64,000 nucleotides of DNA, taken from NCBI GenBank assembly GCA_945957555.1, contig CAMFLX010000001.1, positions 114,229-178,228 on the forward strand, written 5' to 3'. The notes under the pieces are model-generated. The model saw only the letters and a list, made by a program, of their open reading frames with translations. It was not told the DNA's origin and ran no database searches. Shown piece by piece: positions 1-64,000 of the stretch. Each line of letters starts with the position of its first letter. Position 1 is the stretch's first letter. The stretch comes from an uncultured Cytophagales bacterium (GTDB lineage Bacteria; Bacteroidota; Bacteroidia; Cytophagales; UBA9547). Position numbers and translations under genes: made by a program.

Positions 1-401
1 TCATGCAAAAAAATGGCTATGGTCGTATTGTTAACATTTTGTCAGTTTCAGTGAAGGAACCTATAAAAGGTTTAGGGGTTTCAAATGCCGTACGGGCTGC
101 TGTAGCTAACTGGGCAAAGACCTTAGCAGAAGAAGTGGCAGAGTTTGGTATTACTGTGAACAATATTCTGCCTGGACCAACGGAAACCAAAAGAATAGAA
201 GCACTTATCGAAGACTTTTCAAGAAGACGAAAGCTGCCATATGAAGAAATAAAAAGGGAAATGGAACAAGAAATACCTTTAAAACGTTTTGCAAGGGCAG
301 AAGAAATCGCCAATGTTGTCGGTTTTATTGCGTCACCAGCAGCGTCATATATCAATGGAATAAATCTTCCAGTCGATGGGGGGAAATTGGGGTGCCTGTA
401 A
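1..401 (+). CDS. SDR-family oxidoreductase, C-terminal part (5' end lies outside the window)
   Basis: GRIVNI, SNAVRAA, GITVNNILPG and the terminal SYINGINLPVDGG are SDR C-terminal motifs; the N-terminal TGxxxGxG is not in the window. Confidence 0.85.
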   Translation, partial: MQKNGYGRIVNILSVSVKEPIKGLGVSNAVRAAVANWAKTLAEEVAEFGITVNNILPGPTETKRIEALIEDFSRRRKLPYEEIKREMEQEIPLKRFARAEEIANVVGFIASPAASYINGINLPVDGGKLGCL

Positions 402-472
402 AAAAACTTTGGCAAAGAAATTGCGTAATGCTATCTTGCGGGACTTTTTGGGAAAACGTATAAACATTAGCT

Positions 473-1867
473 ATGACATTAATAAAATCTATATCAGGTA
501 TTCGTGGAACGATTGGAGGAAAAGCTGGAGATGCACTCACACCACTTGATGTAGTAAAATTTTCAGCTGCTTTTGGCAACTGGGTGAAATCGAGATCATT
601 AAACAACAAAGTGGTTATTGGCCGTGATGCCAGACCTTCTGGATCAAACATTGCGTCTTTAGTTTCTGCTACTTTGCAAAGCGTTGGAGTAAATGTAGTA
701 GACTTAGGTCTCGCTACGACACCCACAGTGGAAATGGCTGTAGTATGGGAAGGGGCTGCCGCAGGAATCATCATTACAGCAAGTCATAATCCCATACAAT
801 GGAATGCACTCAAACTTTTAAATGAAAAAGGTGAGTTTATCTCTGCAGAGGAGGGTAAGTTGTTGGTAGATATGGTAAATAATGAAGATTTTACTTTTTC
901 TGAAGTAGGAAAAATAGGGTCATATGTTACCAATAGTAAGTATTTAGAAAAGCACATAGAAGCGATTTTAGCTTTGCCATTAGTAGATAAGGAAGCAATT
1001 GCAAAACGGAATTTTAAGATTGTCGTGGATGCGGTAAATTCCGTTGGAGGAATAGCTGTACCAGCACTTTTAGAGGCACTCGGAGTAAGAATCTTGCATA
1101 AACTGTATTGTGAGCCTACTGGGCAATTTCCACACAATCCAGAGCCACTTCCAGAACATCTCACTAAGATATCATCTGTGGTATCTGAAGAGGATTATGA
1201 TTTAGGCATTGTAGTGGATCCAGATGTTGATAGGCTCGCGTTTGTTTGTGAAGACGGAACCATGTTTGGTGAGGAATATACGTTGGTAGCAGTTGCTGAT
1301 TACATACTTGGCAACAATAACGGAAATACAGTATCGAATCTTTCTTCTACTAGAGCCCTTAGAGATATTACTGAGAAAAGTGGAAATAAATACTTTAGTT
1401 CTGCGGTAGGCGAGGTAAATGTGGTTGAAAAAATGAAAGCCGAAAATGCTGTAATTGGAGGTGAAGGTAATGGAGGTATTATTTACCCAGAATTGCATTA
1501 CGGTCGTGATGCCTTAGTAGGAATAGCCTTATTCCTAACTCATTTGGCTAAATTAGGTAAGTCAGCCTCTAGGCTCAGACATTCATACCCTGATTATCAT
1601 ATCTCTAAGAACAAGATTGATCTCACACCTGAAATTGACATAGATTTTCTGTTGGAAGAGGTCAAACTAAAATATAAAAAGCAACCTATTAATGACATAG
1701 ATGGCGTTAAAATAGAATTTGATAAGGAATGGGTGCATTTGAGAAGGTCCAATACGGAACCGATCATTCGCATTTATGCAGAAAGTGAATCAGAGACCAC
1801 TGCTCATGCCCTTGCGAATAAAATTATTCTAGACATTAAGGAGATTATTTCGGAAAAAGTAATGTAA
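473..1867 (+). CDS. glmM: phosphoglucosamine mutase
   Basis: SISGIRG N-terminus, ITASHNP phosphoserine motif, DPDVDR metal loop, GEGNGG. Confidence 0.9.
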   Translation: MTLIKSISGIRGTIGGKAGDALTPLDVVKFSAAFGNWVKSRSLNNKVVIGRDARPSGSNIASLVSATLQSVGVNVVDLGLATTPTVEMAVVWEGAAAGIIITASHNPIQWNALKLLNEKGEFISAEEGKLLVDMVNNEDFTFSEVGKIGSYVTNSKYLEKHIEAILALPLVDKEAIAKRNFKIVVDAVNSVGGIAVPALLEALGVRILHKLYCEPTGQFPHNPEPLPEHLTKISSVVSEEDYDLGIVVDPDVDRLAFVCEDGTMFGEEYTLVAVADYILGNNNGNTVSNLSSTRALRDITEKSGNKYFSSAVGEVNVVEKMKAENAVIGGEGNGGIIYPELHYGRDALVGIALFLTHLAKLGKSASRLRHSYPDYHISKNKIDLTPEIDIDFLLEEVKLKYKKQPINDIDGVKIEFDKEWVHLRRSNTEPIIRIYAESESETTAHALANKIILDIKEIISEKVM

Positions 1868-1899
1868 TATTTTTACTTTTGTAACCCTAAAGATTTTAA

Positions 1900-2247
1900 A
1901 TGCAAATTCAAGTACTCAAATCAAAAATACATAGAGCCAAAATAACCCAGGCAGAACTTCACTATGTTGGCAGTATTACCATTGACAAGGATTTGTTAGA
2001 TGCAGCCAACATGGTAGAAGGAGAAAAAGTACAGGTATTAAACGTAAATAACGGTGAACGACTTGAAACTTACGTGATTTCAGGCCCAAAAGGTTCTGGA
2101 GTTATATGTATGAATGGGCCAGCCGCTCGAAAGATGCAAGTAGGAGATGTAGTAATCGTTATTTCATATGCTACAATAGACTTTGACAAGGCAAATTCAT
2201 TTAAGCCTTGGTTGGTATTCCCTGATGAAAATAATAGGCTACCTTAA
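1900..2247 (+). CDS. panD: aspartate 1-decarboxylase
   Basis: [15 protein letters not shown] autocleavage site, [14 protein letters not shown]; TACTTTTG -7 box at 1874-1881. Confidence 0.95.
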
Positions 2248-2256
2248 TATTACAGA

Positions 2257-2652
2257 TTAGTTTTTAAGTTTCATTTTCAATTGGCTCAAAAGTACCGAAG
2301 AAGAAGCTATGTTTTCTTCAAGTTCTTTGATTAAATCCTCGGTCGATCCTTTTACGAATCTTCCTTCTGGTTCGAGGGTTACTTTATCCGTGGTATGCTC
2401 GGTAGGGTTTAAGAATGTGGAACCGATACCTTCAATAACGAATATTGGACTTACTAAAAAGTGTCTGTAAAGGTTACTTAGCATCTCTAGGGTCACACTT
2501 CTTTTATCGTGCTTTATGTCACTTACTATTTGGGGATGAATGCCCAAGGTCTGACAGAATTCGTTTAGGGTCTTAACCTTTTTAGATTTTACAAGCGATT
2601 TACTGATTTCTATAAATCGCTGATTTACCGATATTTTTAGTGTACTTGACAA
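2257..2652 (-). CDS. XRE/phage CI-like helix-turn-helix regulator with C-terminal coiled coil
   Basis: NEFCQTLGIHPQIVSDIK HTH pattern followed by VSPIFVIEGIGSTF (VxPxW/FxxxGxG-like); no S24 peptidase domain; TTG start. Confidence 0.65.
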   Translation of the reverse strand: MSSTLKISVNQRFIEISKSLVKSKKVKTLNEFCQTLGIHPQIVSDIKHDKRSVTLEMLSNLYRHFLVSPIFVIEGIGSTFLNPTEHTTDKVTLEPEGRFVKGSTEDLIKELEENIASSSVLLSQLKMKLKN

Positions 2653-2678
2653 AATAGTAAAAAATTATAGTAAAAAAC

Positions 2679-2734
2679 TTGTTGAGGTACAGTTTTTTGC
2701 TTATGTTTGTGTACCATGTTAATGAACAAAAATA
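2679..2734. promoter_or_regulatory. overlapping oppositely oriented Bacteroidota sigma-A promoter boxes
   Basis: + strand TTG (2679-2681) and TATGTTTG (2702-2709); - strand TATTTTTG (2727-2734); GGTACA/TGTACC inverted repeat at 2686-2715. Confidence 0.5.
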
Positions 2735-2950
2735 ATGACTAATCTTGAAAATAACAATTATTTTGTTCAGGGAATGAATTGAGTAATCATTATAGATAAT
2801 GACAAGAACTTAATAGTTAAAGATTATTTTTTAAGGAATCTGGCTAGGTAATTAAATGGTTAAGTGTACTCAGAATAGGTGAATTAAAGAAAACTTATAT
2901 AAATTTGGAACGCGCCAAATATATTGTCGCGCCCCAATGCAGTTAAACGC

Positions 2951-3625
2951 CTAAGTCTGCTTTATTTTTTGATATTTTTGAAATACATAAGCAATAGATT
3001 TATAGCTTTTCCCAAGAGCCTTTTGCACTTCATTTGCGTTCATCCATTTGATATTGTCTATACTTTCTTCTTTTTGTGGTTTCATTTTGGAGTCGTCAAC
3101 ATTGGTCATTAAATACCATGAAGTCTTCTTTAACATATCTGATCCACCTTTAGTAGTATAGCTGTGCCAAGTATCCACTATTTTGTATTCTAGTTCTGCC
3201 TTTATACAACATTCCTCCTCTACCTCACGAAGTGCACATTCTTGAATAGTTTCACCATAATCAAGTTTGCCTTTGGGTAAATCCCAAAGCCCAAGTCTGT
3301 GAATCATCAAGAACTTCTCGCCTTTGAGCACTAGCCCCCCGCCAGCTTCTATTCTTTTGAAAGAGCTTTTGATGATGTCTTCGTAGGCTTTTTTGTCATT
3401 GGTGAGAACCACAATTTCTTTCACAGAATGGTTTTTGAACCTTTGTAAGTAACTGACAAGACCCAAAACTTGTTTTTGAGATGGAGACTTGATCAGGATC
3501 TTGCCTTTTAATGAAGGTTCATTAAATACCTGTTGGTCTACAATAGTTGTATCGAATAAGCTGGATGTATACTTGTCGAATTTTTTGCTAATTCTAAACG
3601 GAGTATCGTTAATAAAGAAAAGCAT
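2951..3625 (-). CDS. NUDIX hydrolase
   Basis: Nudix box GKLDYGETIQECALREVEEECCI, preceded by WDLPK. Confidence 0.9.
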   Translation of the reverse strand: MLFFINDTPFRISKKFDKYTSSLFDTTIVDQQVFNEPSLKGKILIKSPSQKQVLGLVSYLQRFKNHSVKEIVVLTNDKKAYEDIIKSSFKRIEAGGGLVLKGEKFLMIHRLGLWDLPKGKLDYGETIQECALREVEEECCIKAELEYKIVDTWHSYTTKGGSDMLKKTSWYLMTNVDDSKMKPQKEESIDNIKWMNANEVQKALGKSYKSIAYVFQKYQKIKQT

Positions 3626-3638
3626 TTGATCTAGAATT

Positions 3639-4235
3639 TTATTTATGTCTTTGTTTCAGGACTTCAATTATTTCTGTGAAAGAAATATTCTTGGCTTCTA
3701 GTAATACAAGGTAATGGAAAAACAGATCGGCTGCTTCGTTTCTAAACAAATCATCATTGTTATCCTTTGCTTCAATTACTACCTCTACGGCTTCCTCACC
3801 CACTTTCTGGGCTATTTTGTTGATTCCCTTTTTAAATAGGGAACTAGTGTATGATTTATCGCTCTCCTCCTCTTTTCTGCTTTTGATAGTAGTGATTAAT
3901 TTTGTTAGAAAATCGTAATCAGTTTGTGTATTCTTTTCAAAGAAGCAAGTGTCTGCACCTGTGTGGCAAGTTGCACCTTTCGGATTTGCTTTTATCAAAA
4001 CCGTATCTTGGTCACAATCAATCAAAACCTGAACTACATCAAGAAAATGTCCAGAAGTTTCTCCCTTAGTCCACAGCCTTTGCTTGGTGCGACTAAAAAA
4101 GGTCACTCTTTTTTCTTGAACTGTTTTTTCATAAGCTTCCTGGTTCATGAACCCTACCATCAGAATCTTTTCGGTACTAGCATCTTGTACCACAGCAGGC
4201 ACCAATCCTCCTTGTTTTTCGAAATTTATCTCCAT
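3639..4235 (-). CDS. hisIE: bifunctional phosphoribosyl-AMP cyclohydrolase / phosphoribosyl-ATP diphosphatase
   Basis: LWTKGETSG, DCDQD, TCHTGADTCF, SYTSSLF, QKVGEEAVE, EAADL. Confidence 0.95.
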   Translation of the reverse strand: MEINFEKQGGLVPAVVQDASTEKILMVGFMNQEAYEKTVQEKRVTFFSRTKQRLWTKGETSGHFLDVVQVLIDCDQDTVLIKANPKGATCHTGADTCFFEKNTQTDYDFLTKLITTIKSRKEEESDKSYTSSLFKKGINKIAQKVGEEAVEVVIEAKDNNDDLFRNEAADLFFHYLVLLEAKNISFTEIIEVLKQRHK

Positions 4236-4267
4236 TGAATGTTTGATCGCTACAAAATTACGAAAAT

Positions 4268-5080
4268 TTATCTTTTGTGTGCATATTCTTTGATCTCAAC
4301 TTCTATATTGCCCACCCATGATTTTGCCTTTAATTTGAGAGGAATTCTATTTTCGTCATCCGAGATCCAAACACTTACAGGTTCATCGCCTCTGAATAAT
4401 TCATTATCAGGAACAATAGGTACCAATACGATAGTATTATATTTGCCTATTTTTGTTTTGAGCTCTTCTCTCGTTTTGAGCAAAAACTTGAGATTGTAAG
4501 AATTGTTTTCTATAAATACGTCAAGTCTCAAAGTATCGTTGGCAGAATATTTTTCAAAGTCTATTTTGCGTAACTGGAAATAAGAGGTAATCATATCATT
4601 TATGTTTTCAGATATATCAAAAAGCTTTATACTGTCGGGTTTACTTACGTTTTTGTCAATGATTTTAACTTTTTTACCCAAAAAATCAAAATAAGAATAT
4701 TCCCGCTTTTTGTATTTGTTTTCGTGAAGATCTCTGATGAAAAGCGTTGGTTTCAAGGTACTGGTATCAACAAAACTGTAGAACTTGTCGTTGAGCTCAC
4801 TGAATAGATCTACAGTGCCGTCAAGCTCGCCGATGAGACTCACTTTATAACATTTTACAGAATCTATAGATTGGATAGTACTGTCAATGTCAAGTACTAT
4901 GTTTGCAGCTTTCATGATACCAAGTTTAGCTACATATTTGATCGTTTCACTTTTTTTGTAGTGGTTGTATTCGGTTGTTTGTATAGGAGCTGAAGGAATA
5001 AACTGTTCATCTTTTCCTTTCTTTTTTGAGCAGGCGCATAATAGCAATAGAATCCAAAAGGCTAGGCTGATTTTGGTCAT
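4268..5080 (-). CDS. DUF3108-like secreted/lipoprotein
   Basis: lipoprotein-like signal (LLCACS); C-terminal [16 protein letters not shown] is typical of DUF3108. Confidence 0.7.
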
Positions 5081-5832
5081 AACCGTACAATGATTTCTCT
5101 GCTTTTAAGATAATTTTTAAGAGTAGGTATCTCTATTTCTTTGAAGTGAAAAATGCTCGCCGCCAATGCGGCATCGGCCTTTCCAAAAGTAAACGTATCC
5201 ACAAAGTGCTCCATAGTACCTGCTCCTCCTGATGCAATGACGGGGATATTTGCGGCACCGCTAATTAGGGAAGTTAGTTCATTGGCAAAACCTTGTTTAC
5301 AACCATCATGATCCATTGATGTTAACAAAATTTCACCAGCCCCTCTATTCTCAACTTCCTTTGCCCAAGTTATCGTTTCCAAAGGAGTAGGCGTACGACC
5401 ACCATGTGTATGTACAATATGTTTTGTGTCATTATGTTTTGTGTCAATTGCCACTACCACAAACTGACTTCCAAATTCACGAGCAAGCTCATCCACTAAA
5501 TTTGGGTTTCTTACAGCTGCAGAGTTGATAGAGACCTTGTCCGCTCCAGCATTAAGTAAAACAGAAGCATCTTCAATACTAGATACGCCACCTCCGACAG
5601 TGAATGGAATATTTATTACAGAAGCAACTTTTCTAACGAGTTCTGACAGCGTCTTTCTTTTGTCAACGGTAGCAGTAATATCCAGAAAAACCAATTCATC
5701 TGCCCCTTGCTCAGCATAGAGTTTTCCAAGCTCAACAGGATCTCCCGCATCTCTCAGCTCTAGAAAGTTTATACCCTTTACGGTTTTGCCATCTTTTATA
5801 TCCAAGCAGGGAATGATTCTCTTAGTAAGCAT
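5077..5832 (-). CDS. hisF: imidazole glycerol phosphate synthase cyclase subunit
   Basis: [41 protein letters not shown]. Confidence 0.97.
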
Positions 5833-6001
5833 TTATGAATAATTAGAATACAAAAATAATCATTTTACAATGATACTTGGTATTTGCTTGATACTCTGAA
5901 AGACATTTTTATCTAAATGGGCGAAATATTTACCCGAAATATCATAACTTTGTCAATAAATTTCATATTTTGTTTTTTATGAAATTGTCAACATATAAAA
6001 A

Positions 6002-6655
6002 ATGATCAAAGTAAAATCTTTTGAATTCAATCCAGTATCAGAAAACACATATATCCTATCTGACGAAACTAACGAAGCTATCATCATTGATCCTGGGTGT
6101 TTTGAAAAGGACGAAACTGATGAGCTAGATAACTACATTCAAGTCAATGGTCTCAAGGTTGTGGCAATGATCAATACACATTCTCATTTTGATCATGTTT
6201 TAGGCTGCTACCATGTAAAGACAAAATACAAATGTCCGTTTTTGATTTTTAAAGACGATCTTGCTACTTTAAAAGCAGTAAAAGTGTATGCACCCAATCT
6301 AGGTTTTTGGGGTTATAATGAGGTAGAGCCTGATGGTTTTTTGCTATTAGAAAAACCATTCAAGTTTGGTAATAGCGAATTACAAATTGCACAAACGCCT
6401 GGGCATGCTCCTGGTCATGTGGTTTTTTATAATTTAGATGAGAAAATCGCAATAACAGGCGATAATATTATGTTGAACAGTATTGGACGCACGGATCTGC
6501 CTGGAGGAAACTCCAAACAACTCCTTGAAAGTATAGAAAAAGTTATATTTGCGTGGGATGATGATGTGAAAATATATCCAGGACATGGCCTAGATTCCAC
6601 TGTAGGGTATGAAAAAAAACATAATAAGGTATTAAAACAATTATTATCTTTATAA
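6002..6655 (+). CDS. MBL-fold metallo-hydrolase (glyoxalase II-like)
   Basis: THSHFDH, TPGHAPG, SIGRTDLPGG, YPGHG. Confidence 0.9.
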   Translation: MIKVKSFEFNPVSENTYILSDETNEAIIIDPGCFEKDETDELDNYIQVNGLKVVAMINTHSHFDHVLGCYHVKTKYKCPFLIFKDDLATLKAVKVYAPNLGFWGYNEVEPDGFLLLEKPFKFGNSELQIAQTPGHAPGHVVFYNLDEKIAITGDNIMLNSIGRTDLPGGNSKQLLESIEKVIFAWDDDVKIYPGHGLDSTVGYEKKHNKVLKQLLSL

Positions 6656-6670
6656 ACTAAACAAAATAAC

Positions 6671-7465
6671 ATGTTGCGCTCTATTCCCAATTTTATAACC
6701 ATTTTGAATCTTACTTGTGGCTGTATAGGTATAGTATTAGTACTGAGTTCCCCAGACTACCTTAAATATGGTGCTTTTTTGATATTGATTGCTGGCGTTC
6801 TTGACTTTCTTGATGGTTTTGCTGCTAGATTGCTTAATGTTAAATCAGAGATCGGGAAACAACTCGATTCTTTGGCTGATGTGGTTACTTTTGGAGTTTT
6901 ACCTAGTATGATGCTCTTTGAACTCCTCAAGTTGACATATGATGTGCAAGGTATTGAGTGGCTTAATTGCAAGCATTTGCTTCCTGATTATCAAGCCCAT
7001 GTGGCTTGTTCTATTAATCAAATGATTCCATATTTCCCTGCATTCTTAGTGGCTATCTTTTCTGCGATCCGTTTGGCAAAATTCAATATAGATACAAGAC
7101 AAGTTGACGGTTTTATAGGGTTACCTACGCCCGCCAATGCGATTTTGGTGAGTTCTTTGGTGCTTATGATTAGCAATGAAGGTCAAGACTTTGAGTTTGA
7201 TGAGATTATTAATTACAATTTCCTATATTCATTTATTTTCGCCTCTTGTATTCTCATGGTATCTAAAATCCCAATGATTTCCTTGAAATTTAAAAATATT
7301 TCTTGGAATTTGAACATTTGGCGCTATATTTTGTTAATAGGTTGTATTACTATTATGTTATTTACATATATCAAAGGCCTAAGTTATTTTGGGATGGGTC
7401 TTTGTATTATCTACTATATAATAGTCTCAATTATTAGTGGTTTCTTAAAGAAAGAAAAGGAATAA
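6671..7465 (+). CDS. pssA: CDP-diacylglycerol--serine O-phosphatidyltransferase (CDP-alcohol phosphatidyltransferase)
   Basis: DFLDGFAARLL...GKQLDSLAD motif, RLAKFN, FIGLPTP. Confidence 0.85.
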   Translation: MLRSIPNFITILNLTCGCIGIVLVLSSPDYLKYGAFLILIAGVLDFLDGFAARLLNVKSEIGKQLDSLADVVTFGVLPSMMLFELLKLTYDVQGIEWLNCKHLLPDYQAHVACSINQMIPYFPAFLVAIFSAIRLAKFNIDTRQVDGFIGLPTPANAILVSSLVLMISNEGQDFEFDEIINYNFLYSFIFASCILMVSKIPMISLKFKNISWNLNIWRYILLIGCITIMLFTYIKGLSYFGMGLCIIYYIIVSIISGFLKKEKE

Positions 7466-7514
7466 CACAATAATTTGTTCCGATAACTAGTTATTATCAA
7501 AATTACTTAAATAT

Positions 7515-10500
7515 ATGAAAAAATATATTAGCGCATTTATTGCGCTTTTAGTGTTCTATTCAGGGGCTCAAACTTATACCATACAATGGAAAACACCAAC
7601 AATTTTAACTATTATAGGTGGTGGGGAAACCAAAACTTTAGATTTTGAAAATACAAGTGAAGTAGATCCCATTCGTAAAATTGGCTATTTTGTCATTAAG
7701 ATTGAAGGCGAGGTTAATTCTGTAGATTTTACAAAAGTTGAATATGTATCTTGTTCTAAAGAGGAGGAGCTGTTATTGGATGCAAATCAATTTTCAAATA
7801 AAATAGAATTTGAAACTCGGACTTCAACAGCGAGAACACAGATCTATAGTTTTATAAATCTTGTTCCTATTGTAAAAGGAGCTAATGGTAAACTTTACAA
7901 AATAAAAAAATTTAACCTAAATGTTAGCCAAAAGCAGACTGGTAATACAAAATTGGCTAAAAAAGCTGTTATTAGTAAAAATTCCGTTTTTTCTACTGGT
8001 GACTGGTATAAAATTTCAGTAAACAAGACAGGTGTATATAAACTGGATCTTGATTATATTAAATCAATTGGAATACCAGTGACGGTTGATCCTAACAGCT
8101 TGCAGACTTTTGGTTTCGGCGGCTTGTTACCAGAGAGAAATGCTGATAATGCCGATTTTTACGATATTCCAGAGATACCTATGTTTTTTGTGGGAAATCA
8201 AGATAATAAATTTGATGCCTCAGAATATTTTCTATTGTATTTAGAAGGTCCCAATCCTATAGTTAGCAAGGGAGATGTAGATCAAAAAAAGAACATATAT
8301 TCTGACAAGACCTTCTTCTTCATTACACACTCTCAAAAAACTGGAAAACGGATTACTAATAAAGCTGCACAGCTTAACTACGATTTAGAATATGATTATT
8401 ATGATTTTATATATAGACACGAGCAGGACGAGACAAATTATATTCACTCGGGACGAGATTGGGTTGGGGAATCCTTGGTTACAAATCCCATATTGAATTT
8501 TGATGTAGATATTCCACAATTGATGCCAAATACAGAGGTATTGGTTACTGGTAAAATACAAGGTTCAAATGATAATGCTACAACTTGTGCAATTAGCTTT
8601 AACGGTGAAGCTTTCAATTACACCTTATATAATAGAGACAATGGTTTAGATTTTAACCGAATTTTGGTAAGATCTTTTGATTTCAACCAAACACTGAACT
8701 CTGACGATATAGCAGGAACTATTAATTTGAATATCAAGTATTCCAAGGTAACAAGTGTAGATAAAGCGAATTTGGATTATTTTCAGATAACAGGTAAGGC
8801 TAAACTTGTTTTTGACGGGAACTATTTGAATTTCAGAAATATTGATGCTGTAGGGAATAACTACAGCAAGTATTCTATGTCAACGACTAAAAATGGTGCT
8901 CAAATTTGGGACGTAACAAAGACAAGTAATATTCAATCGATTCCTATAACCAAAGAAAGCCTAGGTATATCGTTTATAGATTCTTCTAATCAGTATAAAG
9001 AATATGTGATTGTGGATCCTAGTGCAGAATTTGATGCACCAGTCTTTGTAGAAAAAACAGAGAATCAAAACATATCAGGTTCAGACGTGCCAGATTTACT
9101 TATTGTTGCCTATCCGGCCTTTATGGATGCAGCGGAACGATTGGCAAGCTTCAGGAGGTCGCATGATGGGTATGATGTTTTGGTGGTTTCTGTTGATAAG
9201 GTATATAATGAATTTTCCTCTGGAAGACAAGATATAAGCGGTATCAGAAATCTTGCAAAATGTTTATATGATCGTGATCCATCAAAGTTTAAATGGTTAC
9301 TGTTGTTTGGTGCATGTTCTTTTGATTATAAGGATAGAATAGGAAACAACACGAACTTTGTACCTATTTATGAAACAATTAATAGTTCTGACTTGATTTT
9401 AAGCTATCAATCAGACGACTACTATGGACTGTTAGACAATAATGAAGGAAATACACTTATCGGTGGTATGCTTGATATTGGAGTTGGACGTCTTCCAGTA
9501 AGGAATACCGAAGAAGCCAATGCTGTAGTGGACAAACTCATACACTATTCCTCTTCAAAATTGACATTTGACAAATGGAGGAACAATCTAAGCTTTGTTT
9601 GCGATGATGGTGATGGGAATTTGCACATGAATTCTACAGAGCAACTTATTAATGAAGTAGAAAAATACAATTCAGCGGCAAGGATTAATAAATTGTATTT
9701 GCCATTATACCCTGAGATTTCTACGCCGATAGGTCAGGAAAGTCCGGCATTGAGTCAGAGATTAATGGATGAGATAAATCGAGGGACGTTTTTATTAAAC
9801 TACTCGGGTCATGGTAGGGAGATTGGTTGGGCTGGTGAGAATATTATTACCATAGAAACCATCAGAAATCTAAAAAATATCGACAAGCTGTTTTTTTTAA
9901 TAACAGCAACATGCGAGTTTGGTAGATACGACGATCCGAATAACTTTTCAAGTATAGAACAAGCGATATTAAATCCAAATGGTGCAGCTATTGCAACTAT
10001 TGGTGCTACTAGACCGGTGTTTGCGTCATCAAATTTGAGGGTGAACACATCAATGATGCGATTTCTATATGAAAAGGTTGATGGTAAATACAATACAATT
10101 GGAGATATTATGCGAAAATCAAAAAATGATGGGGCTTCAGTGATAATAGATGAAAATGTAAAAAACTATGGGCTACTAAGTGACCCCTCGCTAACCTTGA
10201 ATTATCCTAAGTATGACATTATGATAGATAGCATACTTAATGAAGACAATACGCAAAAAGATACATTAAAGGCATTGTCAAAAGCACAGATAAAAGGTTC
10301 TATTGTGAATAACGGATCCATACAAGATAACTTTAATGGAATATTAACACTTACGTTATATGACAAAGAACTTGATAAGTTATCCAAATATGATCCTGCA
10401 AGTGGTGACAATGCATATGACCCCTCATATATCAAAACAATCATTAAAACTAGAGAGAGTATCATATACCAAGGAAACGCTGTTGTTAAGAATGGACGAT

Positions 10501-11318
10501 TCAATGTCTCGTTGATCGTGCCAAAAGACATCTCTTACAAAGTTGGTAAGGGCCTCATATTGACTTATGCAAAAAATGATAGTAGTGATTTAGACGCGGC
10601 TGGGGGATATGAGAATTTTTACATTGGTGATTCAGATGACAATGTTCCTCAAGATATGACTCCACCTGTAGTTAATTTGTTTTTAAATGATACAACTTTT
10701 CTGAGTGGCGGAGTGGTACCTCAAAATTCGACTTTTATTGCTAATATTTCGGATGAAAGTGGGATAAATTTATCCAGATCTTCTGTTGGTCATGAAATTG
10801 TAATGACTATAGATGGGGATGCCAAAAACAGTATTATTCTTAATGATTATTATATGGCTGAGACAAATAGTTTTAGTAAAGGTAAGGTTGTTTTTCCATT
10901 AGGTAATTTAAAGGAGGGACAGCACTCTATAAGTTTAAAGGTTTGGGATACATTTAATAATTCAACCACAGAAAGTACCCAGTTTGTCGTGTCAAAAGAT
11001 GATATAACTATAGGTGTTGTAGATGATATTCCAAATCCTTACGGTGATTTTAGTAATTTTTCTTTTGGTCATAATAGACCAGGGGAGGATTTGTATATGC
11101 AAATACAAATAGCAGATATTCAGGGAAATATAGTTCGTGAATTATATTCAGATATCCCAGCGGCAAGTGCAGTTGTAACAGGAGCTGACTGGAAAACAAA
11201 AATAAATCAAAACCAACACAATATTTCATCAGGTTTGTACGTTTATATAATGTTATTGAAATCGAAATACGATGGCTCTACCACTAGTAAAGCTGAAAAG
11301 CTTGTTTTTATTAAATAA
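7515..11318 (+). CDS. porU: type IX secretion system sortase (peptidase C25)
   Basis: 1267 aa with signal peptide; GDWYKI, YNEFSSG, SDDYYG, IGVGRLP, catalytic YSGHG and TATCEF, KVWDTFNN; directly upstream of porV. Confidence 0.92.
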   Translation: MKKYISAFIALLVFYSGAQTYTIQWKTPTILTIIGGGETKTLDFENTSEVDPIRKIGYFVIKIEGEVNSVDFTKVEYVSCSKEEELLLDANQFSNKIEFETRTSTARTQIYSFINLVPIVKGANGKLYKIKKFNLNVSQKQTGNTKLAKKAVISKNSVFSTGDWYKISVNKTGVYKLDLDYIKSIGIPVTVDPNSLQTFGFGGLLPERNADNADFYDIPEIPMFFVGNQDNKFDASEYFLLYLEGPNPIVSKGDVDQKKNIYSDKTFFFITHSQKTGKRITNKAAQLNYDLEYDYYDFIYRHEQDETNYIHSGRDWVGESLVTNPILNFDVDIPQLMPNTEVLVTGKIQGSNDNATTCAISFNGEAFNYTLYNRDNGLDFNRILVRSFDFNQTLNSDDIAGTINLNIKYSKVTSVDKANLDYFQITGKAKLVFDGNYLNFRNIDAVGNNYSKYSMSTTKNGAQIWDVTKTSNIQSIPITKESLGISFIDSSNQYKEYVIVDPSAEFDAPVFVEKTENQNISGSDVPDLLIVAYPAFMDAAERLASFRRSHDGYDVLVVSVDKVYNEFSSGRQDISGIRNLAKCLYDRDPSKFKWLLLFGACSFDYKDRIGNNTNFVPIYETINSSDLILSYQSDDYYGLLDNNEGNTLIGGMLDIGVGRLPVRNTEEANAVVDKLIHYSSSKLTFDKWRNNLSFVCDDGDGNLHMNSTEQLINEVEKYNSAARINKLYLPLYPEISTPIGQESPALSQRLMDEINRGTFLLNYSGHGREIGWAGENIITIETIRNLKNIDKLFFLITATCEFGRYDDPNNFSSIEQAILNPNGAAIATIGATRPVFASSNLRVNTSMMRFLYEKVDGKYNTIGDIMRKSKNDGASVIIDENVKNYGLLSDPSLTLNYPKYDIMIDSILNEDNTQKDTLKALSKAQIKGSIVNNGSIQDNFNGILTLTLYDKELDKLSKYDPASGDNAYDPSYIKTIIKTRESIIYQGNAVVKNGRFNVSLIVPKDISYKVGKGLILTYAKNDSSDLDAAGGYENFYIGDSDDNVPQDMTPPVVNLFLNDTTFLSGGVVPQNSTFIANISDESGINLSRSSVGHEIVMTIDGDAKNSIILNDYYMAETNSFSKGKVVFPLGNLKEGQHSISLKVWDTFNNSTTESTQFVVSKDDITIGVVDDIPNPYGDFSNFSFGHNRPGEDLYMQIQIADIQGNIVRELYSDIPAASAVVTGADWKTKINQNQHNISSGLYVYIMLLKSKYDGSTTSKAEKLVFIK

Positions 11319-11353
11319 CTGGTTAATTTTACAAATCGAAGTATAGCGTAAAT

Positions 11354-12586
11354 ATGAATTTTAAAAATTTTTCAATTGCTCTCTTAGCCTTTACGTTTGG
11401 TGCAAATGCACAAAATGTCGGTAATGCCTCCGCTAAAGTTGATAATACCTCGGCAACACCAATAACTGTAGGCCAACTCAATGGGGATAATAGGCCTATT
11501 ACTACGGCCGTACCCTTTTTGAATATAAATCCAGATCCACGTGCTGGCGGTATGGGTGATGCTGGCGTTGCTACATCATCAACTACTAATGATATTTATT
11601 GGAATCCAGGTAAACTTGCTTTTAATGAAAAGAGCATGGGTGGTTTGGTGACCATGAATCCATGGCTTAGGAACATTGTTTCAGATATGTGGATCGGAAA
11701 TGTGGCAGGTCATTATAAAAGAAAAAAGGAGGAAGCTTTTGGAATAAATATGACCTATTTTAACCTCGGCAAAATAGAGTTCAGAAATGACCAAAATATA
11801 CCGCAAGGAACCTTTACGCCAAGAGAATTTACGATTGGTGGTGCATATTCCAGAAAATTAAGTGAAAAGTTTGGATTGGGTTTAGGTTTAAAATATGTGT
11901 ACTCAAACTTAACTGGTGCATTTGTGAGTGATGTAAGACCTCTTAATACTGCTGCTGTAGATATTGGCGTGTTCTACACTACCCCACTTCAAGTGAAAAC
12001 TAGTAATAGCACACTGAGTTTTGGTGCCAACGTAAGCAACTTAGGTGGTAAAATAAAATATGTGAGTGGAGGAGACAATAGTAAGAAAGATTTCTTGCCC
12101 ATGAACTTAAGAGTAGGTACTGCTTATACCCACGAGTTGGACATGTATAATAAAATTACCATTGCTCTAGATTTTAATAAGCTTTTAACCCCATCGCCAT
12201 TGATCATAAAAGGTAAAGATGGGACAGATTCGCTTTTATATTATCCAGATAAAGGTTTGATGTCAGGTTTGTTCGGATCATTTTCAGATGCACCAGATGG
12301 TTTGAAGGAAGAGTTAAGGGAAATTACAACAAGCTTAGGCTTTGAATACACTTATAACAATATTTTCATAGCTCGTGCAGGGTACTTTAATGAAAGTAAA
12401 TACAAAGGAGGAAGAAAATATATATCTTTTGGTTTCGGGCTTAGGTATAATGATCTAGGATTTGATTTTGCATATTTGGTTGCTCAAGGTAAGTATAACA
12501 ACGCTCTGGGTGGTACGCTTAGGTTCTTAGTAGCTTACACACTGGATGTTAAAAAAGAACCTGGCGAAGAAAAAATTACAGAATAA
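11354..12586 (+). CDS. porV: type IX secretion system outer-membrane protein PorV
   Basis: ITTAVPFLNINPDPRAGGMGDAGVAT, WNPGK, SFSDAPDG, RAGYFNE..KGGRKY. Confidence 0.93.
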   Translation: MNFKNFSIALLAFTFGANAQNVGNASAKVDNTSATPITVGQLNGDNRPITTAVPFLNINPDPRAGGMGDAGVATSSTTNDIYWNPGKLAFNEKSMGGLVTMNPWLRNIVSDMWIGNVAGHYKRKKEEAFGINMTYFNLGKIEFRNDQNIPQGTFTPREFTIGGAYSRKLSEKFGLGLGLKYVYSNLTGAFVSDVRPLNTAAVDIGVFYTTPLQVKTSNSTLSFGANVSNLGGKIKYVSGGDNSKKDFLPMNLRVGTAYTHELDMYNKITIALDFNKLLTPSPLIIKGKDGTDSLLYYPDKGLMSGLFGSFSDAPDGLKEELREITTSLGFEYTYNNIFIARAGYFNESKYKGGRKYISFGFGLRYNDLGFDFAYLVAQGKYNNALGGTLRFLVAYTLDVKKEPGEEKITE

Positions 12587-12608
12587 AAACAAAAAATCAT
12601 ATTAAGAT

Positions 12609-12634
12609 AATCCCGCAAATCTGCGGGATTTTTT
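12609..12634 (+). terminator. intrinsic terminator after porV
   Basis: AATCCCGCA-aatc-TGCGGGATT followed by a T-run. Confidence 0.75.
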
Positions 12635-12644
12635 ATTTTTGGAT

Positions 12645-13913
12645 ATGGATAGAACAATAGCACCAGTTATAAACCCTCTTTCTGGTTTTAAACTTCAAGA
12701 AGCAGAGCAAATTGTACTCAATAATGGAATACGCCTGCATACAATTAATAACGGTGATCAACCATTGGTTAGACTTGAGGTCGTGTTTGAGGCTGGAACC
12801 AAATACGAGAAAAAACCAGGAGTATCGTTCATTACTTCCAAAATGTTGCAAGAAGGCACAGAAAGATTTACCGCTGCGCAAATTCAGGAGAATATTGCAA
12901 GCTTGGGGGCATTCATAGAGATCAATCATGGTACTGAGCGTATCAGCCTTACCTTTTATTTGTTAACCAAATATGTTAAAGAGTTTTTGGTTATCCTTGA
13001 GGAGATTATGCTTCGTCCTATTTTTCCAGAAGAAAACTTTAAAAATATCGTTAACATTGCTACCAATAACATCAAAGTAAACCTTCAGAAAAGTAGTGTA
13101 GTTGCGGCCCAAGAGTTTAAAAAGCTATTATATGGCGAAAACCATTATTATGGATACTCCGTACAAGAGCAGGATTTATATGTTGTAACAATTAATGATG
13201 TAACAGATCATTATAAAGACCACATAAAAAATTCTGAATTTGAGGTGTTTATCGCAGGTTGTGTAGATATTACTTTAAGTAATGTTTTGAAATCTTTTTT
13301 TGAGAAATTCCAAAACAGGAAAAGTGAAGTGATTTCTAAAAGTACCATTAAAATAGTAGAAAACCAAGAAAAATTGGTAGAAAAAACAGATGCGCTTCAG
13401 TCGTCTATTAGAATTGGACGAGTAACATTTCCACGAGTTCATGAAGATTATTTTAAAACCTTGGTTACAAATGAAATTCTGGGTGGCTATTTTGGCTCTA
13501 GGCTCATGAAGAACATTCGTGAGGAAAAAGGTCTGACTTATGGAATAAGTTCACAATTGGTAAGTCTTGAAGAATCTGGTTATTTCGTAATTGGCACTGA
13601 CGTGAAAAAAGAATTTACGAGACTGGCCTTGGACGAGATTTATAAAGAAATTGAAATCATGAAAACCCAAAGTATACCAGAGGATGAACTTGAAACAGTG
13701 ACAAGTTATATGCATGGGAGTTATTTAGGTTCCATAAACTCGGCTTTCGCATTGATGGATAAATACAAAACGATTCATTATGCAAAGTTGGATTACGACT
13801 ATTTCAACCAGTATATCCTCACACTTAAAACGATTAAGCAATCGGATATCCAAGAAATGACTCAAAAATGGTTTTTGGGTCTTAATGAAATTGTGGTTGG
13901 TAATTACCAATAG
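12645..13913 (+). CDS. M16 (pitrilysin) family protein, probably a non-catalytic subunit
   Basis: ILGGYFGSRLMKNIREEKGLTYGI motif; no HXXEH (SKMLQEG at the equivalent position); ATG at 12645 preferred. Confidence 0.85.
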   Translation: MDRTIAPVINPLSGFKLQEAEQIVLNNGIRLHTINNGDQPLVRLEVVFEAGTKYEKKPGVSFITSKMLQEGTERFTAAQIQENIASLGAFIEINHGTERISLTFYLLTKYVKEFLVILEEIMLRPIFPEENFKNIVNIATNNIKVNLQKSSVVAAQEFKKLLYGENHYYGYSVQEQDLYVVTINDVTDHYKDHIKNSEFEVFIAGCVDITLSNVLKSFFEKFQNRKSEVISKSTIKIVENQEKLVEKTDALQSSIRIGRVTFPRVHEDYFKTLVTNEILGGYFGSRLMKNIREEKGLTYGISSQLVSLEESGYFVIGTDVKKEFTRLALDEIYKEIEIMKTQSIPEDELETVTSYMHGSYLGSINSAFALMDKYKTIHYAKLDYDYFNQYILTLKTIKQSDIQEMTQKWFLGLNEIVVGNYQ

Positions 13914-13918
13914 ATCCG

Positions 13919-14899
13919 ATGAAGGCCAGTGTTTTTAAATACAGCCCAGTTGTTTGTGAAGTTCAACAAGTGGAATTGAGTGTTTGTCATGATTTTCTTC
14001 TTGAAAACAGTTTCATCTATTGGTTTGACTTTGAGGGTAAACCAGACCAGGACCTATTTTGTGGTTTTATTAAACACATCATCCCTTCTATCGAAATCAA
14101 TGTGAACAAACTGATCAGTTCTGAATTGAGCCATTTTGATGATCATAAAGATTGGGCAGCCGTAACTCTGAAAATGATGGATTACGATAGCAAAGAGAAC
14201 AAAATCAATTATGAGGCCATAACTTTGGTATTGATCAAAAATGTGGTGATTAGTATACAAAGTGATATATTAGGAGACCATTTCGAAGAAATAAGGGATA
14301 AGATTAAATCTATGAAGTCAAGCCTTAACCAGAGAAATGCTGAATATCTATTTGTGAGGCTGATTGAATCCATAGAAGCCAATTATCATAAGATTATTAA
14401 TGAGATTAATGAAGATTTGTTGGAAATAGAGGCATTCATTCCAAAGGCGACGAATATCACCGAACTCAAATCTTTGTTCATGATTAAGCGTGAGTTGCTT
14501 TTCCTAAGAAAGAATACAAGCCCTCTCAGGGATACCTTATTTCAGATGCTCAATAGTGAGGAGTATCAGTTTTCTAAACCTAATCAAAAGCAGATTAAGA
14601 CTATTTATGAAAGACTCATCTATGTGGTTGATAATATAGATTTGAACCGTGATATGTTATCGGGCATGTTGGACTTTCATATCAGTAGTAACGGATACAA
14701 GATGAACAATATCATGAAGGTTCTGACCACCATATCTACGATCTTTATGCCACTTGGATTTTTGGCAGGGTATTATGGCATGAATTTTCAAAATTTACCT
14801 CTACTCAACGAGCCGTACGGATATTTGTGGGTGACTTTGGTAATGTTGGGTATAGGTATGAGTATGTTTGTGATGTTCAAGAGGAGAAGGTGGATTTGA
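13919..14899 (+). CDS. corA: CorA-family Mg2+/Co2+ transporter
   Basis: MNNIMKVLT..F.P..FLAGYYGMNF (GMN motif) with two C-terminal TM helices. Confidence 0.88.
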   Translation: MKASVFKYSPVVCEVQQVELSVCHDFLLENSFIYWFDFEGKPDQDLFCGFIKHIIPSIEINVNKLISSELSHFDDHKDWAAVTLKMMDYDSKENKINYEAITLVLIKNVVISIQSDILGDHFEEIRDKIKSMKSSLNQRNAEYLFVRLIESIEANYHKIINEINEDLLEIEAFIPKATNITELKSLFMIKRELLFLRKNTSPLRDTLFQMLNSEEYQFSKPNQKQIKTIYERLIYVVDNIDLNRDMLSGMLDFHISSNGYKMNNIMKVLTTISTIFMPLGFLAGYYGMNFQNLPLLNEPYGYLWVTLVMLGIGMSMFVMFKRRRWI

Positions 14900-15042
14900 T
14901 AGGTTAGTATGGTTTCAAAGAATGTTACCTACCAACCAAAGCCATTCCATTGGTGATTTCATGACTCTATCCTCCTATTTTTTTAGTTCGGAGTATTTTT
15001 ATTAGTTTTGAACTTAGTTTATAAAATAATATTGATTTAATA

Positions 15043-15792
15043 ATGGGTCTTTTATCTGGAAAAACTGCCATAGTAACAGGGGCATCCAAAGGAATAGGTA
15101 GACAAATTGCGATAAGATTTGCCCAAGAAGGAGCAAATGTTGCCTTTACGTATCTTTCAAGTGTAGAAAAGGGACAAGCCCTTGAACAAGAGCTTTCTGC
15201 TTTAGGAATTAAGGCAAAAGGATATAGAAGTGATGCTTCTGATTATAAATCAGCTGAAGATTTGGCCAATCAAGTAGTGGCTGATTTCGGCGGAATAGAT
15301 GTATTGGTAAACAATGCAGGTATTACTAAAGATGGCTTACTGTTGAGAATGTCTGAGGAACAGTGGGACTCGGTAATTAATGTAAATTTGAAGTCTGTAT
15401 TTAATCTCACAAAAGCTTCGATTAAGACATTGATGAAAAACAAAAACGGTGCTTCGATCATCAACATAACGTCAGTAGTTGGGGAAAGAGGAAATGCCGG
15501 TCAGTCAAATTATGCAGCTTCAAAAGCAGGTATCATAGGATTTTCAAAATCTGTAGCATTGGAATTAGGTTCAAGAAATGTACGTAGCAATGCGATAGCC
15601 CCAGGATTTATTGAAACTGAAATGACTGGAGAGTTAGATCCAAACGTAGTAAAAGGCTGGACGGATGGCATCCCTATGAAACGTGCAGGTTCTGCTGATG
15701 AAGTGGCAAATGTTGCGGTGTTTTTAGCTTCGGATCTTTCGAGCTATGTTACGGGCCAAGTACTTTCTGTGAATGGTGGAATGTATACCTAG
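15043..15792 (+). CDS. fabG: 3-oxoacyl-[ACP] reductase
   Basis: TGASKGIG, NNAGITKD, GNAGQSNYAASKAG, APGFIETEMT. Confidence 0.93.
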   Translation: MGLLSGKTAIVTGASKGIGRQIAIRFAQEGANVAFTYLSSVEKGQALEQELSALGIKAKGYRSDASDYKSAEDLANQVVADFGGIDVLVNNAGITKDGLLLRMSEEQWDSVINVNLKSVFNLTKASIKTLMKNKNGASIINITSVVGERGNAGQSNYAASKAGIIGFSKSVALELGSRNVRSNAIAPGFIETEMTGELDPNVVKGWTDGIPMKRAGSADEVANVAVFLASDLSSYVTGQVLSVNGGMYT

Positions 15793-15803
15793 AAATATTT
15801 TCG

Positions 15804-15835
15804 GAGCTGGGACATCAATCCCAGCTCTGGTTTTT
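15804..15835 (+). terminator. intrinsic terminator after fabG
   Basis: GAGCTGGGA-catcaa-TCCCAGCTC then TTTTT. Confidence 0.65.
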
Positions 15836-15974
15836 ATCTATATATGTACATTACTTTTCCTTTAGGTTTTCAAGCTGCTTGAAAACAGTATGACCTACCA
15901 ACTCAAATACTACCGGAACTATTGCCTGATAGAGAATAAATGAAGAAATTTGGAAACTAAAAACACTCATTCAC

Positions 15975-18047
15975 TTGAACTATAGATTCATCATTCAGGC
16001 ACCTTATTGGTTTTATATCTTGGCTTTGGTTGTAGCCATCGCCTATGCATGGCTCTTATATTCAAAAAAGTATACTTGGTCTAAACCCATCAATTGGTCT
16101 TTGGCTGTTGTCAGAACACTACAGGTATTTATGATCTTATTTATCATTTCAGCCCCGCTTCTCAAGCAAAGCAGACAAGATATAGATAAACCCGTAATCG
16201 CTGTTTTGCTCGACAACTCTTCTTCTATAGCAGCACATACCAAAAATTTACCAGAAGTCATAAAATCTATAAACGAGTCTCAAAAAGCGAAGAGTGAGCA
16301 ACAAGACTGGGTGTTTTATTTACTGAATCAAAAGGTAAATACTGATAGCTTAAGTTTTATAAAATTTAACAATAGCAAAACCAATATTCAGGCGGCCATC
16401 AAAAATGTGGAAGAAGAGTTGGAAGGACAAAAGATCGCAGCGCTGGCGATCCTGAGTGACGGTAATTACAACCAAGGCATCAACCCCAATTTTATAGATT
16501 ATAAATATCCGGTATATACTTTAGGTTTGGGAGATACTACTTCCAAAAGAGACTTGAGTATTACTGGAGTTCAACATAATAAGATTGCCTATCTGGGCAA
16601 TAAATTCATTATAAACTACAAACTTAAGAATTCGGCCTTTGTAGGTGAGAATGTGACGGTGACCCTTAAGGAAAAAGAGAAGGCAGTCTATGGAAAGGAT
16701 TTCAAAATCACAAGGAATAAAGAAGAACAGACGGGTAGTATAACTCTGGAAGCGAAGCAAGAAGGTATGCTGCATTACGTACTGACATGTTCACAAAAGG
16801 AGGGGGAGTTTACCTTTTCAAATAATGAAATACACATTTACATAGAAGTTGTAAAAAACAAAGAGAAGATCTTGATCCTAGCTCAAGCACCTCATCCGGA
16901 TGTAAAAGCCATAAGCGCAGCATTAAACTCAGGGCAAAACTATGAGGTAGAGGTACATTTTGTAGGGGATAACCAAAACGTCAGTTTTGAAAATGTAAAT
17001 GCTGCAGTGCTCGTAGGTATTCCAAACAAGAAAGGTTTGGGCAATGAGGTGTACAATGAAGTACTGAGGCGTAAAGTACCAGCTTTTTATGTGCTCCAAT
17101 CCAATACTGACTATAATAAAGTTAACAATGCTCGGGCATTGACTATAAATATAAGATCCTTCGACAGTGATAAAGCGCAGGCCTCGTTGAATGAAAGGTT
17201 TGAGTCTTTTGGAATCGGAGAGATGGACAAAGAACTGATTGCACAATTTCCGCCTCTGAACGTACCCTTTGCCAACTATACTCTTAATGCAAATTCAGAA
17301 GTACTGCTTTATCAGAAAATCGGTAGTTCTGTGACACTGAATCCACTTTGGGTATTGGGTAAAAATGCCGAGCAAAAAACGGCCATAGTACTGGGTGATG
17401 GCCTTTGGATGTGGAGGATTAATGAAAAAAGCAAGACACAAGCCTCTACGACTTTTGATGAGATGGTAATAAAGACGGTCCAATTTATTGCCTCTAAAGC
17501 AGATAAGCGTAAATTTAAAGTAATTACCAACAATCAAGAATATGAAGAAGGTGATCTGGTTACTGTAGATACAGAGATCTATGATGATCTAAACCAATTG
17601 ACTTATGGCCATGAAATAGGTTTGGTGCTCAAAGACGAAAGCAATAAGGAGTTTAGATACAAATATGTGAATCAGGAAAGTAGTGATAAGTTTGAAGTGG
17701 GGCAGTTTGCACAAGGTTCATATCACTACACAGCCACTACACAGATCGCAGGCAAGAACTTGAGTTATTCAGGTGTGTTTAATGTAAAAAAACTCCAGTT
17801 AGAAGATCTTACTTCGGTGGCCGATCATCAGTTGCTTAAAGACCTGAGTTTGAAAACAAAAGGTGCCTATTTTGAAAAGGCGCAAGTGAAACAGCTCATG
17901 GAACGCCTGAGCAGTTTGAAATCTCAGGGCAAGGTAAGGCTAAGCGAGTCTTACAGTGACTTGATCAACATCAAATGGTTGTTTATAGCACTTTTGGTAT
18001 TGATTTCACTAGAATGGTTTTTGAGAAAGTATTTCGGTAGCTACTAA
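15975..18047 (+). CDS. membrane-anchored VWA-domain protein
   Basis: N-terminal TM helices, MIDAS-like DNSSS, LSDG, GLGD; C-terminal EWFLRK. Confidence 0.75.
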   Translation: MNYRFIIQAPYWFYILALVVAIAYAWLLYSKKYTWSKPINWSLAVVRTLQVFMILFIISAPLLKQSRQDIDKPVIAVLLDNSSSIAAHTKNLPEVIKSINESQKAKSEQQDWVFYLLNQKVNTDSLSFIKFNNSKTNIQAAIKNVEEELEGQKIAALAILSDGNYNQGINPNFIDYKYPVYTLGLGDTTSKRDLSITGVQHNKIAYLGNKFIINYKLKNSAFVGENVTVTLKEKEKAVYGKDFKITRNKEEQTGSITLEAKQEGMLHYVLTCSQKEGEFTFSNNEIHIYIEVVKNKEKILILAQAPHPDVKAISAALNSGQNYEVEVHFVGDNQNVSFENVNAAVLVGIPNKKGLGNEVYNEVLRRKVPAFYVLQSNTDYNKVNNARALTINIRSFDSDKAQASLNERFESFGIGEMDKELIAQFPPLNVPFANYTLNANSEVLLYQKIGSSVTLNPLWVLGKNAEQKTAIVLGDGLWMWRINEKSKTQASTTFDEMVIKTVQFIASKADKRKFKVITNNQEYEEGDLVTVDTEIYDDLNQLTYGHEIGLVLKDESNKEFRYKYVNQESSDKFEVGQFAQGSYHYTATTQIAGKNLSYSGVFNVKKLQLEDLTSVADHQLLKDLSLKTKGAYFEKAQVKQLMERLSSLKSQGKVRLSESYSDLINIKWLFIALLVLISLEWFLRKYFGSY

Positions 18048-18074
18048 ATTGATCTCTTAAAATGGGACAGCTTT

Positions 18075-19139
18075 ATGAGATTCTTGTTTATCGTACAGAC
18101 TGAAGGGCGTGGGCATCTTTCTCAAGCGTTGACCTTGGCCGATATCTTGGAAGCTCAATACCATGAAATAGTTACGGTGTTGATCGGCAGAAGCGAAAGA
18201 ACCGTTCCCCACTATTTTTTAGACCGTTTTGGAGTGAAGATTCAATACTTTGACAGCCCTAACTTTAGCTATGATAAACATAGTCAGGGCCTACATTTGC
18301 CTAAAACATTCCTAAACAATAGCCTTAAAATCCCCCAATTCCTCAAAAGCATAGCCTTTGTAAGAAAGCAAATACAAGCACACGATGTGGATATTGTAAT
18401 CAATTTCTACGAGATCATCGGAGCCCTAGCGCATTTTGGTTTGAGGCGCAAACATAAACACATAGTGCTCTCGCATCATTTTTATCTTACAGGCCCAGAT
18501 CATGATCTTGTTAGAGGAAGAAGATTAGAGACCTTTTTGTTGAAAAGCCTCAATGGACTTAAGGCGCGAAAAGCTGACAAGGTATGGGCGCTTTCTTTTA
18601 GAGAAGGGGAGGCAGGAAATAATGTGATTGTTATGCCACCATTGATCTCACAAGAGGTTCTTGAAGCAAAAGCAAGGAGGGATAATTATTTATTGGCCTA
18701 TTCTGTAAACAAAGGTTATGCAGAACAGATCAAATCTTGGCAGCAAAGAAACCCCGAGGTAGTCATTCATTATTTCTGGGATGGTAAACAAGACCAGGCT
18801 TGTGAAGAGGTACAGAAGAACCTGTTTTTCCATAAGCTCAACCGTGAGCTTTTTCTCGAATACTTGGTTAATTGCAATGGATATGTGAGTACTGCAGGAT
18901 TTGAAAGTGTATGTGAAGCTATTTATCTGGGAAAGCCTATTTTACTAATACCCGTAGATCAGCAACTGGAACAGGCCAATAATGCCAAGGATGCGTTAAA
19001 GACTGGCAATTGCATACAAGGAAGTTCCTTTGAACTTGACGATTTCCTGAAGTTTATAGAAAAAGATTTTACCAATGAACCTTTTAGGAATTGGGCAAGG
19101 TTAGCGCCTAAGCTGTTTTTAGAGCAGTTGACTTTATAA
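18075..19139 (+). CDS. GT-B glycosyltransferase (MJ1255/VC2487-like)
   Basis: VQTEGRGHLSQA, STAGFESVCEAIYLGKP, EQANNA. Confidence 0.85.
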   Translation: MRFLFIVQTEGRGHLSQALTLADILEAQYHEIVTVLIGRSERTVPHYFLDRFGVKIQYFDSPNFSYDKHSQGLHLPKTFLNNSLKIPQFLKSIAFVRKQIQAHDVDIVINFYEIIGALAHFGLRRKHKHIVLSHHFYLTGPDHDLVRGRRLETFLLKSLNGLKARKADKVWALSFREGEAGNNVIVMPPLISQEVLEAKARRDNYLLAYSVNKGYAEQIKSWQQRNPEVVIHYFWDGKQDQACEEVQKNLFFHKLNRELFLEYLVNCNGYVSTAGFESVCEAIYLGKPILLIPVDQQLEQANNAKDALKTGNCIQGSSFELDDFLKFIEKDFTNEPFRNWARLAPKLFLEQLTL

Positions 19140-19971
19140 AAACTGAGAAAGGAAATAAGAAACAGAAGGCTGTGATGCCTGCGTAGATAAAGTTGATCTC
19201 AAAAAACACGAAGTTGAAACCATGAAAAACCAACAACCAAACTAAATAATACTTCAGAAGTTTGTATTGAGGTACTATGAATACTGCAATCGTCTGTAGG
19301 AAAACGGCCATAAGCATGAGTAATACAGGAAGATAACCTAGATTGAGAAACACATCCATCCAATGGGGCATGGTCTTATTCACATCGTCGTGAAACAGAT
19401 ACGTCTGGTAATACAAAGCTTTGGGATGCAACCACGTAATTTCAGAAGTGAAGATAGACTTGTACAACAAGCCTAGAATTTTATAAAAACCAGCCAATGT
19501 ATACGTAATCAAGAGCCCAGACTGGAAATACTTGACAAATAATGAATTCAGCGTGGCTCTTTTGTAGCTGATCAGTAGAAAATGCGCCAAGAGAAACAGG
19601 TGATCTACATGGTCTATATAACCCAAGCTTAGCTTTAGGGTGTTGAGCACCATCAATACCAGTACTAAAAAAATCTGTAGATAAATGTTGTTTTGATCCT
19701 TGAGCAATGCGTAAAAACAAGCGAAACCAGCAAGGACAGTCACCGACTGATAAAATAATAAAGGCAAATGCGCGCTAAAAATAATTTGTGCAAACCAATG
19801 TAGCGGTTTTAACAGATCCTCGTCTCGAGCAAAGATCTTATGCAGGTGCATGAACTTCTGTCCCAGCCAAATTATGGTAAATGCATAAAAAATGCGTACA
19901 CCAATCTGAAAATCAAGAACTCTCTTCTCGTTTGCCAAAGGCTCAGATTTATATTTGAAAGATGTTTTCAT
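19108..19971 (-). CDS. polytopic membrane protein, HTTM/SdpB-like
   Basis: about 7 hydrophobic segments; GYIDH and QSGLLITYTLAGFYKI resemble the HTTM Q...Y..AG..K motif. Confidence 0.55.
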   Translation of the reverse strand: MKTSFKYKSEPLANEKRVLDFQIGVRIFYAFTIIWLGQKFMHLHKIFARDEDLLKPLHWFAQIIFSAHLPLLFYQSVTVLAGFACFYALLKDQNNIYLQIFLVLVLMVLNTLKLSLGYIDHVDHLFLLAHFLLISYKRATLNSLFVKYFQSGLLITYTLAGFYKILGLLYKSIFTSEITWLHPKALYYQTYLFHDDVNKTMPHWMDVFLNLGYLPVLLMLMAVFLQTIAVFIVPQYKLLKYYLVWLLVFHGFNFVFFEINFIYAGITAFCFLFPFSVFIKSTALKTA

Positions 19972-20396
19972 TAAAACTTGGCTATTAAATCTTCTTGAAA
20001 CAAACTGCTATCTCTTACGATCTCAGATACTTTATAGGACTTTGTACGAAGTTCAAAATCGTTATGGTCAGGATACATGGCTTTGGCCAAAGATCTCAAA
20101 TGTCCTATGCGTTTAGGGTTTTCAGCTATAGTGTTTGACAATTCATCAAAGAGATAGTAGGTATCGTCATAGTCAAAGTTGTTGCTGGACCTTAGAGGTA
20201 GCAGTTGCCAGGCCCCCTGTTGGTCTTTGCCATACAGATTGTAATGGGTGTAAGTATCAAAACTACAGATAGGTTGCGTGAAGAGCTTCCAACTGGTAAA
20301 GGGGTAGAGCTCACCCAGTCCCAGTTTTGGAGTAAGCAAGGTAAGCACTGAGGCCACTATGCTGATACCAATCAATATTTTTAAGTGTTTGACCAT
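19971..20396 (-). CDS. small N-terminally anchored protein with GELYPFTSWKLF motif (HTTM C-terminal/SdpA-like)
   Basis: one N-terminal TM helix, then ExxPFxxW/YxLF motif; stop overlaps the start of the downstream membrane gene. Confidence 0.55.
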   Translation of the reverse strand: MVKHLKILIGISIVASVLTLLTPKLGLGELYPFTSWKLFTQPICSFDTYTHYNLYGKDQQGAWQLLPLRSSNNFDYDDTYYLFDELSNTIAENPKRIGHLRSLAKAMYPDHNDFELRTKSYKVSEIVRDSSLFQEDLIAKF

Positions 20397-20461
20397 GTGC
20401 GTGTAAAAGTAGATAAAAAGAAAAAACTAAAAAATGATATTGATTTTTTATATTTGGCTAC

Positions 20462-21211
20462 ATGATTAAAGCGGTTGTCATAGACGATACTGAAAAAGCT
20501 AGGGTTGCCCTCAAGAGCGATTTGAGTGCCTATTGTAAAAATGTGACCGTAGTTGGCGAAGCTGATGGTGTGGCTTCAGGTTTGGCACTATTGGTAGAAC
20601 TAAAACCCGATTTGGCTTTCTTGGACATCCGCATGGGCGACGGAACGGGCTTTGACCTTTTGGAAAAACTCAAGGCCTATCCGCAAGTAAAAAGCAAAAT
20701 CATCTTTACTACCGCTTATGATGAGTATGCGATCAAGGCCTTTAAATTCAGTGCCATAGATTATCTACTGAAGCCAGTGGATGTGGATGATCTAGTGGCT
20801 GCAGTGAAAAAGTGTAATGCTCAGACGCCCGAAACTCAACCCCTAGACTTTTTATTGGATTCCATCAAAGACCTACAGGCTGGCGCCAAGCGCATTGCAC
20901 TGTGTAGTGCAGAGAAAATCCAGATCGTATCCTTGAGCGAGATCATCTGTTGTGAGTCGCAAAGAAACTATACACTGTTTTACCTTACAGAACATCGACA
21001 AATCTTGGTTACCAAAACCCTTAAAGAATACGACGAGATGCTTTGTGACTATGGTTTTGTACGCGTACATCATTCCAACCTCATTAATCTAAAACACCTC
21101 AAGGAATTTGTAAAGATTGACGGCGGCTATGCCATCATGAGTGATAAGTCACAAGTGCCCGTATCCGTCCGCAAACGGGATGATTTATTGAAGGCTCTAG
21201 GAGTGGGCTAA
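20462..21211 (+). CDS. LytTR-family response regulator
   Basis: IDD..FLDIRM receiver, TTAYDEYAIKAFK, DYLLKP, C-terminal FVRVHHSNLIN..PVS.RKR. Confidence 0.93.
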   Translation: MIKAVVIDDTEKARVALKSDLSAYCKNVTVVGEADGVASGLALLVELKPDLAFLDIRMGDGTGFDLLEKLKAYPQVKSKIIFTTAYDEYAIKAFKFSAIDYLLKPVDVDDLVAAVKKCNAQTPETQPLDFLLDSIKDLQAGAKRIALCSAEKIQIVSLSEIICCESQRNYTLFYLTEHRQILVTKTLKEYDEMLCDYGFVRVHHSNLINLKHLKEFVKIDGGYAIMSDKSQVPVSVRKRDDLLKALGVG

Positions 21212-21655
21212 TCTCCTATTTGTATCTTAAATAATATTTGGATTGAATAGTGAGTTATTAGCATTTTATAATTTAAGGCCATTTAAAAAGATCTGCAAGG
21301 TACTTTATTTAAACACATAATTTATTATCCCACATAATTTTATGAAGACAGTATAAATGTTGTGATTTGGTGGGTAAGTAATACGACTCTTTACGCTCCA
21401 CCATCTCTTTATCTTAAGAGGGACATTTCCTAATTATAAAGAAGCCCCATTCTTGGTTCTCCCCAAATTCTTGACATTGATTTTTGTATATTTAATATTC
21501 AACAGATATATATATATTTGGTCTTTTAAAATATAGATTTTTTCATAAATTTGTGCTTAACAGATAAAAATTTTGAAATATTATACAGCCAAGCCATTAT
21601 GTCTGTTATCGGTCAATATCAGTGAGATGGAATTACTAAACCGAAAAGTTGTTAT

Positions 21656-22762
21656 ATGATGAAAAGCATAATGAGAGGTTTATTATTTTTTGTATATGCA
21701 TTGAGTGCCTTTTCATTAGCCGCACAAACCAATAAATCCAAGCTCGCATTTCCAGGCTTACACTGGCAGCAAGTTGCAAAGCCAGAGGACTTGGGTTTTT
21801 CATCGTCAAAGTTGTTGCTGGCACAGAAATATGCGGATAGCATTCATTCAACATCAGTAATGGTGGTAGTAAATGGCAAATTGCTGCGCCAGTGGGGAGC
21901 TGTAGAGGCGAAAATAGATGGACAATCACTAAGAAAAAGCTATCTGAATGCAATTTATGGGAAGTACGTGAAGAATGGTACCATTAACTTGGATACTACC
22001 TTGGCTCAAATAGGAATCGATGACATGGCTCCAAGCCTCAGCGATATTGAGAAAATGGCAACTATTCGCGATTGCATGAAGTCTAGATCTGGAATATACC
22101 ATGATGCCGTGAATATAAATGCCAAAATGAAGCAATTGAGACCTGCTAGATACTCACAAATGGCAGGTACACATTGGTATTACAACAATTGGGACTTTAA
22201 TGTATTAGGTACTATATTTCAGAAACTTACCGCTCGCAACCTTTTTGAGGTTTTTCAATCGGAAATCGCAAAACCTATAGGTATGGAGGATCTCACACTT
22301 GCAGATTGTAAATTCACGTACGATAGTACACAATCGATACATCCTGCCTATAATTTTATGGTTTCGGCTAGGGATTTGGCACGTTTCGGCCTACTGATGC
22401 TGAACAAGGGCAATTGGAATGGGCAACAGATCATAGATGCGTCTTGGGTTGAAGAAAGTACGCGTTACCATTCAGATGCCACATTATTTGCGAGAGACGG
22501 CTATGGCTACCTTTGGTGGTCGGCAAGAGATTTTAATAAGTATGGCCATATTCCCAATGTAACACTGCCAGAAGGTACCTTTTCGGGATGGGGTGCAGGA
22601 GGGCATTTTTTATTGATCATACCAAAATACAACATGATCATAGTGCATAGGGTGGATGCTTTAGATCCGAGCCTAGCCAATAATATGAAAAATCCTTGGA
22701 ATTCAATCAGCAATGAAGAATTTGGCATACTGGTAAAAAAAATACTAGAAGCTAGATTATAG
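21656..22762 (+). CDS. secreted serine hydrolase (beta-lactamase/6-aminohexanoate-dimer hydrolase-like)
   Basis: signal peptide; SLRK (SxxK), YNN (YxN), SARDLARFGLLML, YGYLWW, GAGG. Confidence 0.85.
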   Translation: MMKSIMRGLLFFVYALSAFSLAAQTNKSKLAFPGLHWQQVAKPEDLGFSSSKLLLAQKYADSIHSTSVMVVVNGKLLRQWGAVEAKIDGQSLRKSYLNAIYGKYVKNGTINLDTTLAQIGIDDMAPSLSDIEKMATIRDCMKSRSGIYHDAVNINAKMKQLRPARYSQMAGTHWYYNNWDFNVLGTIFQKLTARNLFEVFQSEIAKPIGMEDLTLADCKFTYDSTQSIHPAYNFMVSARDLARFGLLMLNKGNWNGQQIIDASWVEESTRYHSDATLFARDGYGYLWWSARDFNKYGHIPNVTLPEGTFSGWGAGGHFLLIIPKYNMIIVHRVDALDPSLANNMKNPWNSISNEEFGILVKKILEARL

Positions 22763-22846
22763 CCTTGATACAATGCACTTAATTTTTAGTGAAGCCCTTT
22801 TGAGGTAACTATGTCTTAAGCTACTTAAATTTTTAAAAATGAATAA

Positions 22847-24595
22847 ATGAAAAATAAACTATTAAAAGTATCGATGCTTGTATTGATTACATCTTTGGTG
22901 TCTTGCCAGCAAGCGGATACTACTGAAAACAATGCAATTGCGGCCGATGCGATCTATTTCGGTGGCGATATCATAACAATGGAAGGCGATAGTGCGATTT
23001 ATGCCGAAGCTGTAGCAATTAAGCACGGCAAGATCATATTTATAGGTGATAAGGTGGCCGCTGAAAAGTGGAAAGGCGACAGCACACTGATGAATGATCT
23101 GAAAGGTAATACAATGATGCCAGGCTTTATAGATCCACATTTACATCCTTCAATTGCAACCTCCATTTTGAGCGTTGAAATTACTTCTGCAATGGAATGG
23201 AACACACCCAATGGTAAGTCTATAGTGGTTAAAGATCATAAAGCGTTTATGGGTCGAATAACCGAGTTGGCAAAAGATTATCAAGAAAAAGGCTCCGTTT
23301 TATACGCTTGGGGCTATTTTAAGCCCTATCATGGAGTCATTACCAAGGATAGCTTGAACAAAATTTCGCAAACTTTACCAATCGTCATATGGCAACGTTC
23401 CTGCCATGAATTTATATTAAATGATGCCGGGTTAAAGTATTTTAATCTTTCAAAGGATTCTTTTGATACAAAGGATAATAGCCATACTTATTCGAATTGG
23501 GATGAGGGTCACGTATGGGAAGCTGGCGTGTTTAAGATAACACAACGAGTAGTCGATTCGTTGGGGAGTGTTAAACGATACAAAAAAGGATTAGAAATGA
23601 TGTCAAAGGTGTTTCATAAGGGGGGCTTAACAACTGTGGCAGAGCAAGGCTTTCCTCAAATTGACCTAAATATGGAGTGGAGCTTGGACAGTGCGGAGAT
23701 TCATAAGAACAGTACTACGTTTCGTTTTATGTTGGTGCCCAATGCCATGTACCTCTATCCAAAGTGTAATAGCGGAGCTAAGGTATTATCTTTTTGTGAT
23801 TCTTTGATCAAAACAGGTTCCTCCAAAATGGATTATGTAAAAGCTGTTAAAATTTATGTGGATGGAGCTATTTTTAGTCAGCTCATGATTTTGAGCCAGC
23901 CTTATCAAGACTGTCACCATGGCAATTGGATGATGGATCCAAAAGCTCAGAATGATGTTTTTCTTACTTTTTGGAAAGCAGATTGGGATATTCACATTCA
24001 TGTAAATGGTGATGGAGGTTTAGATACGTTGTTAGCCATAATTGATAGGGCTAAGTTGGAAAAGCCTGATTCTAAATCGAAGGTTTTTTTGGAACATTAT
24101 GGGTATGCAAGGGAAGACCAACACAATAAAGTTTCCAAATATGGCTTGCTCGTTTCCAACAATCCTTATTATTATTATGAATTGTCGGCACCTTACAGTA
24201 AGGACGGTTTAGGCATAGAGCGTGCATCTAAAATATCACCAGTGGGCTCACTTGTAAAAAGAGGGGTGCCGCTCTCCTTTCATAGCGATTACTTTATGGC
24301 GCCAGCGGAGCCCCTAACTTTGGTATGGACCGCCGTGAACAGGGTAAATAGTGCGAGTGAAACTTTAGCACCTGAGGAAAAAGTAAGTTTGTGGATGGCT
24401 ATGAAAGCAGTGACTATCGAAGCGGCCAGAAGTATTAGAAAGGAAGGCGAGCTAGGGAGTATAAAGGTCGGCAAGAAGGCAGATTTTGTGATTCTTGGTC
24501 AGAATCCATTTAAAATAGCCCCTTTAGACATAAAGGATATTCCGATTTTGGAAACAGTATTTGAAGGGAAGTCTTTCCCGATATCAAAAAAATAA
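22847..24595 (+). CDS. amidohydrolase_3 (YtcJ-like) lipoprotein
   Basis: lipobox LVSC; PGFIDPHLH, K..VDG, HVNGD, LEH, HSD, GSIKVGKKADFVIL. Confidence 0.88.
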   Translation: MKNKLLKVSMLVLITSLVSCQQADTTENNAIAADAIYFGGDIITMEGDSAIYAEAVAIKHGKIIFIGDKVAAEKWKGDSTLMNDLKGNTMMPGFIDPHLHPSIATSILSVEITSAMEWNTPNGKSIVVKDHKAFMGRITELAKDYQEKGSVLYAWGYFKPYHGVITKDSLNKISQTLPIVIWQRSCHEFILNDAGLKYFNLSKDSFDTKDNSHTYSNWDEGHVWEAGVFKITQRVVDSLGSVKRYKKGLEMMSKVFHKGGLTTVAEQGFPQIDLNMEWSLDSAEIHKNSTTFRFMLVPNAMYLYPKCNSGAKVLSFCDSLIKTGSSKMDYVKAVKIYVDGAIFSQLMILSQPYQDCHHGNWMMDPKAQNDVFLTFWKADWDIHIHVNGDGGLDTLLAIIDRAKLEKPDSKSKVFLEHYGYAREDQHNKVSKYGLLVSNNPYYYYELSAPYSKDGLGIERASKISPVGSLVKRGVPLSFHSDYFMAPAEPLTLVWTAVNRVNSASETLAPEEKVSLWMAMKAVTIEAARSIRKEGELGSIKVGKKADFVILGQNPFKIAPLDIKDIPILETVFEGKSFPISKK

Positions 24596-24619
24596 GAGTT
24601 CAACATAAAAAACAAAATC

Positions 24620-26590
24620 ATGAGTCACCATCACCATCACGTAGGGCTACAGTGCGCTTGCTGCAATCCCCTATGGAAAGCATTTCTTCCAGAGACTTTA
24701 TCAGTAGTGGAAGAAGTCGAAAAACCTATTTCCAAGCCAATTCCTCCCCAAACCTTGATCTTTCGTACGGGAACAGATCCCGATAAGGCTACAGACCAAA
24801 GTGTGGGTTATATTCAAACTCTGGAAAAAGGTGAGGATGTAATGGTGGAAGCCATAGGTATTAAAGACGGTTTAGTGGTAGCTACAGGGACTTACGAAAG
24901 TGTACTTGCACAAATGCCTGCAGGTACTACTGAACAAATCATCTATGGAGGACAGACCCTCTTGCCGGGCCTTATAGAGCCACATGTACATATTTTACCA
25001 ACAGCAGTATTTAATATGGCCACAGATGTGAGCCCATTTTTGGGTCAAGAACTTAGGATAAATACACCAAATGGTGAATATAACAGAGACTGGGTTCTTT
25101 CGGAGTTGAAATCCAAGGCTTTAGATACGGCAAGTGACGATACTTGGATTTTTGGAAGGAATGTAGACCCTTCTTTATTTGATGGAGGTGACAAGGGGTT
25201 TAATGCCGATATTTTGGATGAAAAAGTTTCAAAAACACAACCTATATTTGTCATGAACTCTTCCATGCATCTAGCCTATATAAATAATTTGGCTATTAAA
25301 AAAGTTAATGATTACTATGAAAATGTTGATTCTGACAATAAGCTTTATAACTATAAAGCGGCAAGTGATGGTGTTTTGAAGGAGGTAGTTAATTTATTGC
25401 CAGTTGCAAAAGTAATTGGAATAAGTCTTCAAAAAGCGTCAAACCTTAAGCCAAATGAATTTTCCTTAAGTTTTGCTGAGAAGATAGAAAAGGGCGTTGA
25501 GGATATTTTTGCTGATGCAAGTAGCAAAGGGGTAACCTATATTTTTGATGCGGGTTTAGATCCTGCGGAAAAGAAAGGCTTTAGTCAACCTGATTTCTTG
25601 AGATATATTGCAAACAAAAATAATTGCAAATTACGAGTAGGGGGTGCTTTGGCCATTGATACGCCAGCCTATTTTACAGCCAATGTGCTTGGAAATTATA
25701 CGCCGAATGCTGGTAATGAAACATTTAATATCCCTTATGTGAAAATAGTAACAGATGGCTCTAACCAGGGGCTAACAGGTTATCAGTTTAAACCTTATAA
25801 CTGTGATGAGAATTATAATGAAGCAAAGTCTAACGCCAATACGGGTATATTTAACTATAATAACTCAACAGAGTTAAAGACAGTATTTAAATCTGCTGTT
25901 GAAAAAAATTGGCCTATTATGGTTCATGCCAACGGTGATTTAGCGATGGATCTAGCTATAGATGCATTCAGAAATGCAGGGATTACAAATAAAAAGGATT
26001 TAGAAACAAGACGTGATAGAATTGAACACGCTTCTTTATTGTCTGATCAAAACCTTGAAGATATGCACCAATTGGGTGTTTCGCCAAGCTTCCTCATCGG
26101 TCATACCGGTTATTGGGGCTGGGCTTTTCAGCAAACTATTTTAGGCACAGAAAGAAGTAATGACCTAGACAGGTGTAATTCGGCAGTGAACCTTGGCATG
26201 CGTATCACGCTACATAGTGATAACAGCGTGACGCCTCTAGGTCCTCTGCGAATGATGGAACAGGCTATATCAAGGGTCATGGAAGGTGCGCCTAAAGAAA
26301 TTAGTGTACAAGTGTTGAATGAGAAGGAACGCATCACAAGATTTCAAGCTTTAAAAGCCATGACCTACGATGCCGCATGGCAGTGTCATGCGGATAAATG
26401 GGTAGGCTCCTTGGAAGTAGGCAAATGTGCCGATTTCGTGATCCTCGCCGAATCGCCTTTGACTTATAAGCAAGTTGATGGCTCTAGTGATGTGAAAGGT
26501 TTACGTGATATCCCTGTGTTAGAAACATGGAAAGGAGGAATAAGGACGTATATTAAAAAAGATGAAGTTACTGAAATTGCACCAGTTTGA
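24620..26590 (+). CDS. amidohydrolase_3 (YtcJ-like) with His/Cys-rich N-terminus
   Basis: PGLIEPHVH, K..TDGS.QG, HANGD, RIEHA, HSD, GSLEVGKCADFVIL; N-terminus MSHHHHHVGLQCACC. Confidence 0.88.
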   Translation: MSHHHHHVGLQCACCNPLWKAFLPETLSVVEEVEKPISKPIPPQTLIFRTGTDPDKATDQSVGYIQTLEKGEDVMVEAIGIKDGLVVATGTYESVLAQMPAGTTEQIIYGGQTLLPGLIEPHVHILPTAVFNMATDVSPFLGQELRINTPNGEYNRDWVLSELKSKALDTASDDTWIFGRNVDPSLFDGGDKGFNADILDEKVSKTQPIFVMNSSMHLAYINNLAIKKVNDYYENVDSDNKLYNYKAASDGVLKEVVNLLPVAKVIGISLQKASNLKPNEFSLSFAEKIEKGVEDIFADASSKGVTYIFDAGLDPAEKKGFSQPDFLRYIANKNNCKLRVGGALAIDTPAYFTANVLGNYTPNAGNETFNIPYVKIVTDGSNQGLTGYQFKPYNCDENYNEAKSNANTGIFNYNNSTELKTVFKSAVEKNWPIMVHANGDLAMDLAIDAFRNAGITNKKDLETRRDRIEHASLLSDQNLEDMHQLGVSPSFLIGHTGYWGWAFQQTILGTERSNDLDRCNSAVNLGMRITLHSDNSVTPLGPLRMMEQAISRVMEGAPKEISVQVLNEKERITRFQALKAMTYDAAWQCHADKWVGSLEVGKCADFVILAESPLTYKQVDGSSDVKGLRDIPVLETWKGGIRTYIKKDEVTEIAPV

Positions 26591-26621
26591 GAGGGTGTAT
26601 AAAAGCAGCTGACCACATCTT

Positions 26622-26663
26622 AAAAAAATACCCATGCAGAACTAAGTAGGCATGGGTATTTTT
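26622..26663. terminator. bidirectional intrinsic terminator between convergent genes
   Basis: AAAAATACCCATGC...GCATGGGTATTTTT. Confidence 0.75.
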
Positions 26664-26688
26664 ATTCCCCCAATAAAGGTTTTATGAT

Positions 26689-27387
26689 TTATTCATCATC
26701 TTCAGCGTGATGAAGCCTTGGTTTGTCATTATCCACAGTAAGCAGGGCAAAGTTAAAACAAGAATTAAATGCATCTGGCCGCTCCAAAGTTTTTGCTGCA
26801 ATACATAAAAGATTTTGAGTAAGCTGTAGGGTAAGCTCTTTACGAGCTTTTCTCACCGATGATTGATTGATCTTATGTTCGGCAATAATGCCACTTTGTG
26901 TATCTCTTGCTTGGATGTACGCCTCATTAAGGGCCTTGGCGTCGTTCAAAAACTTTTCGCCAAGTTCTTTTTTATGTTTTTCGGCCATCGTGACATAACG
27001 AACCAATTTATCTTTAATGCCTTCCACAGTAGCCTCAATATATTCTGTGACGCCTCCAGGGTAGAATTCTGTATAAATAGCAGAGCCCACTCCAAATTCT
27101 GACTTTAAAAAACCCTCTTTACGGCTCATAAATTCTAATACTGCATCAAATACATTTACGCGATTGATGGTTCCGCCTTTTTGGCTTGCATGCGATGAGG
27201 CCAACTTACCTAGGCTTTTTTTAAATGCTGTATGAAGATCGACTGTAGCAGCAATGTCTTCAGCACTTAAGAAAGGATCCTCCCTTTGCTGTAAGCGTGC
27301 CAAGAAGTCTGAAGCGAACAAATCAATCTCATTACGACTGTAGGTGCTTTTCTCAAATAAATCCTTGGTGAATTTTTCAAAAATCAT
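26689..27387 (-). CDS. hypothetical all-helical cytoplasmic protein
   Basis: 232-aa ATG ORF with amphipathic helices, YTEFYPGG and C-terminal FNFALL; no signal peptide or catalytic motif recognised. Confidence 0.7.
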   Translation of the reverse strand: MIFEKFTKDLFEKSTYSRNEIDLFASDFLARLQQREDPFLSAEDIAATVDLHTAFKKSLGKLASSHASQKGGTINRVNVFDAVLEFMSRKEGFLKSEFGVGSAIYTEFYPGGVTEYIEATVEGIKDKLVRYVTMAEKHKKELGEKFLNDAKALNEAYIQARDTQSGIIAEHKINQSSVRKARKELTLQLTQNLLCIAAKTLERPDAFNSCFNFALLTVDNDKPRLHHAEDDE

Positions 27388-27508
27388 GTCGATAGGTGTT
27401 TATATACAATCATTTTCAATCAATGTAGAAACGAATAATCTTCTATTTCAGATATATTCTTATTCTGCCAAAGTGAGATATATCTATTCAAATGATTTTT
27501 TTATATAG

Positions 27509-27560
27509 TTCAAATTCAAACATATAATAAAATTAACTTTATTATATGTTTGAATTTGAA
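27509..27560. repeat. perfect 23-bp inverted repeat (52-bp near-palindrome)
   Basis: TTCAAATTCAAACATATAATAAA-attaac-TTTATTATATGTTTGAATTTGAA. Confidence 0.9.
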
Positions 27561-27929
27561 TATATAGTAGTAATAGTAATTAATGGTAGTTATAGAAACA
27601 ATACTTGATTGCTATGATAATTTTGGCTTGATACCCAAAAGCCATTGTATGGCATGTTTTAAAATTATTCCAAAATAAAACGATAGGGGTGGCTTCGTGA
27701 TTTATGGTTTCAAGAGAAGAATTTCATTTTTAAGATTCTATTTCTCTGACTTTTAAGATGTATTTTGAGACCATGAATTGTTGTTTACATTTTAAGAAAA
27801 ATATGATGTACGACCAGACACTTATCCTACAGAAACTCACGATGGCAAGCATAAGACCTACATTTGAAAAAATGGCGAAATAGTGCTAATTATGTAGTTT
27901 ATTTTTATAAAATAATAGCAGCAGCATAC

Positions 27930-29327
27930 ATGCAAACGCCTGAAAATAAAATTGCAAGTACTTTTTATTTATTATTTACCACACTGGTTTTATTGATCGC
28001 TGTAAGCCTACTGGTACCCCAAAGTTTTTTTACGAGTCTTGACCTTAAAAAAGTAGATTATATAGAGCCACTAGTCTATAAAGCCGAAAAGAAAAAACCT
28101 AAACACCAGAAACATGTGGCTGTTAAAAAAGAGGTTGTTATTAAAGATACTGTGAAGACAGAGAAAGGTGTGGTAGTAACACCTGTCGTGTACGATTTGA
28201 CAACCATAGAAGATTTCAGCGATAAAGGTGCACAGTTTAAGTTGTTCTTAGAGGCACTACACAATGCCAAGACGGAGAACTGTAGAATAGCTTTTTATGG
28301 AGATTCATTTATTGAAGGCGATATCATGACGATGAACCTACGTGATAGTCTTCAGAAAAAGTTTGGTGGAAGGGGTGTTGGTTTCCTGCCCGTAAGCTCT
28401 GAAGTATCCATGTTCAGGAGAAGTTTGCCCTCTGAGTCTGAAGACTGGGAAGTATATTCTATAGCAAAACAGTCGTCGAAGAAAGAACCCTTTGGTATTG
28501 CAGGAGCTACCTACATTCCCAATGAGAGTGCATCTTTGAAATTGCTTCCCCCCAGAGCATTGGCAAATATTCATTTATTGTATAAAAATAAAGGTAGAGA
28601 TGCTGTTGTAAGAACCCAGACCAATAAGAAACATACCTCGTATGATACCTTAAGAAGCACTGAAATATTGCAAATGCAGGCTTTGGTCGAGGGAAAGGAT
28701 ACCGTTAAAAACTTTAAGATGGATGTGAGGGAAGGTGCGGGACTTAAGGTATATGGCTTGAGCCTAGAAAGTGGTAAGGGGGTTTATCTTGATAATTTCT
28801 CGATTCGGGGTAACTCTGGCTTGGGGCTTAATGAAATTAAAGACGATCAGTTTAGAGAATTCCAAAGTTTGATGAACTACAAACTTGTGGTACTCCAGTT
28901 TGGGATTAATGTGTCTAATGCTGAGATTACCGATTTTGGCTTTTATGAAAAAGGGATGACCAAGCTCATTCGCAGGCTTAAAAAGCTTTTTCCGGAGACT
29001 TCTTTCTTACTCATCAGCATGAGCGACCGCAGTCACAAGGAAGATGGTGTATATGTGACCATGCCTTCAGTTCCGCTTTTGGTAGAGGCACAGAGAAATA
29101 TAGCGGCAGAGTCAGGCATCTTGTTTTGGGACATGTACAGCGCCATGGGAGGAGAAAACAGTATGGTGGATTGGGTAGATAAAAAGAAAGCGAACAAAGA
29201 TTATACTCATCTTACCTTTTCAGGCGGCAAGCAGGTCGCTGGCGAGTTGTTCAAGGCAATCATGTACGAATATAAGACACGGTACAAACTCAAAGAAAAT
29301 GAAGAATTATCTCTTTTTAATCCATAG
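27930..29327 (+). CDS. SGNH/GDSL-family O-acetyltransferase/esterase (PatB-like)
   Basis: N-terminal TM; FYGDS, SIRG, QFGIN, DYTH; ATG at 27930 preferred over the upstream TTG. Confidence 0.8.
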   Translation: MQTPENKIASTFYLLFTTLVLLIAVSLLVPQSFFTSLDLKKVDYIEPLVYKAEKKKPKHQKHVAVKKEVVIKDTVKTEKGVVVTPVVYDLTTIEDFSDKGAQFKLFLEALHNAKTENCRIAFYGDSFIEGDIMTMNLRDSLQKKFGGRGVGFLPVSSEVSMFRRSLPSESEDWEVYSIAKQSSKKEPFGIAGATYIPNESASLKLLPPRALANIHLLYKNKGRDAVVRTQTNKKHTSYDTLRSTEILQMQALVEGKDTVKNFKMDVREGAGLKVYGLSLESGKGVYLDNFSIRGNSGLGLNEIKDDQFREFQSLMNYKLVVLQFGINVSNAEITDFGFYEKGMTKLIRRLKKLFPETSFLLISMSDRSHKEDGVYVTMPSVPLLVEAQRNIAAESGILFWDMYSAMGGENSMVDWVDKKKANKDYTHLTFSGGKQVAGELFKAIMYEYKTRYKLKENEELSLFNP

Positions 29328-30603
29328 GGTTTGTCTGGTATTGAAAGGCGGTTTTGTGGCTGTATATGCTATTTTTGCCAAACGCATCGGACTTATAGCA
29401 ATTCTTATTATTGCAAGTACCGTCATGTTTTTGAGCATACAGGCACAGGACTGTTATGATATTCCCACAAAGCCCAGCTACTTTTTAGGAAAGGAAAACC
29501 TCAATTCCATATTTGAGAGCTTGATGGTGATGAAGCAAGACAGCTCAAAATCATTGAACATACTCCATATTGGCGATTCACACATTCAAGGCAACTATCT
29601 TACTGACAAAATAAGGTATAACTTTTACAATGATTTTGGCTTGGGCGATAAGGGTCTGACCTTTCCTTTTAAACTTGCAAAAACCAACTCTCCTGCTGAG
29701 ATCAAATGTTTTAGTTATTTCAGATGGGAAAATAAAAAGAACACGCAGTTCTTGTATTCTGAGAAGATGGGTATATCTGGCAGGACGCTGGTAAACTATT
29801 ATGCCAATACACAATTTGAAGTCAAAATTCCGCCAACATTTAAAGATTACTACTTTGACCAGTTGAGCGTTTTGTATACGCCTTCAAACCAGTATTCAAA
29901 AGTTACGATAAAAGATTCTAACTCTGTAATCCTCAAAAAAACCAGTACTGACATAGAAACAGGGTTTATAGTGGATCACTACAGTTCCCCCAATCTATTG
30001 AATCAGTTTAAGATGCAGTTTAGCAATACCAATCGCAGTAAATATGCACCATGTGCCTTGCATGGTATTTGTCTTAAGAATACCAGAAGAGGTGGTATCA
30101 ACTACCACGTAACGGGTGTGAACGGTTCACAGTACCGCAACTGGGCAGCTTCTGCTACTTTAGCGCGTCAGTCTTCTTACTTAAATCCACAACTCATCAT
30201 CATCTCCCTAGGTACCAATGATGCCAATGATTTGCTATTAACCACGGTAGATTTTACCAATTATATGGATCATCTGGTGGTTTCTTTGAAAAGAGCTAAC
30301 CCCAAGGCAAAGTTTATATTGACGACGCCACCCGATTCGTATTTTCGAAGAAGGTATGTGAATAAAGATGTGGATCGAATTCGACAGGCGATCATACAAT
30401 ATGCAGAGAAGAACAAACTTGCTTGTTGGGATTTGTATGATGTAATGGGTGGTGCAGGTTCTATCAAAGCTTGGTTTGACCAAGGCCTTGCGGCACAAGA
30501 CCTTATTCATTTTTCAAAAACTGGATACGAAATTCAAGGACAATTATTTTACGAAGCATTTATCAAACACTATAAAGAATATGCAGCCGATAGACTTAAA
30601 TAA
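29299..30603 (+). CDS. SGNH/GDSL-family esterase (Ape/PatB-like)
   Basis: HIGDSH, GVNG, SLGTND, DLIH. Confidence 0.8.
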   Translation: MKNYLFLIHRVCLVLKGGFVAVYAIFAKRIGLIAILIIASTVMFLSIQAQDCYDIPTKPSYFLGKENLNSIFESLMVMKQDSSKSLNILHIGDSHIQGNYLTDKIRYNFYNDFGLGDKGLTFPFKLAKTNSPAEIKCFSYFRWENKKNTQFLYSEKMGISGRTLVNYYANTQFEVKIPPTFKDYYFDQLSVLYTPSNQYSKVTIKDSNSVILKKTSTDIETGFIVDHYSSPNLLNQFKMQFSNTNRSKYAPCALHGICLKNTRRGGINYHVTGVNGSQYRNWAASATLARQSSYLNPQLIIISLGTNDANDLLLTTVDFTNYMDHLVVSLKRANPKAKFILTTPPDSYFRRRYVNKDVDRIRQAIIQYAEKNKLACWDLYDVMGGAGSIKAWFDQGLAAQDLIHFSKTGYEIQGQLFYEAFIKHYKEYAADRLK

Positions 30604-32050
30604 ACTGGCAGGGTATTTTATCTATGATGCGGCTGGGCCGCTCACCTTTACGTCACCATTCTTTTTGGTACTGTTCACCATGTTCTTTGGCGTATTCTTA
30701 TTGGTATACAAACACCACTACGCTAAGATCATTTATGTGATGCTGTTTTCCTTGTTCTTCTATTACAAGTCGAGCGGTTTGTATTTTATGTTACTCATAG
30801 CTTCCGCGGTGACCGATTTTACCTTGGCGATTATTCTAGATCGGGCTCAGGAAACGTGGAAACGTAAACTCATCTTGACCTTTAGCGTCATAATCAATCT
30901 GAGTTTGTTAGGTTACTTCAAATACACCAATTTCTTCATTAACCTTTTTAACTTGACCACCGAGAACCCGTTAGATCCATTGGACATCTTTTTACCAGTA
31001 GGAGTATCATTTTTTACTTTTCAGTCCATCAGTTACATTATAGATGTATACCGCAAGGAAATAGCTCCTCTTACCAATTTTCTAGAATACAGTTTCTTCA
31101 TCTCGTTCTTTCCGCAATTGGTGGCTGGCCCTATAGTAAGGGCAAAGGATTTCATTCCACAAATCAAAAAACCCAATGTGGTCAGCTCTTACGAGTTTAA
31201 CAAGGCGTTGTTTTTGATCATGTGCGGGCTTTTCAAAAAAGCGGTGATTTCAGACTATATCAGTACCAATTTTGTAGATAGGATTTTCGACAACCCTACC
31301 CTGTATTCTGGTGTGGAGAATCTTTTGGGTGTGTATGGCTACGCCATTCAGATCTATTGTGACTTTTCTGGATATACTGATATTGCCATAGGAGTAGCCA
31401 TGTTGCTGGGTTATCACTTGCCGATCAACTTCGATGCCCCTTATATCTCTTCAAGTATCACTGAATTTTGGAGACGGTGGCATATTTCCTTGTCCACTTG
31501 GCTCAAAGACTATCTGTATATTCCATTGGGAGGTAATAGAAAAGGAAAATTCAGACAATATTTGAATCTCTTCCTAACCATGCTTTTGGGAGGTTTTTGG
31601 CATGGGGCTTCATTGAATTTCATTATTTGGGGAGCCCTACATGGATCTGCTCTAGGAGTGGATAAGTTCATAAAAGAAAAGTTTGCCTTGAAGGATTCCT
31701 GGCTCTTCAAGCTCATAGGCGTTCTGTTTACCTTCCACTTTGTATGTTTCTGTTGGATCTTCTTTAGAGCCTCGAGCTTTGAAAGTGCCCAAGAAGTCAT
31801 TGATCAGATCTTGTTCCATTTCCATCCGGATCTTTTTGTACAAGTGATTCAAGGATATCAATATGTATTCTTGCTCATTCTTTTGGCATTTGTACTGCAT
31901 TTTATTCCAAATGTAAGCACAGAATACATGATCAGGTATTTAATGACCTGTCCTGTAGTGGTCAAGAGCATACTGCTGTCGCTCCTGATCTTTTTTGTGG
32001 CGCAGATACAGTCCTCAGACATTCAGCCATTTATTTATTTTCAGTTTTAA
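30581..32050 (+). CDS. MBOAT O-acyltransferase (AlgI/PatA-like)
   Basis: LPVGVSFFTFQ, FFPQLVAGPI, IYCDFSGY, FWRRWHISLSTW, GFWHG, QPFIYFQF; ATG at 30581 preferred. Confidence 0.92.
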   Translation: MQPIDLNKLAGYFIYDAAGPLTFTSPFFLVLFTMFFGVFLLVYKHHYAKIIYVMLFSLFFYYKSSGLYFMLLIASAVTDFTLAIILDRAQETWKRKLILTFSVIINLSLLGYFKYTNFFINLFNLTTENPLDPLDIFLPVGVSFFTFQSISYIIDVYRKEIAPLTNFLEYSFFISFFPQLVAGPIVRAKDFIPQIKKPNVVSSYEFNKALFLIMCGLFKKAVISDYISTNFVDRIFDNPTLYSGVENLLGVYGYAIQIYCDFSGYTDIAIGVAMLLGYHLPINFDAPYISSSITEFWRRWHISLSTWLKDYLYIPLGGNRKGKFRQYLNLFLTMLLGGFWHGASLNFIIWGALHGSALGVDKFIKEKFALKDSWLFKLIGVLFTFHFVCFCWIFFRASSFESAQEVIDQILFHFHPDLFVQVIQGYQYVFLLILLAFVLHFIPNVSTEYMIRYLMTCPVVVKSILLSLLIFFVAQIQSSDIQPFIYFQF

Positions 32051-32076
32051 ATAGTTTACATAAAAACATTAAAAAA

Positions 32077-33102
32077 ATGAAACACAAGTTTGTGATAGGG
32101 ATTCTATTGCCTATACTTTGCCTGCTCAGTTGTAAAGAAGGCGCAAAGGATAAAGTAACCAACGCAGTCTACATTTGGAACAGTAGGGAGAGCTATGACT
32201 TTTTGGATACCACAGAGATCAAGTTTTTGAAGAACAACAAGGTTGAAAAACTGTATTGTAAACTTACCGATGTGGCTTGGAGCGAAGAAGAGCATGCCTA
32301 CCCAGTTGATACCAAGTATCTTCCAACAGACAAAATGTTGAGATCTTATTATGAGATTATTCCGTGTATCTTCTTTACCAATGAAGTCATGTTGCACAGT
32401 ACCGAAAAGGAATTGGAATATATTGCCGAAAAAATTGCAGCAAGATTATTCGACCAAGGCCAGTTTACTGAATACCAGATAGACTGCGATTGGTCTGCAC
32501 AGAGTAAAGACAAATATTTCTATTTTTTAGAAAAGATAAAATCATACTTGAAAGGTAAAAAACTGTCGGTCACGCTCAGATTGTACCAATACAAATATCC
32601 GGATAAAACGGGCGTGCCTCCTGCAGATAGAGCCATGCTGATGTTGTATAATTTTAAGTCTCCACAAGTATTAAGCAAGAGCAATACGATATTTGATAAG
32701 GCTGAAGCAGAAAAGTATATCAGCCAAACGCCTTACAAACTTCCTATAGATTTTGTATTGCCCTCATTCTCTTGGGAAATCTTATATACATCCGATGGCA
32801 AGTTCCTGGGATTTATCGAGGACAAAGCATTGAAGGATGACAAAGTGCTATTCAGAAACACTGACAAAAATACTTTTGTGGCTTTGAAAGACACAGCTGT
32901 AAGGGGTTTTTACCTGAGGTCTGGCAATATACTCAAGCAGGAAAGTGCTGGGCTTCAAGAACTCAAGGCGGCCTATGAACTCATCGATGACTTTAAGAAC
33001 ACAGATGCCTATACCGTGGCTATTTTTGATCTGAATACATTCACCACAACGTTAATAAACTCAAATCCCGATGAAAACATTTTTGCAAAAAGCGCTCGTT
33101 AG
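32077..33102 (+). CDS. uncharacterised lipoprotein, DUF3142/GH18-like TIM-barrel candidate
   Basis: lipobox LLSC; EYQIDCDW, LSVTLRLYQ, GVPPADR.MLM.YN. Confidence 0.55.
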   Translation: MKHKFVIGILLPILCLLSCKEGAKDKVTNAVYIWNSRESYDFLDTTEIKFLKNNKVEKLYCKLTDVAWSEEEHAYPVDTKYLPTDKMLRSYYEIIPCIFFTNEVMLHSTEKELEYIAEKIAARLFDQGQFTEYQIDCDWSAQSKDKYFYFLEKIKSYLKGKKLSVTLRLYQYKYPDKTGVPPADRAMLMLYNFKSPQVLSKSNTIFDKAEAEKYISQTPYKLPIDFVLPSFSWEILYTSDGKFLGFIEDKALKDDKVLFRNTDKNTFVALKDTAVRGFYLRSGNILKQESAGLQELKAAYELIDDFKNTDAYTVAIFDLNTFTTTLINSNPDENIFAKSAR

Positions 33103-35389
33103 TATTTTATTGCTTGTTCCTGCGTTTAGTGCCATGAATTGCGTGTATTACTACAGGGGAGATGAAATGAGGGTGAATAACTTCATGGGAAACTTGCTCG
33201 GCTTCGATGCGCTCAGTCGTTTTATATATACAACAGAAAATTATAATGTGGAGGAGGGCTCACCAGTAACCTCATACACTGAGAATATTGATCAGTGGTT
33301 TAAGTACTGTAATGACCCTAGTGTGAAAAAGACTGACATATACCGATTTTTGTATGAAACAGATAACCAAACGTTTATCAAGAACCGGAAGATTTTTGAA
33401 CACAACAATTCCTTTATTAGAGTTATTAAAAGCAATAAAGCTGCTTATGAATATTTAAAACTGATCAATGCAAAAGACAAAGATAGCTTTACCAACACTT
33501 GGGACAATTTTGCCAAGGGGGAACGATATTATTATAATTATACCAATGTAAATCCATATACCTGCGATAGTTTGTACACGCGCTGTAGCGATCGTTTTCT
33601 TAAAAAGCGATATGCCTACCAGTATTTGGTTTGTAGTTTTTACAGACAAGACTCGGCCAAGGTACATGAACTTTTCAAAAAACATTTTGCCAATCCTCAG
33701 AAAGATTGGTTGGATTATTCGGCACAGCACTACTATGCCTATCTCCACCCTAAACACGACAGCCTACGACTGGACTGTATCATGTACGGAAGCGATAAGT
33801 TTTTTGTAAATGTGCAATTGCTCAATACTTCTCCTAACTTCAAAAAGTGGATCAGCAAAGAGAAAGATCCTAAGACCTTGTCTTATCTACTCGCAGTACA
33901 GTCGTTGAGAAACCCAGGGAGAAATCTAGAAGCGTTGGATAAAATAATAACTCTTTATCCTAATAATCGGCTCCTCAATTTCTTGATCACTAGGGAAATT
34001 AACAAGATCGAAGACTGGATACAGACCCCAAAGATCACCGGTTTTGATTCTTTTGTACATGACTCTTGGTATGATGAAGCAAATTACGACAAGAAAAACA
34101 ATTGGTTTGCGGACTATGCGTATTCCAAAAGATTTCTGGCGTTTTTAAATACAGTACCTGTTCAGAAAGATAATGAGTTGTTCTTAAGATTGGCAAATAG
34201 CTATTTGCGTTTGATCTTGAATTTACCCAATGATCCTACTAAAAACATGAACGCTAAGGATTTTGTGAGCGATTCCAAGTTTTATGTACAAGCCAGAGTT
34301 CTTGAAATCTTCATGAAACTGAAAGCAAAATCTTTAGCACCTACTATAGAGCAAGAGGTTTTGGATGTGATTCAGCTTTGTGGTAAAAGTACTGATAGCT
34401 ACTATATGTATCAATTTATGAGGACAGCTTCTCAGCTCATGCTGCAACACCAGCAGCTCAGAGGAAAGGCATATATGCTCTTGGCACAAGGAGGTTTACC
34501 TAAAGCTGTGGGGGATATCTATTATTCATATTCTTTTTATATAGATCTTTTCAAAAATGCAAGTGTGGCCGACATAGATCAAGTGATGGAGGTAATTCGC
34601 AAGAAGGAACGGACTCCTTTCGAAGAATACATAGCTACACTACCAGCAAATACATATTATTACTATTATGATGAATATGATGAACCAAAACATGGCCAAA
34701 TAAGGGAAAATTACGATACACTTAGAATATTGGACACCAAGGCCATAAAATACATTCATAATGATGAATTGGAGCATGCACTAGCAGTCTACAAAACTTT
34801 CCCAAAAGCCTATTGGGATACTTACTATTATGACGATCCATTCACCTTCAGCATTTACGATGGTCACAATCACGGCCATACCGACAAAGCAGGCTATACC
34901 AAAAAGGATTTTCTCGAAAAGTTGATTGTATACAAAAAGCAGCTCAAAACGAATCCTTCCGATGCCTTGCTTAATTATTACGTAGGCAATGCATACCTTT
35001 CACTTACTTATTATGGTAAGAACTGGTATATGTATGACAACTATTGGACTTCCGGTGATGATGGTCGTGTGGCTTCAAAGAATACATTCGAACAAAGCTA
35101 CTATGCTTGCGCACAAGCAATACCTTATTATAAAGCTGCTCTTCTATGTAAAGCTGACGATAAACTCCATAAACTTGTGGCTATCAATCTTGCGTATTGT
35201 TTAGAACGGGACAAAAACAGGCCTATGAGCAAATTTCTTAGTAAAGATCAGAAGGAATTCTATAAAGAAATCCAAGACAACTGTGACCTGTATGCACAAT
35301 ACTTAGACACATATAGGCATGTAGGTTCTGACTATGTGAAAGGAGAAGAACAAAGCGTAAGGCTTCGCAAATTTGAATACTGGTATTAA
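33071..35389 (+). CDS. large secreted helical (TPR-like), Tyr-rich hypothetical protein
   Basis: signal peptide ending near SAMNC; RYAYQ, LITREINKIE, YYVGNAY..LTYYG; overlaps the upstream lipoprotein gene. Confidence 0.7.
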   Translation: MKTFLQKALVSILLLVPAFSAMNCVYYYRGDEMRVNNFMGNLLGFDALSRFIYTTENYNVEEGSPVTSYTENIDQWFKYCNDPSVKKTDIYRFLYETDNQTFIKNRKIFEHNNSFIRVIKSNKAAYEYLKLINAKDKDSFTNTWDNFAKGERYYYNYTNVNPYTCDSLYTRCSDRFLKKRYAYQYLVCSFYRQDSAKVHELFKKHFANPQKDWLDYSAQHYYAYLHPKHDSLRLDCIMYGSDKFFVNVQLLNTSPNFKKWISKEKDPKTLSYLLAVQSLRNPGRNLEALDKIITLYPNNRLLNFLITREINKIEDWIQTPKITGFDSFVHDSWYDEANYDKKNNWFADYAYSKRFLAFLNTVPVQKDNELFLRLANSYLRLILNLPNDPTKNMNAKDFVSDSKFYVQARVLEIFMKLKAKSLAPTIEQEVLDVIQLCGKSTDSYYMYQFMRTASQLMLQHQQLRGKAYMLLAQGGLPKAVGDIYYSYSFYIDLFKNASVADIDQVMEVIRKKERTPFEEYIATLPANTYYYYYDEYDEPKHGQIRENYDTLRILDTKAIKYIHNDELEHALAVYKTFPKAYWDTYYYDDPFTFSIYDGHNHGHTDKAGYTKKDFLEKLIVYKKQLKTNPSDALLNYYVGNAYLSLTYYGKNWYMYDNYWTSGDDGRVASKNTFEQSYYACAQAIPYYKAALLCKADDKLHKLVAINLAYCLERDKNRPMSKFLSKDQKEFYKEIQDNCDLYAQYLDTYRHVGSDYVKGEEQSVRLRKFEYWY

Positions 35390-35404
35390 ATAACAAAAAC
35401 AAAA

Positions 35405-35533
35405 GAGGCTGTCCAAAAAGGTCAGCCTCTTTCGTTTTAGTGCAATTTAATGCTTATTCAATGGTTATATACCGATATAGATCTTTAAATAATCCAATTA
35501 AAAATTTCGTTTTTGACCTTTTCGGACAGCCTC
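35405..35533. mobile_element. 129-bp MITE-like element with 20-bp terminal inverted repeats
   Basis: left GAGGCTGTCCAAAAAGGTCA (35405-35424); right end reverse complement GAGGCTGTCCGAAAAGGTCA (35514-35533), 19/20 identical. Confidence 0.65.
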
Positions 35534-35539
35534 CTAATT

Positions 35540-37144
35540 TTATTCATCATCGTCGTCATCATGATGATGTCTACGTTGTTTACAGTCCATACACTCGAGA
35601 CGTTTCTTTTGTGAAACCCACCAAGTACTAGAAAAAGAGTTTTCTCCATATCTTCTTGAGCCCTGTACAGACACATTGATCCTGTCTATGTTGTTACCCA
35701 ATCGTATTTTTTTGCCTTTGGGCACTCGTACTTCTAATATGGCTATTTGATTGCGAAACTTATCAGCCTTTGGAAAGGAGAAGTAAGGCGAAAGCGTCAA
35801 TCTGTTTCCTGAAAGATCAACTTTATAATCAGTATGTTCCGCTTTCTCTACCGCACTTCTAGAAGTAAGACCATTACTTTTTTTGTGTAAAATGATCTCA
35901 AACTCAGAAGAATCTTCCTTTTGAACAATGTTAAGCTTCGGATAACCTAAGTAGACACGATTACCCTCTACTATAATAAATTCTGAATGATTCCATACAT
36001 CTTCATAAGCCAGATGCGTGGAAAATTTATCATCATCATTTACATCTATGAGTAACTCTTGTGTAGAATCTGCACAAGGTATGGTGTACTCTACCGCAGT
36101 TCTATTTCTGAAATCCATACCAAGATTGATACTAGAAATAATCACGAAGATGAAACAAACAAACCAAACTGCGCCCATGCAAATACCTAGCGTTTTAAAA
36201 GAAGTTTTGATCCCAAAAAGGACCTTAGCTCCAGTAAGAATCATACTTATGATGGGGATCAAAACTACTAAGATGAGGGCAATGAATATAAAGTAGCCAA
36301 ATCCTTCTAAGGGGCTGATCAAGTCAATAATGGTAAAAAGACCCACACCATGTTCAGTATCAGTTAAAGGAATAAGACCACTATGGCCAAAGAATATCGT
36401 AAAAACCATGGGTAAAACAAAGAGTCCACCCACCAACAGAGCAAAACCCACAAGACCAGCGATGATTTTCACAAACAATGATCCAGCTGAAATCCCTTTG
36501 TAAAAGATGTCATTAAGCGCTTTGCTAAATTTACCATTCGTAGTGTTCTCATTAATATTGTTTTTCAGCTTGTTAAAATGGTCTATGATACTCTCAACGG
36601 TTACCGACTTACCCTTCATCTGTAACTTATCAGCAGTTGTTTTAGCCTCAGGTACTATGAAAAACAGTATCAAATAAATCAAGATCCCAAAACCAAAAAA
36701 TATGGCTACGAAAATCCAAAGCAACCTTATAACAGTAACATCAATGTTGAGGTATTGAGATAATCCACTGCATACACCACCCAAAACAGAGTTTTCAGTG
36801 TCTCTAAATAATCTCTTATCCAGACTTTCCGAACCTAGATTCGTGTCTTTACCCAAATTTATTTTTGAGGGTTCTTCAAAACCTTCTGATATGTAATCTT
36901 CAGGTTTACCCATGGTTTCTATCACGAAGTCGATGTCCCTTTCTACGATTACTTCCTTTTGTATATTCCTGAGCTTGAATATTTCAGCGATACGCTGCTC
37001 TATATCATGCATAATTTCTTCACAGTCTTCTGAGGATTTGAAGTTTTTCTTGATGGCAGAGAGGTATTGATACAGTTTTTGATAAGCTTCTTCTTCTATA
37101 TTGAAGACAAATCCTCCGATGTTTACAGAAATAGTTTTATTCAT
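35540..37144 (-). CDS. PspC-domain membrane protein
   Basis: MNKTISVNIGG..F.IEE.AY, DIE.RIAE, RLFRD....LGGVCSGL PspC motif, PEAKTTADKL.MKG. Confidence 0.9.
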   Translation of the reverse strand: MNKTISVNIGGFVFNIEEEAYQKLYQYLSAIKKNFKSSEDCEEIMHDIEQRIAEIFKLRNIQKEVIVERDIDFVIETMGKPEDYISEGFEEPSKINLGKDTNLGSESLDKRLFRDTENSVLGGVCSGLSQYLNIDVTVIRLLWIFVAIFFGFGILIYLILFFIVPEAKTTADKLQMKGKSVTVESIIDHFNKLKNNINENTTNGKFSKALNDIFYKGISAGSLFVKIIAGLVGFALLVGGLFVLPMVFTIFFGHSGLIPLTDTEHGVGLFTIIDLISPLEGFGYFIFIALILVVLIPIISMILTGAKVLFGIKTSFKTLGICMGAVWFVCFIFVIISSINLGMDFRNRTAVEYTIPCADSTQELLIDVNDDDKFSTHLAYEDVWNHSEFIIVEGNRVYLGYPKLNIVQKEDSSEFEIILHKKSNGLTSRSAVEKAEHTDYKVDLSGNRLTLSPYFSFPKADKFRNQIAILEVRVPKGKKIRLGNNIDRINVSVQGSRRYGENSFSSTWWVSQKKRLECMDCKQRRHHHDDDDDE

Positions 37145-37155
37145 TGTAATTGTAT

Positions 37156-37485
37156 TTAAGTGTTAGAGATTTTTTCTATGGCTTGCGACAGTTCGTCCCA
37201 AGTAATTTTTAATTCGTTACGAAATTTCACTCCCTCTTCAGTGAGCGCATAATATTTCCGAGGAGGGCCCGAGGAAGACTCTACCCAGTTATATGATAAC
37301 AGGCCTTCGTTTTTAAGACGGGTGAGTAAAGGGTATAAAGTTCCTTCAACCACAATGAGTTTGGCTTGTTTGAGTTCTTCTATAATATCGGGAGGGTAAG
37401 CTTCCTTTCTGGAAAGTACCGTGAGAATACAATATTCAAGGATCCCTTTCCTCATCTGTGCTTTAGTATTTTCTACATTGACCAT
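37156..37485 (-). CDS. PadR-family transcriptional regulator
   Basis: QMRKGILE, EGTLYPLL.RL, GPPRKYY.LT; start moved to ATG 37485 because a -7 box lies at 37507-37514. Confidence 0.92.
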   Translation of the reverse strand: MVNVENTKAQMRKGILEYCILTVLSRKEAYPPDIIEELKQAKLIVVEGTLYPLLTRLKNEGLLSYNWVESSSGPPRKYYALTEEGVKFRNELKITWDELSQAIEKISNT

Positions 37486-37506
37486 GCTTTTTTGTTCTCG
37501 ATGAAA

Positions 37507-37552
37507 CAAAGGTATGAAACTTTATAGTACTATGCAATACATAGTACTATAA
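37507..37552 (-). promoter_or_regulatory. padR-pspC promoter with palindromic operator
   Basis: TACCTTTG (- strand, 37507-37514); TTATAGTACTATG-caata-CATAGTACTATAA at 37522-37552. Confidence 0.7.
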
Positions 37553-37648
37553 TAAAATAGCATATAGTCTCTAAATATGTCTAAGAGGCATATTTAAGTT
37601 TAAGATATATAAAAAAGAGGTGATGAATGGTAGCTCTTTAAGGCTACA

Positions 37649-39742
37649 TTATGAAATGCGACTCCAATTGGTGGTAGTTTTTTTGAGTGCACTGAGATGG
37701 TTCTTGATATTTCTATGTTCAGGAGCATTAAATTCAGGATCCTTATCCACGATTTCTTGGGCACAGTGCCGAGCTTCTCTTATAATTTCTTGATCTTGAG
37801 CAAGATTAGCAATCAACAAATCCAAGACACCACTTTGTTTGGTACCAGCCAATTCACCAGGTCCACGGAGCTGTAAGTCCACATCGGCTATTTTGAAGCC
37901 ATCTGTAGTGTCACACATGGTTTGGATTCTGATCTTGCTTTCCTTTGAGATTCGATCTTTGTGCATCAGTATACAGTAGGATTTGTCAGCACCGCGACCC
38001 ACACGACCACGGAGCTGGTGAAGCTGTGCTAACCCAAATCGCTCTGCATTTTCTATCACCATTACCGAGGCGTTGGGTACGTTCACCCCAACTTCTATCA
38101 CGGTGGTGGCCACCATGATCTTTGTTTCGCCTTTTACAAAGCGCTTCATTTCAAAGTCCTTGTCGGCGGCTTTCATGCGTCCATGTAAAATTCCAATAGC
38201 CTCATCCTTGAAATATCTAGTAATGGCCTCAAAACCATCCATCAAATCCTTGAGGTCCTGTCTTTCTGACTCTTCTATAAGAGGGTACACAAAGTAGACC
38301 TGTCTCCCGAGAGCAATCTGCTCTCTTACAAAACCAAAAACGACCAATCTGCTAGCATCGGTTTTGGCGGAAGTGCTTATGGGTTTTCTACCTGGCGGAA
38401 GTTCATCTATAACTGATATATCCAAATCGCCATATACAGTCATGGCCAGCGTTCTAGGAATAGGCGTAGCCGTCATTACCAAAACATGAGGATGAATATC
38501 GTCATTTTTTTTCCAAAGCTTGGCTCTTTGAGCAACCCCAAATCTATGCTGCTCGTCTATCACACACATTCCCAGTTTTTTAAACTTTACCTTATCTTCC
38601 AGTAGCGCATGTGTGCCTACTATGATTTTAAGGTTTCCCGATTCTAGATCTTCATGAATTTGCCTTCTTTTGGCAACTTTGGTGGAACCTGTAAGCAACT
38701 CAAGCTGAATATCAAGTTGTTCACAATATTTGCTCAAACCCTGAAAGTGTTGTTCCGCAAGAATTTCTGTAGGCGCCATGATACAGGCTTGTGTATCGCT
38801 ATCAATGGCCATCAGCATACAAATAAACGCAACCATAGTTTTACCACTGCCTACATCTCCTTGTAGCAAGCGATTCATTTGGAAACCACCAGTTACATCA
38901 GCTCTTATTTCTTTGATCACCTTTTTTTGAGCGTTGGTCAAATCAAAAGGGAGGAATTCACCATAAAATTTTTGTAATAGGGGTAATTTGTTAAAGATAA
39001 ATCCCTTATATTTCGTTTTGTGATTCCTGTTTTCGGAGACTAATTTAAGTTGAACATAAAAAAGCTCTTCAAACTTAAGCCTTCGCGTAGCCTCCTTCAG
39101 TTGTTGTGCACTTTCAGGAATGTGGATCCATTGCAGAGCATCTGCTTTGGAAACAAGCCTGTATTTTTCCTTGAGATATAAAGGCAGTGTTTCATGAATA
39201 TCTTTTTTTACGATATCCAGTAGGTTCTTTTGCATACCAAAGATCGATTTGGAGTCTACAAAGTGTGTTCTAAGCTTATCAGTAATATTGTACACAGGCT
39301 GTAGAAAACCAGAAAGCACTTTATCGTCAGTCCAAAGCTCCAGCTCAGGGTGTACTACGTTAAAAGTGCGGCCAAAAAAATTTGGTTTGCCAAACACTAA
39401 ATATTCCTGACCTATTTTGATTTTCTTTTCTACAAAATGAATACCTTGAAACCATACAAGTTCTAAAGTACCAGTGCGATCTTCTACGTTGACTACAAAT
39501 CGTTTACCTTTACCGGCTCCAATGGTAGTTGCTCTAATAACCTTCGCACGAACTTGAACAAATTGAAGGTCTTCGTTTAAATCTCTGATATTTTGGATTT
39601 TAGAACGGTCTTCGTATCTGAATGGATAGTGCTGAATGAGATCACCAAAATTAAATATTTGAAGCTCCTTTTGTAAGAGTTCGCCCCTAATAGGGCCCAC
39701 TCCTTTAAGGTATTCGATATTTGTTTCAAATATATTAGCCAT
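37649..39742 (-). CDS. recG: ATP-dependent DNA helicase RecG
   Basis: RLLQGDVGSGKT, MAPTEILAEQH, DEQHRFGV, MTATPIPRT, QLHQLRGRVGRG. Confidence 0.97.
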   Translation of the reverse strand: MANIFETNIEYLKGVGPIRGELLQKELQIFNFGDLIQHYPFRYEDRSKIQNIRDLNEDLQFVQVRAKVIRATTIGAGKGKRFVVNVEDRTGTLELVWFQGIHFVEKKIKIGQEYLVFGKPNFFGRTFNVVHPELELWTDDKVLSGFLQPVYNITDKLRTHFVDSKSIFGMQKNLLDIVKKDIHETLPLYLKEKYRLVSKADALQWIHIPESAQQLKEATRRLKFEELFYVQLKLVSENRNHKTKYKGFIFNKLPLLQKFYGEFLPFDLTNAQKKVIKEIRADVTGGFQMNRLLQGDVGSGKTMVAFICMLMAIDSDTQACIMAPTEILAEQHFQGLSKYCEQLDIQLELLTGSTKVAKRRQIHEDLESGNLKIIVGTHALLEDKVKFKKLGMCVIDEQHRFGVAQRAKLWKKNDDIHPHVLVMTATPIPRTLAMTVYGDLDISVIDELPPGRKPISTSAKTDASRLVVFGFVREQIALGRQVYFVYPLIEESERQDLKDLMDGFEAITRYFKDEAIGILHGRMKAADKDFEMKRFVKGETKIMVATTVIEVGVNVPNASVMVIENAERFGLAQLHQLRGRVGRGADKSYCILMHKDRISKESKIRIQTMCDTTDGFKIADVDLQLRGPGELAGTKQSGVLDLLIANLAQDQEIIREARHCAQEIVDKDPEFNAPEHRNIKNHLSALKKTTTNWSRIS

Positions 39743-39797
39743 ATTAAATTTTTGGCGTTAAATTTGGTTACGAAGTTATAAAAATAATTCTAAGTTA

Positions 39798-40493
39798 ATG
39801 GCTAAAAAAATACTTGTAGTTTTAGGTTTTTGTTTACATTTTCTTGCGATCTCACAGAAGGTAAGTGTAGTAGAATCAACCGAAAAAATTGGTGATGTGC
39901 AAAGAACAGGAATGTCTATAACGCTCAAACTTAGCCAGAAAATGGTCGAAAATGGCTGGGAGAAATTTTTAAAGGAACATGGTAAGTACGACAGTAAGAG
40001 AAACGAATATACCCAAGAATTGGGAGAGTATAAAGAAATTAGCGGTACCACCGTTAGAGTACTAGCGAAAGTTTTTACTGCCAAAGATGGCTTTGTGACG
40101 GTCTTTTGGGCAATTGACGTAGGAAACGAATACCTTACTTCTAAAAGTAATAAATGGGGTGCTGCTGAAAAACTTTTACATGATTTTGGAGTCTCTATGT
40201 ACATACAAGATGTGAATCAACAAGTTAAAGAAGCAGAAGAGGCAGTGGCAGATGCCACCAAAAAACAAGAGAAAAAACTTAAAGAGGGAGAGAATCTTGT
40301 AAAAAAAGTTGAAGATAATAAAGAGGATAAGGCAAGACTAGAACAAAAACTCAAAGATAACGCACAAGAACTTCAAGAGCTACAAAAGGCTCAGGAACAA
40401 AACAAATTGGATCAGGCTGACGCAGCTAAAGATGTTGAAAAAATGAAAAAAGCTGTTGAAGTCACCAAGCAAAAACTGAAGAACATTGAATAG
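39798..40493 (+). CDS. secreted protein with long C-terminal coiled coil
   Basis: signal peptide; heptad-rich E/K/Q C-terminal half. Confidence 0.7.
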   Translation: MAKKILVVLGFCLHFLAISQKVSVVESTEKIGDVQRTGMSITLKLSQKMVENGWEKFLKEHGKYDSKRNEYTQELGEYKEISGTTVRVLAKVFTAKDGFVTVFWAIDVGNEYLTSKSNKWGAAEKLLHDFGVSMYIQDVNQQVKEAEEAVADATKKQEKKLKEGENLVKKVEDNKEDKARLEQKLKDNAQELQELQKAQEQNKLDQADAAKDVEKMKKAVEVTKQKLKNIE

Positions 40494-40518
40494 TTAAGGT
40501 TTGCCGATACATCATATT

Positions 40519-40548
40519 AAAGGCGCTCCTCCAAGAGCGCTTTTTTTA
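40519..40548 (+). terminator. intrinsic terminator
   Basis: AAAGGCGCTC-ctccaa-GAGCGCTTTTTTT. Confidence 0.7.
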
Positions 40549-40621
40549 TTGAATTTATGGATCAACAATAAACTTGAAAGCTAAGACAGAATGCGTATTT
40601 TTGTGCAAAATATTTTTTCAA

Positions 40622-41392
40622 ATGAATAGATTACAGAAACTCTTCTCAGAAAAACGAAACAATATCCTCTCAGTATACCTTACCTCTGGTTACCCCGAAC
40701 TTAACGATACCGTAACCGTTATCAAAAGCCTTGCAAACGCTGGTGTTGATTTTATTGAAATAGGTGTTCCTTTTTCCGACCCAGTTGCCGATGGCCCAAC
40801 GATTCAAAGAAGTAGTGAGATCGCCTTGGAAAATGGCATGAGCACACATTTGTTGTTTGAACAAATAAAAAATATTCGCAAAGAAGTAAACATCCCTCTT
40901 TTGTTAATGGGTTACATTAACCCAGTGATACAATATGGTGTTGAAAAATTTTGTAAAGAGGCTGCAGAGATTGGTATAGATGGTCTCATATTACCAGATC
41001 TCCCCATGCAGGAATACTTAGATTATTATAAAGCCACTTTTGAAAAATATGGCCTGTCTAATATTTTCTTAATCACGCCACAGAGTTCGGATGAAAGGGT
41101 TCGTTGGATCGATGACAACTCTAATGGATTTATTTATATGGTGGCTACTGCTGGTACCACAGGTGCAAGAACAGGAATTACAGAAGAACAGATCAGATAT
41201 TTTGAGAGAATAAAAGGCTTAAACTTAAAAAATGTGCCCATTGTAGGCTTCGGTATTTCTGATAAAGATAGTTATGAAACTGCATGCAAATATGTTGGTG
41301 GGACTATTATAGGAAGTGCTTTTATCAAAGCCCTTGAGAATCAAGGGTCTTTGGAAGAGAGAATCGGTAAGTTCATCAAAAGTATCAGGTAG
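40622..41392 (+). CDS. trpA: tryptophan synthase alpha subunit
   Basis: IEIGVPFSDPVADGPTIQ, LMGYINP, GTTG, VGFGIS, IIGSA; -7 box TATTTTTG at 40596-40603 supports ATG 40622. Confidence 0.95.
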   Translation: MNRLQKLFSEKRNNILSVYLTSGYPELNDTVTVIKSLANAGVDFIEIGVPFSDPVADGPTIQRSSEIALENGMSTHLLFEQIKNIRKEVNIPLLLMGYINPVIQYGVEKFCKEAAEIGIDGLILPDLPMQEYLDYYKATFEKYGLSNIFLITPQSSDERVRWIDDNSNGFIYMVATAGTTGARTGITEEQIRYFERIKGLNLKNVPIVGFGISDKDSYETACKYVGGTIIGSAFIKALENQGSLEERIGKFIKSIR

Positions 41393-41425
41393 TTGAAAAT
41401 TTTTTAAAAAAAACCTACAAAGGAG

Positions 41426-41456
41426 TTTGACAATATAAAAATTTCTTCTACCTTTG
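41426..41456 (+). promoter_or_regulatory. sigma-A promoter of tRNA-Asn
   Basis: TTTG (41426-41429), 19-nt spacer, TACCTTTG (41449-41456). Confidence 0.8.
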
Positions 41457-41465
41457 CAATCCCAA

Positions 41466-41539
41466 TCCTTCTTAGCTCAGCTGGTTAGAGCACATGACTG
41501 TTAATCATGGGGTCCTTGGTTCGAGCCCAAGAGAGGGAG
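41466..41539 (+). tRNA. tRNA-Asn (GTT)
   Basis: acceptor TCCTTCT/AGAGGGA, anticodon arm CATGA-CTGTTAA-TCATG, T-arm CTTGG-TTCGAGC-CCAAG. Confidence 0.96.
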
Positions 41540-41540
41540 C

Positions 41541-41567
41541 AAAGTCCAGAGTAATCTGGACTTTTTG
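41541..41567 (+). terminator. terminator after tRNA-Asn
   Basis: AAAGTCCAGA-gtaa-TCTGGACTTTTT. Confidence 0.8.
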
Positions 41568-41687
41568 CTTTTTATAGGGTTTGAAGCACCATTAACCCTC
41601 ATTTCACATTTCTCATATCAAACACTTGACTTTTTTACCTAGGGTCCTTCAGAGCGTTTTCATGTATGGTTCCGATATCTTTCTAAT

Positions 41688-41716
41688 AAAAAAAGGAGCC
41701 TTTTGAGCTCCTTTTC
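41688..41716 (-). terminator. terminator after the AIM24 gene
   Basis: AAAAGGAGC...GCTCCTTTT hairpin with an A-run on the + strand. Confidence 0.65.
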
Positions 41717-41734
41717 GAAATGTTTTGCCTTGTA

Positions 41735-42514
41735 TCAATCTCCGTCTAAAAGGTTGCCTAAACCACCCAATATACTTCCTTCTTCTTTTCTACCGCCAGG
41801 ACCTCCATAAGCCAAGATTCTTCCTGCTAGTCTTGAAATGGGCAGAGATTGAATCCAAACTTTACCAGGGCCTCTGAGAGTTGCGTAGAAGAGTCCCTCA
41901 CCTCCAAAAAGTGTATTCTTTACACCTCCCACAAATTGTATGTCATAATTGATTTCCGAGGTAAATGCCACGATACATCCAGTATCTACCTTTAGGAGCT
42001 CACCTGGACCAAGGGTCTTTTCAATAATATGACCGCCTGCATGTACAAAAGCCATACCGTCACCTTCCAGCTTTTGCATAATAAAGCCCTCACCACCAAA
42101 TAATCCCGTACCTAGTTTCTTTTGAAATTCAATACCAATAGATACACCTTTGGCAGCACATAGAAAAGCATCTTTTTGGCAGATTATTTTTCCATTATTG
42201 TGCATGAGGTTAAGCGGTATTATTTTACCTGGATAAGGGGAGGCAAATGAAACATGTTTTTTGCCAGAGCCGATGTTTGTATATTGTGTAACAAAGAGGT
42301 TCTCCCCAGTAAGTAATCTTTTTCCACCACTCAGCAGTTTGTTGAAAAATCCTTTTTCGTTTCCGTCTCCAAATATGGTTTCCATTTTGATGGCATCGTC
42401 CATCATCATGAAAGCTCCAGGTTCCGCAATTACGGTTTCTTGAGGGTCGAGTTCTATCTCGACACATTGCATTTCTTCTCCTTGAATTCTGTAGTCTATC
42501 TCGTGATTTTGCAT
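41735..42514 (-). CDS. TIGR00266/AIM24 family protein
   Basis: AEPGAFM, GKRLLTGE, ICQKDAFLCA, GLFGGEGFIMQKLEGDG, GPGKVWIQSLP. Confidence 0.92.
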   Translation of the reverse strand: MQNHEIDYRIQGEEMQCVEIELDPQETVIAEPGAFMMMDDAIKMETIFGDGNEKGFFNKLLSGGKRLLTGENLFVTQYTNIGSGKKHVSFASPYPGKIIPLNLMHNNGKIICQKDAFLCAAKGVSIGIEFQKKLGTGLFGGEGFIMQKLEGDGMAFVHAGGHIIEKTLGPGELLKVDTGCIVAFTSEINYDIQFVGGVKNTLFGGEGLFYATLRGPGKVWIQSLPISRLAGRILAYGGPGGRKEEGSILGGLGNLLDGD

Positions 42515-42582
42515 TTTTTAATGGAATTATAAATTATATATTTGATAAAAAACAATCATTTTAGCTTTTAAAAAATCAGTTC

Positions 42583-43362
42583 TTAACTTAAATCTATTTC
42601 CCCAGAGAAAACGAATTCTGCTGGCCCATTAAGATACACATTTTCAAATACCCCATTTCTTTCCTCAAAGGCAACACTCAAGTTGCCACCTAGGGTTTTG
42701 ATTTGTACTGGGCTTTTTAGTCCTATATTTAATGCAGCAATTGCAGCAGCTGTTACCCCAGTACCACATGAATAGGTTTCGTCTTCCACACCTCTTTCAT
42801 AAGTCCTTACAAAAAGTGAAGTATCTTGTTGCACTTCAGCAAAGTTCACATTCGTTCCCTTGTTAGAAACATATTTATCACTATATCTTATGCTTTTACC
42901 TTCATTATATACTGGATACTCAGAAACCTCCTTCACAAACTTGACATGGTGTGGAGAACCAGTGTTCATAAAAAAGTACCCATCACCCTTTTCTACGTTT
43001 TTTACATCGATCATTTTCAAGTGTACCCAACCATTGTCAGCAACATAAGCCTCGTGTGGTCCATCTATAGCTATAAAAGTGGCCATATCTTTGAAAACAT
43101 TCTTGTGATAAGCAAATTTTACCAAGCAACGTCCTCCGTTACCACACATAGTGCTTTCGTTGCCATCTGAATTATAATAGACCATTTTGAAGTCATATCC
43201 CGCAGCTTTTTCTAATAACATTAAACCATCAGCTCCTATACCAAATCTACGATCACAAGCCAATTTGATTTGTGCGGTAGATAGGCTGATTGCCCCGTCA
43301 CGATTGTCTAAAATTACAAAATCGTTTCCCGTGCCTTGGTATTTGTAAAACTGTAGTTTCAT
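42583..43362 (-). CDS. dapF: diaminopimelate epimerase
   Basis: KYQGTGNDF, CDRRFGIGADG, MCGNGGRC, TGSPH, ERGVEDETYSCGTG. Confidence 0.96.
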   Translation of the reverse strand: MKLQFYKYQGTGNDFVILDNRDGAISLSTAQIKLACDRRFGIGADGLMLLEKAAGYDFKMVYYNSDGNESTMCGNGGRCLVKFAYHKNVFKDMATFIAIDGPHEAYVADNGWVHLKMIDVKNVEKGDGYFFMNTGSPHHVKFVKEVSEYPVYNEGKSIRYSDKYVSNKGTNVNFAEVQQDTSLFVRTYERGVEDETYSCGTGVTAAAIAALNIGLKSPVQIKTLGGNLSVAFEERNGVFENVYLNGPAEFVFSGEIDLS

Positions 43363-43395
43363 TTAATAATAATTTCTTGTGTATAACTGTATATT

Positions 43396-44346
43396 TCAAT
43401 AAAAAAGTTTACCCTTAGAATAGATTTCTTTTGCCTCTATGGCATCGTGGCTTAGCTGTGTCTTTAAAGCTTCTATGCCATTGAATTTTTGTTCGTCTCT
43501 TAATCTTGATAAAAAACGCAGTGTAATTTTTTTATTATATATATCTTCCTTAAAATCAAAGATATGCACCTCTATATGTTTCAAGTTTGATGCATTTACC
43601 GTTGGATTAAATCCAATATTAAGCATGCCACCAAATTCTTGCTCATCTATAACCACCTCTACAGCATATACTCCCCTTTTAGGGAGCAGTTTATAAGGGC
43701 TCTCGATGTGAATGTTAGCTGTGGGAAAACCAATGGTTCTACCTAGTTTTTTGCCTTCGATAACAGTTCCTGTGATAGAATAATTCCTCCCCAATAGAGT
43801 TGCTGCAGAACCTACTTCTCCGTTGTTAAGAAAGTTCCTTATCCTTGTAGAACTTACCGCAGCCTCATCTATATCCAATCTGGAAATCTCAAATACCTGA
43901 ATACCAAACTTTGCTTGATTTTGTTTTAGGTATTCGAAGCTCCCCTCCCTGTTCCTACCAAATCTATGGTCATGCCCAAGTAATAAGGTATGTGTTCCGA
44001 TTTTTTCAATGATGATTTTTTCAATAAAATCCTCTGAACTCAAATTTGCAATGCGACCATCAAAAGGGATAATGAGCAAATTGTGCACACCTAGATTTCT
44101 GAAGAGATTAATTTTTTCTTCAATATCGGTGATGAGTTTGAGGTTTTGTGAGGCGGTTGGGTCAAAGTACAGCCTTGGGTGTGGCTCAAAGGTAACAATC
44201 ACCGATTCTGTCTCTTGATCTTGAGCTTTTTTGAGAAGCAGATTGATGATTTTCTGATGGCCTAAATGTACCCCGTCGAAAAAGCCAACAGTTGTCACTG
44301 CGTTATGTATCCTCTTAAAGTCCTCTATGTTGTTAAAAATGTTCAT
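43396..44346 (-). CDS. ribF: bifunctional riboflavin kinase/FAD synthetase
   Basis: GFFDGVHLGH, TFEPHP, GHDHRFG, SSTRIR, GRTIGFPTAN, EVHIFDF. Confidence 0.96.
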   Translation of the reverse strand: MNIFNNIEDFKRIHNAVTTVGFFDGVHLGHQKIINLLLKKAQDQETESVIVTFEPHPRLYFDPTASQNLKLITDIEEKINLFRNLGVHNLLIIPFDGRIANLSSEDFIEKIIIEKIGTHTLLLGHDHRFGRNREGSFEYLKQNQAKFGIQVFEISRLDIDEAAVSSTRIRNFLNNGEVGSAATLLGRNYSITGTVIEGKKLGRTIGFPTANIHIESPYKLLPKRGVYAVEVVIDEQEFGGMLNIGFNPTVNASNLKHIEVHIFDFKEDIYNKKITLRFLSRLRDEQKFNGIEALKTQLSHDAIEAKEIYSKGKLFY

Positions 44347-44448
44347 GAAAATCGCTAAGAAAGATATTTTGTGTAAAAATAAATCAAATTCATATTGAAT
44401 AGTCGAAAAACACTCAAAAATATTTTTAAGTATTAGAAGAGAGCTTTT

Positions 44449-45147
44449 TTACAATATTGGACTGGCGTCTTCAGTGTGCTCTGGTTTCATTTTTTGAATG
44501 TAGAGCTCTGGTGTGAGTGCTTCTTCCACAGTATAGGGACCAATCTTGGTTCTTCTTAAATAACTCATGTAGGCACATGAGCCCAATGCGGTTCCCAAAT
44601 CGCGAACCAGACTTCTTATATAAGTACCTTTAGAGCAAGTAATGGTTAGCTCAAGTTCCGGTAAGGCAATTTTGTTAATGACTATACTTTTTACAGTTAC
44701 TAATCGCGATTTTATCTCAGGTTCGAGGCCTTTTCGAGCAAGTTTGTAAGCCCTCTCCCCATTAATTCTTATAGCTGAGTGTGCAGGCGGTATTTGAGAG
44801 ATTTCTCCAATAAAATTCTTAACTTTTTCATAAATAATAGATTCTGTAATATGGTCGATAGGCATTTCCTTGTCGATAGGTGTTTCTAAATCAAACGAGG
44901 CAGTAGATTTCCCCAGAAACATTTTGCAGACATATTCTTTTTCACCGTTTTGGATCTCTTCAATTTTTTTGGTGAACTTTCCAGTACAGATCACCAAAAG
45001 ACCTGTAGCCAATGGATCTAAAGTACCAGCGTGACCGATTTTTTTAACTTTGAGACCAAACTTTAGTTTTTTAACCGCATCAAAAGACGTCCAAGTTAAT
45101 GGTTTGTCAATCAATAGAATCTGGCCATTGGCAAAAAAATCTTCCAT
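44449..45147 (-). CDS. truB: tRNA pseudouridine(55) synthase
   Basis: DKPLTWTSFD, KIGHAGTLDPLATG, CSKGTYIRSL. Confidence 0.96.
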   Translation of the reverse strand: MEDFFANGQILLIDKPLTWTSFDAVKKLKFGLKVKKIGHAGTLDPLATGLLVICTGKFTKKIEEIQNGEKEYVCKMFLGKSTASFDLETPIDKEMPIDHITESIIYEKVKNFIGEISQIPPAHSAIRINGERAYKLARKGLEPEIKSRLVTVKSIVINKIALPELELTITCSKGTYIRSLVRDLGTALGSCAYMSYLRRTKIGPYTVEEALTPELYIQKMKPEHTEDASPIL

Positions 45148-45153
45148 CCTTGA

Positions 45154-45990
45154 TTAGATCATTTCCAACTTTACACCACTATATATAAGAACCAATAAGA
45201 GGGAGCCAATCAAAATACGGTAATATCCAAAAACTTTAAAACCATACTTGGTCAATATTCCAATAAAACTCTTGATCGCTAAATAAGCTACTATAAAAGC
45301 TACAACATTTCCAATAAGTAAAAGATCTATCTTATCTGTAGATTTCATAAGTAGTTCTTTTTCGTCCCATAAACTTTTTGCTGTAGCTGCAAACATAGTG
45401 GGCACAGCCAGAAAAAATGAAAACTCTGCTGCTGTTTTGCGATTTAGTTTTTGAGTAAGACCACCAATTATGGTGGCAGCCGATCTTGACACTCCTGGTA
45501 CCATAGCTAAACATTGAAAACAACCAATGATAAAACTTGTCTTGTAATCAATTGATTTTTCTTTGTTCGCATTTTCATCTAGAACATCTTGGCTAGAAGT
45601 ATTTTCGGCTCTCGTCTCATTTTTTGCAAACCATTTATCTACAAAAAGTAATATGATGCCACCAATCAGAAGCATAAAAGCCACAACTTCTACATTTTCC
45701 AAAAGGGCATCGATTTTTTTCTTTAATAAAAGACCAAGGATTGCTGTTGGAATAAAAGCAATGAAAAGTTTGACATAAAAATTGATGCTTTTAAAAAAAT
45801 CTTTGAAATAGATCAAAACCACAGAGAGAATAGCTCCCAGCTGAATACACACTTCAAACAATTTTGTAAAGTCATCATGTGCTATGCCCATAAAAGATGA
45901 CACAATGATCATGTGTCCAGTAGAAGATACGGGCAAGAACTCTGTCAATCCCTCAACAATAGCGAGAATGATGGCTTGGATAATATTCAT
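45154..45990 (-). CDS. uppP: undecaprenyl-diphosphate phosphatase
   Basis: [41 protein letters not shown]; ATG at 45990 preferred. Confidence 0.95.
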
Positions 45991-45991
45991 T

Positions 45992-46207
45992 TTATTTATC
46001 TGCTTTCTTTTTGGCAAATATGGCAAAAAACTCAATGACAAATCCTGACATGACCACAATAGGACCGACCCAAAGTCCTAAAACACCAAAGCCGTATTCC
46101 GCAGTGTCCATAGAAATGATCACAAAACCTAAAATCAACACAGCAATGCCTAGTAGCATCAATTTGTAGTTAGTATTTCCAAATACCAAGTTGTTATTAT
46201 CTGACAT
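45992..46207 (-). CDS. DUF3098-like small membrane protein
   Basis: [12 protein letters not shown], two TM helices, usual position between ftsX and uppP. Confidence 0.8.
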
Positions 46208-46214
46208 AAAAATA

Positions 46215-47123
46215 TTAATAAAGTTCCTCTAATTTCATTTTCAAATATTTGCTTACAGCCATATACGTGCTCATAAAACCTATGATGCAGCCCATCAGAA
46301 CCATTCCTCCAAAAAGACCGAAGATCAGTGTTGGGGAGCTGTAGATGTGCAAATGTACGTCAAAATCATCTAAGTATTGATCTAAACCTACAACGACTAT
46401 AAATAATAGGCCCGAGGCTAGTAAACCAGAAAGTAAGCCTAACCAAAAAGCTCTGATCAAAAAGGGCCCCCTAATGAATGAGGCTTTTGCACCGATCAAT
46501 TGCATACTCCTTATTAAAAAACGTTGCGAGAACAATGCTAGCTTTATACTATTGTGGATCAATAATATAGAGATCAAAGTTAAGACCAATGCAGTAATAA
46601 GTAGTGCTAAGCCAACTTTGGGCAATATGTTATTGATATTCTCAACAAGGTTTTCGAAATATACCACCTCATAGATGCCATTTATATCTTCCAATTGCTT
46701 TTTGATGTTTTTTAGGCTTCTGGAGTTGGAATATTCAGGTTCTACATTTAATAGAAAGGCATCCCGCAAAGGATTGTCTCCGAGCAATTTGCTGAAATCT
46801 TCTCCAGTCTCTGCTATAAATTTCTTAGCGGCCTCATCCTTGTTAATGAATCGCAAAATAGCTGTTCCATTTTCGTGAAGCGTATATTTTTGTCCAGAAA
46901 TCGCGGATTTGATACTATCTATTTGTTCGTCACTAAGTTCTTTGTCTAAATATATATGAATGGTAATGTGTTTTTTGATAATATCAGATTGTGATTGGTA
47001 GAAAATCAATATAATACCAAATATGCCAATAACTAATACTGCCAAAGTGATACTAAACACCACAGATACGGACGGATAGGCTCCTAACTTCTTCTTTTTC
47101 TTGATGGTTTTACTGCCTGACAA
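46215..47123 (-). CDS. ftsX: cell division permease FtsX
   Basis: SVVFSITL, LGDNPL, IHNSIKLALFSQRFLIRSMQLIGA..FIR.PF; TTG 47123 chosen because a TAAGTTTG box lies at 47139-47146. Confidence 0.88.
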   Translation of the reverse strand: MSGSKTIKKKKKLGAYPSVSVVFSITLAVLVIGIFGIILIFYQSQSDIIKKHITIHIYLDKELSDEQIDSIKSAISGQKYTLHENGTAILRFINKDEAAKKFIAETGEDFSKLLGDNPLRDAFLLNVEPEYSNSRSLKNIKKQLEDINGIYEVVYFENLVENINNILPKVGLALLITALVLTLISILLIHNSIKLALFSQRFLIRSMQLIGAKASFIRGPFLIRAFWLGLLSGLLASGLLFIVVVGLDQYLDDFDVHLHIYSSPTLIFGLFGGMVLMGCIIGFMSTYMAVSKYLKMKLEELY

Positions 47124-47222
47124 TTTGTGTATTTTCCACAAACTTAAGCCTTTCCACAAAAAAATCCAATTCCAGAGGAGTCATTCGCTCAACTATTATA
47201 TCTATTGAAGCTCAGATATAGC

Positions 47223-49220
47223 TCAAAGCATCAAGGCGCCATCTGTTTCTAAACAATGTATCTGTGAATAACCCAGTTTAAGTAAGGGTTTCAGCTGTTT
47301 TTTGTTTCTAACGACAATGAGAGCAGATTTTGGAGGAAGGTTTGATGGACTATAGCCATTTAAATAAATAATATCTGTATCATAGGCGAGTTGAGCCCTT
47401 TCACTATTAATGATCTGTATTCTTTTTGATTTCTTTTGAAAGAAGGCAGAACTATAAGTATCTATGCATATTTTTTGAAGATTTTCAGATAAGCTGTTTC
47501 TCAGTTGGTTACTTTCTAATATACTGCTAAAATGTGAGTCTTGTAGCGTATCGCTGGTGCAATAAAGCCTTCGCAATTTACCTTTTTCATAAATATCGAT
47601 AATAGCCTGTCTTTTATGGGAATAAAAAATCACTTTTTCTGATATAAAGACAGAATAGTACCTAAATCCAATACAGATCACAAAGATAATTACAGAGAGT
47701 AAGCTGAGTTTCAAAGAGCTTAATCTTTTAGTGCGAAGAAATATGATGAGAGATAATATGAGAAAGCCTAAAACAAGTGTTTCTTCAAAACTTAAATATA
47801 CTTTACTTACTGAGAAAGAAAGATCTGAAAGAAATGTAGCAGTAGTATTCATAAGTCCCACGAAATATGACAATATTTTGCAAAGAAAGGCTAGTATGCC
47901 ATCAAAGCAGACAAATATAATGCACAGTAGGCCTATATATAGTGCCAAGGTTGAAAGAGTCACTTCAAACAAGTTACTAATAATGAATAGATTCGGAAAT
48001 TGTTTGAAATAGTATAAGCTGATTGGCAATACACCTAATTGCGCTGAAATACTAACCGTAAATAGATCACGAATATTTTTGAGAAACGAGCTTTGTGTAT
48101 CGAAGATGGATTGAAAAAATGGTTGTAAAGATATTATTCCCAAAACTGCAAAGAAGGAGAGCTGGAAACCTATATCAATGAGCATCATAGGTTCAAGTAG
48201 CAAAATTAGAAAGCAGGAAGAAAACAAGGTATTGGGTAAATTGATCTTTTTGCCTGACACGATTCCGATTTGATATACCGTATACATCACAGCAGCTCTT
48301 ACCACAGAGGCACTAAACCCTGTAATCATGGCAAAGAACCACATAATACCAAGGGCAAACAGTGAATAAACAAGAGCGTGGTTCTTGCCAAACAGATAAG
48401 CACAAATCCAAACAATAGATCCAAATAACAAACCGATATGCATTCCCGAAACAGCAAGTACGTGTATAGTTCCTGTTTTGACATAGGCATTGAAAAGTTC
48501 ACCGTCTATCTCGCCTTTTATACCCAAGATTAGAGCTTCAGCAATTGAGGCAATATCTGGATTGGTAATATAGATTCTAATTCTTTTGGAAAAAAAAGCC
48601 CTAAAATCATGGCATAATTTTTTAAGTGAGAACCCATTGTTTTTTCCATGATGTATGATTCGGTTTGGTACCAAATAATCTTGTATTAATATACCCTTAC
48701 CATTTAAATATTGCTTGTAGTTAAATTCTTCAGGATTTAGCGGTTCTTTCACAAATTGTGGACAGCCCATTATTTGTAAGGTGTCTAATACTTGTGGATC
48801 ATCGTTTTTGAACGTAAGGAGGATATTGCCCCTGCTCTCCTTTGGCTTTCCATTTGAATAAGTACTGATTATATTTCCATAGTAGCGATGGTCTGAGACC
48901 TTATCGGTAACTACTACTTTATAATAGAGAGAAGGCTTCTGGTTTAGTATAAATTTTGGATCGTTATTTGGATCTTTCAAGAGGCATGTAAAAAATGCGA
49001 CTAATAATAAGGATAAGTGGCCACAGAAAAGATAAAGTGTGTTTCTGAGTAAAGGAAAACACCAAAAGCAGACAGAAAGAGAAACAAGTAAGGGCAGTAC
49101 TGCAGTAAGTACTACAAACCAAGATATATCTAATAGATATAATAATATGCCGCTTACAAAGAATAAAAGATAGCGGAGAAAGGGGGTGTTGCTAAGATAT
49201 TTGACAAATAAAGAGGTCAT
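47223..49220 (-). CDS. comEC: ComEC/Rec2 competence protein
   Basis: PLNPEEFNY, ALILG, GTIHVLAVSGMHIG, SVVRA, GFQLSF, YYFKQF. Confidence 0.9.
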   Translation of the reverse strand: MTSLFVKYLSNTPFLRYLLFFVSGILLYLLDISWFVVLTAVLPLLVSLSVCFWCFPLLRNTLYLFCGHLSLLLVAFFTCLLKDPNNDPKFILNQKPSLYYKVVVTDKVSDHRYYGNIISTYSNGKPKESRGNILLTFKNDDPQVLDTLQIMGCPQFVKEPLNPEEFNYKQYLNGKGILIQDYLVPNRIIHHGKNNGFSLKKLCHDFRAFFSKRIRIYITNPDIASIAEALILGIKGEIDGELFNAYVKTGTIHVLAVSGMHIGLLFGSIVWICAYLFGKNHALVYSLFALGIMWFFAMITGFSASVVRAAVMYTVYQIGIVSGKKINLPNTLFSSCFLILLLEPMMLIDIGFQLSFFAVLGIISLQPFFQSIFDTQSSFLKNIRDLFTVSISAQLGVLPISLYYFKQFPNLFIISNLFEVTLSTLALYIGLLCIIFVCFDGILAFLCKILSYFVGLMNTTATFLSDLSFSVSKVYLSFEETLVLGFLILSLIIFLRTKRLSSLKLSLLSVIIFVICIGFRYYSVFISEKVIFYSHKRQAIIDIYEKGKLRRLYCTSDTLQDSHFSSILESNQLRNSLSENLQKICIDTYSSAFFQKKSKRIQIINSERAQLAYDTDIIYLNGYSPSNLPPKSALIVVRNKKQLKPLLKLGYSQIHCLETDGALML

Positions 49221-50980
49221 TGCTGAACATATAGAAATCTATAGGTATACTGTTGATCATCGTAAGTAGCCTTAACTATATAGATCTCGTTTGGGTTAAT
49301 GATATCTGTAAGTGTAAGAGTAGTTGCTGAGATTTGGCTATAGCTGTGTTCATATACAAGCTTACCCTCTGTGCTATAGATATTTACATCAAGATCCTTA
49401 AGTCCGATATGTTTTGGGCTAAAAATTAGTTTTTTATTTGAATCATCAAAAGTGATTTCTAATCTACTTGATTTGTTCTCACTGAAGAGGAGATTGTCTA
49501 GGTACAATTCTACATTCGTATGGTTCCTGTTTATATACTCAAATTTTAGTTTAATGAGTCCGCTTTTGATCAAACTTAAATTGATCAATTTGTTTTTCCA
49601 ATCAGTTTTTATTGGCAAATTTTGACTTATGCCCGCTGCATTTACCAATTGCGCTGCCGAAAATTTAACAAAATTAATCCAAGCTCCAGAGCATCCCAAT
49701 TGATAACTGATGACGAGATCCCCGTCAGGAACCTGATTTGATTTGTTAAGAAGCGCAACATCAAAATTCAAATAATTGATCCTTGGATTACTAAGTTGTA
49801 ATTTTGGGGTTTGGATGATTTCAAAAGAAGTATCAGATTTAATATAAAATGATGAACCCTCGTCACCATAAGCACCGATACTTGCTATCATTGATTTTGG
49901 TGATGGTAAAATATACTTTTGTAATGTATCGTTTTCGAAACCCTCAAAGTCTGGATTGTATGATGTCTCTGGAATTTTTGCACAGGAATTTTTTGCAATA
50001 AGTGATTTTCTTGATGCGCTTTGTTCTAGCACTGCCCTCATTCTATCTGTTTGGTCCTTAGTAAAAAGACTCATACATGCGTCGTAGGTGTAGTCGAGAA
50101 AGTTCTCCATCATTGCCAAGCTGCTGCCATCGCAAGTTTGTGCCCTATTGCATGCATCCGTGTTGGTGTTTTGAATAGGAGTATCGTTACAATAGTCATT
50201 TCCACAGTTGTCGTCTCCCCAAGTGTGTCTCAAACCTAACCAATGACCTATTTCGTGTGTGGCAGTTCTGCCTAGATTATAATTCTTTTTTAAACTTGCA
50301 CCCGTAGTTCCAAAAGTGGTATAGTCGATGACCACACCATCAAACCTAGGATCTTGATTGAAGTTTCCGTCTTCAAGGCCCGGTAGGCTTGTGCCATAAG
50401 GAAATTTTGCAAAACCAATAAAACCGCTTTCTAGATCAGTAATCCAAATATTTAAATATTCATCAGATGGCCAATAGCTAAATTTTTTCAAGGTGTCTAC
50501 CAAATCAACATCATAAGAAGCTTTTGCATTGGCAATTCGTACAATACCGTTGGTAGGATTACAATAAGGATCCACCGTGGCAAGACAAAACTGAATTTTG
50601 GTATCAGCAGCAACACTTTTGAATAAGGAAGGGGTGTTTGTAGTATCTGAGTTTTGTTTTCTAAAATCTTTATTGAGCACATCAATTTGGCTTTTAATCA
50701 CTTCATCTTTTAGGTTTTGTTTGATACCTAAACCAAGGTTTGGATGCAAAACATGGACGACCACAGGTATCGTCACTATTTCATAATCAGTTGTCCTAGA
50801 AAGTTTTCTGTTTTGAATAATCCTTTGGATTGATGCTTCAAAGTCCTCCTTAATTTTCGGATTCTTTTTTATTGCTTGTTCTTCTAATAAATGTGTGGCA
50901 CACTTTCTGGGTTCGATTTGTGCAAATAGCACATTGATCCCTAGAGTACCAATAACTAGTATTATGAGATATCTAATCAT
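49217..50980 (-). CDS. M43 (pappalysin/ulilysin-like) zinc metalloprotease with probable T9SS C-terminal domain
   Basis: signal peptide, RKCAT pro-region Cys, IPVVVHV, GRTATHEIGHWLGLRHTWGD, NFLDYT..CM..FT..Q..RM; C-terminal IYS.EG.LV...IYIVK. Confidence 0.88.
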   Translation of the reverse strand: MIRYLIILVIGTLGINVLFAQIEPRKCATHLLEEQAIKKNPKIKEDFEASIQRIIQNRKLSRTTDYEIVTIPVVVHVLHPNLGLGIKQNLKDEVIKSQIDVLNKDFRKQNSDTTNTPSLFKSVAADTKIQFCLATVDPYCNPTNGIVRIANAKASYDVDLVDTLKKFSYWPSDEYLNIWITDLESGFIGFAKFPYGTSLPGLEDGNFNQDPRFDGVVIDYTTFGTTGASLKKNYNLGRTATHEIGHWLGLRHTWGDDNCGNDYCNDTPIQNTNTDACNRAQTCDGSSLAMMENFLDYTYDACMSLFTKDQTDRMRAVLEQSASRKSLIAKNSCAKIPETSYNPDFEGFENDTLQKYILPSPKSMIASIGAYGDEGSSFYIKSDTSFEIIQTPKLQLSNPRINYLNFDVALLNKSNQVPDGDLVISYQLGCSGAWINFVKFSAAQLVNAAGISQNLPIKTDWKNKLINLSLIKSGLIKLKFEYINRNHTNVELYLDNLLFSENKSSRLEITFDDSNKKLIFSPKHIGLKDLDVNIYSTEGKLVYEHSYSQISATTLTLTDIINPNEIYIVKATYDDQQYTYRFLYVQQ

Positions 50981-51000
50981 TAATATATGGTTTCAAAAAA

Positions 51001-51375
51001 ATACCAAACCTGTAAGCCGGGTTCTGTCGAGTCCTATCATTTATCTAGCCCCGATAATCGGGGTCAAGCAGTCTACCCATTACACCTCAACTTACGTTGA
51101 ATTGGCGAGCAACCAACTGAGGTAAACCTCAAATGCAACCTATTTGACCTTTCAACACGCAAGGTTTACCATGCCCAGCTTGTTGCCTTGCTGGCGGTGG
51201 TCTCTTACACCCCCTTTTCACCCTTACCCTGACTAATCAAGGCGGTTTGTTCTCTGTGGCCCTGTCTGTCAGTATGTTTTGGCATACTGCCCACCCTTGT
51301 CAAGTGGTACGTTGCTCTGTGCTGCCCGGACTTTCCTTCCCGAATATAATTCGGAACGATAAGACGGTTTGGTAT
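51001..51375 (-). ncRNA. rnpB: RNase P RNA (class A)
   Basis: - strand GGAAAGTCCGGGC near the 5' end and ACAGAACCCGGCTTAC near the 3' end; P1 helix ATACCAAACC/GGTTTGGTAT; TATTTTTG promoter box just upstream. Confidence 0.95.
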
Positions 51376-51438
51376 ACAAAAATAACAAAATAAATTTCCT
51401 TTTTATGGAATTGCAGGTCCTTTTATATCTATAATAAT

Positions 51439-51958
51439 ATGAAAGGATTTTATGATGGATTGAGTAGTCTCAATTTGTATTGGATTTTTATTTTTTTTAC
51501 CTCATCTAACAACAAATATGCTACCCCAACATATTGCAAAAGTAATAGCGAAAACATTGGAGTTAAGAATTCTAGAACGGTGATTCATACTGCAGAAGTA
51601 GAGTTCGTTGTAAAAAATGTAGACTAACTGCCTCATGATGTACTTACGATTGTTGAAAAGAATGGGGGGCGTTTTTTAGCACACAATGTAAATGAAGAAA
51701 TTTGGAGTGAGATAAAATTGCGGTAACTGCGTAGCATCTAATCCAGATGTTGAAAATATCATTAAAATTGAGAGAGAACATCCGAGGCTCGGTAACGAAA
51801 TCGAAAATTATGATTGAAAGCTTAAAAAGATGGATCAGGAAATCAATTATTCAGAGATCACTATAAGATATCGTAAAAAACAAAAACTAGGTGTATTGAG
51901 CTATGTATTTGTTGGTCTATATAAGGGAATAGTTTGGTTGTTTGTTAGAAATTACTAG
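51439..51958 (+). pseudogene. decayed DUF4349-like gene
   Basis: RTVIHTAEVEFVVKNVD*LPHDVLTIVEKNGG, then after a frame change DVENIIKIEREHPRLGNEIENYD*KLKKMDQEINYSEITI..LGVLSYVFVGLYKGIVWLFVRNY*. Confidence 0.7.
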
Positions 51959-51995
51959 ATCGTTGTCTAACAAACGGCCAAACTGTTTTTTGAGA

Positions 51996-54089
51996 TTATT
52001 TTTTTAAGATTTTGATCTCAACTCTTCTGTTAAGTTTACGTGTCTCTTCTTTCAAATTACTAGCAATTGGCTGAGAATCTCCGTACCCCTTCCCAAGCAT
52101 TCTTTTAGCAAGAATCCCTTTACTTACAAAATATTTTGTAATGGCGACCACGCGTTGCTCAGAAAGAATTTGATTCAATGCAGGCTCTCCTACATTATCA
52201 GTATGCCCCCCCACTTCAATTTCCATTTTAGGATTTTTCTTCAACATATCTACGAACCTATCAAGTTCTGGATATGAGTTAGGGAGGATATTTGGTGTTC
52301 CCTGCGCAAAAAAGATATTGTTCATCACAATTTTTTCTCCTACCTCAATTGGTACCAAATAAAAATCTTTCTCAATTTCTTGATACTCATGAAGATTAGT
52401 AAGATCTATATTGTCGTTTTTAGTAAGATAACCTGCTTTTTCTGCAAATATTCCATATACTTTTTCATAAGGCAAAACAATTTTGTATTCACCAGTACTA
52501 GGGTTTGAGATCGCATTTCCAAGAGCCTTACCCTCAGGAAGTTCTTCATAAGTGATATCAGCGGAGAGTGGCTTTTTAGTTTTAGCGTCAAAGATTTTTC
52601 CATGTATTACCACCACTGGCTCTGGTCTTGCTGATTCTGAAAGCGTTATTCTTACGATATCTTCGGCGCCCAGAGTATTCAAACTTGTTACCAAATATGC
52701 ATAATCTCCTTTGGCTGGGACGGAGAAGTAGGCGTCGAATTCGATGGTATTGATATATGGTCCCATATTGAGAGGTTCTGACCATTTGGTCCAAGAATTA
52801 TCTAAACGTTTGGTAACAAACACGTCCATATCTCCAAAGCCAGGTCTACCTTCAGAGCTAAAGTACATCGTCTTACCATCAGCGGCTAAAAAGGGTGAGG
52901 CTTCATCTTGTTCACTATTTACATTCGGACCCAAGTTTATAGGTTCCGACCATTCGTCAGGCCCGATCATTGTGGTTACATACAAATCATTTTTGCCAAA
53001 AGAATCTGCTCTTTTTGCGGTAAAAATCATCGTTTTTTTGTTTGGAGCAATACAAGCTTCTTGATATTCGGATTCATTATAAAAGTTTTTGATTTTTATG
53101 GTTTGAGGCACAGACCAACCTTCATGGGTTCTGTTGGAATAGGAGAATCCAGCTCCTTGAGGCTTGCCATTTTTTTTATATGTTCCAGATAGATAAAGGG
53201 TATTATTATCAGGAGACACGGAAATAACGCCATTATGCTCTAGATTGTTAATGGGTAAACCAATGTTTTTGGCTTTGTTCCAAGTCGTGTCATTGACTTT
53301 GGTACTATACCACACATCTTGTGCTGTACCACCAATATTGCTAGGGTGGTTGTCTATGGCGTAATATAGGTTTTTACCATCGGCCGAGATAATCGGGTTC
53401 AGGTCATTGTAACTTGTATTTATGTTACTTCCAAGAGGTTCCTTTTTCTTTTCGATCAAACCATCTGGGGTTACTTTTATTTTTACATTTTGTTCAAAAG
53501 AAAATCGATCTACCTCAATAGTATTGTTACCCTCCACGATAAAGCCCATACCGTCATTATGGGTTAAAAACTTATCAGCAGGCGCTTTAAATACTTCTTT
53601 TTTGTTGATATAAAAGATATAGTTATTACCCTCTTTAGAAATCGCTAGCGTGTTGGGGTGATTGGAGGTTTTGATCATGTCGACCTTAGTCCAGTCTTTA
53701 ATGGTCGTTTGTATGTTATCGTTAACAATGGTTACTATTTCGAAGAATCCATTCATTCTAATAAAGAATCCATTAAAACTATTTTCATCTTTAGCCCAGA
53801 TTAGCCCTGAAATATTATGAGCATGAAATGTCTTTTGAGTATAGGTTACCTCTAATCCAAAATTTTGCTTCCAATCCATATATGGTGAAATACAAGATTC
53901 TGGGAATCCATCATCAGTTTTGGATTTTAAAATGTACTTGCCTTTAACTACTTGCCCAGAACCTTCAACGTCATCAAACTTTGGCCAAATGGAGCCTTCA
54001 TTAAACTCATCAGTAAATGAATTAGTTGAACTTTGCGCTAAACAAAGTACATTGAGGAAACAAAAAATTGATAATAAGTATACTCTCAT
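51996..54089 (-). CDS. OmpA-family protein with PD40/WD40-like repeats
   Basis: INT...PIISADGK, SPFLAADGKTMYFSS.G..GFG..D, C-terminal GHTD...N..LS..R...NRRVE; signal peptide from ATG 54089. Confidence 0.9.
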   Translation of the reverse strand: MRVYLLSIFCFLNVLCLAQSSTNSFTDEFNEGSIWPKFDDVEGSGQVVKGKYILKSKTDDGFPESCISPYMDWKQNFGLEVTYTQKTFHAHNISGLIWAKDENSFNGFFIRMNGFFEIVTIVNDNIQTTIKDWTKVDMIKTSNHPNTLAISKEGNNYIFYINKKEVFKAPADKFLTHNDGMGFIVEGNNTIEVDRFSFEQNVKIKVTPDGLIEKKKEPLGSNINTSYNDLNPIISADGKNLYYAIDNHPSNIGGTAQDVWYSTKVNDTTWNKAKNIGLPINNLEHNGVISVSPDNNTLYLSGTYKKNGKPQGAGFSYSNRTHEGWSVPQTIKIKNFYNESEYQEACIAPNKKTMIFTAKRADSFGKNDLYVTTMIGPDEWSEPINLGPNVNSEQDEASPFLAADGKTMYFSSEGRPGFGDMDVFVTKRLDNSWTKWSEPLNMGPYINTIEFDAYFSVPAKGDYAYLVTSLNTLGAEDIVRITLSESARPEPVVVIHGKIFDAKTKKPLSADITYEELPEGKALGNAISNPSTGEYKIVLPYEKVYGIFAEKAGYLTKNDNIDLTNLHEYQEIEKDFYLVPIEVGEKIVMNNIFFAQGTPNILPNSYPELDRFVDMLKKNPKMEIEVGGHTDNVGEPALNQILSEQRVVAITKYFVSKGILAKRMLGKGYGDSQPIASNLKEETRKLNRRVEIKILKK

Positions 54090-54249
54090 TTTATACAGCA
54101 ATTTTTAAATGGCAATAACGTTAGCTAAATACCTACACGACAAATATCAACATTTTTTGTTGAAATGAAAACACCTAGTTGTTACGTAACTTTCCGGATT
54201 TTGATTAAATAATTTATCTTTACTTTAATATTTAGAATCAATTTTATAA

Positions 54250-55035
54250 ATGAAAAATAGAGCACAGGCATTGAAGGAGTTTGATAGATTGCTGACTATC
54301 ATGGATGAATTAAGAGCACAGTGCCCTTGGGACAGGAAACAGACCATTGAAAGTTTGAGGTATTTGACTATCGAGGAAACTTTCGAGCTCTCGGATGCAA
54401 TAGTGGATCAAGATATGGAGGAAATCAAAAAGGAATTGGGTGATATATTTCTTCATATTGTATTTTATTCTAAAATAGCCTCTGAAACGCAAACTTTTGA
54501 CATAAGTGATGTTATAAATTCCTTGTGTGAAAAGCTAATTAGGAGACATCCGCACATTTATGGTGACGTTACCGCAGAAAACGAGGAAGAGGTAAAGAAG
54601 AACTGGGAGCGAATCAAACAACAAGAAAGTGGTGGTAAAAAATCTGTACTGAGTGGTGTTCCTAAATCAATGCCAGCTTTGGTGAAAGCGATCCGTGTGC
54701 AGGAGAAGGCACGGTCAGTGGGCTTCGATTGGGATCACAAAGACCAAGTTTGGGACAAAGTACAAGAGGAGATTGGCGAGTTTAAGGCAGAGGGAGATGT
54801 ACCCAGCCCAAATAAGGAAAAAATGGAGGCAGAGTTTGGCGACATTATGTTCTCTTTAATCAATTATGCAAGATTTGTTGACATCAATCCTGAGGATGCT
54901 TTAGAAAAAACCAATAAAAAATTTATAAAACGGTTTACATATCTAGAGGAACAGAGTAAGAAGGATGGAAAGGAGCTATCTAAAATGACTCTGGAAGAAA
55001 TGGATAAATACTGGAACGAAGCCAAGAAGCTTTAG
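54250..55035 (+). CDS. mazG: nucleoside triphosphate pyrophosphohydrolase
   Basis: CPWDRKQT, EE..EL, ELGD, KLIRRHPH, GFDW, EFGD. Confidence 0.95.
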   Translation: MKNRAQALKEFDRLLTIMDELRAQCPWDRKQTIESLRYLTIEETFELSDAIVDQDMEEIKKELGDIFLHIVFYSKIASETQTFDISDVINSLCEKLIRRHPHIYGDVTAENEEEVKKNWERIKQQESGGKKSVLSGVPKSMPALVKAIRVQEKARSVGFDWDHKDQVWDKVQEEIGEFKAEGDVPSPNKEKMEAEFGDIMFSLINYARFVDINPEDALEKTNKKFIKRFTYLEEQSKKDGKELSKMTLEEMDKYWNEAKKL

Positions 55036-55053
55036 TGATACCATGAATCGGAA

Positions 55054-55545
55054 ATGACAAGATTACATAGTTCTTTTAACCCCATTGCAGAAAATAGCCC
55101 AAAGGTCCTGATCTTAGGAACAATGCCTGGCGCCTTATCGCTTAAAGAGCAGCAATATTATGCGCATCCTCAAAATATGTTTTGGAAGATTTTGTTTCGA
55201 TTGTTTGAAAAAACTTATTCTGTGGACTATCAAGAAAGAATAGATTTATTAGTAAGTCATCACATTGCTTTGTGGGATGTCTTACAGCATTGTGAGCGTG
55301 AAGGCAGTTTAGACAGTAATATAACGAATGAAATCCCGAATGATTTCACGGCATTTTTTGGAAAACATATTGATATCAAACATGTTATATTTAACGGGCA
55401 ACCAGCTCAGAAATTTTTCAAGAAGTATGTAGGATTTCAAAACAGTCATTTTTATCATTTGTTGCCATCCACAAGCCCTGCACATGCTACAAAGAATTTT
55501 GAAACAAAACTACAAGAATGGAAATTGATTCTGAATCTTGTTTGA
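55054..55545 (+). CDS. DNA-deoxyinosine glycosylase (UDG superfamily)
   Basis: LILGTMPG..SL..QQYYAHPQN.FW, WDVL..C.R.GSLDS.I, LPSTSPA. Confidence 0.88.
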   Translation: MTRLHSSFNPIAENSPKVLILGTMPGALSLKEQQYYAHPQNMFWKILFRLFEKTYSVDYQERIDLLVSHHIALWDVLQHCEREGSLDSNITNEIPNDFTAFFGKHIDIKHVIFNGQPAQKFFKKYVGFQNSHFYHLLPSTSPAHATKNFETKLQEWKLILNLV

Positions 55546-55582
55546 GATTTAAGAATCAAAAATTTATAATTAATTTTGCCGC

Positions 55583-56236
55583 ATGGGACGTCAAAAACTT
55601 GCAAGATTTGAACACAATGCCAATGTTCACAATGTGATAGAGCCAGGCAAAGAGTTATTTGAGACAGTAAGGAAGAACTGGGATAAGCTTTTCTTTAAAA
55701 ATGGAAATCCAATAGTCTTGGAGTTAGCATGTGGAAGAGGAGAATATACGGTAGGCTTAGCAAAGGAATATCCTAATAAGAATTTTGTGGGATTTGATAC
55801 CAAAGGAGCAAGAATTTGGAAAGGAAGTACCATCGCTATTCAAAATGGCTTTACCAATGTAGCGTTTTATAGACATACCATAGATTTTCTAGATCAATAT
55901 TTTGAAAAAGGTGAAGTTTCGGAAATCTGGGTTGTTTTTCCAGATCCTCGGCCCTTGGAAAGGGATGAAAAGCGTCGTTTGGTTCACCAGCGCTATATTG
56001 ATATGTACAAACATGTGATGGGGGGCGGAGGCATCTTTAACTTCAAGACGGATAACAGAGAACTATTTGATTATGGTCTAGAGGTAGTAAAAAGCAATAA
56101 TCCTAAAAGTTTAATTTATACCCATGATTTATACAACTCGGACTATTTGGGATTCCATCATGGGATTCAAACAAAGTATGAATTGAAATTCCTTGCTGAG
56201 GGCTTCAAGATCAATTATTTGAGATGTGAGTTTTAG
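55583..56236 (+). CDS. trmB: tRNA (guanine-N7)-methyltransferase
   Basis: LELACGRGEY, KGARIW, FPDP, FKTD, IQTKYE. Confidence 0.93.
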   Translation: MGRQKLARFEHNANVHNVIEPGKELFETVRKNWDKLFFKNGNPIVLELACGRGEYTVGLAKEYPNKNFVGFDTKGARIWKGSTIAIQNGFTNVAFYRHTIDFLDQYFEKGEVSEIWVVFPDPRPLERDEKRRLVHQRYIDMYKHVMGGGGIFNFKTDNRELFDYGLEVVKSNNPKSLIYTHDLYNSDYLGFHHGIQTKYELKFLAEGFKINYLRCEF

Positions 56237-56399
56237 GTTTTATCGCCTAATAATGTTATCCTAAGGGTCTCAGCCCTGTCTGAAACATCGAAGATTCTCA
56301 ATAGCGTTGAGGGTATACCGGTTTTAGTGCTTCTGTGGTGCTGAAGCCTGAGCGGGAAATCTGCACAGCTCCCAGTGTATCAATGTGGACGAAGTATAT
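56233..56399 (-). pseudogene. degenerate second copy of the GIY-YIG nuclease gene
   Basis: manual translation gives (ATA)YFVHI, a frameshifting deletion, then YTGSCADFPLRLQHH-RSTKTGIPSTLLRIFDVSDRAETLRI, colinear with the intact copy. Confidence 0.8.
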
Positions 56400-56449
56400 A
56401 TTGCTGTAAAAACAAAAAAGACCTGGTCTTTCGATTCCGGATTTTTATG

Positions 56450-56523
56450 TCGGGGTGGCAGGATTCGAACCTGCGACCTTGGCGCTCCAAGCGCCACGCG
56501 ATACTGGGCTAGGTTGCACCAAT
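56450..56523 (-). other. tRNA-Pro-like mimic / pseudo-tRNA overlapping the GIY-YIG stop codon
   Basis: 74 nt, aligns without gaps to tRNA-Pro; T-arm and 3' acceptor strand kept, 5' acceptor and D-stem disrupted, anticodon stem TGGCG/CGCCA. Confidence 0.8.
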
Positions 56524-56751
56524 ATCATCGAGGAACCTTCTCGCCCTCCGTTTCTTGATCCTCAGCTCAAGTTTTAGTGCCCCTGTCCTGTCGTCGACCT
56601 CGAAGAGCCTGACGACTGTCCATGGGACACCCGACTTTGTGCTTCTGTTGTGCCCTGCGTTGTGGTGCTGGATCCTGAGCGAGACATCTGCATAGCTGCC
56701 AGTGTAATACTTTTTGGTATCCTCGCTGTATATGATATAGACAAAGTACAT
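56509..56751 (-). CDS. small stand-alone GIY-YIG nuclease (about 80 aa)
   Basis: YFVYIIYS...YYTG, conserved R (LRIQHHN), HN.G...STK...PW, ALKLE.RIK; ATG at 56751. Confidence 0.88.
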   Translation of the reverse strand: MYFVYIIYSEDTKKYYTGSYADVSLRIQHHNAGHNRSTKSGVPWTVVRLFEVDDRTGALKLELRIKKRRARRFLDDIGAT

Positions 56752-56760
56752 GGTGTAAAA

Positions 56761-56790
56761 CAAAAAAGACCAACATTTCTGTTGGTCTTT
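56761..56790 (-). terminator. intrinsic terminator after tRNA-Pro
   Basis: - strand AAAGACCAACA-GAAA-TGTTGGTCTTTTTTG. Confidence 0.75.
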
Positions 56791-56808
56791 CGATTCCGGA
56801 TTTTTATG

Positions 56809-56882
56809 TCGGGGTGGCAGGATTCGAACCTACGACCTCCACATCCCAAATGTGGCGCGATACCGGGCTACGCTACACCCCG
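56809..56882 (-). tRNA. tRNA-Pro (TGG)
   Basis: CGGGGTG/CACCCCG acceptor, CCACA-TTTGGGA-TGTGG anticodon arm, GGTTCGAATCC. Confidence 0.96.
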
Positions 56883-56943
56883 TTTTGAAGTTTTTTATTC
56901 GGTTACTTCTCCGATCTCCCTCAGTGTGCCTGCCGCAAACTTG

Positions 56944-57032
<89 letters not shown>

Positions 57033-57092
57033 TAATCGGGATGCAAATATAGGAACTAATTTTGTAATCCCAAATTTTCAGAGAATAAATCT

Positions 57093-57656
57093 CTATTTTT
57101 TTTTCACCCAATCATTATACTGTTCAACTACTAGCTTTTTTGAATGAAAGCTATTGTCATATTTATAACTTAAAATATCGTTTCTAAGTTGCTCATAATC
57201 TTGTACAAAGGGTACGATGTAATCTATTTTTCCAAAGGGTAAAAACTCTTTTCTATCCATTTTTTCCACTAAAAACGCTTTTTTGGGAGGTAGTATAAAA
57301 TCAGTTTTAATTTTTGTTTCATACATTGTAATTGGTCCATTTACAACAATTTCAGCAAACTGATATATCGAATCTGAATTTTCTGCAATAGGTAATTTCA
57401 CGGTTCTGAATATTTTGTGATTTGCTTCATAACCCAAAACTGTTTTTGGTAAAAAAATGCTATCCTTGGTCGTGTTATTTATATTCTTGACAACAATATA
57501 TGCATGAGAATATTTGTGATGGTTGTATACCAGTCCTTTAATGGTATCTGACTGTAATGTTATAACGTAGCCAATATGCCCTGAAGTATCTCTTTGAGCA
57601 TATATAGAATACGAAATGGTAAATGATAATATGATAAGTTTAGTAAAACTATTCAT
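57093..57656 (-). CDS. secreted hypothetical protein
   Basis: signal peptide; GYVITLQSDTIKG N-terminal pattern common in Bacteroidota secreted proteins. Confidence 0.7.
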   Translation of the reverse strand: MNSFTKLIILSFTISYSIYAQRDTSGHIGYVITLQSDTIKGLVYNHHKYSHAYIVVKNINNTTKDSIFLPKTVLGYEANHKIFRTVKLPIAENSDSIYQFAEIVVNGPITMYETKIKTDFILPPKKAFLVEKMDRKEFLPFGKIDYIVPFVQDYEQLRNDILSYKYDNSFHSKKLVVEQYNDWVKKK

Positions 57657-58572
57657 AACTAATATAGTCTTTTATTTTTGTTAATTCTTCTTCTGTAAAT
57701 GGGTAGGATTTTTGAAATTCTTCGAAGTTCGACAATTTACTATGATTTTTTAAATAATTGTAAATCACCTTACTTTTTTTATTTCCGAGATAGGGGTGGC
57801 TTGATAATAGCCCTAAACCTGCATGATTGATTGGAATAGTTTTAGGCTTAAAATGTTCACCTATGAATACTTGGTCTCTGAGTTCAGTTATAGCAAAATC
57901 ACTGAGTCCATACACTTCATGTAATTGATCGATATTCATAAAACCGCCCAATAGATCTCTATATTTGATGATCCTCAAGGCTAGCTTTGGCCCTACACCT
58001 TTTACTGTAACGAGTGTAGAGGTATCGGCTGTATTGAGATCAATTTTTTCTTTGACAGGCTTTAGTGAGGTTTTAGCAATTTCTTCTGTTTTACTTTTAT
58101 TATCAGTTATCGGTTGGTTTTCCCACAAGGTATTGTCTATGATGAGTCCATAAGATTTCTCATCCATATTATATATCTTTCTCAGATCTGATTTTTGGTG
58201 AAACCGCCCACCCTTTTCCAGATATTTAATGATATTGGAGGTAACCCTATTATTAATACCAAGATGTTTAAGATCTTCTTGGGTGATTTCATTTATCAAG
58301 ACTTTACGGCTGAGGTGGTTTTGAATGGAGTTGCTATCAAGATCTTTTGCCTCTACAAAACGACTTTGGTAGGCATCGGTACTTGATAACATGTTTGTAT
58401 TTGTGTCTACAATAATAACAAAGCTGGATGGTTCTTGGGTATATACATATTTTTGATATACGGGGAGCATGAGTAAAATGATACAGACGAATAGGAGGAG
58501 GAACATTCCTCATACCTCGCTTTTAGAAATCCCAAAGAATAAACTTACAGTATTAAGAATCTTATTGATCAC
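57649..58572 (-). CDS. ComEA-like helix-hairpin-helix protein, interrupted by an in-frame TGA at 58510-58512 (the ORF track starts at 58506)
   Basis: IDLNTAD...VKGVGPKLA.RI.KYR..LGGF...QL.EVYG HhH repeats; in-frame upstream GTG..FFGISKSEV*GMFLLL. Confidence 0.8.
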
Positions 58573-58707
58573 TGTTATAAATAACTATGAAAGTTCACGG
58601 TAATACAAAAATAGATTTTTTGAGGGATTTAATGCAAGAATTGTTGCATTAATTCTTGGGGATACTGATGCGTTTATGAATGTCGAAGGGCAGTTTGCTT
58701 TGTAAAT

Positions 58708-58741
58708 AAAAAAAGGGAGCGCCAAAAGCGCTCCCTTTTTT
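58708..58741 (-). terminator. terminator after gltA
   Basis: AAAAAAGGGAGCG-ccaaaag-CGCTCCCTTTTTT. Confidence 0.8.
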
Positions 58742-58743
58742 AT

Positions 58744-60030
58744 TTATCTTTTATTCATTTCTACATAATCTCTGTCGGTTTCGCCAGTGTAGATTTGACG
58801 AGGACGGCCAATTGGCTCTTTGTTTTCTCTTAGTTCTTTCCATTGTGCTATCCAACCCGGTAAACGGCCAAGGGCGAACATAACGGTAAACATATTTACA
58901 GGGATACCCAATGCTCTATAGATGATACCAGAATAGAAGTCCACGTTTGGATATAGCTTTCTTTCTACAAAATATTGATCTGTTAAAGCAGCATGCTCCA
59001 ACTCTTTAGCTATATCCAATACTGGATCACTCACACCAAGTTTGCCAAGAATGTCATCACATGCTTTTTTGATGATTCTTGCTCTTGGGTCAAAGTTTTT
59101 ATATACTCTATGTCCAAAGCCCATCAAACGGAATGGATCGTTTTTATCTTTTGCTTTAGCAACCCATTTCTGTACATCGCCACCATCAGCTTTGATCGCA
59201 TCAAGCATCTCGATTACTTCTTGGTTAGCACCACCATGTAGTGGTCCCCAAAGGGCATTGATACCTGCAGATACAGATCCAAATAAACTAGCTTGTGATG
59301 AACCAACGATTCTTACTGTAGAAGTAGAACAGTTTTGTTCGTGATCTGCGTGAAGGATCAAGAGGGTATTTAATGCTGCAGAAACCACAGGATCAACTAT
59401 ATATTTCTCCGTTGGGTTTGCAAACATCATGTGAAGGAAGTTTGAGCAGTAATCTAGATCATTGATTGGATAGTTTACTGGTCTCCCCTTTGATTTTTTA
59501 TAAGCCCAAGCTACCATGGTTGGCATTTTGGCAATTAACCTAATGATCGAATTGTCTACTTGTTCTTCTGTTTGGTTTGGATCTAACGACTCTGGATAAA
59601 AGGCAGTCAATGAGCAAACTAGTGAAGAAAGTACGCCCATAGGGTGCGCATAGGAAGGGAAACCATCCAAAATTTTCTTCACGTCTTCGTGGATCATCGA
59701 ATGACGGTCTATAGAAGTATCAAAATTCTTAAATTGCTCAGCAGTTGGTAGTTTACCATAAATCAATAGATATGCTACTTCAAGAAAGCTAGATTTTTCC
59801 GCCAATTGCTCAATCGGATAACCTCTATATTTCAAGATCCCCTCTTCTCCATCAAGATAAGTAATCGCACTTTTGGTTACACCTGTATTCTTGTATCCAA
59901 TATCGTAAGTGATATGACCTGTTAGATCTCTCAACTTACTGATATCAATGGCTTTCTCGTTTTCAGTTCCTTCAATTACAGGAAATTGATACGATTTACC
60001 CTCTATGATGATCTCAGCCTGCTTTGACAT
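58744..60030 (-). CDS. gltA: citrate synthase
   Basis: LKYRGYPIEQLA, LHADHEQNCSTS, LWGPLHGGAN, GFGHRVYK, YPNVDFYSG; ATG 60030 lies downstream of TATATTTG at 60065-60072. Confidence 0.96.
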   Translation of the reverse strand: MSKQAEIIIEGKSYQFPVIEGTENEKAIDISKLRDLTGHITYDIGYKNTGVTKSAITYLDGEEGILKYRGYPIEQLAEKSSFLEVAYLLIYGKLPTAEQFKNFDTSIDRHSMIHEDVKKILDGFPSYAHPMGVLSSLVCSLTAFYPESLDPNQTEEQVDNSIIRLIAKMPTMVAWAYKKSKGRPVNYPINDLDYCSNFLHMMFANPTEKYIVDPVVSAALNTLLILHADHEQNCSTSTVRIVGSSQASLFGSVSAGINALWGPLHGGANQEVIEMLDAIKADGGDVQKWVAKAKDKNDPFRLMGFGHRVYKNFDPRARIIKKACDDILGKLGVSDPVLDIAKELEHAALTDQYFVERKLYPNVDFYSGIIYRALGIPVNMFTVMFALGRLPGWIAQWKELRENKEPIGRPRQIYTGETDRDYVEMNKR

Positions 60031-60173
60031 ATAAAAAGAATTATAGTTTTTAAAAATGAAGGTACAAATATAAAAACTGAACGCTAGTAAACTAAGTAAT
60101 TCTACTTTTTTTTGTACTAGATAAAGCGTTTTTTTGGGAATGTCCAAACGCAACCGTTACCATTTGCGAATGC

Positions 60174-60560
60174 TTAGTTGTAAAATTTCAAAAACCCATA
60201 CCATCTGGGTCTGCTGGCATAATTAGAAATATTTTCTCCATAATATGCCTCTTTTTCGAAACTGATATTCCTATAGGCTTCATAGTGTTTCATTCCTTTA
60301 AATCTACTGATAAAATACTCCAGTATATACCAAAGGAAAAATGGGATTATGAATAATTCCAAAATCTGTCTGTGATGGATACACTCATGTTTGTAGAGTT
60401 TAGAGTTGTACATTTGTTTTGCCTTCCAGATTAATATGAATGGGGGTACAAGAGCCATTGCAGAGTACATACTTTTAGGTCTTTCGTGATATAAGACCAA
60501 CATATACTTATACCTGTACAAGCCATACTTTCTGAACTTTAAGATTTTTTGTAATGTCAT
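60174..60560 (-). CDS. conserved small HEXXH-containing hypothetical protein
   Basis: HECIHHRQ..EL..IPF..WY..EY...AYRNISFEKEAY; start uncertain. Confidence 0.7.
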   Translation of the reverse strand: MTLQKILKFRKYGLYRYKYMLVLYHERPKSMYSAMALVPPFILIWKAKQMYNSKLYKHECIHHRQILELFIIPFFLWYILEYFISRFKGMKHYEAYRNISFEKEAYYGENISNYASRPRWYGFLKFYN

Positions 60561-60696
60561 AGCCTAATTAATCTGCTATTTTAATGATTCTTGAACATTT
60601 TTTAGCAACTCCTAATTCAAAACTTATAATTCAACATTTTTTCAAAAGATATTTTCCTAAATTTGTGCGCTTATCTACGAGTATAATAATCATCAA

Positions 60697-62217
60697 ATGA
60701 ACAAAAAGATTCAATCTGCATTGATCTCTGTCTATTACAAAGACAATCTTGACAAAATCGTAAAAATTTTACACCAACATAATGTGAGTATCTACTCTAC
60801 GGGAGGGACGCAAAAATTCATAGAGGATTTAGGAATCCCAGTAACAGCTGTTGACGCCGTGACTGGCTTTCCGGAAATATTGGGAGGAAGGGTGAAAACT
60901 TTGCAACCCCAAATTTTTGGTGGTATTCTTTTCAGAAGAGACAACGTGAAGGATAACGAGCAAGTTGCGCTGCACCAGATACCTGCTATCGATCTTGTTA
61001 TTGTAGATTTATATCCTTTTGAGCAAACAGTGGCTTCAGACGCCTCAGAGCAAGATATCATCGAAAAAATAGATATTGGTGGGATTTCCTTGATTAGGGC
61101 TGCTGCCAAAAATTTCAACGATGTAGTAATTGTTCCTTCAAGAGATCACTATGAGGAGCTTACCGCGATCTTGGAGGAAAAAGGTTGTGCAACAGATCTT
61201 GTGGATAGGAAGAGATTTGCGTCTTATGCCTTCAATGTGTCTTCGCACTATGATACTGCTATCTTTAATTGGTTCAATAAGGAGCAAGACCTTAATATAT
61301 TCAAACAAAGTATAACTTCAGGTCAAACCTTAAGATATGGTGAGAACCCACATCAAAAAGGAATATTCTTCGGGAAATTAGAAGACCTATTTGAAAAGAT
61401 AAACGGTAAAGAGCTTTCTTATAACAACTTGCTCGATGTTGATGCTGCGGTGGCGCTTATTGACGAGTTTACGGATCTTACCTTTGCGATTTTAAAACAC
61501 AATAATGCTTGTGGGATAGCTTCTGCGGCTACCCCCAAAGAAGCTTACTTGTTGGCACTTTCTACAGATCCAGTATCTGCATTTGGTGGTGTGATTATCA
61601 CTAACAAAAAAGTAGACAAAGCTGTAGCGGAAGAGTTACATAAACTGTTTTTTGAAGTATTGATCTCTCCAGAATACGACCAGGATGCGCTTGATCTGTT
61701 GATGGAAAAGAAAAACAGGATCATTCTGCAAAGAAAACCTCTGAAATTTAGCGATTTGCAATTCAGAACATTGTTGAATGGTGTGATTGCTCAGGATAAA
61801 GATGCTAAAATGGAAGTAGAGGCAGACCTCAAGGTGGTAACAAAAAAAGCGCCATCAGCTTCTGAAATCAAAGCGATGCTATTTGCAAATAAAATCGTAA
61901 AGCATACCAAGTCTAACACGATTGTTTTCTCGAATGAGAATATGATGATTTCTAGTGGTGTTGGACAAACTTCCAGAGTTGACGCTTTGAGACAAGCAAT
62001 TGAAAAGGCACAAAGTTTTGGATTTGACTTAAAAGGAGCCGTTATGGCTTCTGATGCCTTCTTTCCATTTCCAGATTGTGTAGAAATCGCGAATAAGGTT
62101 GGAATTACAGCTGTGATTCAGCCAGGAGGATCCATAAAAGATAGTGAAAGTATTGCGTATTGTGATGCACATGGTATGGCCATGGTAACCACTGGTGTTC
62201 GACATTTCAAACATTGA
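60697..62217 (+). CDS. purH: bifunctional AICAR formyltransferase/IMP cyclohydrolase
   Basis: ALISV, STGGT, GGRVKTL, IDIGG, LRYGENPHQ, KHNNACG, SDAFFPF, QPGGS, RHFKH. Confidence 0.97.
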   Translation: MNKKIQSALISVYYKDNLDKIVKILHQHNVSIYSTGGTQKFIEDLGIPVTAVDAVTGFPEILGGRVKTLQPQIFGGILFRRDNVKDNEQVALHQIPAIDLVIVDLYPFEQTVASDASEQDIIEKIDIGGISLIRAAAKNFNDVVIVPSRDHYEELTAILEEKGCATDLVDRKRFASYAFNVSSHYDTAIFNWFNKEQDLNIFKQSITSGQTLRYGENPHQKGIFFGKLEDLFEKINGKELSYNNLLDVDAAVALIDEFTDLTFAILKHNNACGIASAATPKEAYLLALSTDPVSAFGGVIITNKKVDKAVAEELHKLFFEVLISPEYDQDALDLLMEKKNRIILQRKPLKFSDLQFRTLLNGVIAQDKDAKMEVEADLKVVTKKAPSASEIKAMLFANKIVKHTKSNTIVFSNENMMISSGVGQTSRVDALRQAIEKAQSFGFDLKGAVMASDAFFPFPDCVEIANKVGITAVIQPGGSIKDSESIAYCDAHGMAMVTTGVRHFKH

Positions 62218-62239
62218 TTTTTTACACAATGCTATAAGA

Positions 62240-62278
62240 CAAATGCTCTTTCCATAAAAAGGAAGAGCATTTGTTTTT
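62240..62278 (+). terminator. terminator after purH
   Basis: CAAATGCTCTT...AAGAGCATTTG followed by a T-run. Confidence 0.7.
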
Positions 62279-62446
62279 AATAATTGGGTGCGTAATTCCT
62301 AAAGATAATTTTTGAGTTTCTGGTTTTAAATAAGAACTTTGGATGATTCTAACACAATTTTGTAAAATTGAGCGCTTTGGCATAGTTTTTAGGTATAAAC
62401 ACGTATATATCTAGGTTATTTGTAGATTATCCACTTTTTTTGTTTC

Positions 62447-64000
62447 ATGTACAGGTTTGTGAAAAATGTTTTTTACGTTGCTATCTTCCTTTTGACGCTA
62501 CAGTCAAAGGCTGAAGATACCGTCCGGAGGCCTAAAAACAAATTGGCTGACAAATGGGTAGACAGTGTCTATAATACTATGTCTCAACATGAACGTATAG
62601 GACAGCTATTTATGATCGCTGCTTATTCTAACAAAGACTCCGCACATATTAGGGAAATAGATAGCCTTATTGTAAAGTACAAAATTGGCGGGCTTATATT
62701 TATGCAGGGGGGGCCTATGCGCCAAGCTCGATTAACCAACAGATATCAAACAGAATCAAAAATTCCCTTGATGATTGCCATCGACGGAGAGTGGGGACTG
62801 AGTATGAGACTTGATAGCACCGTAGTCTTTCCGAAACAAATGACCATGGGTGCGCTTGTCAATAACAAACTGATTTATGATTTTGGCAAAGAGGTAGGCT
62901 ATCAGTGCAAGCGGATGGGAATTCACGTAAATTTTGCTCCAGTAGTTGATGTGAACAATAATCGTTTGAATCCAGTAATCGGCTATCGATCTTTTGGGGA
63001 GGATGTGGAAAAAGTGACTCAAAAAGGCACAGAATATATGAGAGGCATGCAAAGCCAAGGAGTTTTGGCTTGTGCTAAACATTTTCCAGGCCACGGCGAC
63101 ACCGATTCGGACTCACACCTAAGTTTGCCAACGATCAAACATAAAAAAAGCAGATTAGATGATATAGAACTATATCCATTTAAGAAAATGATTGATGATA
63201 CCCTAGCGAGTATCATGGTTGCGCACCTATATGTACCAGCCCTGGATGATGAGGAAAACAAAGCGACTACCCTGTCTGAAAAAGTTGTCCGCAAACTGCT
63301 CAAAAACAAATTGGGTTTTAGAGGACTCATTTTTACTGACGCCCTGAACATGAAAGGTGTGAGCAGCTATTATGCACCTGGTCAGGTAGATAAACTTGCT
63401 TTTATGGCTGGGAACGATGTGTTGTTGTTCTCTCAAGATGTTCCAAGAGCGCTTAAAACACTCGATTCGGCCATTAATGCCAAGGAAATTGATGAAGAAC
63501 GGCTGGAAGAGAGTGTTAAAAAAATTCTCTTTTATAAATATAAGGTAGGTTTACATAAGCAGAAGTTTGTGGACACTACCAATCTCATAAAGGATTTGAA
63601 TAATCCTAGAGCCAAGGCAATTAGGGAGCTTATTTATAGAAAAGCAATTACTTTGGTTAAAAATAACGAAGCACTGGTTCCAATCAAAGAGGTGAATAAC
63701 CTTAAAATGGCTTGTGTTTTGATTGATAATGAAGACGATGGGGTTGTTGCAAACTCGTTTAAGAGGTATGCGGCAATTGATTATTATTTTATAGATAAAA
63801 AAACAGAACTGGCCCAATATCAAAAGCTTTGGGATAAAATCTCTAAATATCCATTGGTCACCGTCGTCGTTGGTGGTCTAACAAACCAAGCTGCTAAAAA
63901 CTTTAAATTGAGTAATGACTGTATTACGTTTGTAAAAAACCTACAGCTTAATACAAAGGTGATCACAGTAGTTTTGGGCAATGCCTACGCCCTATCAAAC
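62447..64000 (+). CDS. GH3 beta-N-acetylglucosaminidase (NagZ-type), truncated by the window end; absent from the ORF track
   Basis: manual translation MYRFVKNVFYVAIFLLTLQSKA..KWVDSVY..ERIGQLFM..IDGEWG..NFAPVVD..RSFGE..KHFPGHGDTDSDSH..FTDALNM. Confidence 0.9.
   Translation, partial: MYRFVKNVFYVAIFLLTLQSKAEDTVRRPKNKLADKWVDSVYNTMSQHERIGQLFMIAAYSNKDSAHIREIDSLIVKYKIGGLIFMQGGPMRQARLTNRYQTESKIPLMIAIDGEWGLSMRLDSTVVFPKQMTMGALVNNKLIYDFGKEVGYQCKRMGIHVNFAPVVDVNNNRLNPVIGYRSFGEDVEKVTQKGTEYMRGMQSQGVLACAKHFPGHGDTDSDSHLSLPTIKHKKSRLDDIELYPFKKMIDDTLASIMVAHLYVPALDDEENKATTLSEKVVRKLLKNKLGFRGLIFTDALNMKGVSSYYAPGQVDKLAFMAGNDVLLFSQDVPRALKTLDSAINAKEIDEERLEESVKKILFYKYKVGLHKQKFVDTTNLIKDLNNPRAKAIRELIYRKAITLVKNNEALVPIKEVNNLKMACVLIDNEDDGVVANSFKRYAAIDYYFIDKKTELAQYQKLWDKISKYPLVTVVVGGLTNQAAKNFKLSNDCITFVKNLQLNTKVITVVLGNAYALSN

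Follow-up and report, generated by a model that had tools for sequence, protein, structure and literature searches.

A tandem tRNA-Pro/GIY-YIG locus as a probable member of a family of very small selfish cassettes on bacterial tRNA genes

The tandem tRNA-Pro/GIY-YIG locus described here, which lies in a window of 64,000 nucleotides (the whole stretch of DNA that was analysed), probably belongs to a family of very small selfish cassettes living on bacterial tRNA genes. Such a cassette would consist of a gene for an Slx1/UPF0213-type GIY-YIG protein of a single domain and about 80 amino acids, followed by a GC-rich hairpin that would sit within a partial copy of the neighbouring tRNA or replace one of its stem-loops. 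Since an intact tRNA remains next to it, the cassette would not deprive the host of anything. The same design recurs beside tRNA genes of many isotypes across Bacteroidota, and the cassette type seems to represent selfish DNA that is widespread on bacterial tRNA genes and has apparently not been described before.

Read along the minus strand, the locus consists of tRNA-Ser(GCU), an intact tRNA-Pro(UGG), a trailer with a terminator, an 80-aa GIY-YIG gene, a pseudo-tRNA-Pro, the trailer again and a decayed GIY-YIG. From tRNA-Pro(UGG) onwards, this order of parts had been put forward in an initial annotation of the window, and it was confirmed in every checkable detail by ARAGORN, Rfam, Pfam and alignments. 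Positions and supporting evidence of the individual features are presented in Table 1.

Table 1. Features of the tandem tRNA-Pro/GIY-YIG locus, in the order of the minus strand (positions are those of the window).
Feature	Position	Strand	Evidence and remarks
tRNA-Ser(GCU)	56943-57032	-	ARAGORN; Rfam tRNA 54.2 bits; heads the tRNA transcription unit
Intact tRNA-Pro(UGG)	56808-56882	-	ARAGORN (tgg); Rfam 66 bits
Unit 1 trailer with rho-independent-type terminator	56752-56807	-	Terminator scan; stem-loop 56764-56791 with a 12-bp stem
Intact 80-aa GIY-YIG gene	56509-56751	-	ATG ORF 56751-56512; stop TAG 56509-56511
Pseudo-tRNA-Pro	56449-56520	-	Alignments; Rfam 27.2 bits; no ARAGORN call
GC-rich palindrome TGGCGC-TTGGA-GCGCCA	56480-56496	-	Occupies the anticodon-arm position of the pseudo-tRNA-Pro
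Unit 2 trailer	56404-56448	-	Alignment; equals the unit 1 trailer except for an 11-nt deletion
Decayed second GIY-YIG copy	56248-56403	-	tblastn, unit alignment, frame translation

Immediately upstream of tRNA-Ser(GCU) the sequence reads as a TAnnTTTG-like motif, which we take to be the -7 promoter element of Bacteroidota. The intact tRNA-Pro(UGG) is the sole such gene, and one of 47 tRNAs, that ARAGORN finds in the 6.25-Mb assembly, and its aligned sequence is identical in a genome of the same genus (G001) and in another genome (G011). The trailer of unit 1 is predicted to fold with -11.3 kcal/mol (z -3.7), none of 200 shuffles being equally good, and the terminator scan places the start codon of the GIY gene 12 nt downstream of the terminator stem-loop. 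A sigma-70-type promoter match at 56759-56732 was set aside because it spans this start codon and because promoters of this type are not expected in Bacteroidota. In RNA runs, just 0.06-0.08 of the words were present. At the far end of the locus the decayed GIY-YIG copy borders the trmB stop codon at 56236.

The last codons and the stop of the GIY-YIG gene are supplied by tRNA-derived sequence. In the pseudo-tRNA-Pro the 5' acceptor strand and the D stem are degraded and the anticodon arm is replaced; the variable loop, the T arm and the 3' acceptor strand have the same sequence as in the intact gene. Its score falls below the Rfam tRNA gathering score of 29 bits, and the match covers model positions 8-63 only. 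The element initially termed a tRNA-Pro mimic is indeed a copy derived from tRNA-Pro, but it is better described as a pseudo-tRNA in which a GC-rich palindrome takes the place of the anticodon arm. The loop TTTGGGA is kept by all eight natural tRNA-Pro(UGG) genes compared.

Within its genome the palindrome itself occurs at this locus only; a looser TGGCGC..GCGCCA pattern has two matches there. A near-identical palindrome is present in a distant genome (G282), where a decayed tRNA-Pro-like piece that contains it precedes tRNA-Pro(UGG) by 50 bp. The TGGCGNTTGGNNCGCCA pattern was found in 13 of 400 other genomes of the phylum, as compared to 12 genomes for the reversed control. The idea that the palindrome is the anticodon arm of a foreign tRNA-Pro was rejected, as none of the 14 loci examined is the anticodon arm of a tRNA-Pro and only one adjoins a tRNA. 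The palindrome differs from the TCCCG...CGGGA form that is common in relatives. Since it matches neither that form nor the SRM pattern of the Ssn system (discussed below), a role as recognition site may be proposed only by analogy.

Two units are delimited by a direct repeat of 97 nt (56424-56520 versus 56783-56879; 84% identity), the first 49 nt of which are identical. The resulting period is 359 bp, in agreement with the length of about 359 bp given earlier for the first unit. The identical 49 nt cover part of the T arm, the 3' acceptor strand and the trailer. The second unit had been described as shortened by deletions, and the unit alignment locates these as losses of 11, 25 and 15 nt together with the loss of the 3' end of its GIY copy. 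In the same copy ATA replaces ATG, and tblastn aligns residues 15-64 at 56% identity across one in-frame TGA. The 11-nt deletion, which falls in the trailer, takes out most of the terminator hairpin and leaves a fold of -4.4 kcal/mol (z -1.0). Unit 2 is a dead, older copy.

Repeats can be mishandled by short-read assembly, but the chance that the duplication is an artefact of this kind is negligible because the units are too divergent, with a mean column identity of 77%, about one quarter of the aligned columns differing and four deletions in addition. Moreover, each junction recurs, with no more than 4 differences, in independent contigs from four public runs, each belonging to a different study. 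What does speak for some mishandling is the depth of unit 1, which suggests that one identical copy was collapsed. The unitig of unit 1 has a depth of 16.7 in X1 (flanks 8.0 and 9.0), 101.2 in X2 (flanks 48.4 and 48.8), 12.8 in X8 (flanks 6.5 and 4.2) and 4.7 in X11 (flank 2.7), and the common 49-nt node is roughly three times as deep as the flanks (27.1 in X1 and 158.7 in X2); these values are contig k-mer depths and not copy numbers. The intact unit 1 may exist twice. A joint in X11 that goes back 359 was not taken as a second intact unit: this path is possible under either model, since the shared node of 49 nt exceeds the assumed contig word size of 31. Since all three strain differences in the GIY gene are nonsynonymous (Y20C, G57E and R69G), the gene may drift rather than be maintained; the adjoining part of trmB has two synonymous differences and one nonsynonymous.

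The 80-aa protein is made of one domain, with nothing outside the catalytic domain according to the ORF list and Pfam. Its residues 1-70 match positions 1-73 of the 78 in the Pfam GIY-YIG model (PF01541) with 48 bits against a cut-off of 22.6 (E 1.6e-12). Y5, Y16, G18, R26, H30, W44 and E62 are all present and are invariant or nearly so across 21 aligned homologs. The conserved Tyr pair of GIY and YIG, the Arg, the His/Asn and the Glu are presumably the catalytic positions, and judged by its residues the protein appears to retain intact nuclease motifs. When the family profile is compared with PDB sequences, UPF0213 (1zg2, E 7e-17; 1ywl, 3.6e-12) and Slx1 chains (1e-7 to 4e-6) are matched, and more weakly I-TevI (0.016) and UvrC (0.025). 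In sequence, the protein thus appears nearer to UPF0213/Slx1 than to the GIY-YIG domains of homing endonucleases or UvrC.

Searches of other collections returned little. NCBIfam gave none but a sub-threshold match to a group I intron endonuclease (19 bits against a cut-off of 56), PADLOC matched no family, and neither did PHROGs at E 0.001. With tblastn the GIY protein found no match in plasmids and merely weak matches in phages, to GIY-YIG genes of Rhizobium phages. Close homologs are rare, a word-based search having returned just two proteins of 80% (P0001) and 41% identity. The base composition of the gene is foreign: its ORF has a GC content of 50.4% (GC3 65%) as compared to 37.2% (GC3 35%) in trmB and 38.9% in the genome, and only 1.6% of random 240-nt genome windows reach a GC as high. 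The base counts from which a GC-rich gene had first been noticed, 36 of 60 G+C at 56581-56640 against 19 of 60 in trmB (56101-56160), are exact.

The design could be followed through 83 related loci from three collections, namely relatives' genomes (25), metagenome contigs (30) and contigs of named genomes (28). At 57 of them (18, 20 and 19, respectively) a tRNA on the same strand lies within 150 bp of the GIY gene, whereas the chance expectation is low, at most 0.36% of the positions in the genome of our locus being that near a tRNA. At least 17 different anticodons are represented among the tRNAs at these GIY loci. Under a stricter definition an intact tRNA is found at 55 of the 83 loci, and 48 of these 55 carry an extra partial copy of that tRNA. 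A perfect GC-rich palindrome (stem of at least 6 bp, within 45 nt) is present in 38 of the 48 loci with a partial copy, as compared to 4 of 47 intact tRNAs of the own genome, and a GC-rich palindrome in the tRNA copy appears from these sequences to be a recurrent mark of the cassette family. More than one GIY copy is seen at 10 of the 83 loci, with array periods of 355-436 bp. The expectations of the initial annotation that homologs would be flanked by tRNA 3' parts or mimics and would occur in variable-copy arrays are borne out by these counts; a lack of tRNA association, a fixed single arrangement or an assembly artefact, any of which would have spoken against it, was not found.

Three loci among the closest relatives illustrate the design. 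One lies behind tRNA-Pro(UGG) (L003), another, behind tRNA-Ser(GCU) in a tRNA cluster of the same kind, consists of three copies in an array (L077), and in the third the gene is enclosed by duplicates of the tRNA 3' third, the trailer and the terminator (L075). Nuclease clades track the tRNA isotype, with 21 label changes on the tree versus 33-36 in the ten shuffles listed, a pattern that could be produced by vertical descent or by target specificity. The distribution of the cassette is patchy: a homolog is present in 17 of 60 related genomes and absent from the same-genus G001. A second copy in the own genome is frameshifted and lies behind tRNA-Asp. With no more than this locus and a single unrelated remnant in that genome, proliferation of the cassette is not under way there.

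It is also conceivable, though we consider it unlikely, that the gene belongs to the host, as a small Slx1/UPF0213-type nuclease that is co-transcribed with tRNAs and serves tRNA/RNA metabolism or the repair of tRNA loci under heavy transcription, the duplication being due to ordinary unequal recombination. In every case the GIY gene has the same orientation as the tRNA and immediately follows or precedes it, and its neighbour trmB at the present locus is by Pfam a tRNA methyltransferase gene. A 2006 survey of GIY-YIG proteins noted a fusion of a TrmH-type tRNA methyltransferase with a Slx1-like domain in prokaryotes and suggested a role in RNA metabolism (PMC1564403). However, a host gene would not be expected to show the patchy distribution just described, frequent pseudogenes and truncated copies, a tRNA isotype that varies between genomes and a foreign base composition, and the hairpin-marked dead tRNA copies are without obvious host use.

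Five family members were searched by DNA for an empty tRNA-Ser/tRNA-Pro/trmB site. In G001, tRNA-Ser is followed by two tandem tRNA-Pro genes without a GIY remnant, the 189-bp spacer has no similarity to the cassette, and trmB lies 130 kb from the tRNAs. The empty site that the initial annotation had proposed to look for is not cleanly seen: G001 is without the gene, but its locus is rearranged, and there is no clean empty/filled pair among close relatives.

The earlier remark that no integrase or transposase is nearby holds: among the 11 ORFs of 120 aa or more at 49217-64000, Pfam recognises neither of these nor any phage gene. Direct repeats of the 3' part of a tRNA are the classic footprint of integration, and the repeats might be read as the attL/attR scar left at tRNA-Pro when a larger island or prophage, inserted there by an integrase, was deleted. 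We regard this as very improbable. In addition to the Pfam result, the unit measures a mere 359 bp, a self-contained array of the same unit recurs in many genomes, and PHROGs and PADLOC give no match. A tRNA 3' half acting as an attachment target of the integrase type, as had been assumed at first, is probably not the logic of this locus, which carries a palindrome-marked pseudo-tRNA instead.

For a selfish cassette, which is the reading that we favour, a mechanism can be suggested. The nuclease would act on DNA at or next to its own hairpin, or at stem-loops of the tRNA gene, and a plausible substrate would be the single-stranded DNA exposed in a heavily transcribed tRNA gene. The break would then be repaired via homologous recombination between the tRNA-derived direct repeats. 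By analogy with phage SegB, for which this has been shown experimentally, such repair might expand and contract the array, and after horizontal transfer the same repair would give the cassette access, by recombination, to the conserved tRNA gene of the new host. The initial proposal of a selfish element that inserts and amplifies behind a tRNA gene is supported in its tRNA linkage and its arrays, but its mobility is inferred. A bolder generalization, which we put forward only tentatively and think may well fail, is that of a class of 0.3-0.4 kb parasites in which an 80-aa, hairpin-specific GIY-YIG nuclease would invade tRNA genes via stem-loops exposed as ssDNA, duplicate on entry the 3' third of the tRNA (often with trailer and terminator), disarm the spare with a hairpin and then amplify in tandem. 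Such a route of mobility would be distinct from homing, transposition and site-specific integration.

If the favoured reading is true, colonisation of essential single-copy tRNA genes is routine in a major bacterial phylum, and the coloniser, made of a single-domain nuclease and one hairpin, ranks among the smallest autonomous selfish elements known. It would account for many genes annotated as 'GIY-YIG nuclease family protein' and for stray tRNA fragments in annotations, and short-read assemblies would undercount such arrays. It is also possible that the nuclease-hairpin pairs could yield new sequence-specific DNA tools.

Several known systems share features with the cassette. UPF0213 (YhbQ-like) and Slx1 proteins are the top matches of the family profile among solved structures, and in eukaryotes Slx1 acts together with Slx4 as a structure-specific nuclease. 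However, a literature search found no link of UPF0213 proteins to tRNA genes or hairpins. Essential RNA genes can harbour selfish nuclease genes and survive, as is the case with those of group I introns and with free-standing homing endonuclease genes in bacterial tRNA genes, and GC-rich hairpins travel with some mobile ORFs, as in the double-hairpin elements of fungal mitochondria. In contrast to the intron-borne and homing genes, the present locus appears to have no intron or ribozyme, and the tRNA would be saved by duplication and not by splicing.

A second relative is Ssn, whose nuclease SsnA (CDD cd10448) is a single-domain GIY-YIG protein that cuts ssDNA site-specifically beside its own NTS/SRM hairpin, and whose NTS-ssnA-NTS layout was likened to an insertion sequence by the authors (PMC11893778). 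Both systems combine a very small single-domain GIY-YIG protein (80 aa here, about 100 aa in Ssn) with an adjacent GC-rich hairpin, and the hairpin cores TCCCGC...GCGGGA of our relatives resemble the NTS core TCCCGCG...CGCGGGA (PMC11893778). Two genomes with homologs of the GIY gene are listed in Supplementary Data 4 of that paper as having a weak cd10448 PSI-BLAST homolog (PMC11893778). These likenesses would fit a domesticated module of the Ssn type, in which an ssDNA cut at the hairpin modulates transformation or recombination, as with Neisseria SsnA, and the tRNA position is only an ancestral landing site; we hold this to be improbable. The same two genomes are entered as NO for SsnA tblastn and for a CDD score >100, without SRM enrichment (PMC11893778). 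The hairpin here is of another sequence, on one side only and single-copy, whereas the Ssn repeats are dispersed. The Ssn SRM search pattern has no match in the window and none in 219,136 bp of related loci, while the NTS consensus was matched as positive control. Finally, the words 'tRNA' and 'tandem' do not occur in the main text of the Ssn paper, which accordingly describes no tRNA link, pseudo-tRNA or array there (PMC11893778).

The closest parallel in behaviour to our selfish cassette comes from phages T4/T6, where the GIY-YIG homing endonuclease SegB is encoded by a free-standing gene within the phage tRNA gene cluster (PMC2330249, PMC13096335). SegB recognises a tRNA T-loop motif (PMC2330249). 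Amplification of the tRNA-segB segment requires SegB nuclease activity together with the recombination proteins UvsX and UvsY, the amplified units can include truncated nuclease copies, and phage homologs of SegB are enriched near tRNAs of many isotypes (PMC13096335). In both systems a GIY-YIG gene is lodged in a tRNA gene cluster and tandem tRNA-plus-nuclease units are found. SegB has an added DNA-binding part, whereas the 80-aa protein consists of the catalytic domain only and has no separate DNA-binding region of that type. SegB is a phage protein, while the present one is chromosomal in Bacteroidota and without a PHROG match. Homing of SegB depends on co-infection by phages, for which a chromosome offers no obvious equivalent, and SegB loci are not described with hairpin-marked pseudo-tRNAs such as the one found here. 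The initial claim of an undescribed system stands insofar as the available text of the SegB and Ssn papers does not describe a chromosomal, tRNA-nested design, but both are published relatives in behaviour. If our reading of the locus is correct, the cassette connects the SegB-driven amplification of tRNA segments in phages with the hairpin-guided cutting of ssDNA by Ssn.

The cassette in the window, a small GIY-YIG gene with a hairpin-marked partial tRNA copy beside an intact tRNA gene, is read on the minus strand. Its tRNA-Pro(tgg) gene is the only one of that type among the 47 tRNA genes called by ARAGORN in the own assembly. The unit-1 trailer of 56 nt directly follows this gene and contains a strong terminator-like hairpin (12-bp stem, -11.3 kcal/mol, z -3.7 by terminator scan and folding), and the ATG of the GIY-YIG gene stands 12 nt past the stem-loop, with its limits as drawn by the scan. 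The encoded protein has its catalytic motifs intact (Y5, Y16, G18, R26, H30, W44 and E62), and these residues are invariant or nearly so across 21 aligned homologs. The ORF is foreign in composition, with 50.4% GC (GC3 65%) as compared to 37.2% (GC3 35%) for trmB and 38.9% for the genome, and only 1.6% of random 240-nt genome windows reach its GC content.

Coordinates of the features in the window and in the loci compared with it
Feature	Sequence	Position	Strand	Evidence
187-aa ORF	window	57093-57656	-	no Pfam family
tRNA-Ser(gct)	window	57032-56943	-	ARAGORN; Rfam 54 bits (gathering score 29)
Rfam 'Plastid-psbl-rps4' match	window	56944-56997	+	58 bits (gathering score 68)
tRNA-Pro(tgg)	window	56882-56808	-	ARAGORN; Rfam 66 bits (gathering score 29)
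GIY-YIG ORF, 80 codons, stop TAG	window	56751-56512	-	Pfam GIY-YIG 48 bits
Second tRNA-Pro copy	window	GIY-YIG 3' end to 56449	-	Rfam 27.2 bits, under threshold (gathering score 29)
tRNA-Ser(gct) and tRNA-Pro(tgg) pair	L036 (G001)	1515-1972		
Different small GIY-YIG gene	L074 (contig C211)	~1374-1779		Pfam-based search
Six hairpin-bearing repeats	L041	2598-3480		

Alignment places the 3' end of the GIY-YIG gene (final codons and stop) on the 5' part of tRNA-Pro, and the second tRNA-Pro copy begins here. The 5' acceptor strand and D stem of this copy are degraded and a palindrome, TGGCGC-TTGGA-GCGCCA, is present instead of the anticodon arm, while the variable loop, T arm and 3' acceptor strand show no difference from those of the intact gene. 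This match extends 36 nt into the trailer, to a total of 49 identical nucleotides. In unit 2, 11 nt of the terminator are missing from the aligned trailer, and the GIY copy lacks its ATG, two internal stretches of 25 and 15 nt and its 3' end, carries one TGA and terminates against the trmB stop codon. The repeat period is 359 bp. The initial annotation had described this locus as tandem tRNA-Pro/GIY-YIG units, and its description and base counts are correct as re-derived from ARAGORN, Rfam, Pfam, alignments and a base recount.

Neighbours of the cassette are housekeeping genes. Pfam assigns an M43 peptidase, an OmpA/PD40 protein, MazG, a UDG-family protein and TrmB to one flank; the other holds a 187-aa protein without a Pfam family, a ComEA-like HHH_3 protein, citrate synthase, PurH and a GH3 glycosidase. 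The Pfam search of the surrounding ORFs found no recombinase among the flanking genes. The 187-aa ORF adjoins tRNA-Ser and has a hydrophobic N-terminus. The plastid Rfam match lies opposite to tRNA-Ser and below its gathering score; most probably it is an artefact, the Rfam model picking up the antisense strand of the tRNA.

Parts of the stretch are present in 19 public sequencing runs, and contigs from four runs of four studies (X1, X2, X8 and X11) were compared. Since every junction is reproduced in these contigs with at most 4 differences, the tandem duplication is real and not an assembly artefact. The run contigs break exactly at a 49-nt shared node. With one intact unit, the expected depths are 1x (unit) and 2x (node); with two, they are 2x and 3x. 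The unit-1 record has a depth of 16.7 in X1 (flanks 8.0 and 9.0, node 27.1), 101.2 in X2 (flanks 48.4 and 48.8, node 158.7), 12.8 in X8 (flanks 6.5 and 4.2) and 4.7 in X11 (flank 2.7), as predicted for two intact units, with the node values taken from X1 and X2. Because the depths follow 2x/3x and not 1x/2x, we think that two identical copies of unit 1 were merged into one in the assembly, contig depth not being the same as copy number. Three sites of the GIY gene distinguish the strains of X2 and X8 from the window, and X11 shows two of these, its third site being uncovered. All three differences (Y20C, G57E and R69G) are nonsynonymous and toward the residues of the metagenome protein P0001; in the adjoining part of trmB, two changes are synonymous and one is nonsynonymous.

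No further copy of the window gene was found in the own genome. Contig C211 contains a different, unrelated small GIY-YIG gene, which starts 53 nt after tRNA-Asp(gtc), loses its similarity to the family after about 43 residues and is probably frameshifted. Dozens of TCCCGA...TCGGGA palindromes with common flanks (caagttg and caggctc) also occur away from tRNAs, on many small contigs (for example C89, C154, C176, C180, C207, C292 and C385), and look like a dispersed hairpin repeat family. The own assembly is 6.25 Mb in 413 contigs, of which 334 of at most 20 kb sum to 2.85 Mb, and the same-genus genome is 3.7 Mb; the small contigs may represent a second organism or repeats, despite a reported contamination of 0.43%.

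Homologs are present in 17 of 60 related genomes (E <= 0.001). We collected 83 loci, comprising 25 from the relatives' genomes (leaving out the two own-genome loci as well as L023, L026 and L027, because of their overlap with L011, L017 and L013), 30 metagenome contigs and 28 named genome contigs, the last all from Bacteroidota (Chitinophagaceae, Saprospiraceae, Crocinitomicaceae, Flavobacteriales, Bacteroidales, Mucilaginibacter and others). At 57 of the 83 loci (18/25, 20/30 and 19/28, respectively), ARAGORN calls a tRNA on the same strand no more than 150 bp from a GIY copy, the chance level being at most 0.36% of own-genome positions; several of the other 26 loci are cut off by the end of a contig or have no tRNA sequence besides hairpin-marked pieces. 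As ARAGORN labels some pseudo-tRNAs as Lys, Ala or Ile, hairpin-containing calls were dropped in a strict count, which leaves an intact tRNA at 55 loci. An extra partial copy of that tRNA is found at 48 of these, and in 38 of the 48 a GC-rich perfect palindrome (stem of at least 6 bp) lies within 45 nt, as compared to 4 of 47 intact own-genome tRNAs. Two orientations occur, namely intact tRNA, gene and hairpin-marked 3' copy, as in the window, or hairpin-marked 5' copy, gene and intact tRNA. Tandem arrays of two to four copies are seen at 10 of the 83 loci, with periods of 355-436 bp. The commonest palindrome among the relatives is TCCCG...CGGGA, and a double-hairpin form is also present. Locus L041 has six repeat copies bearing a TCCCGA...TCGGGA hairpin, four upstream of the GIY gene at 105-bp spacing and two downstream; ARAGORN calls no tRNA in this repeat region.

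The same-genus genome G001 (99% complete) has no homolog at E <= 0.001. Here two tRNA-Pro(tgg) genes of identical sequence stand behind tRNA-Ser(gct), with 189 bp between them and a similar terminator for each, and the AT-rich spacer contains no GIY remnant. This pair may mark a former cassette site that has healed, or it may have arisen by a separate duplication.

P0001 is the only relative found at 80% identity, and the next best has 49%. In a quick maximum-likelihood analysis of 71 proteins, for which 87 alignment columns were kept, three identical rows merged and copies below 65 aa excluded, the window protein groups with those of loci L003 and L077 (SH-aLRT 91). The L003 cassette lies behind tRNA-Pro(tgg) of a Ser-Pro-Arg cluster and its palindrome, TCCCGCTTGAGCGGGA, is joined at tRNA position 46. 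L077, from a Chitinophagaceae genome, is a three-copy array behind tRNA-Ser(gct), adjoining tRNA-Pro(tgg). Along the tree, the label of the neighbouring tRNA switches 21 times, against 33-36 times in the ten shuffles listed, a clustering that alone is not proof of target specificity since such labels are common to related hosts. At L075 (49% identity, tRNA-Ala), the tRNA 3' third, trailer and terminator are repeated on either side of the gene and hairpin, the same layout as in the window; the repeats resemble a long target duplication. A terminator directly before the start codon is also found in L069, L075 and L077, and its position suggests that the GIY gene would be expressed weakly, by read-through from the tRNA promoter.

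The window palindrome is not a product of decay. The loop TTTGGGA is kept in all eight natural tRNA-Pro(UGG) genes compared. Among 400 phylum genomes searched, TGGCGNTTGGNNCGCCA has matches in 13, against 12 for the reversed control, and the overall match rate is therefore at chance level. Fourteen of the match loci were examined, and not one proved to be a tRNA-Pro anticodon arm. At one of the 14, in G282, a distant genome of another family, a palindrome differing by one base is found 50 bp before tRNA-Pro(tgg) and tRNA-Arg(tct), inside an AT-drifted piece still alignable to the tRNA frame. This single case points to the palindrome as part of a cassette lineage associated with tRNA-Pro.

Two systems in the literature come close to the cassette. 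SegB of phages T4 and T6 is described as a GIY-YIG homing endonuclease in a tRNA cluster, with the T-loop motif as part of its site (PMC2330249); tRNA-plus-segB segments are amplified in tandem through its nuclease activity and the action of UvsX and UvsY, and its phage homologs, 386 in number, show an enrichment near tRNAs (PMC13096335). The single-domain Ssn family (cd10448) cuts single-stranded DNA beside its own hairpin repeat, and its authors remark on an IS-like hairpin-gene-hairpin layout (PMC11893778). By analogy with both, the nuclease may break DNA at or beside its own hairpin, or at the stem-loops of the tRNA gene, and recombination between the tRNA-derived repeats could make the array grow or shrink. 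In a host newly reached by horizontal transfer, this conserved tRNA sequence would supply the homology for entry into the genome.

In the literature we found no account of small GIY-YIG genes that nest at chromosomal tRNA genes of bacteria together with hairpin-marked copies of the tRNA. The words 'tRNA', 'tandem' and 'Bacteroidota' do not occur in the main text of the Ssn paper (PMC11893778), and the Ssn SRM pattern has no match in the window. Supplementary Data 4 of that paper lists two genomes with homologs of the window gene, Flavobacterium aquaticum (L092) and Mucilaginibacter corticis (L093), both with NO for SsnA homolog, YES for cd10448 by PSI-BLAST and NO for a CDD score above 100, and neither as SRM-enriched. 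As the nearest solved structures by sequence profile are UPF0213 and Slx1, we treat the family as a probable Slx1/UPF0213-type relative, or sister, of Ssn and not as a demonstrated member of it. The candidate nuclease element of the initial annotation is a real feature, correctly seen; its design, recurrence, link to tRNA genes and arrays are observed. The best interpretation is that it represents a variant of selfish GIY-YIG nuclease elements, widespread and apparently unpublished, that nests at tRNA genes and whose mobility and mechanism we infer by analogy with SegB and Ssn.
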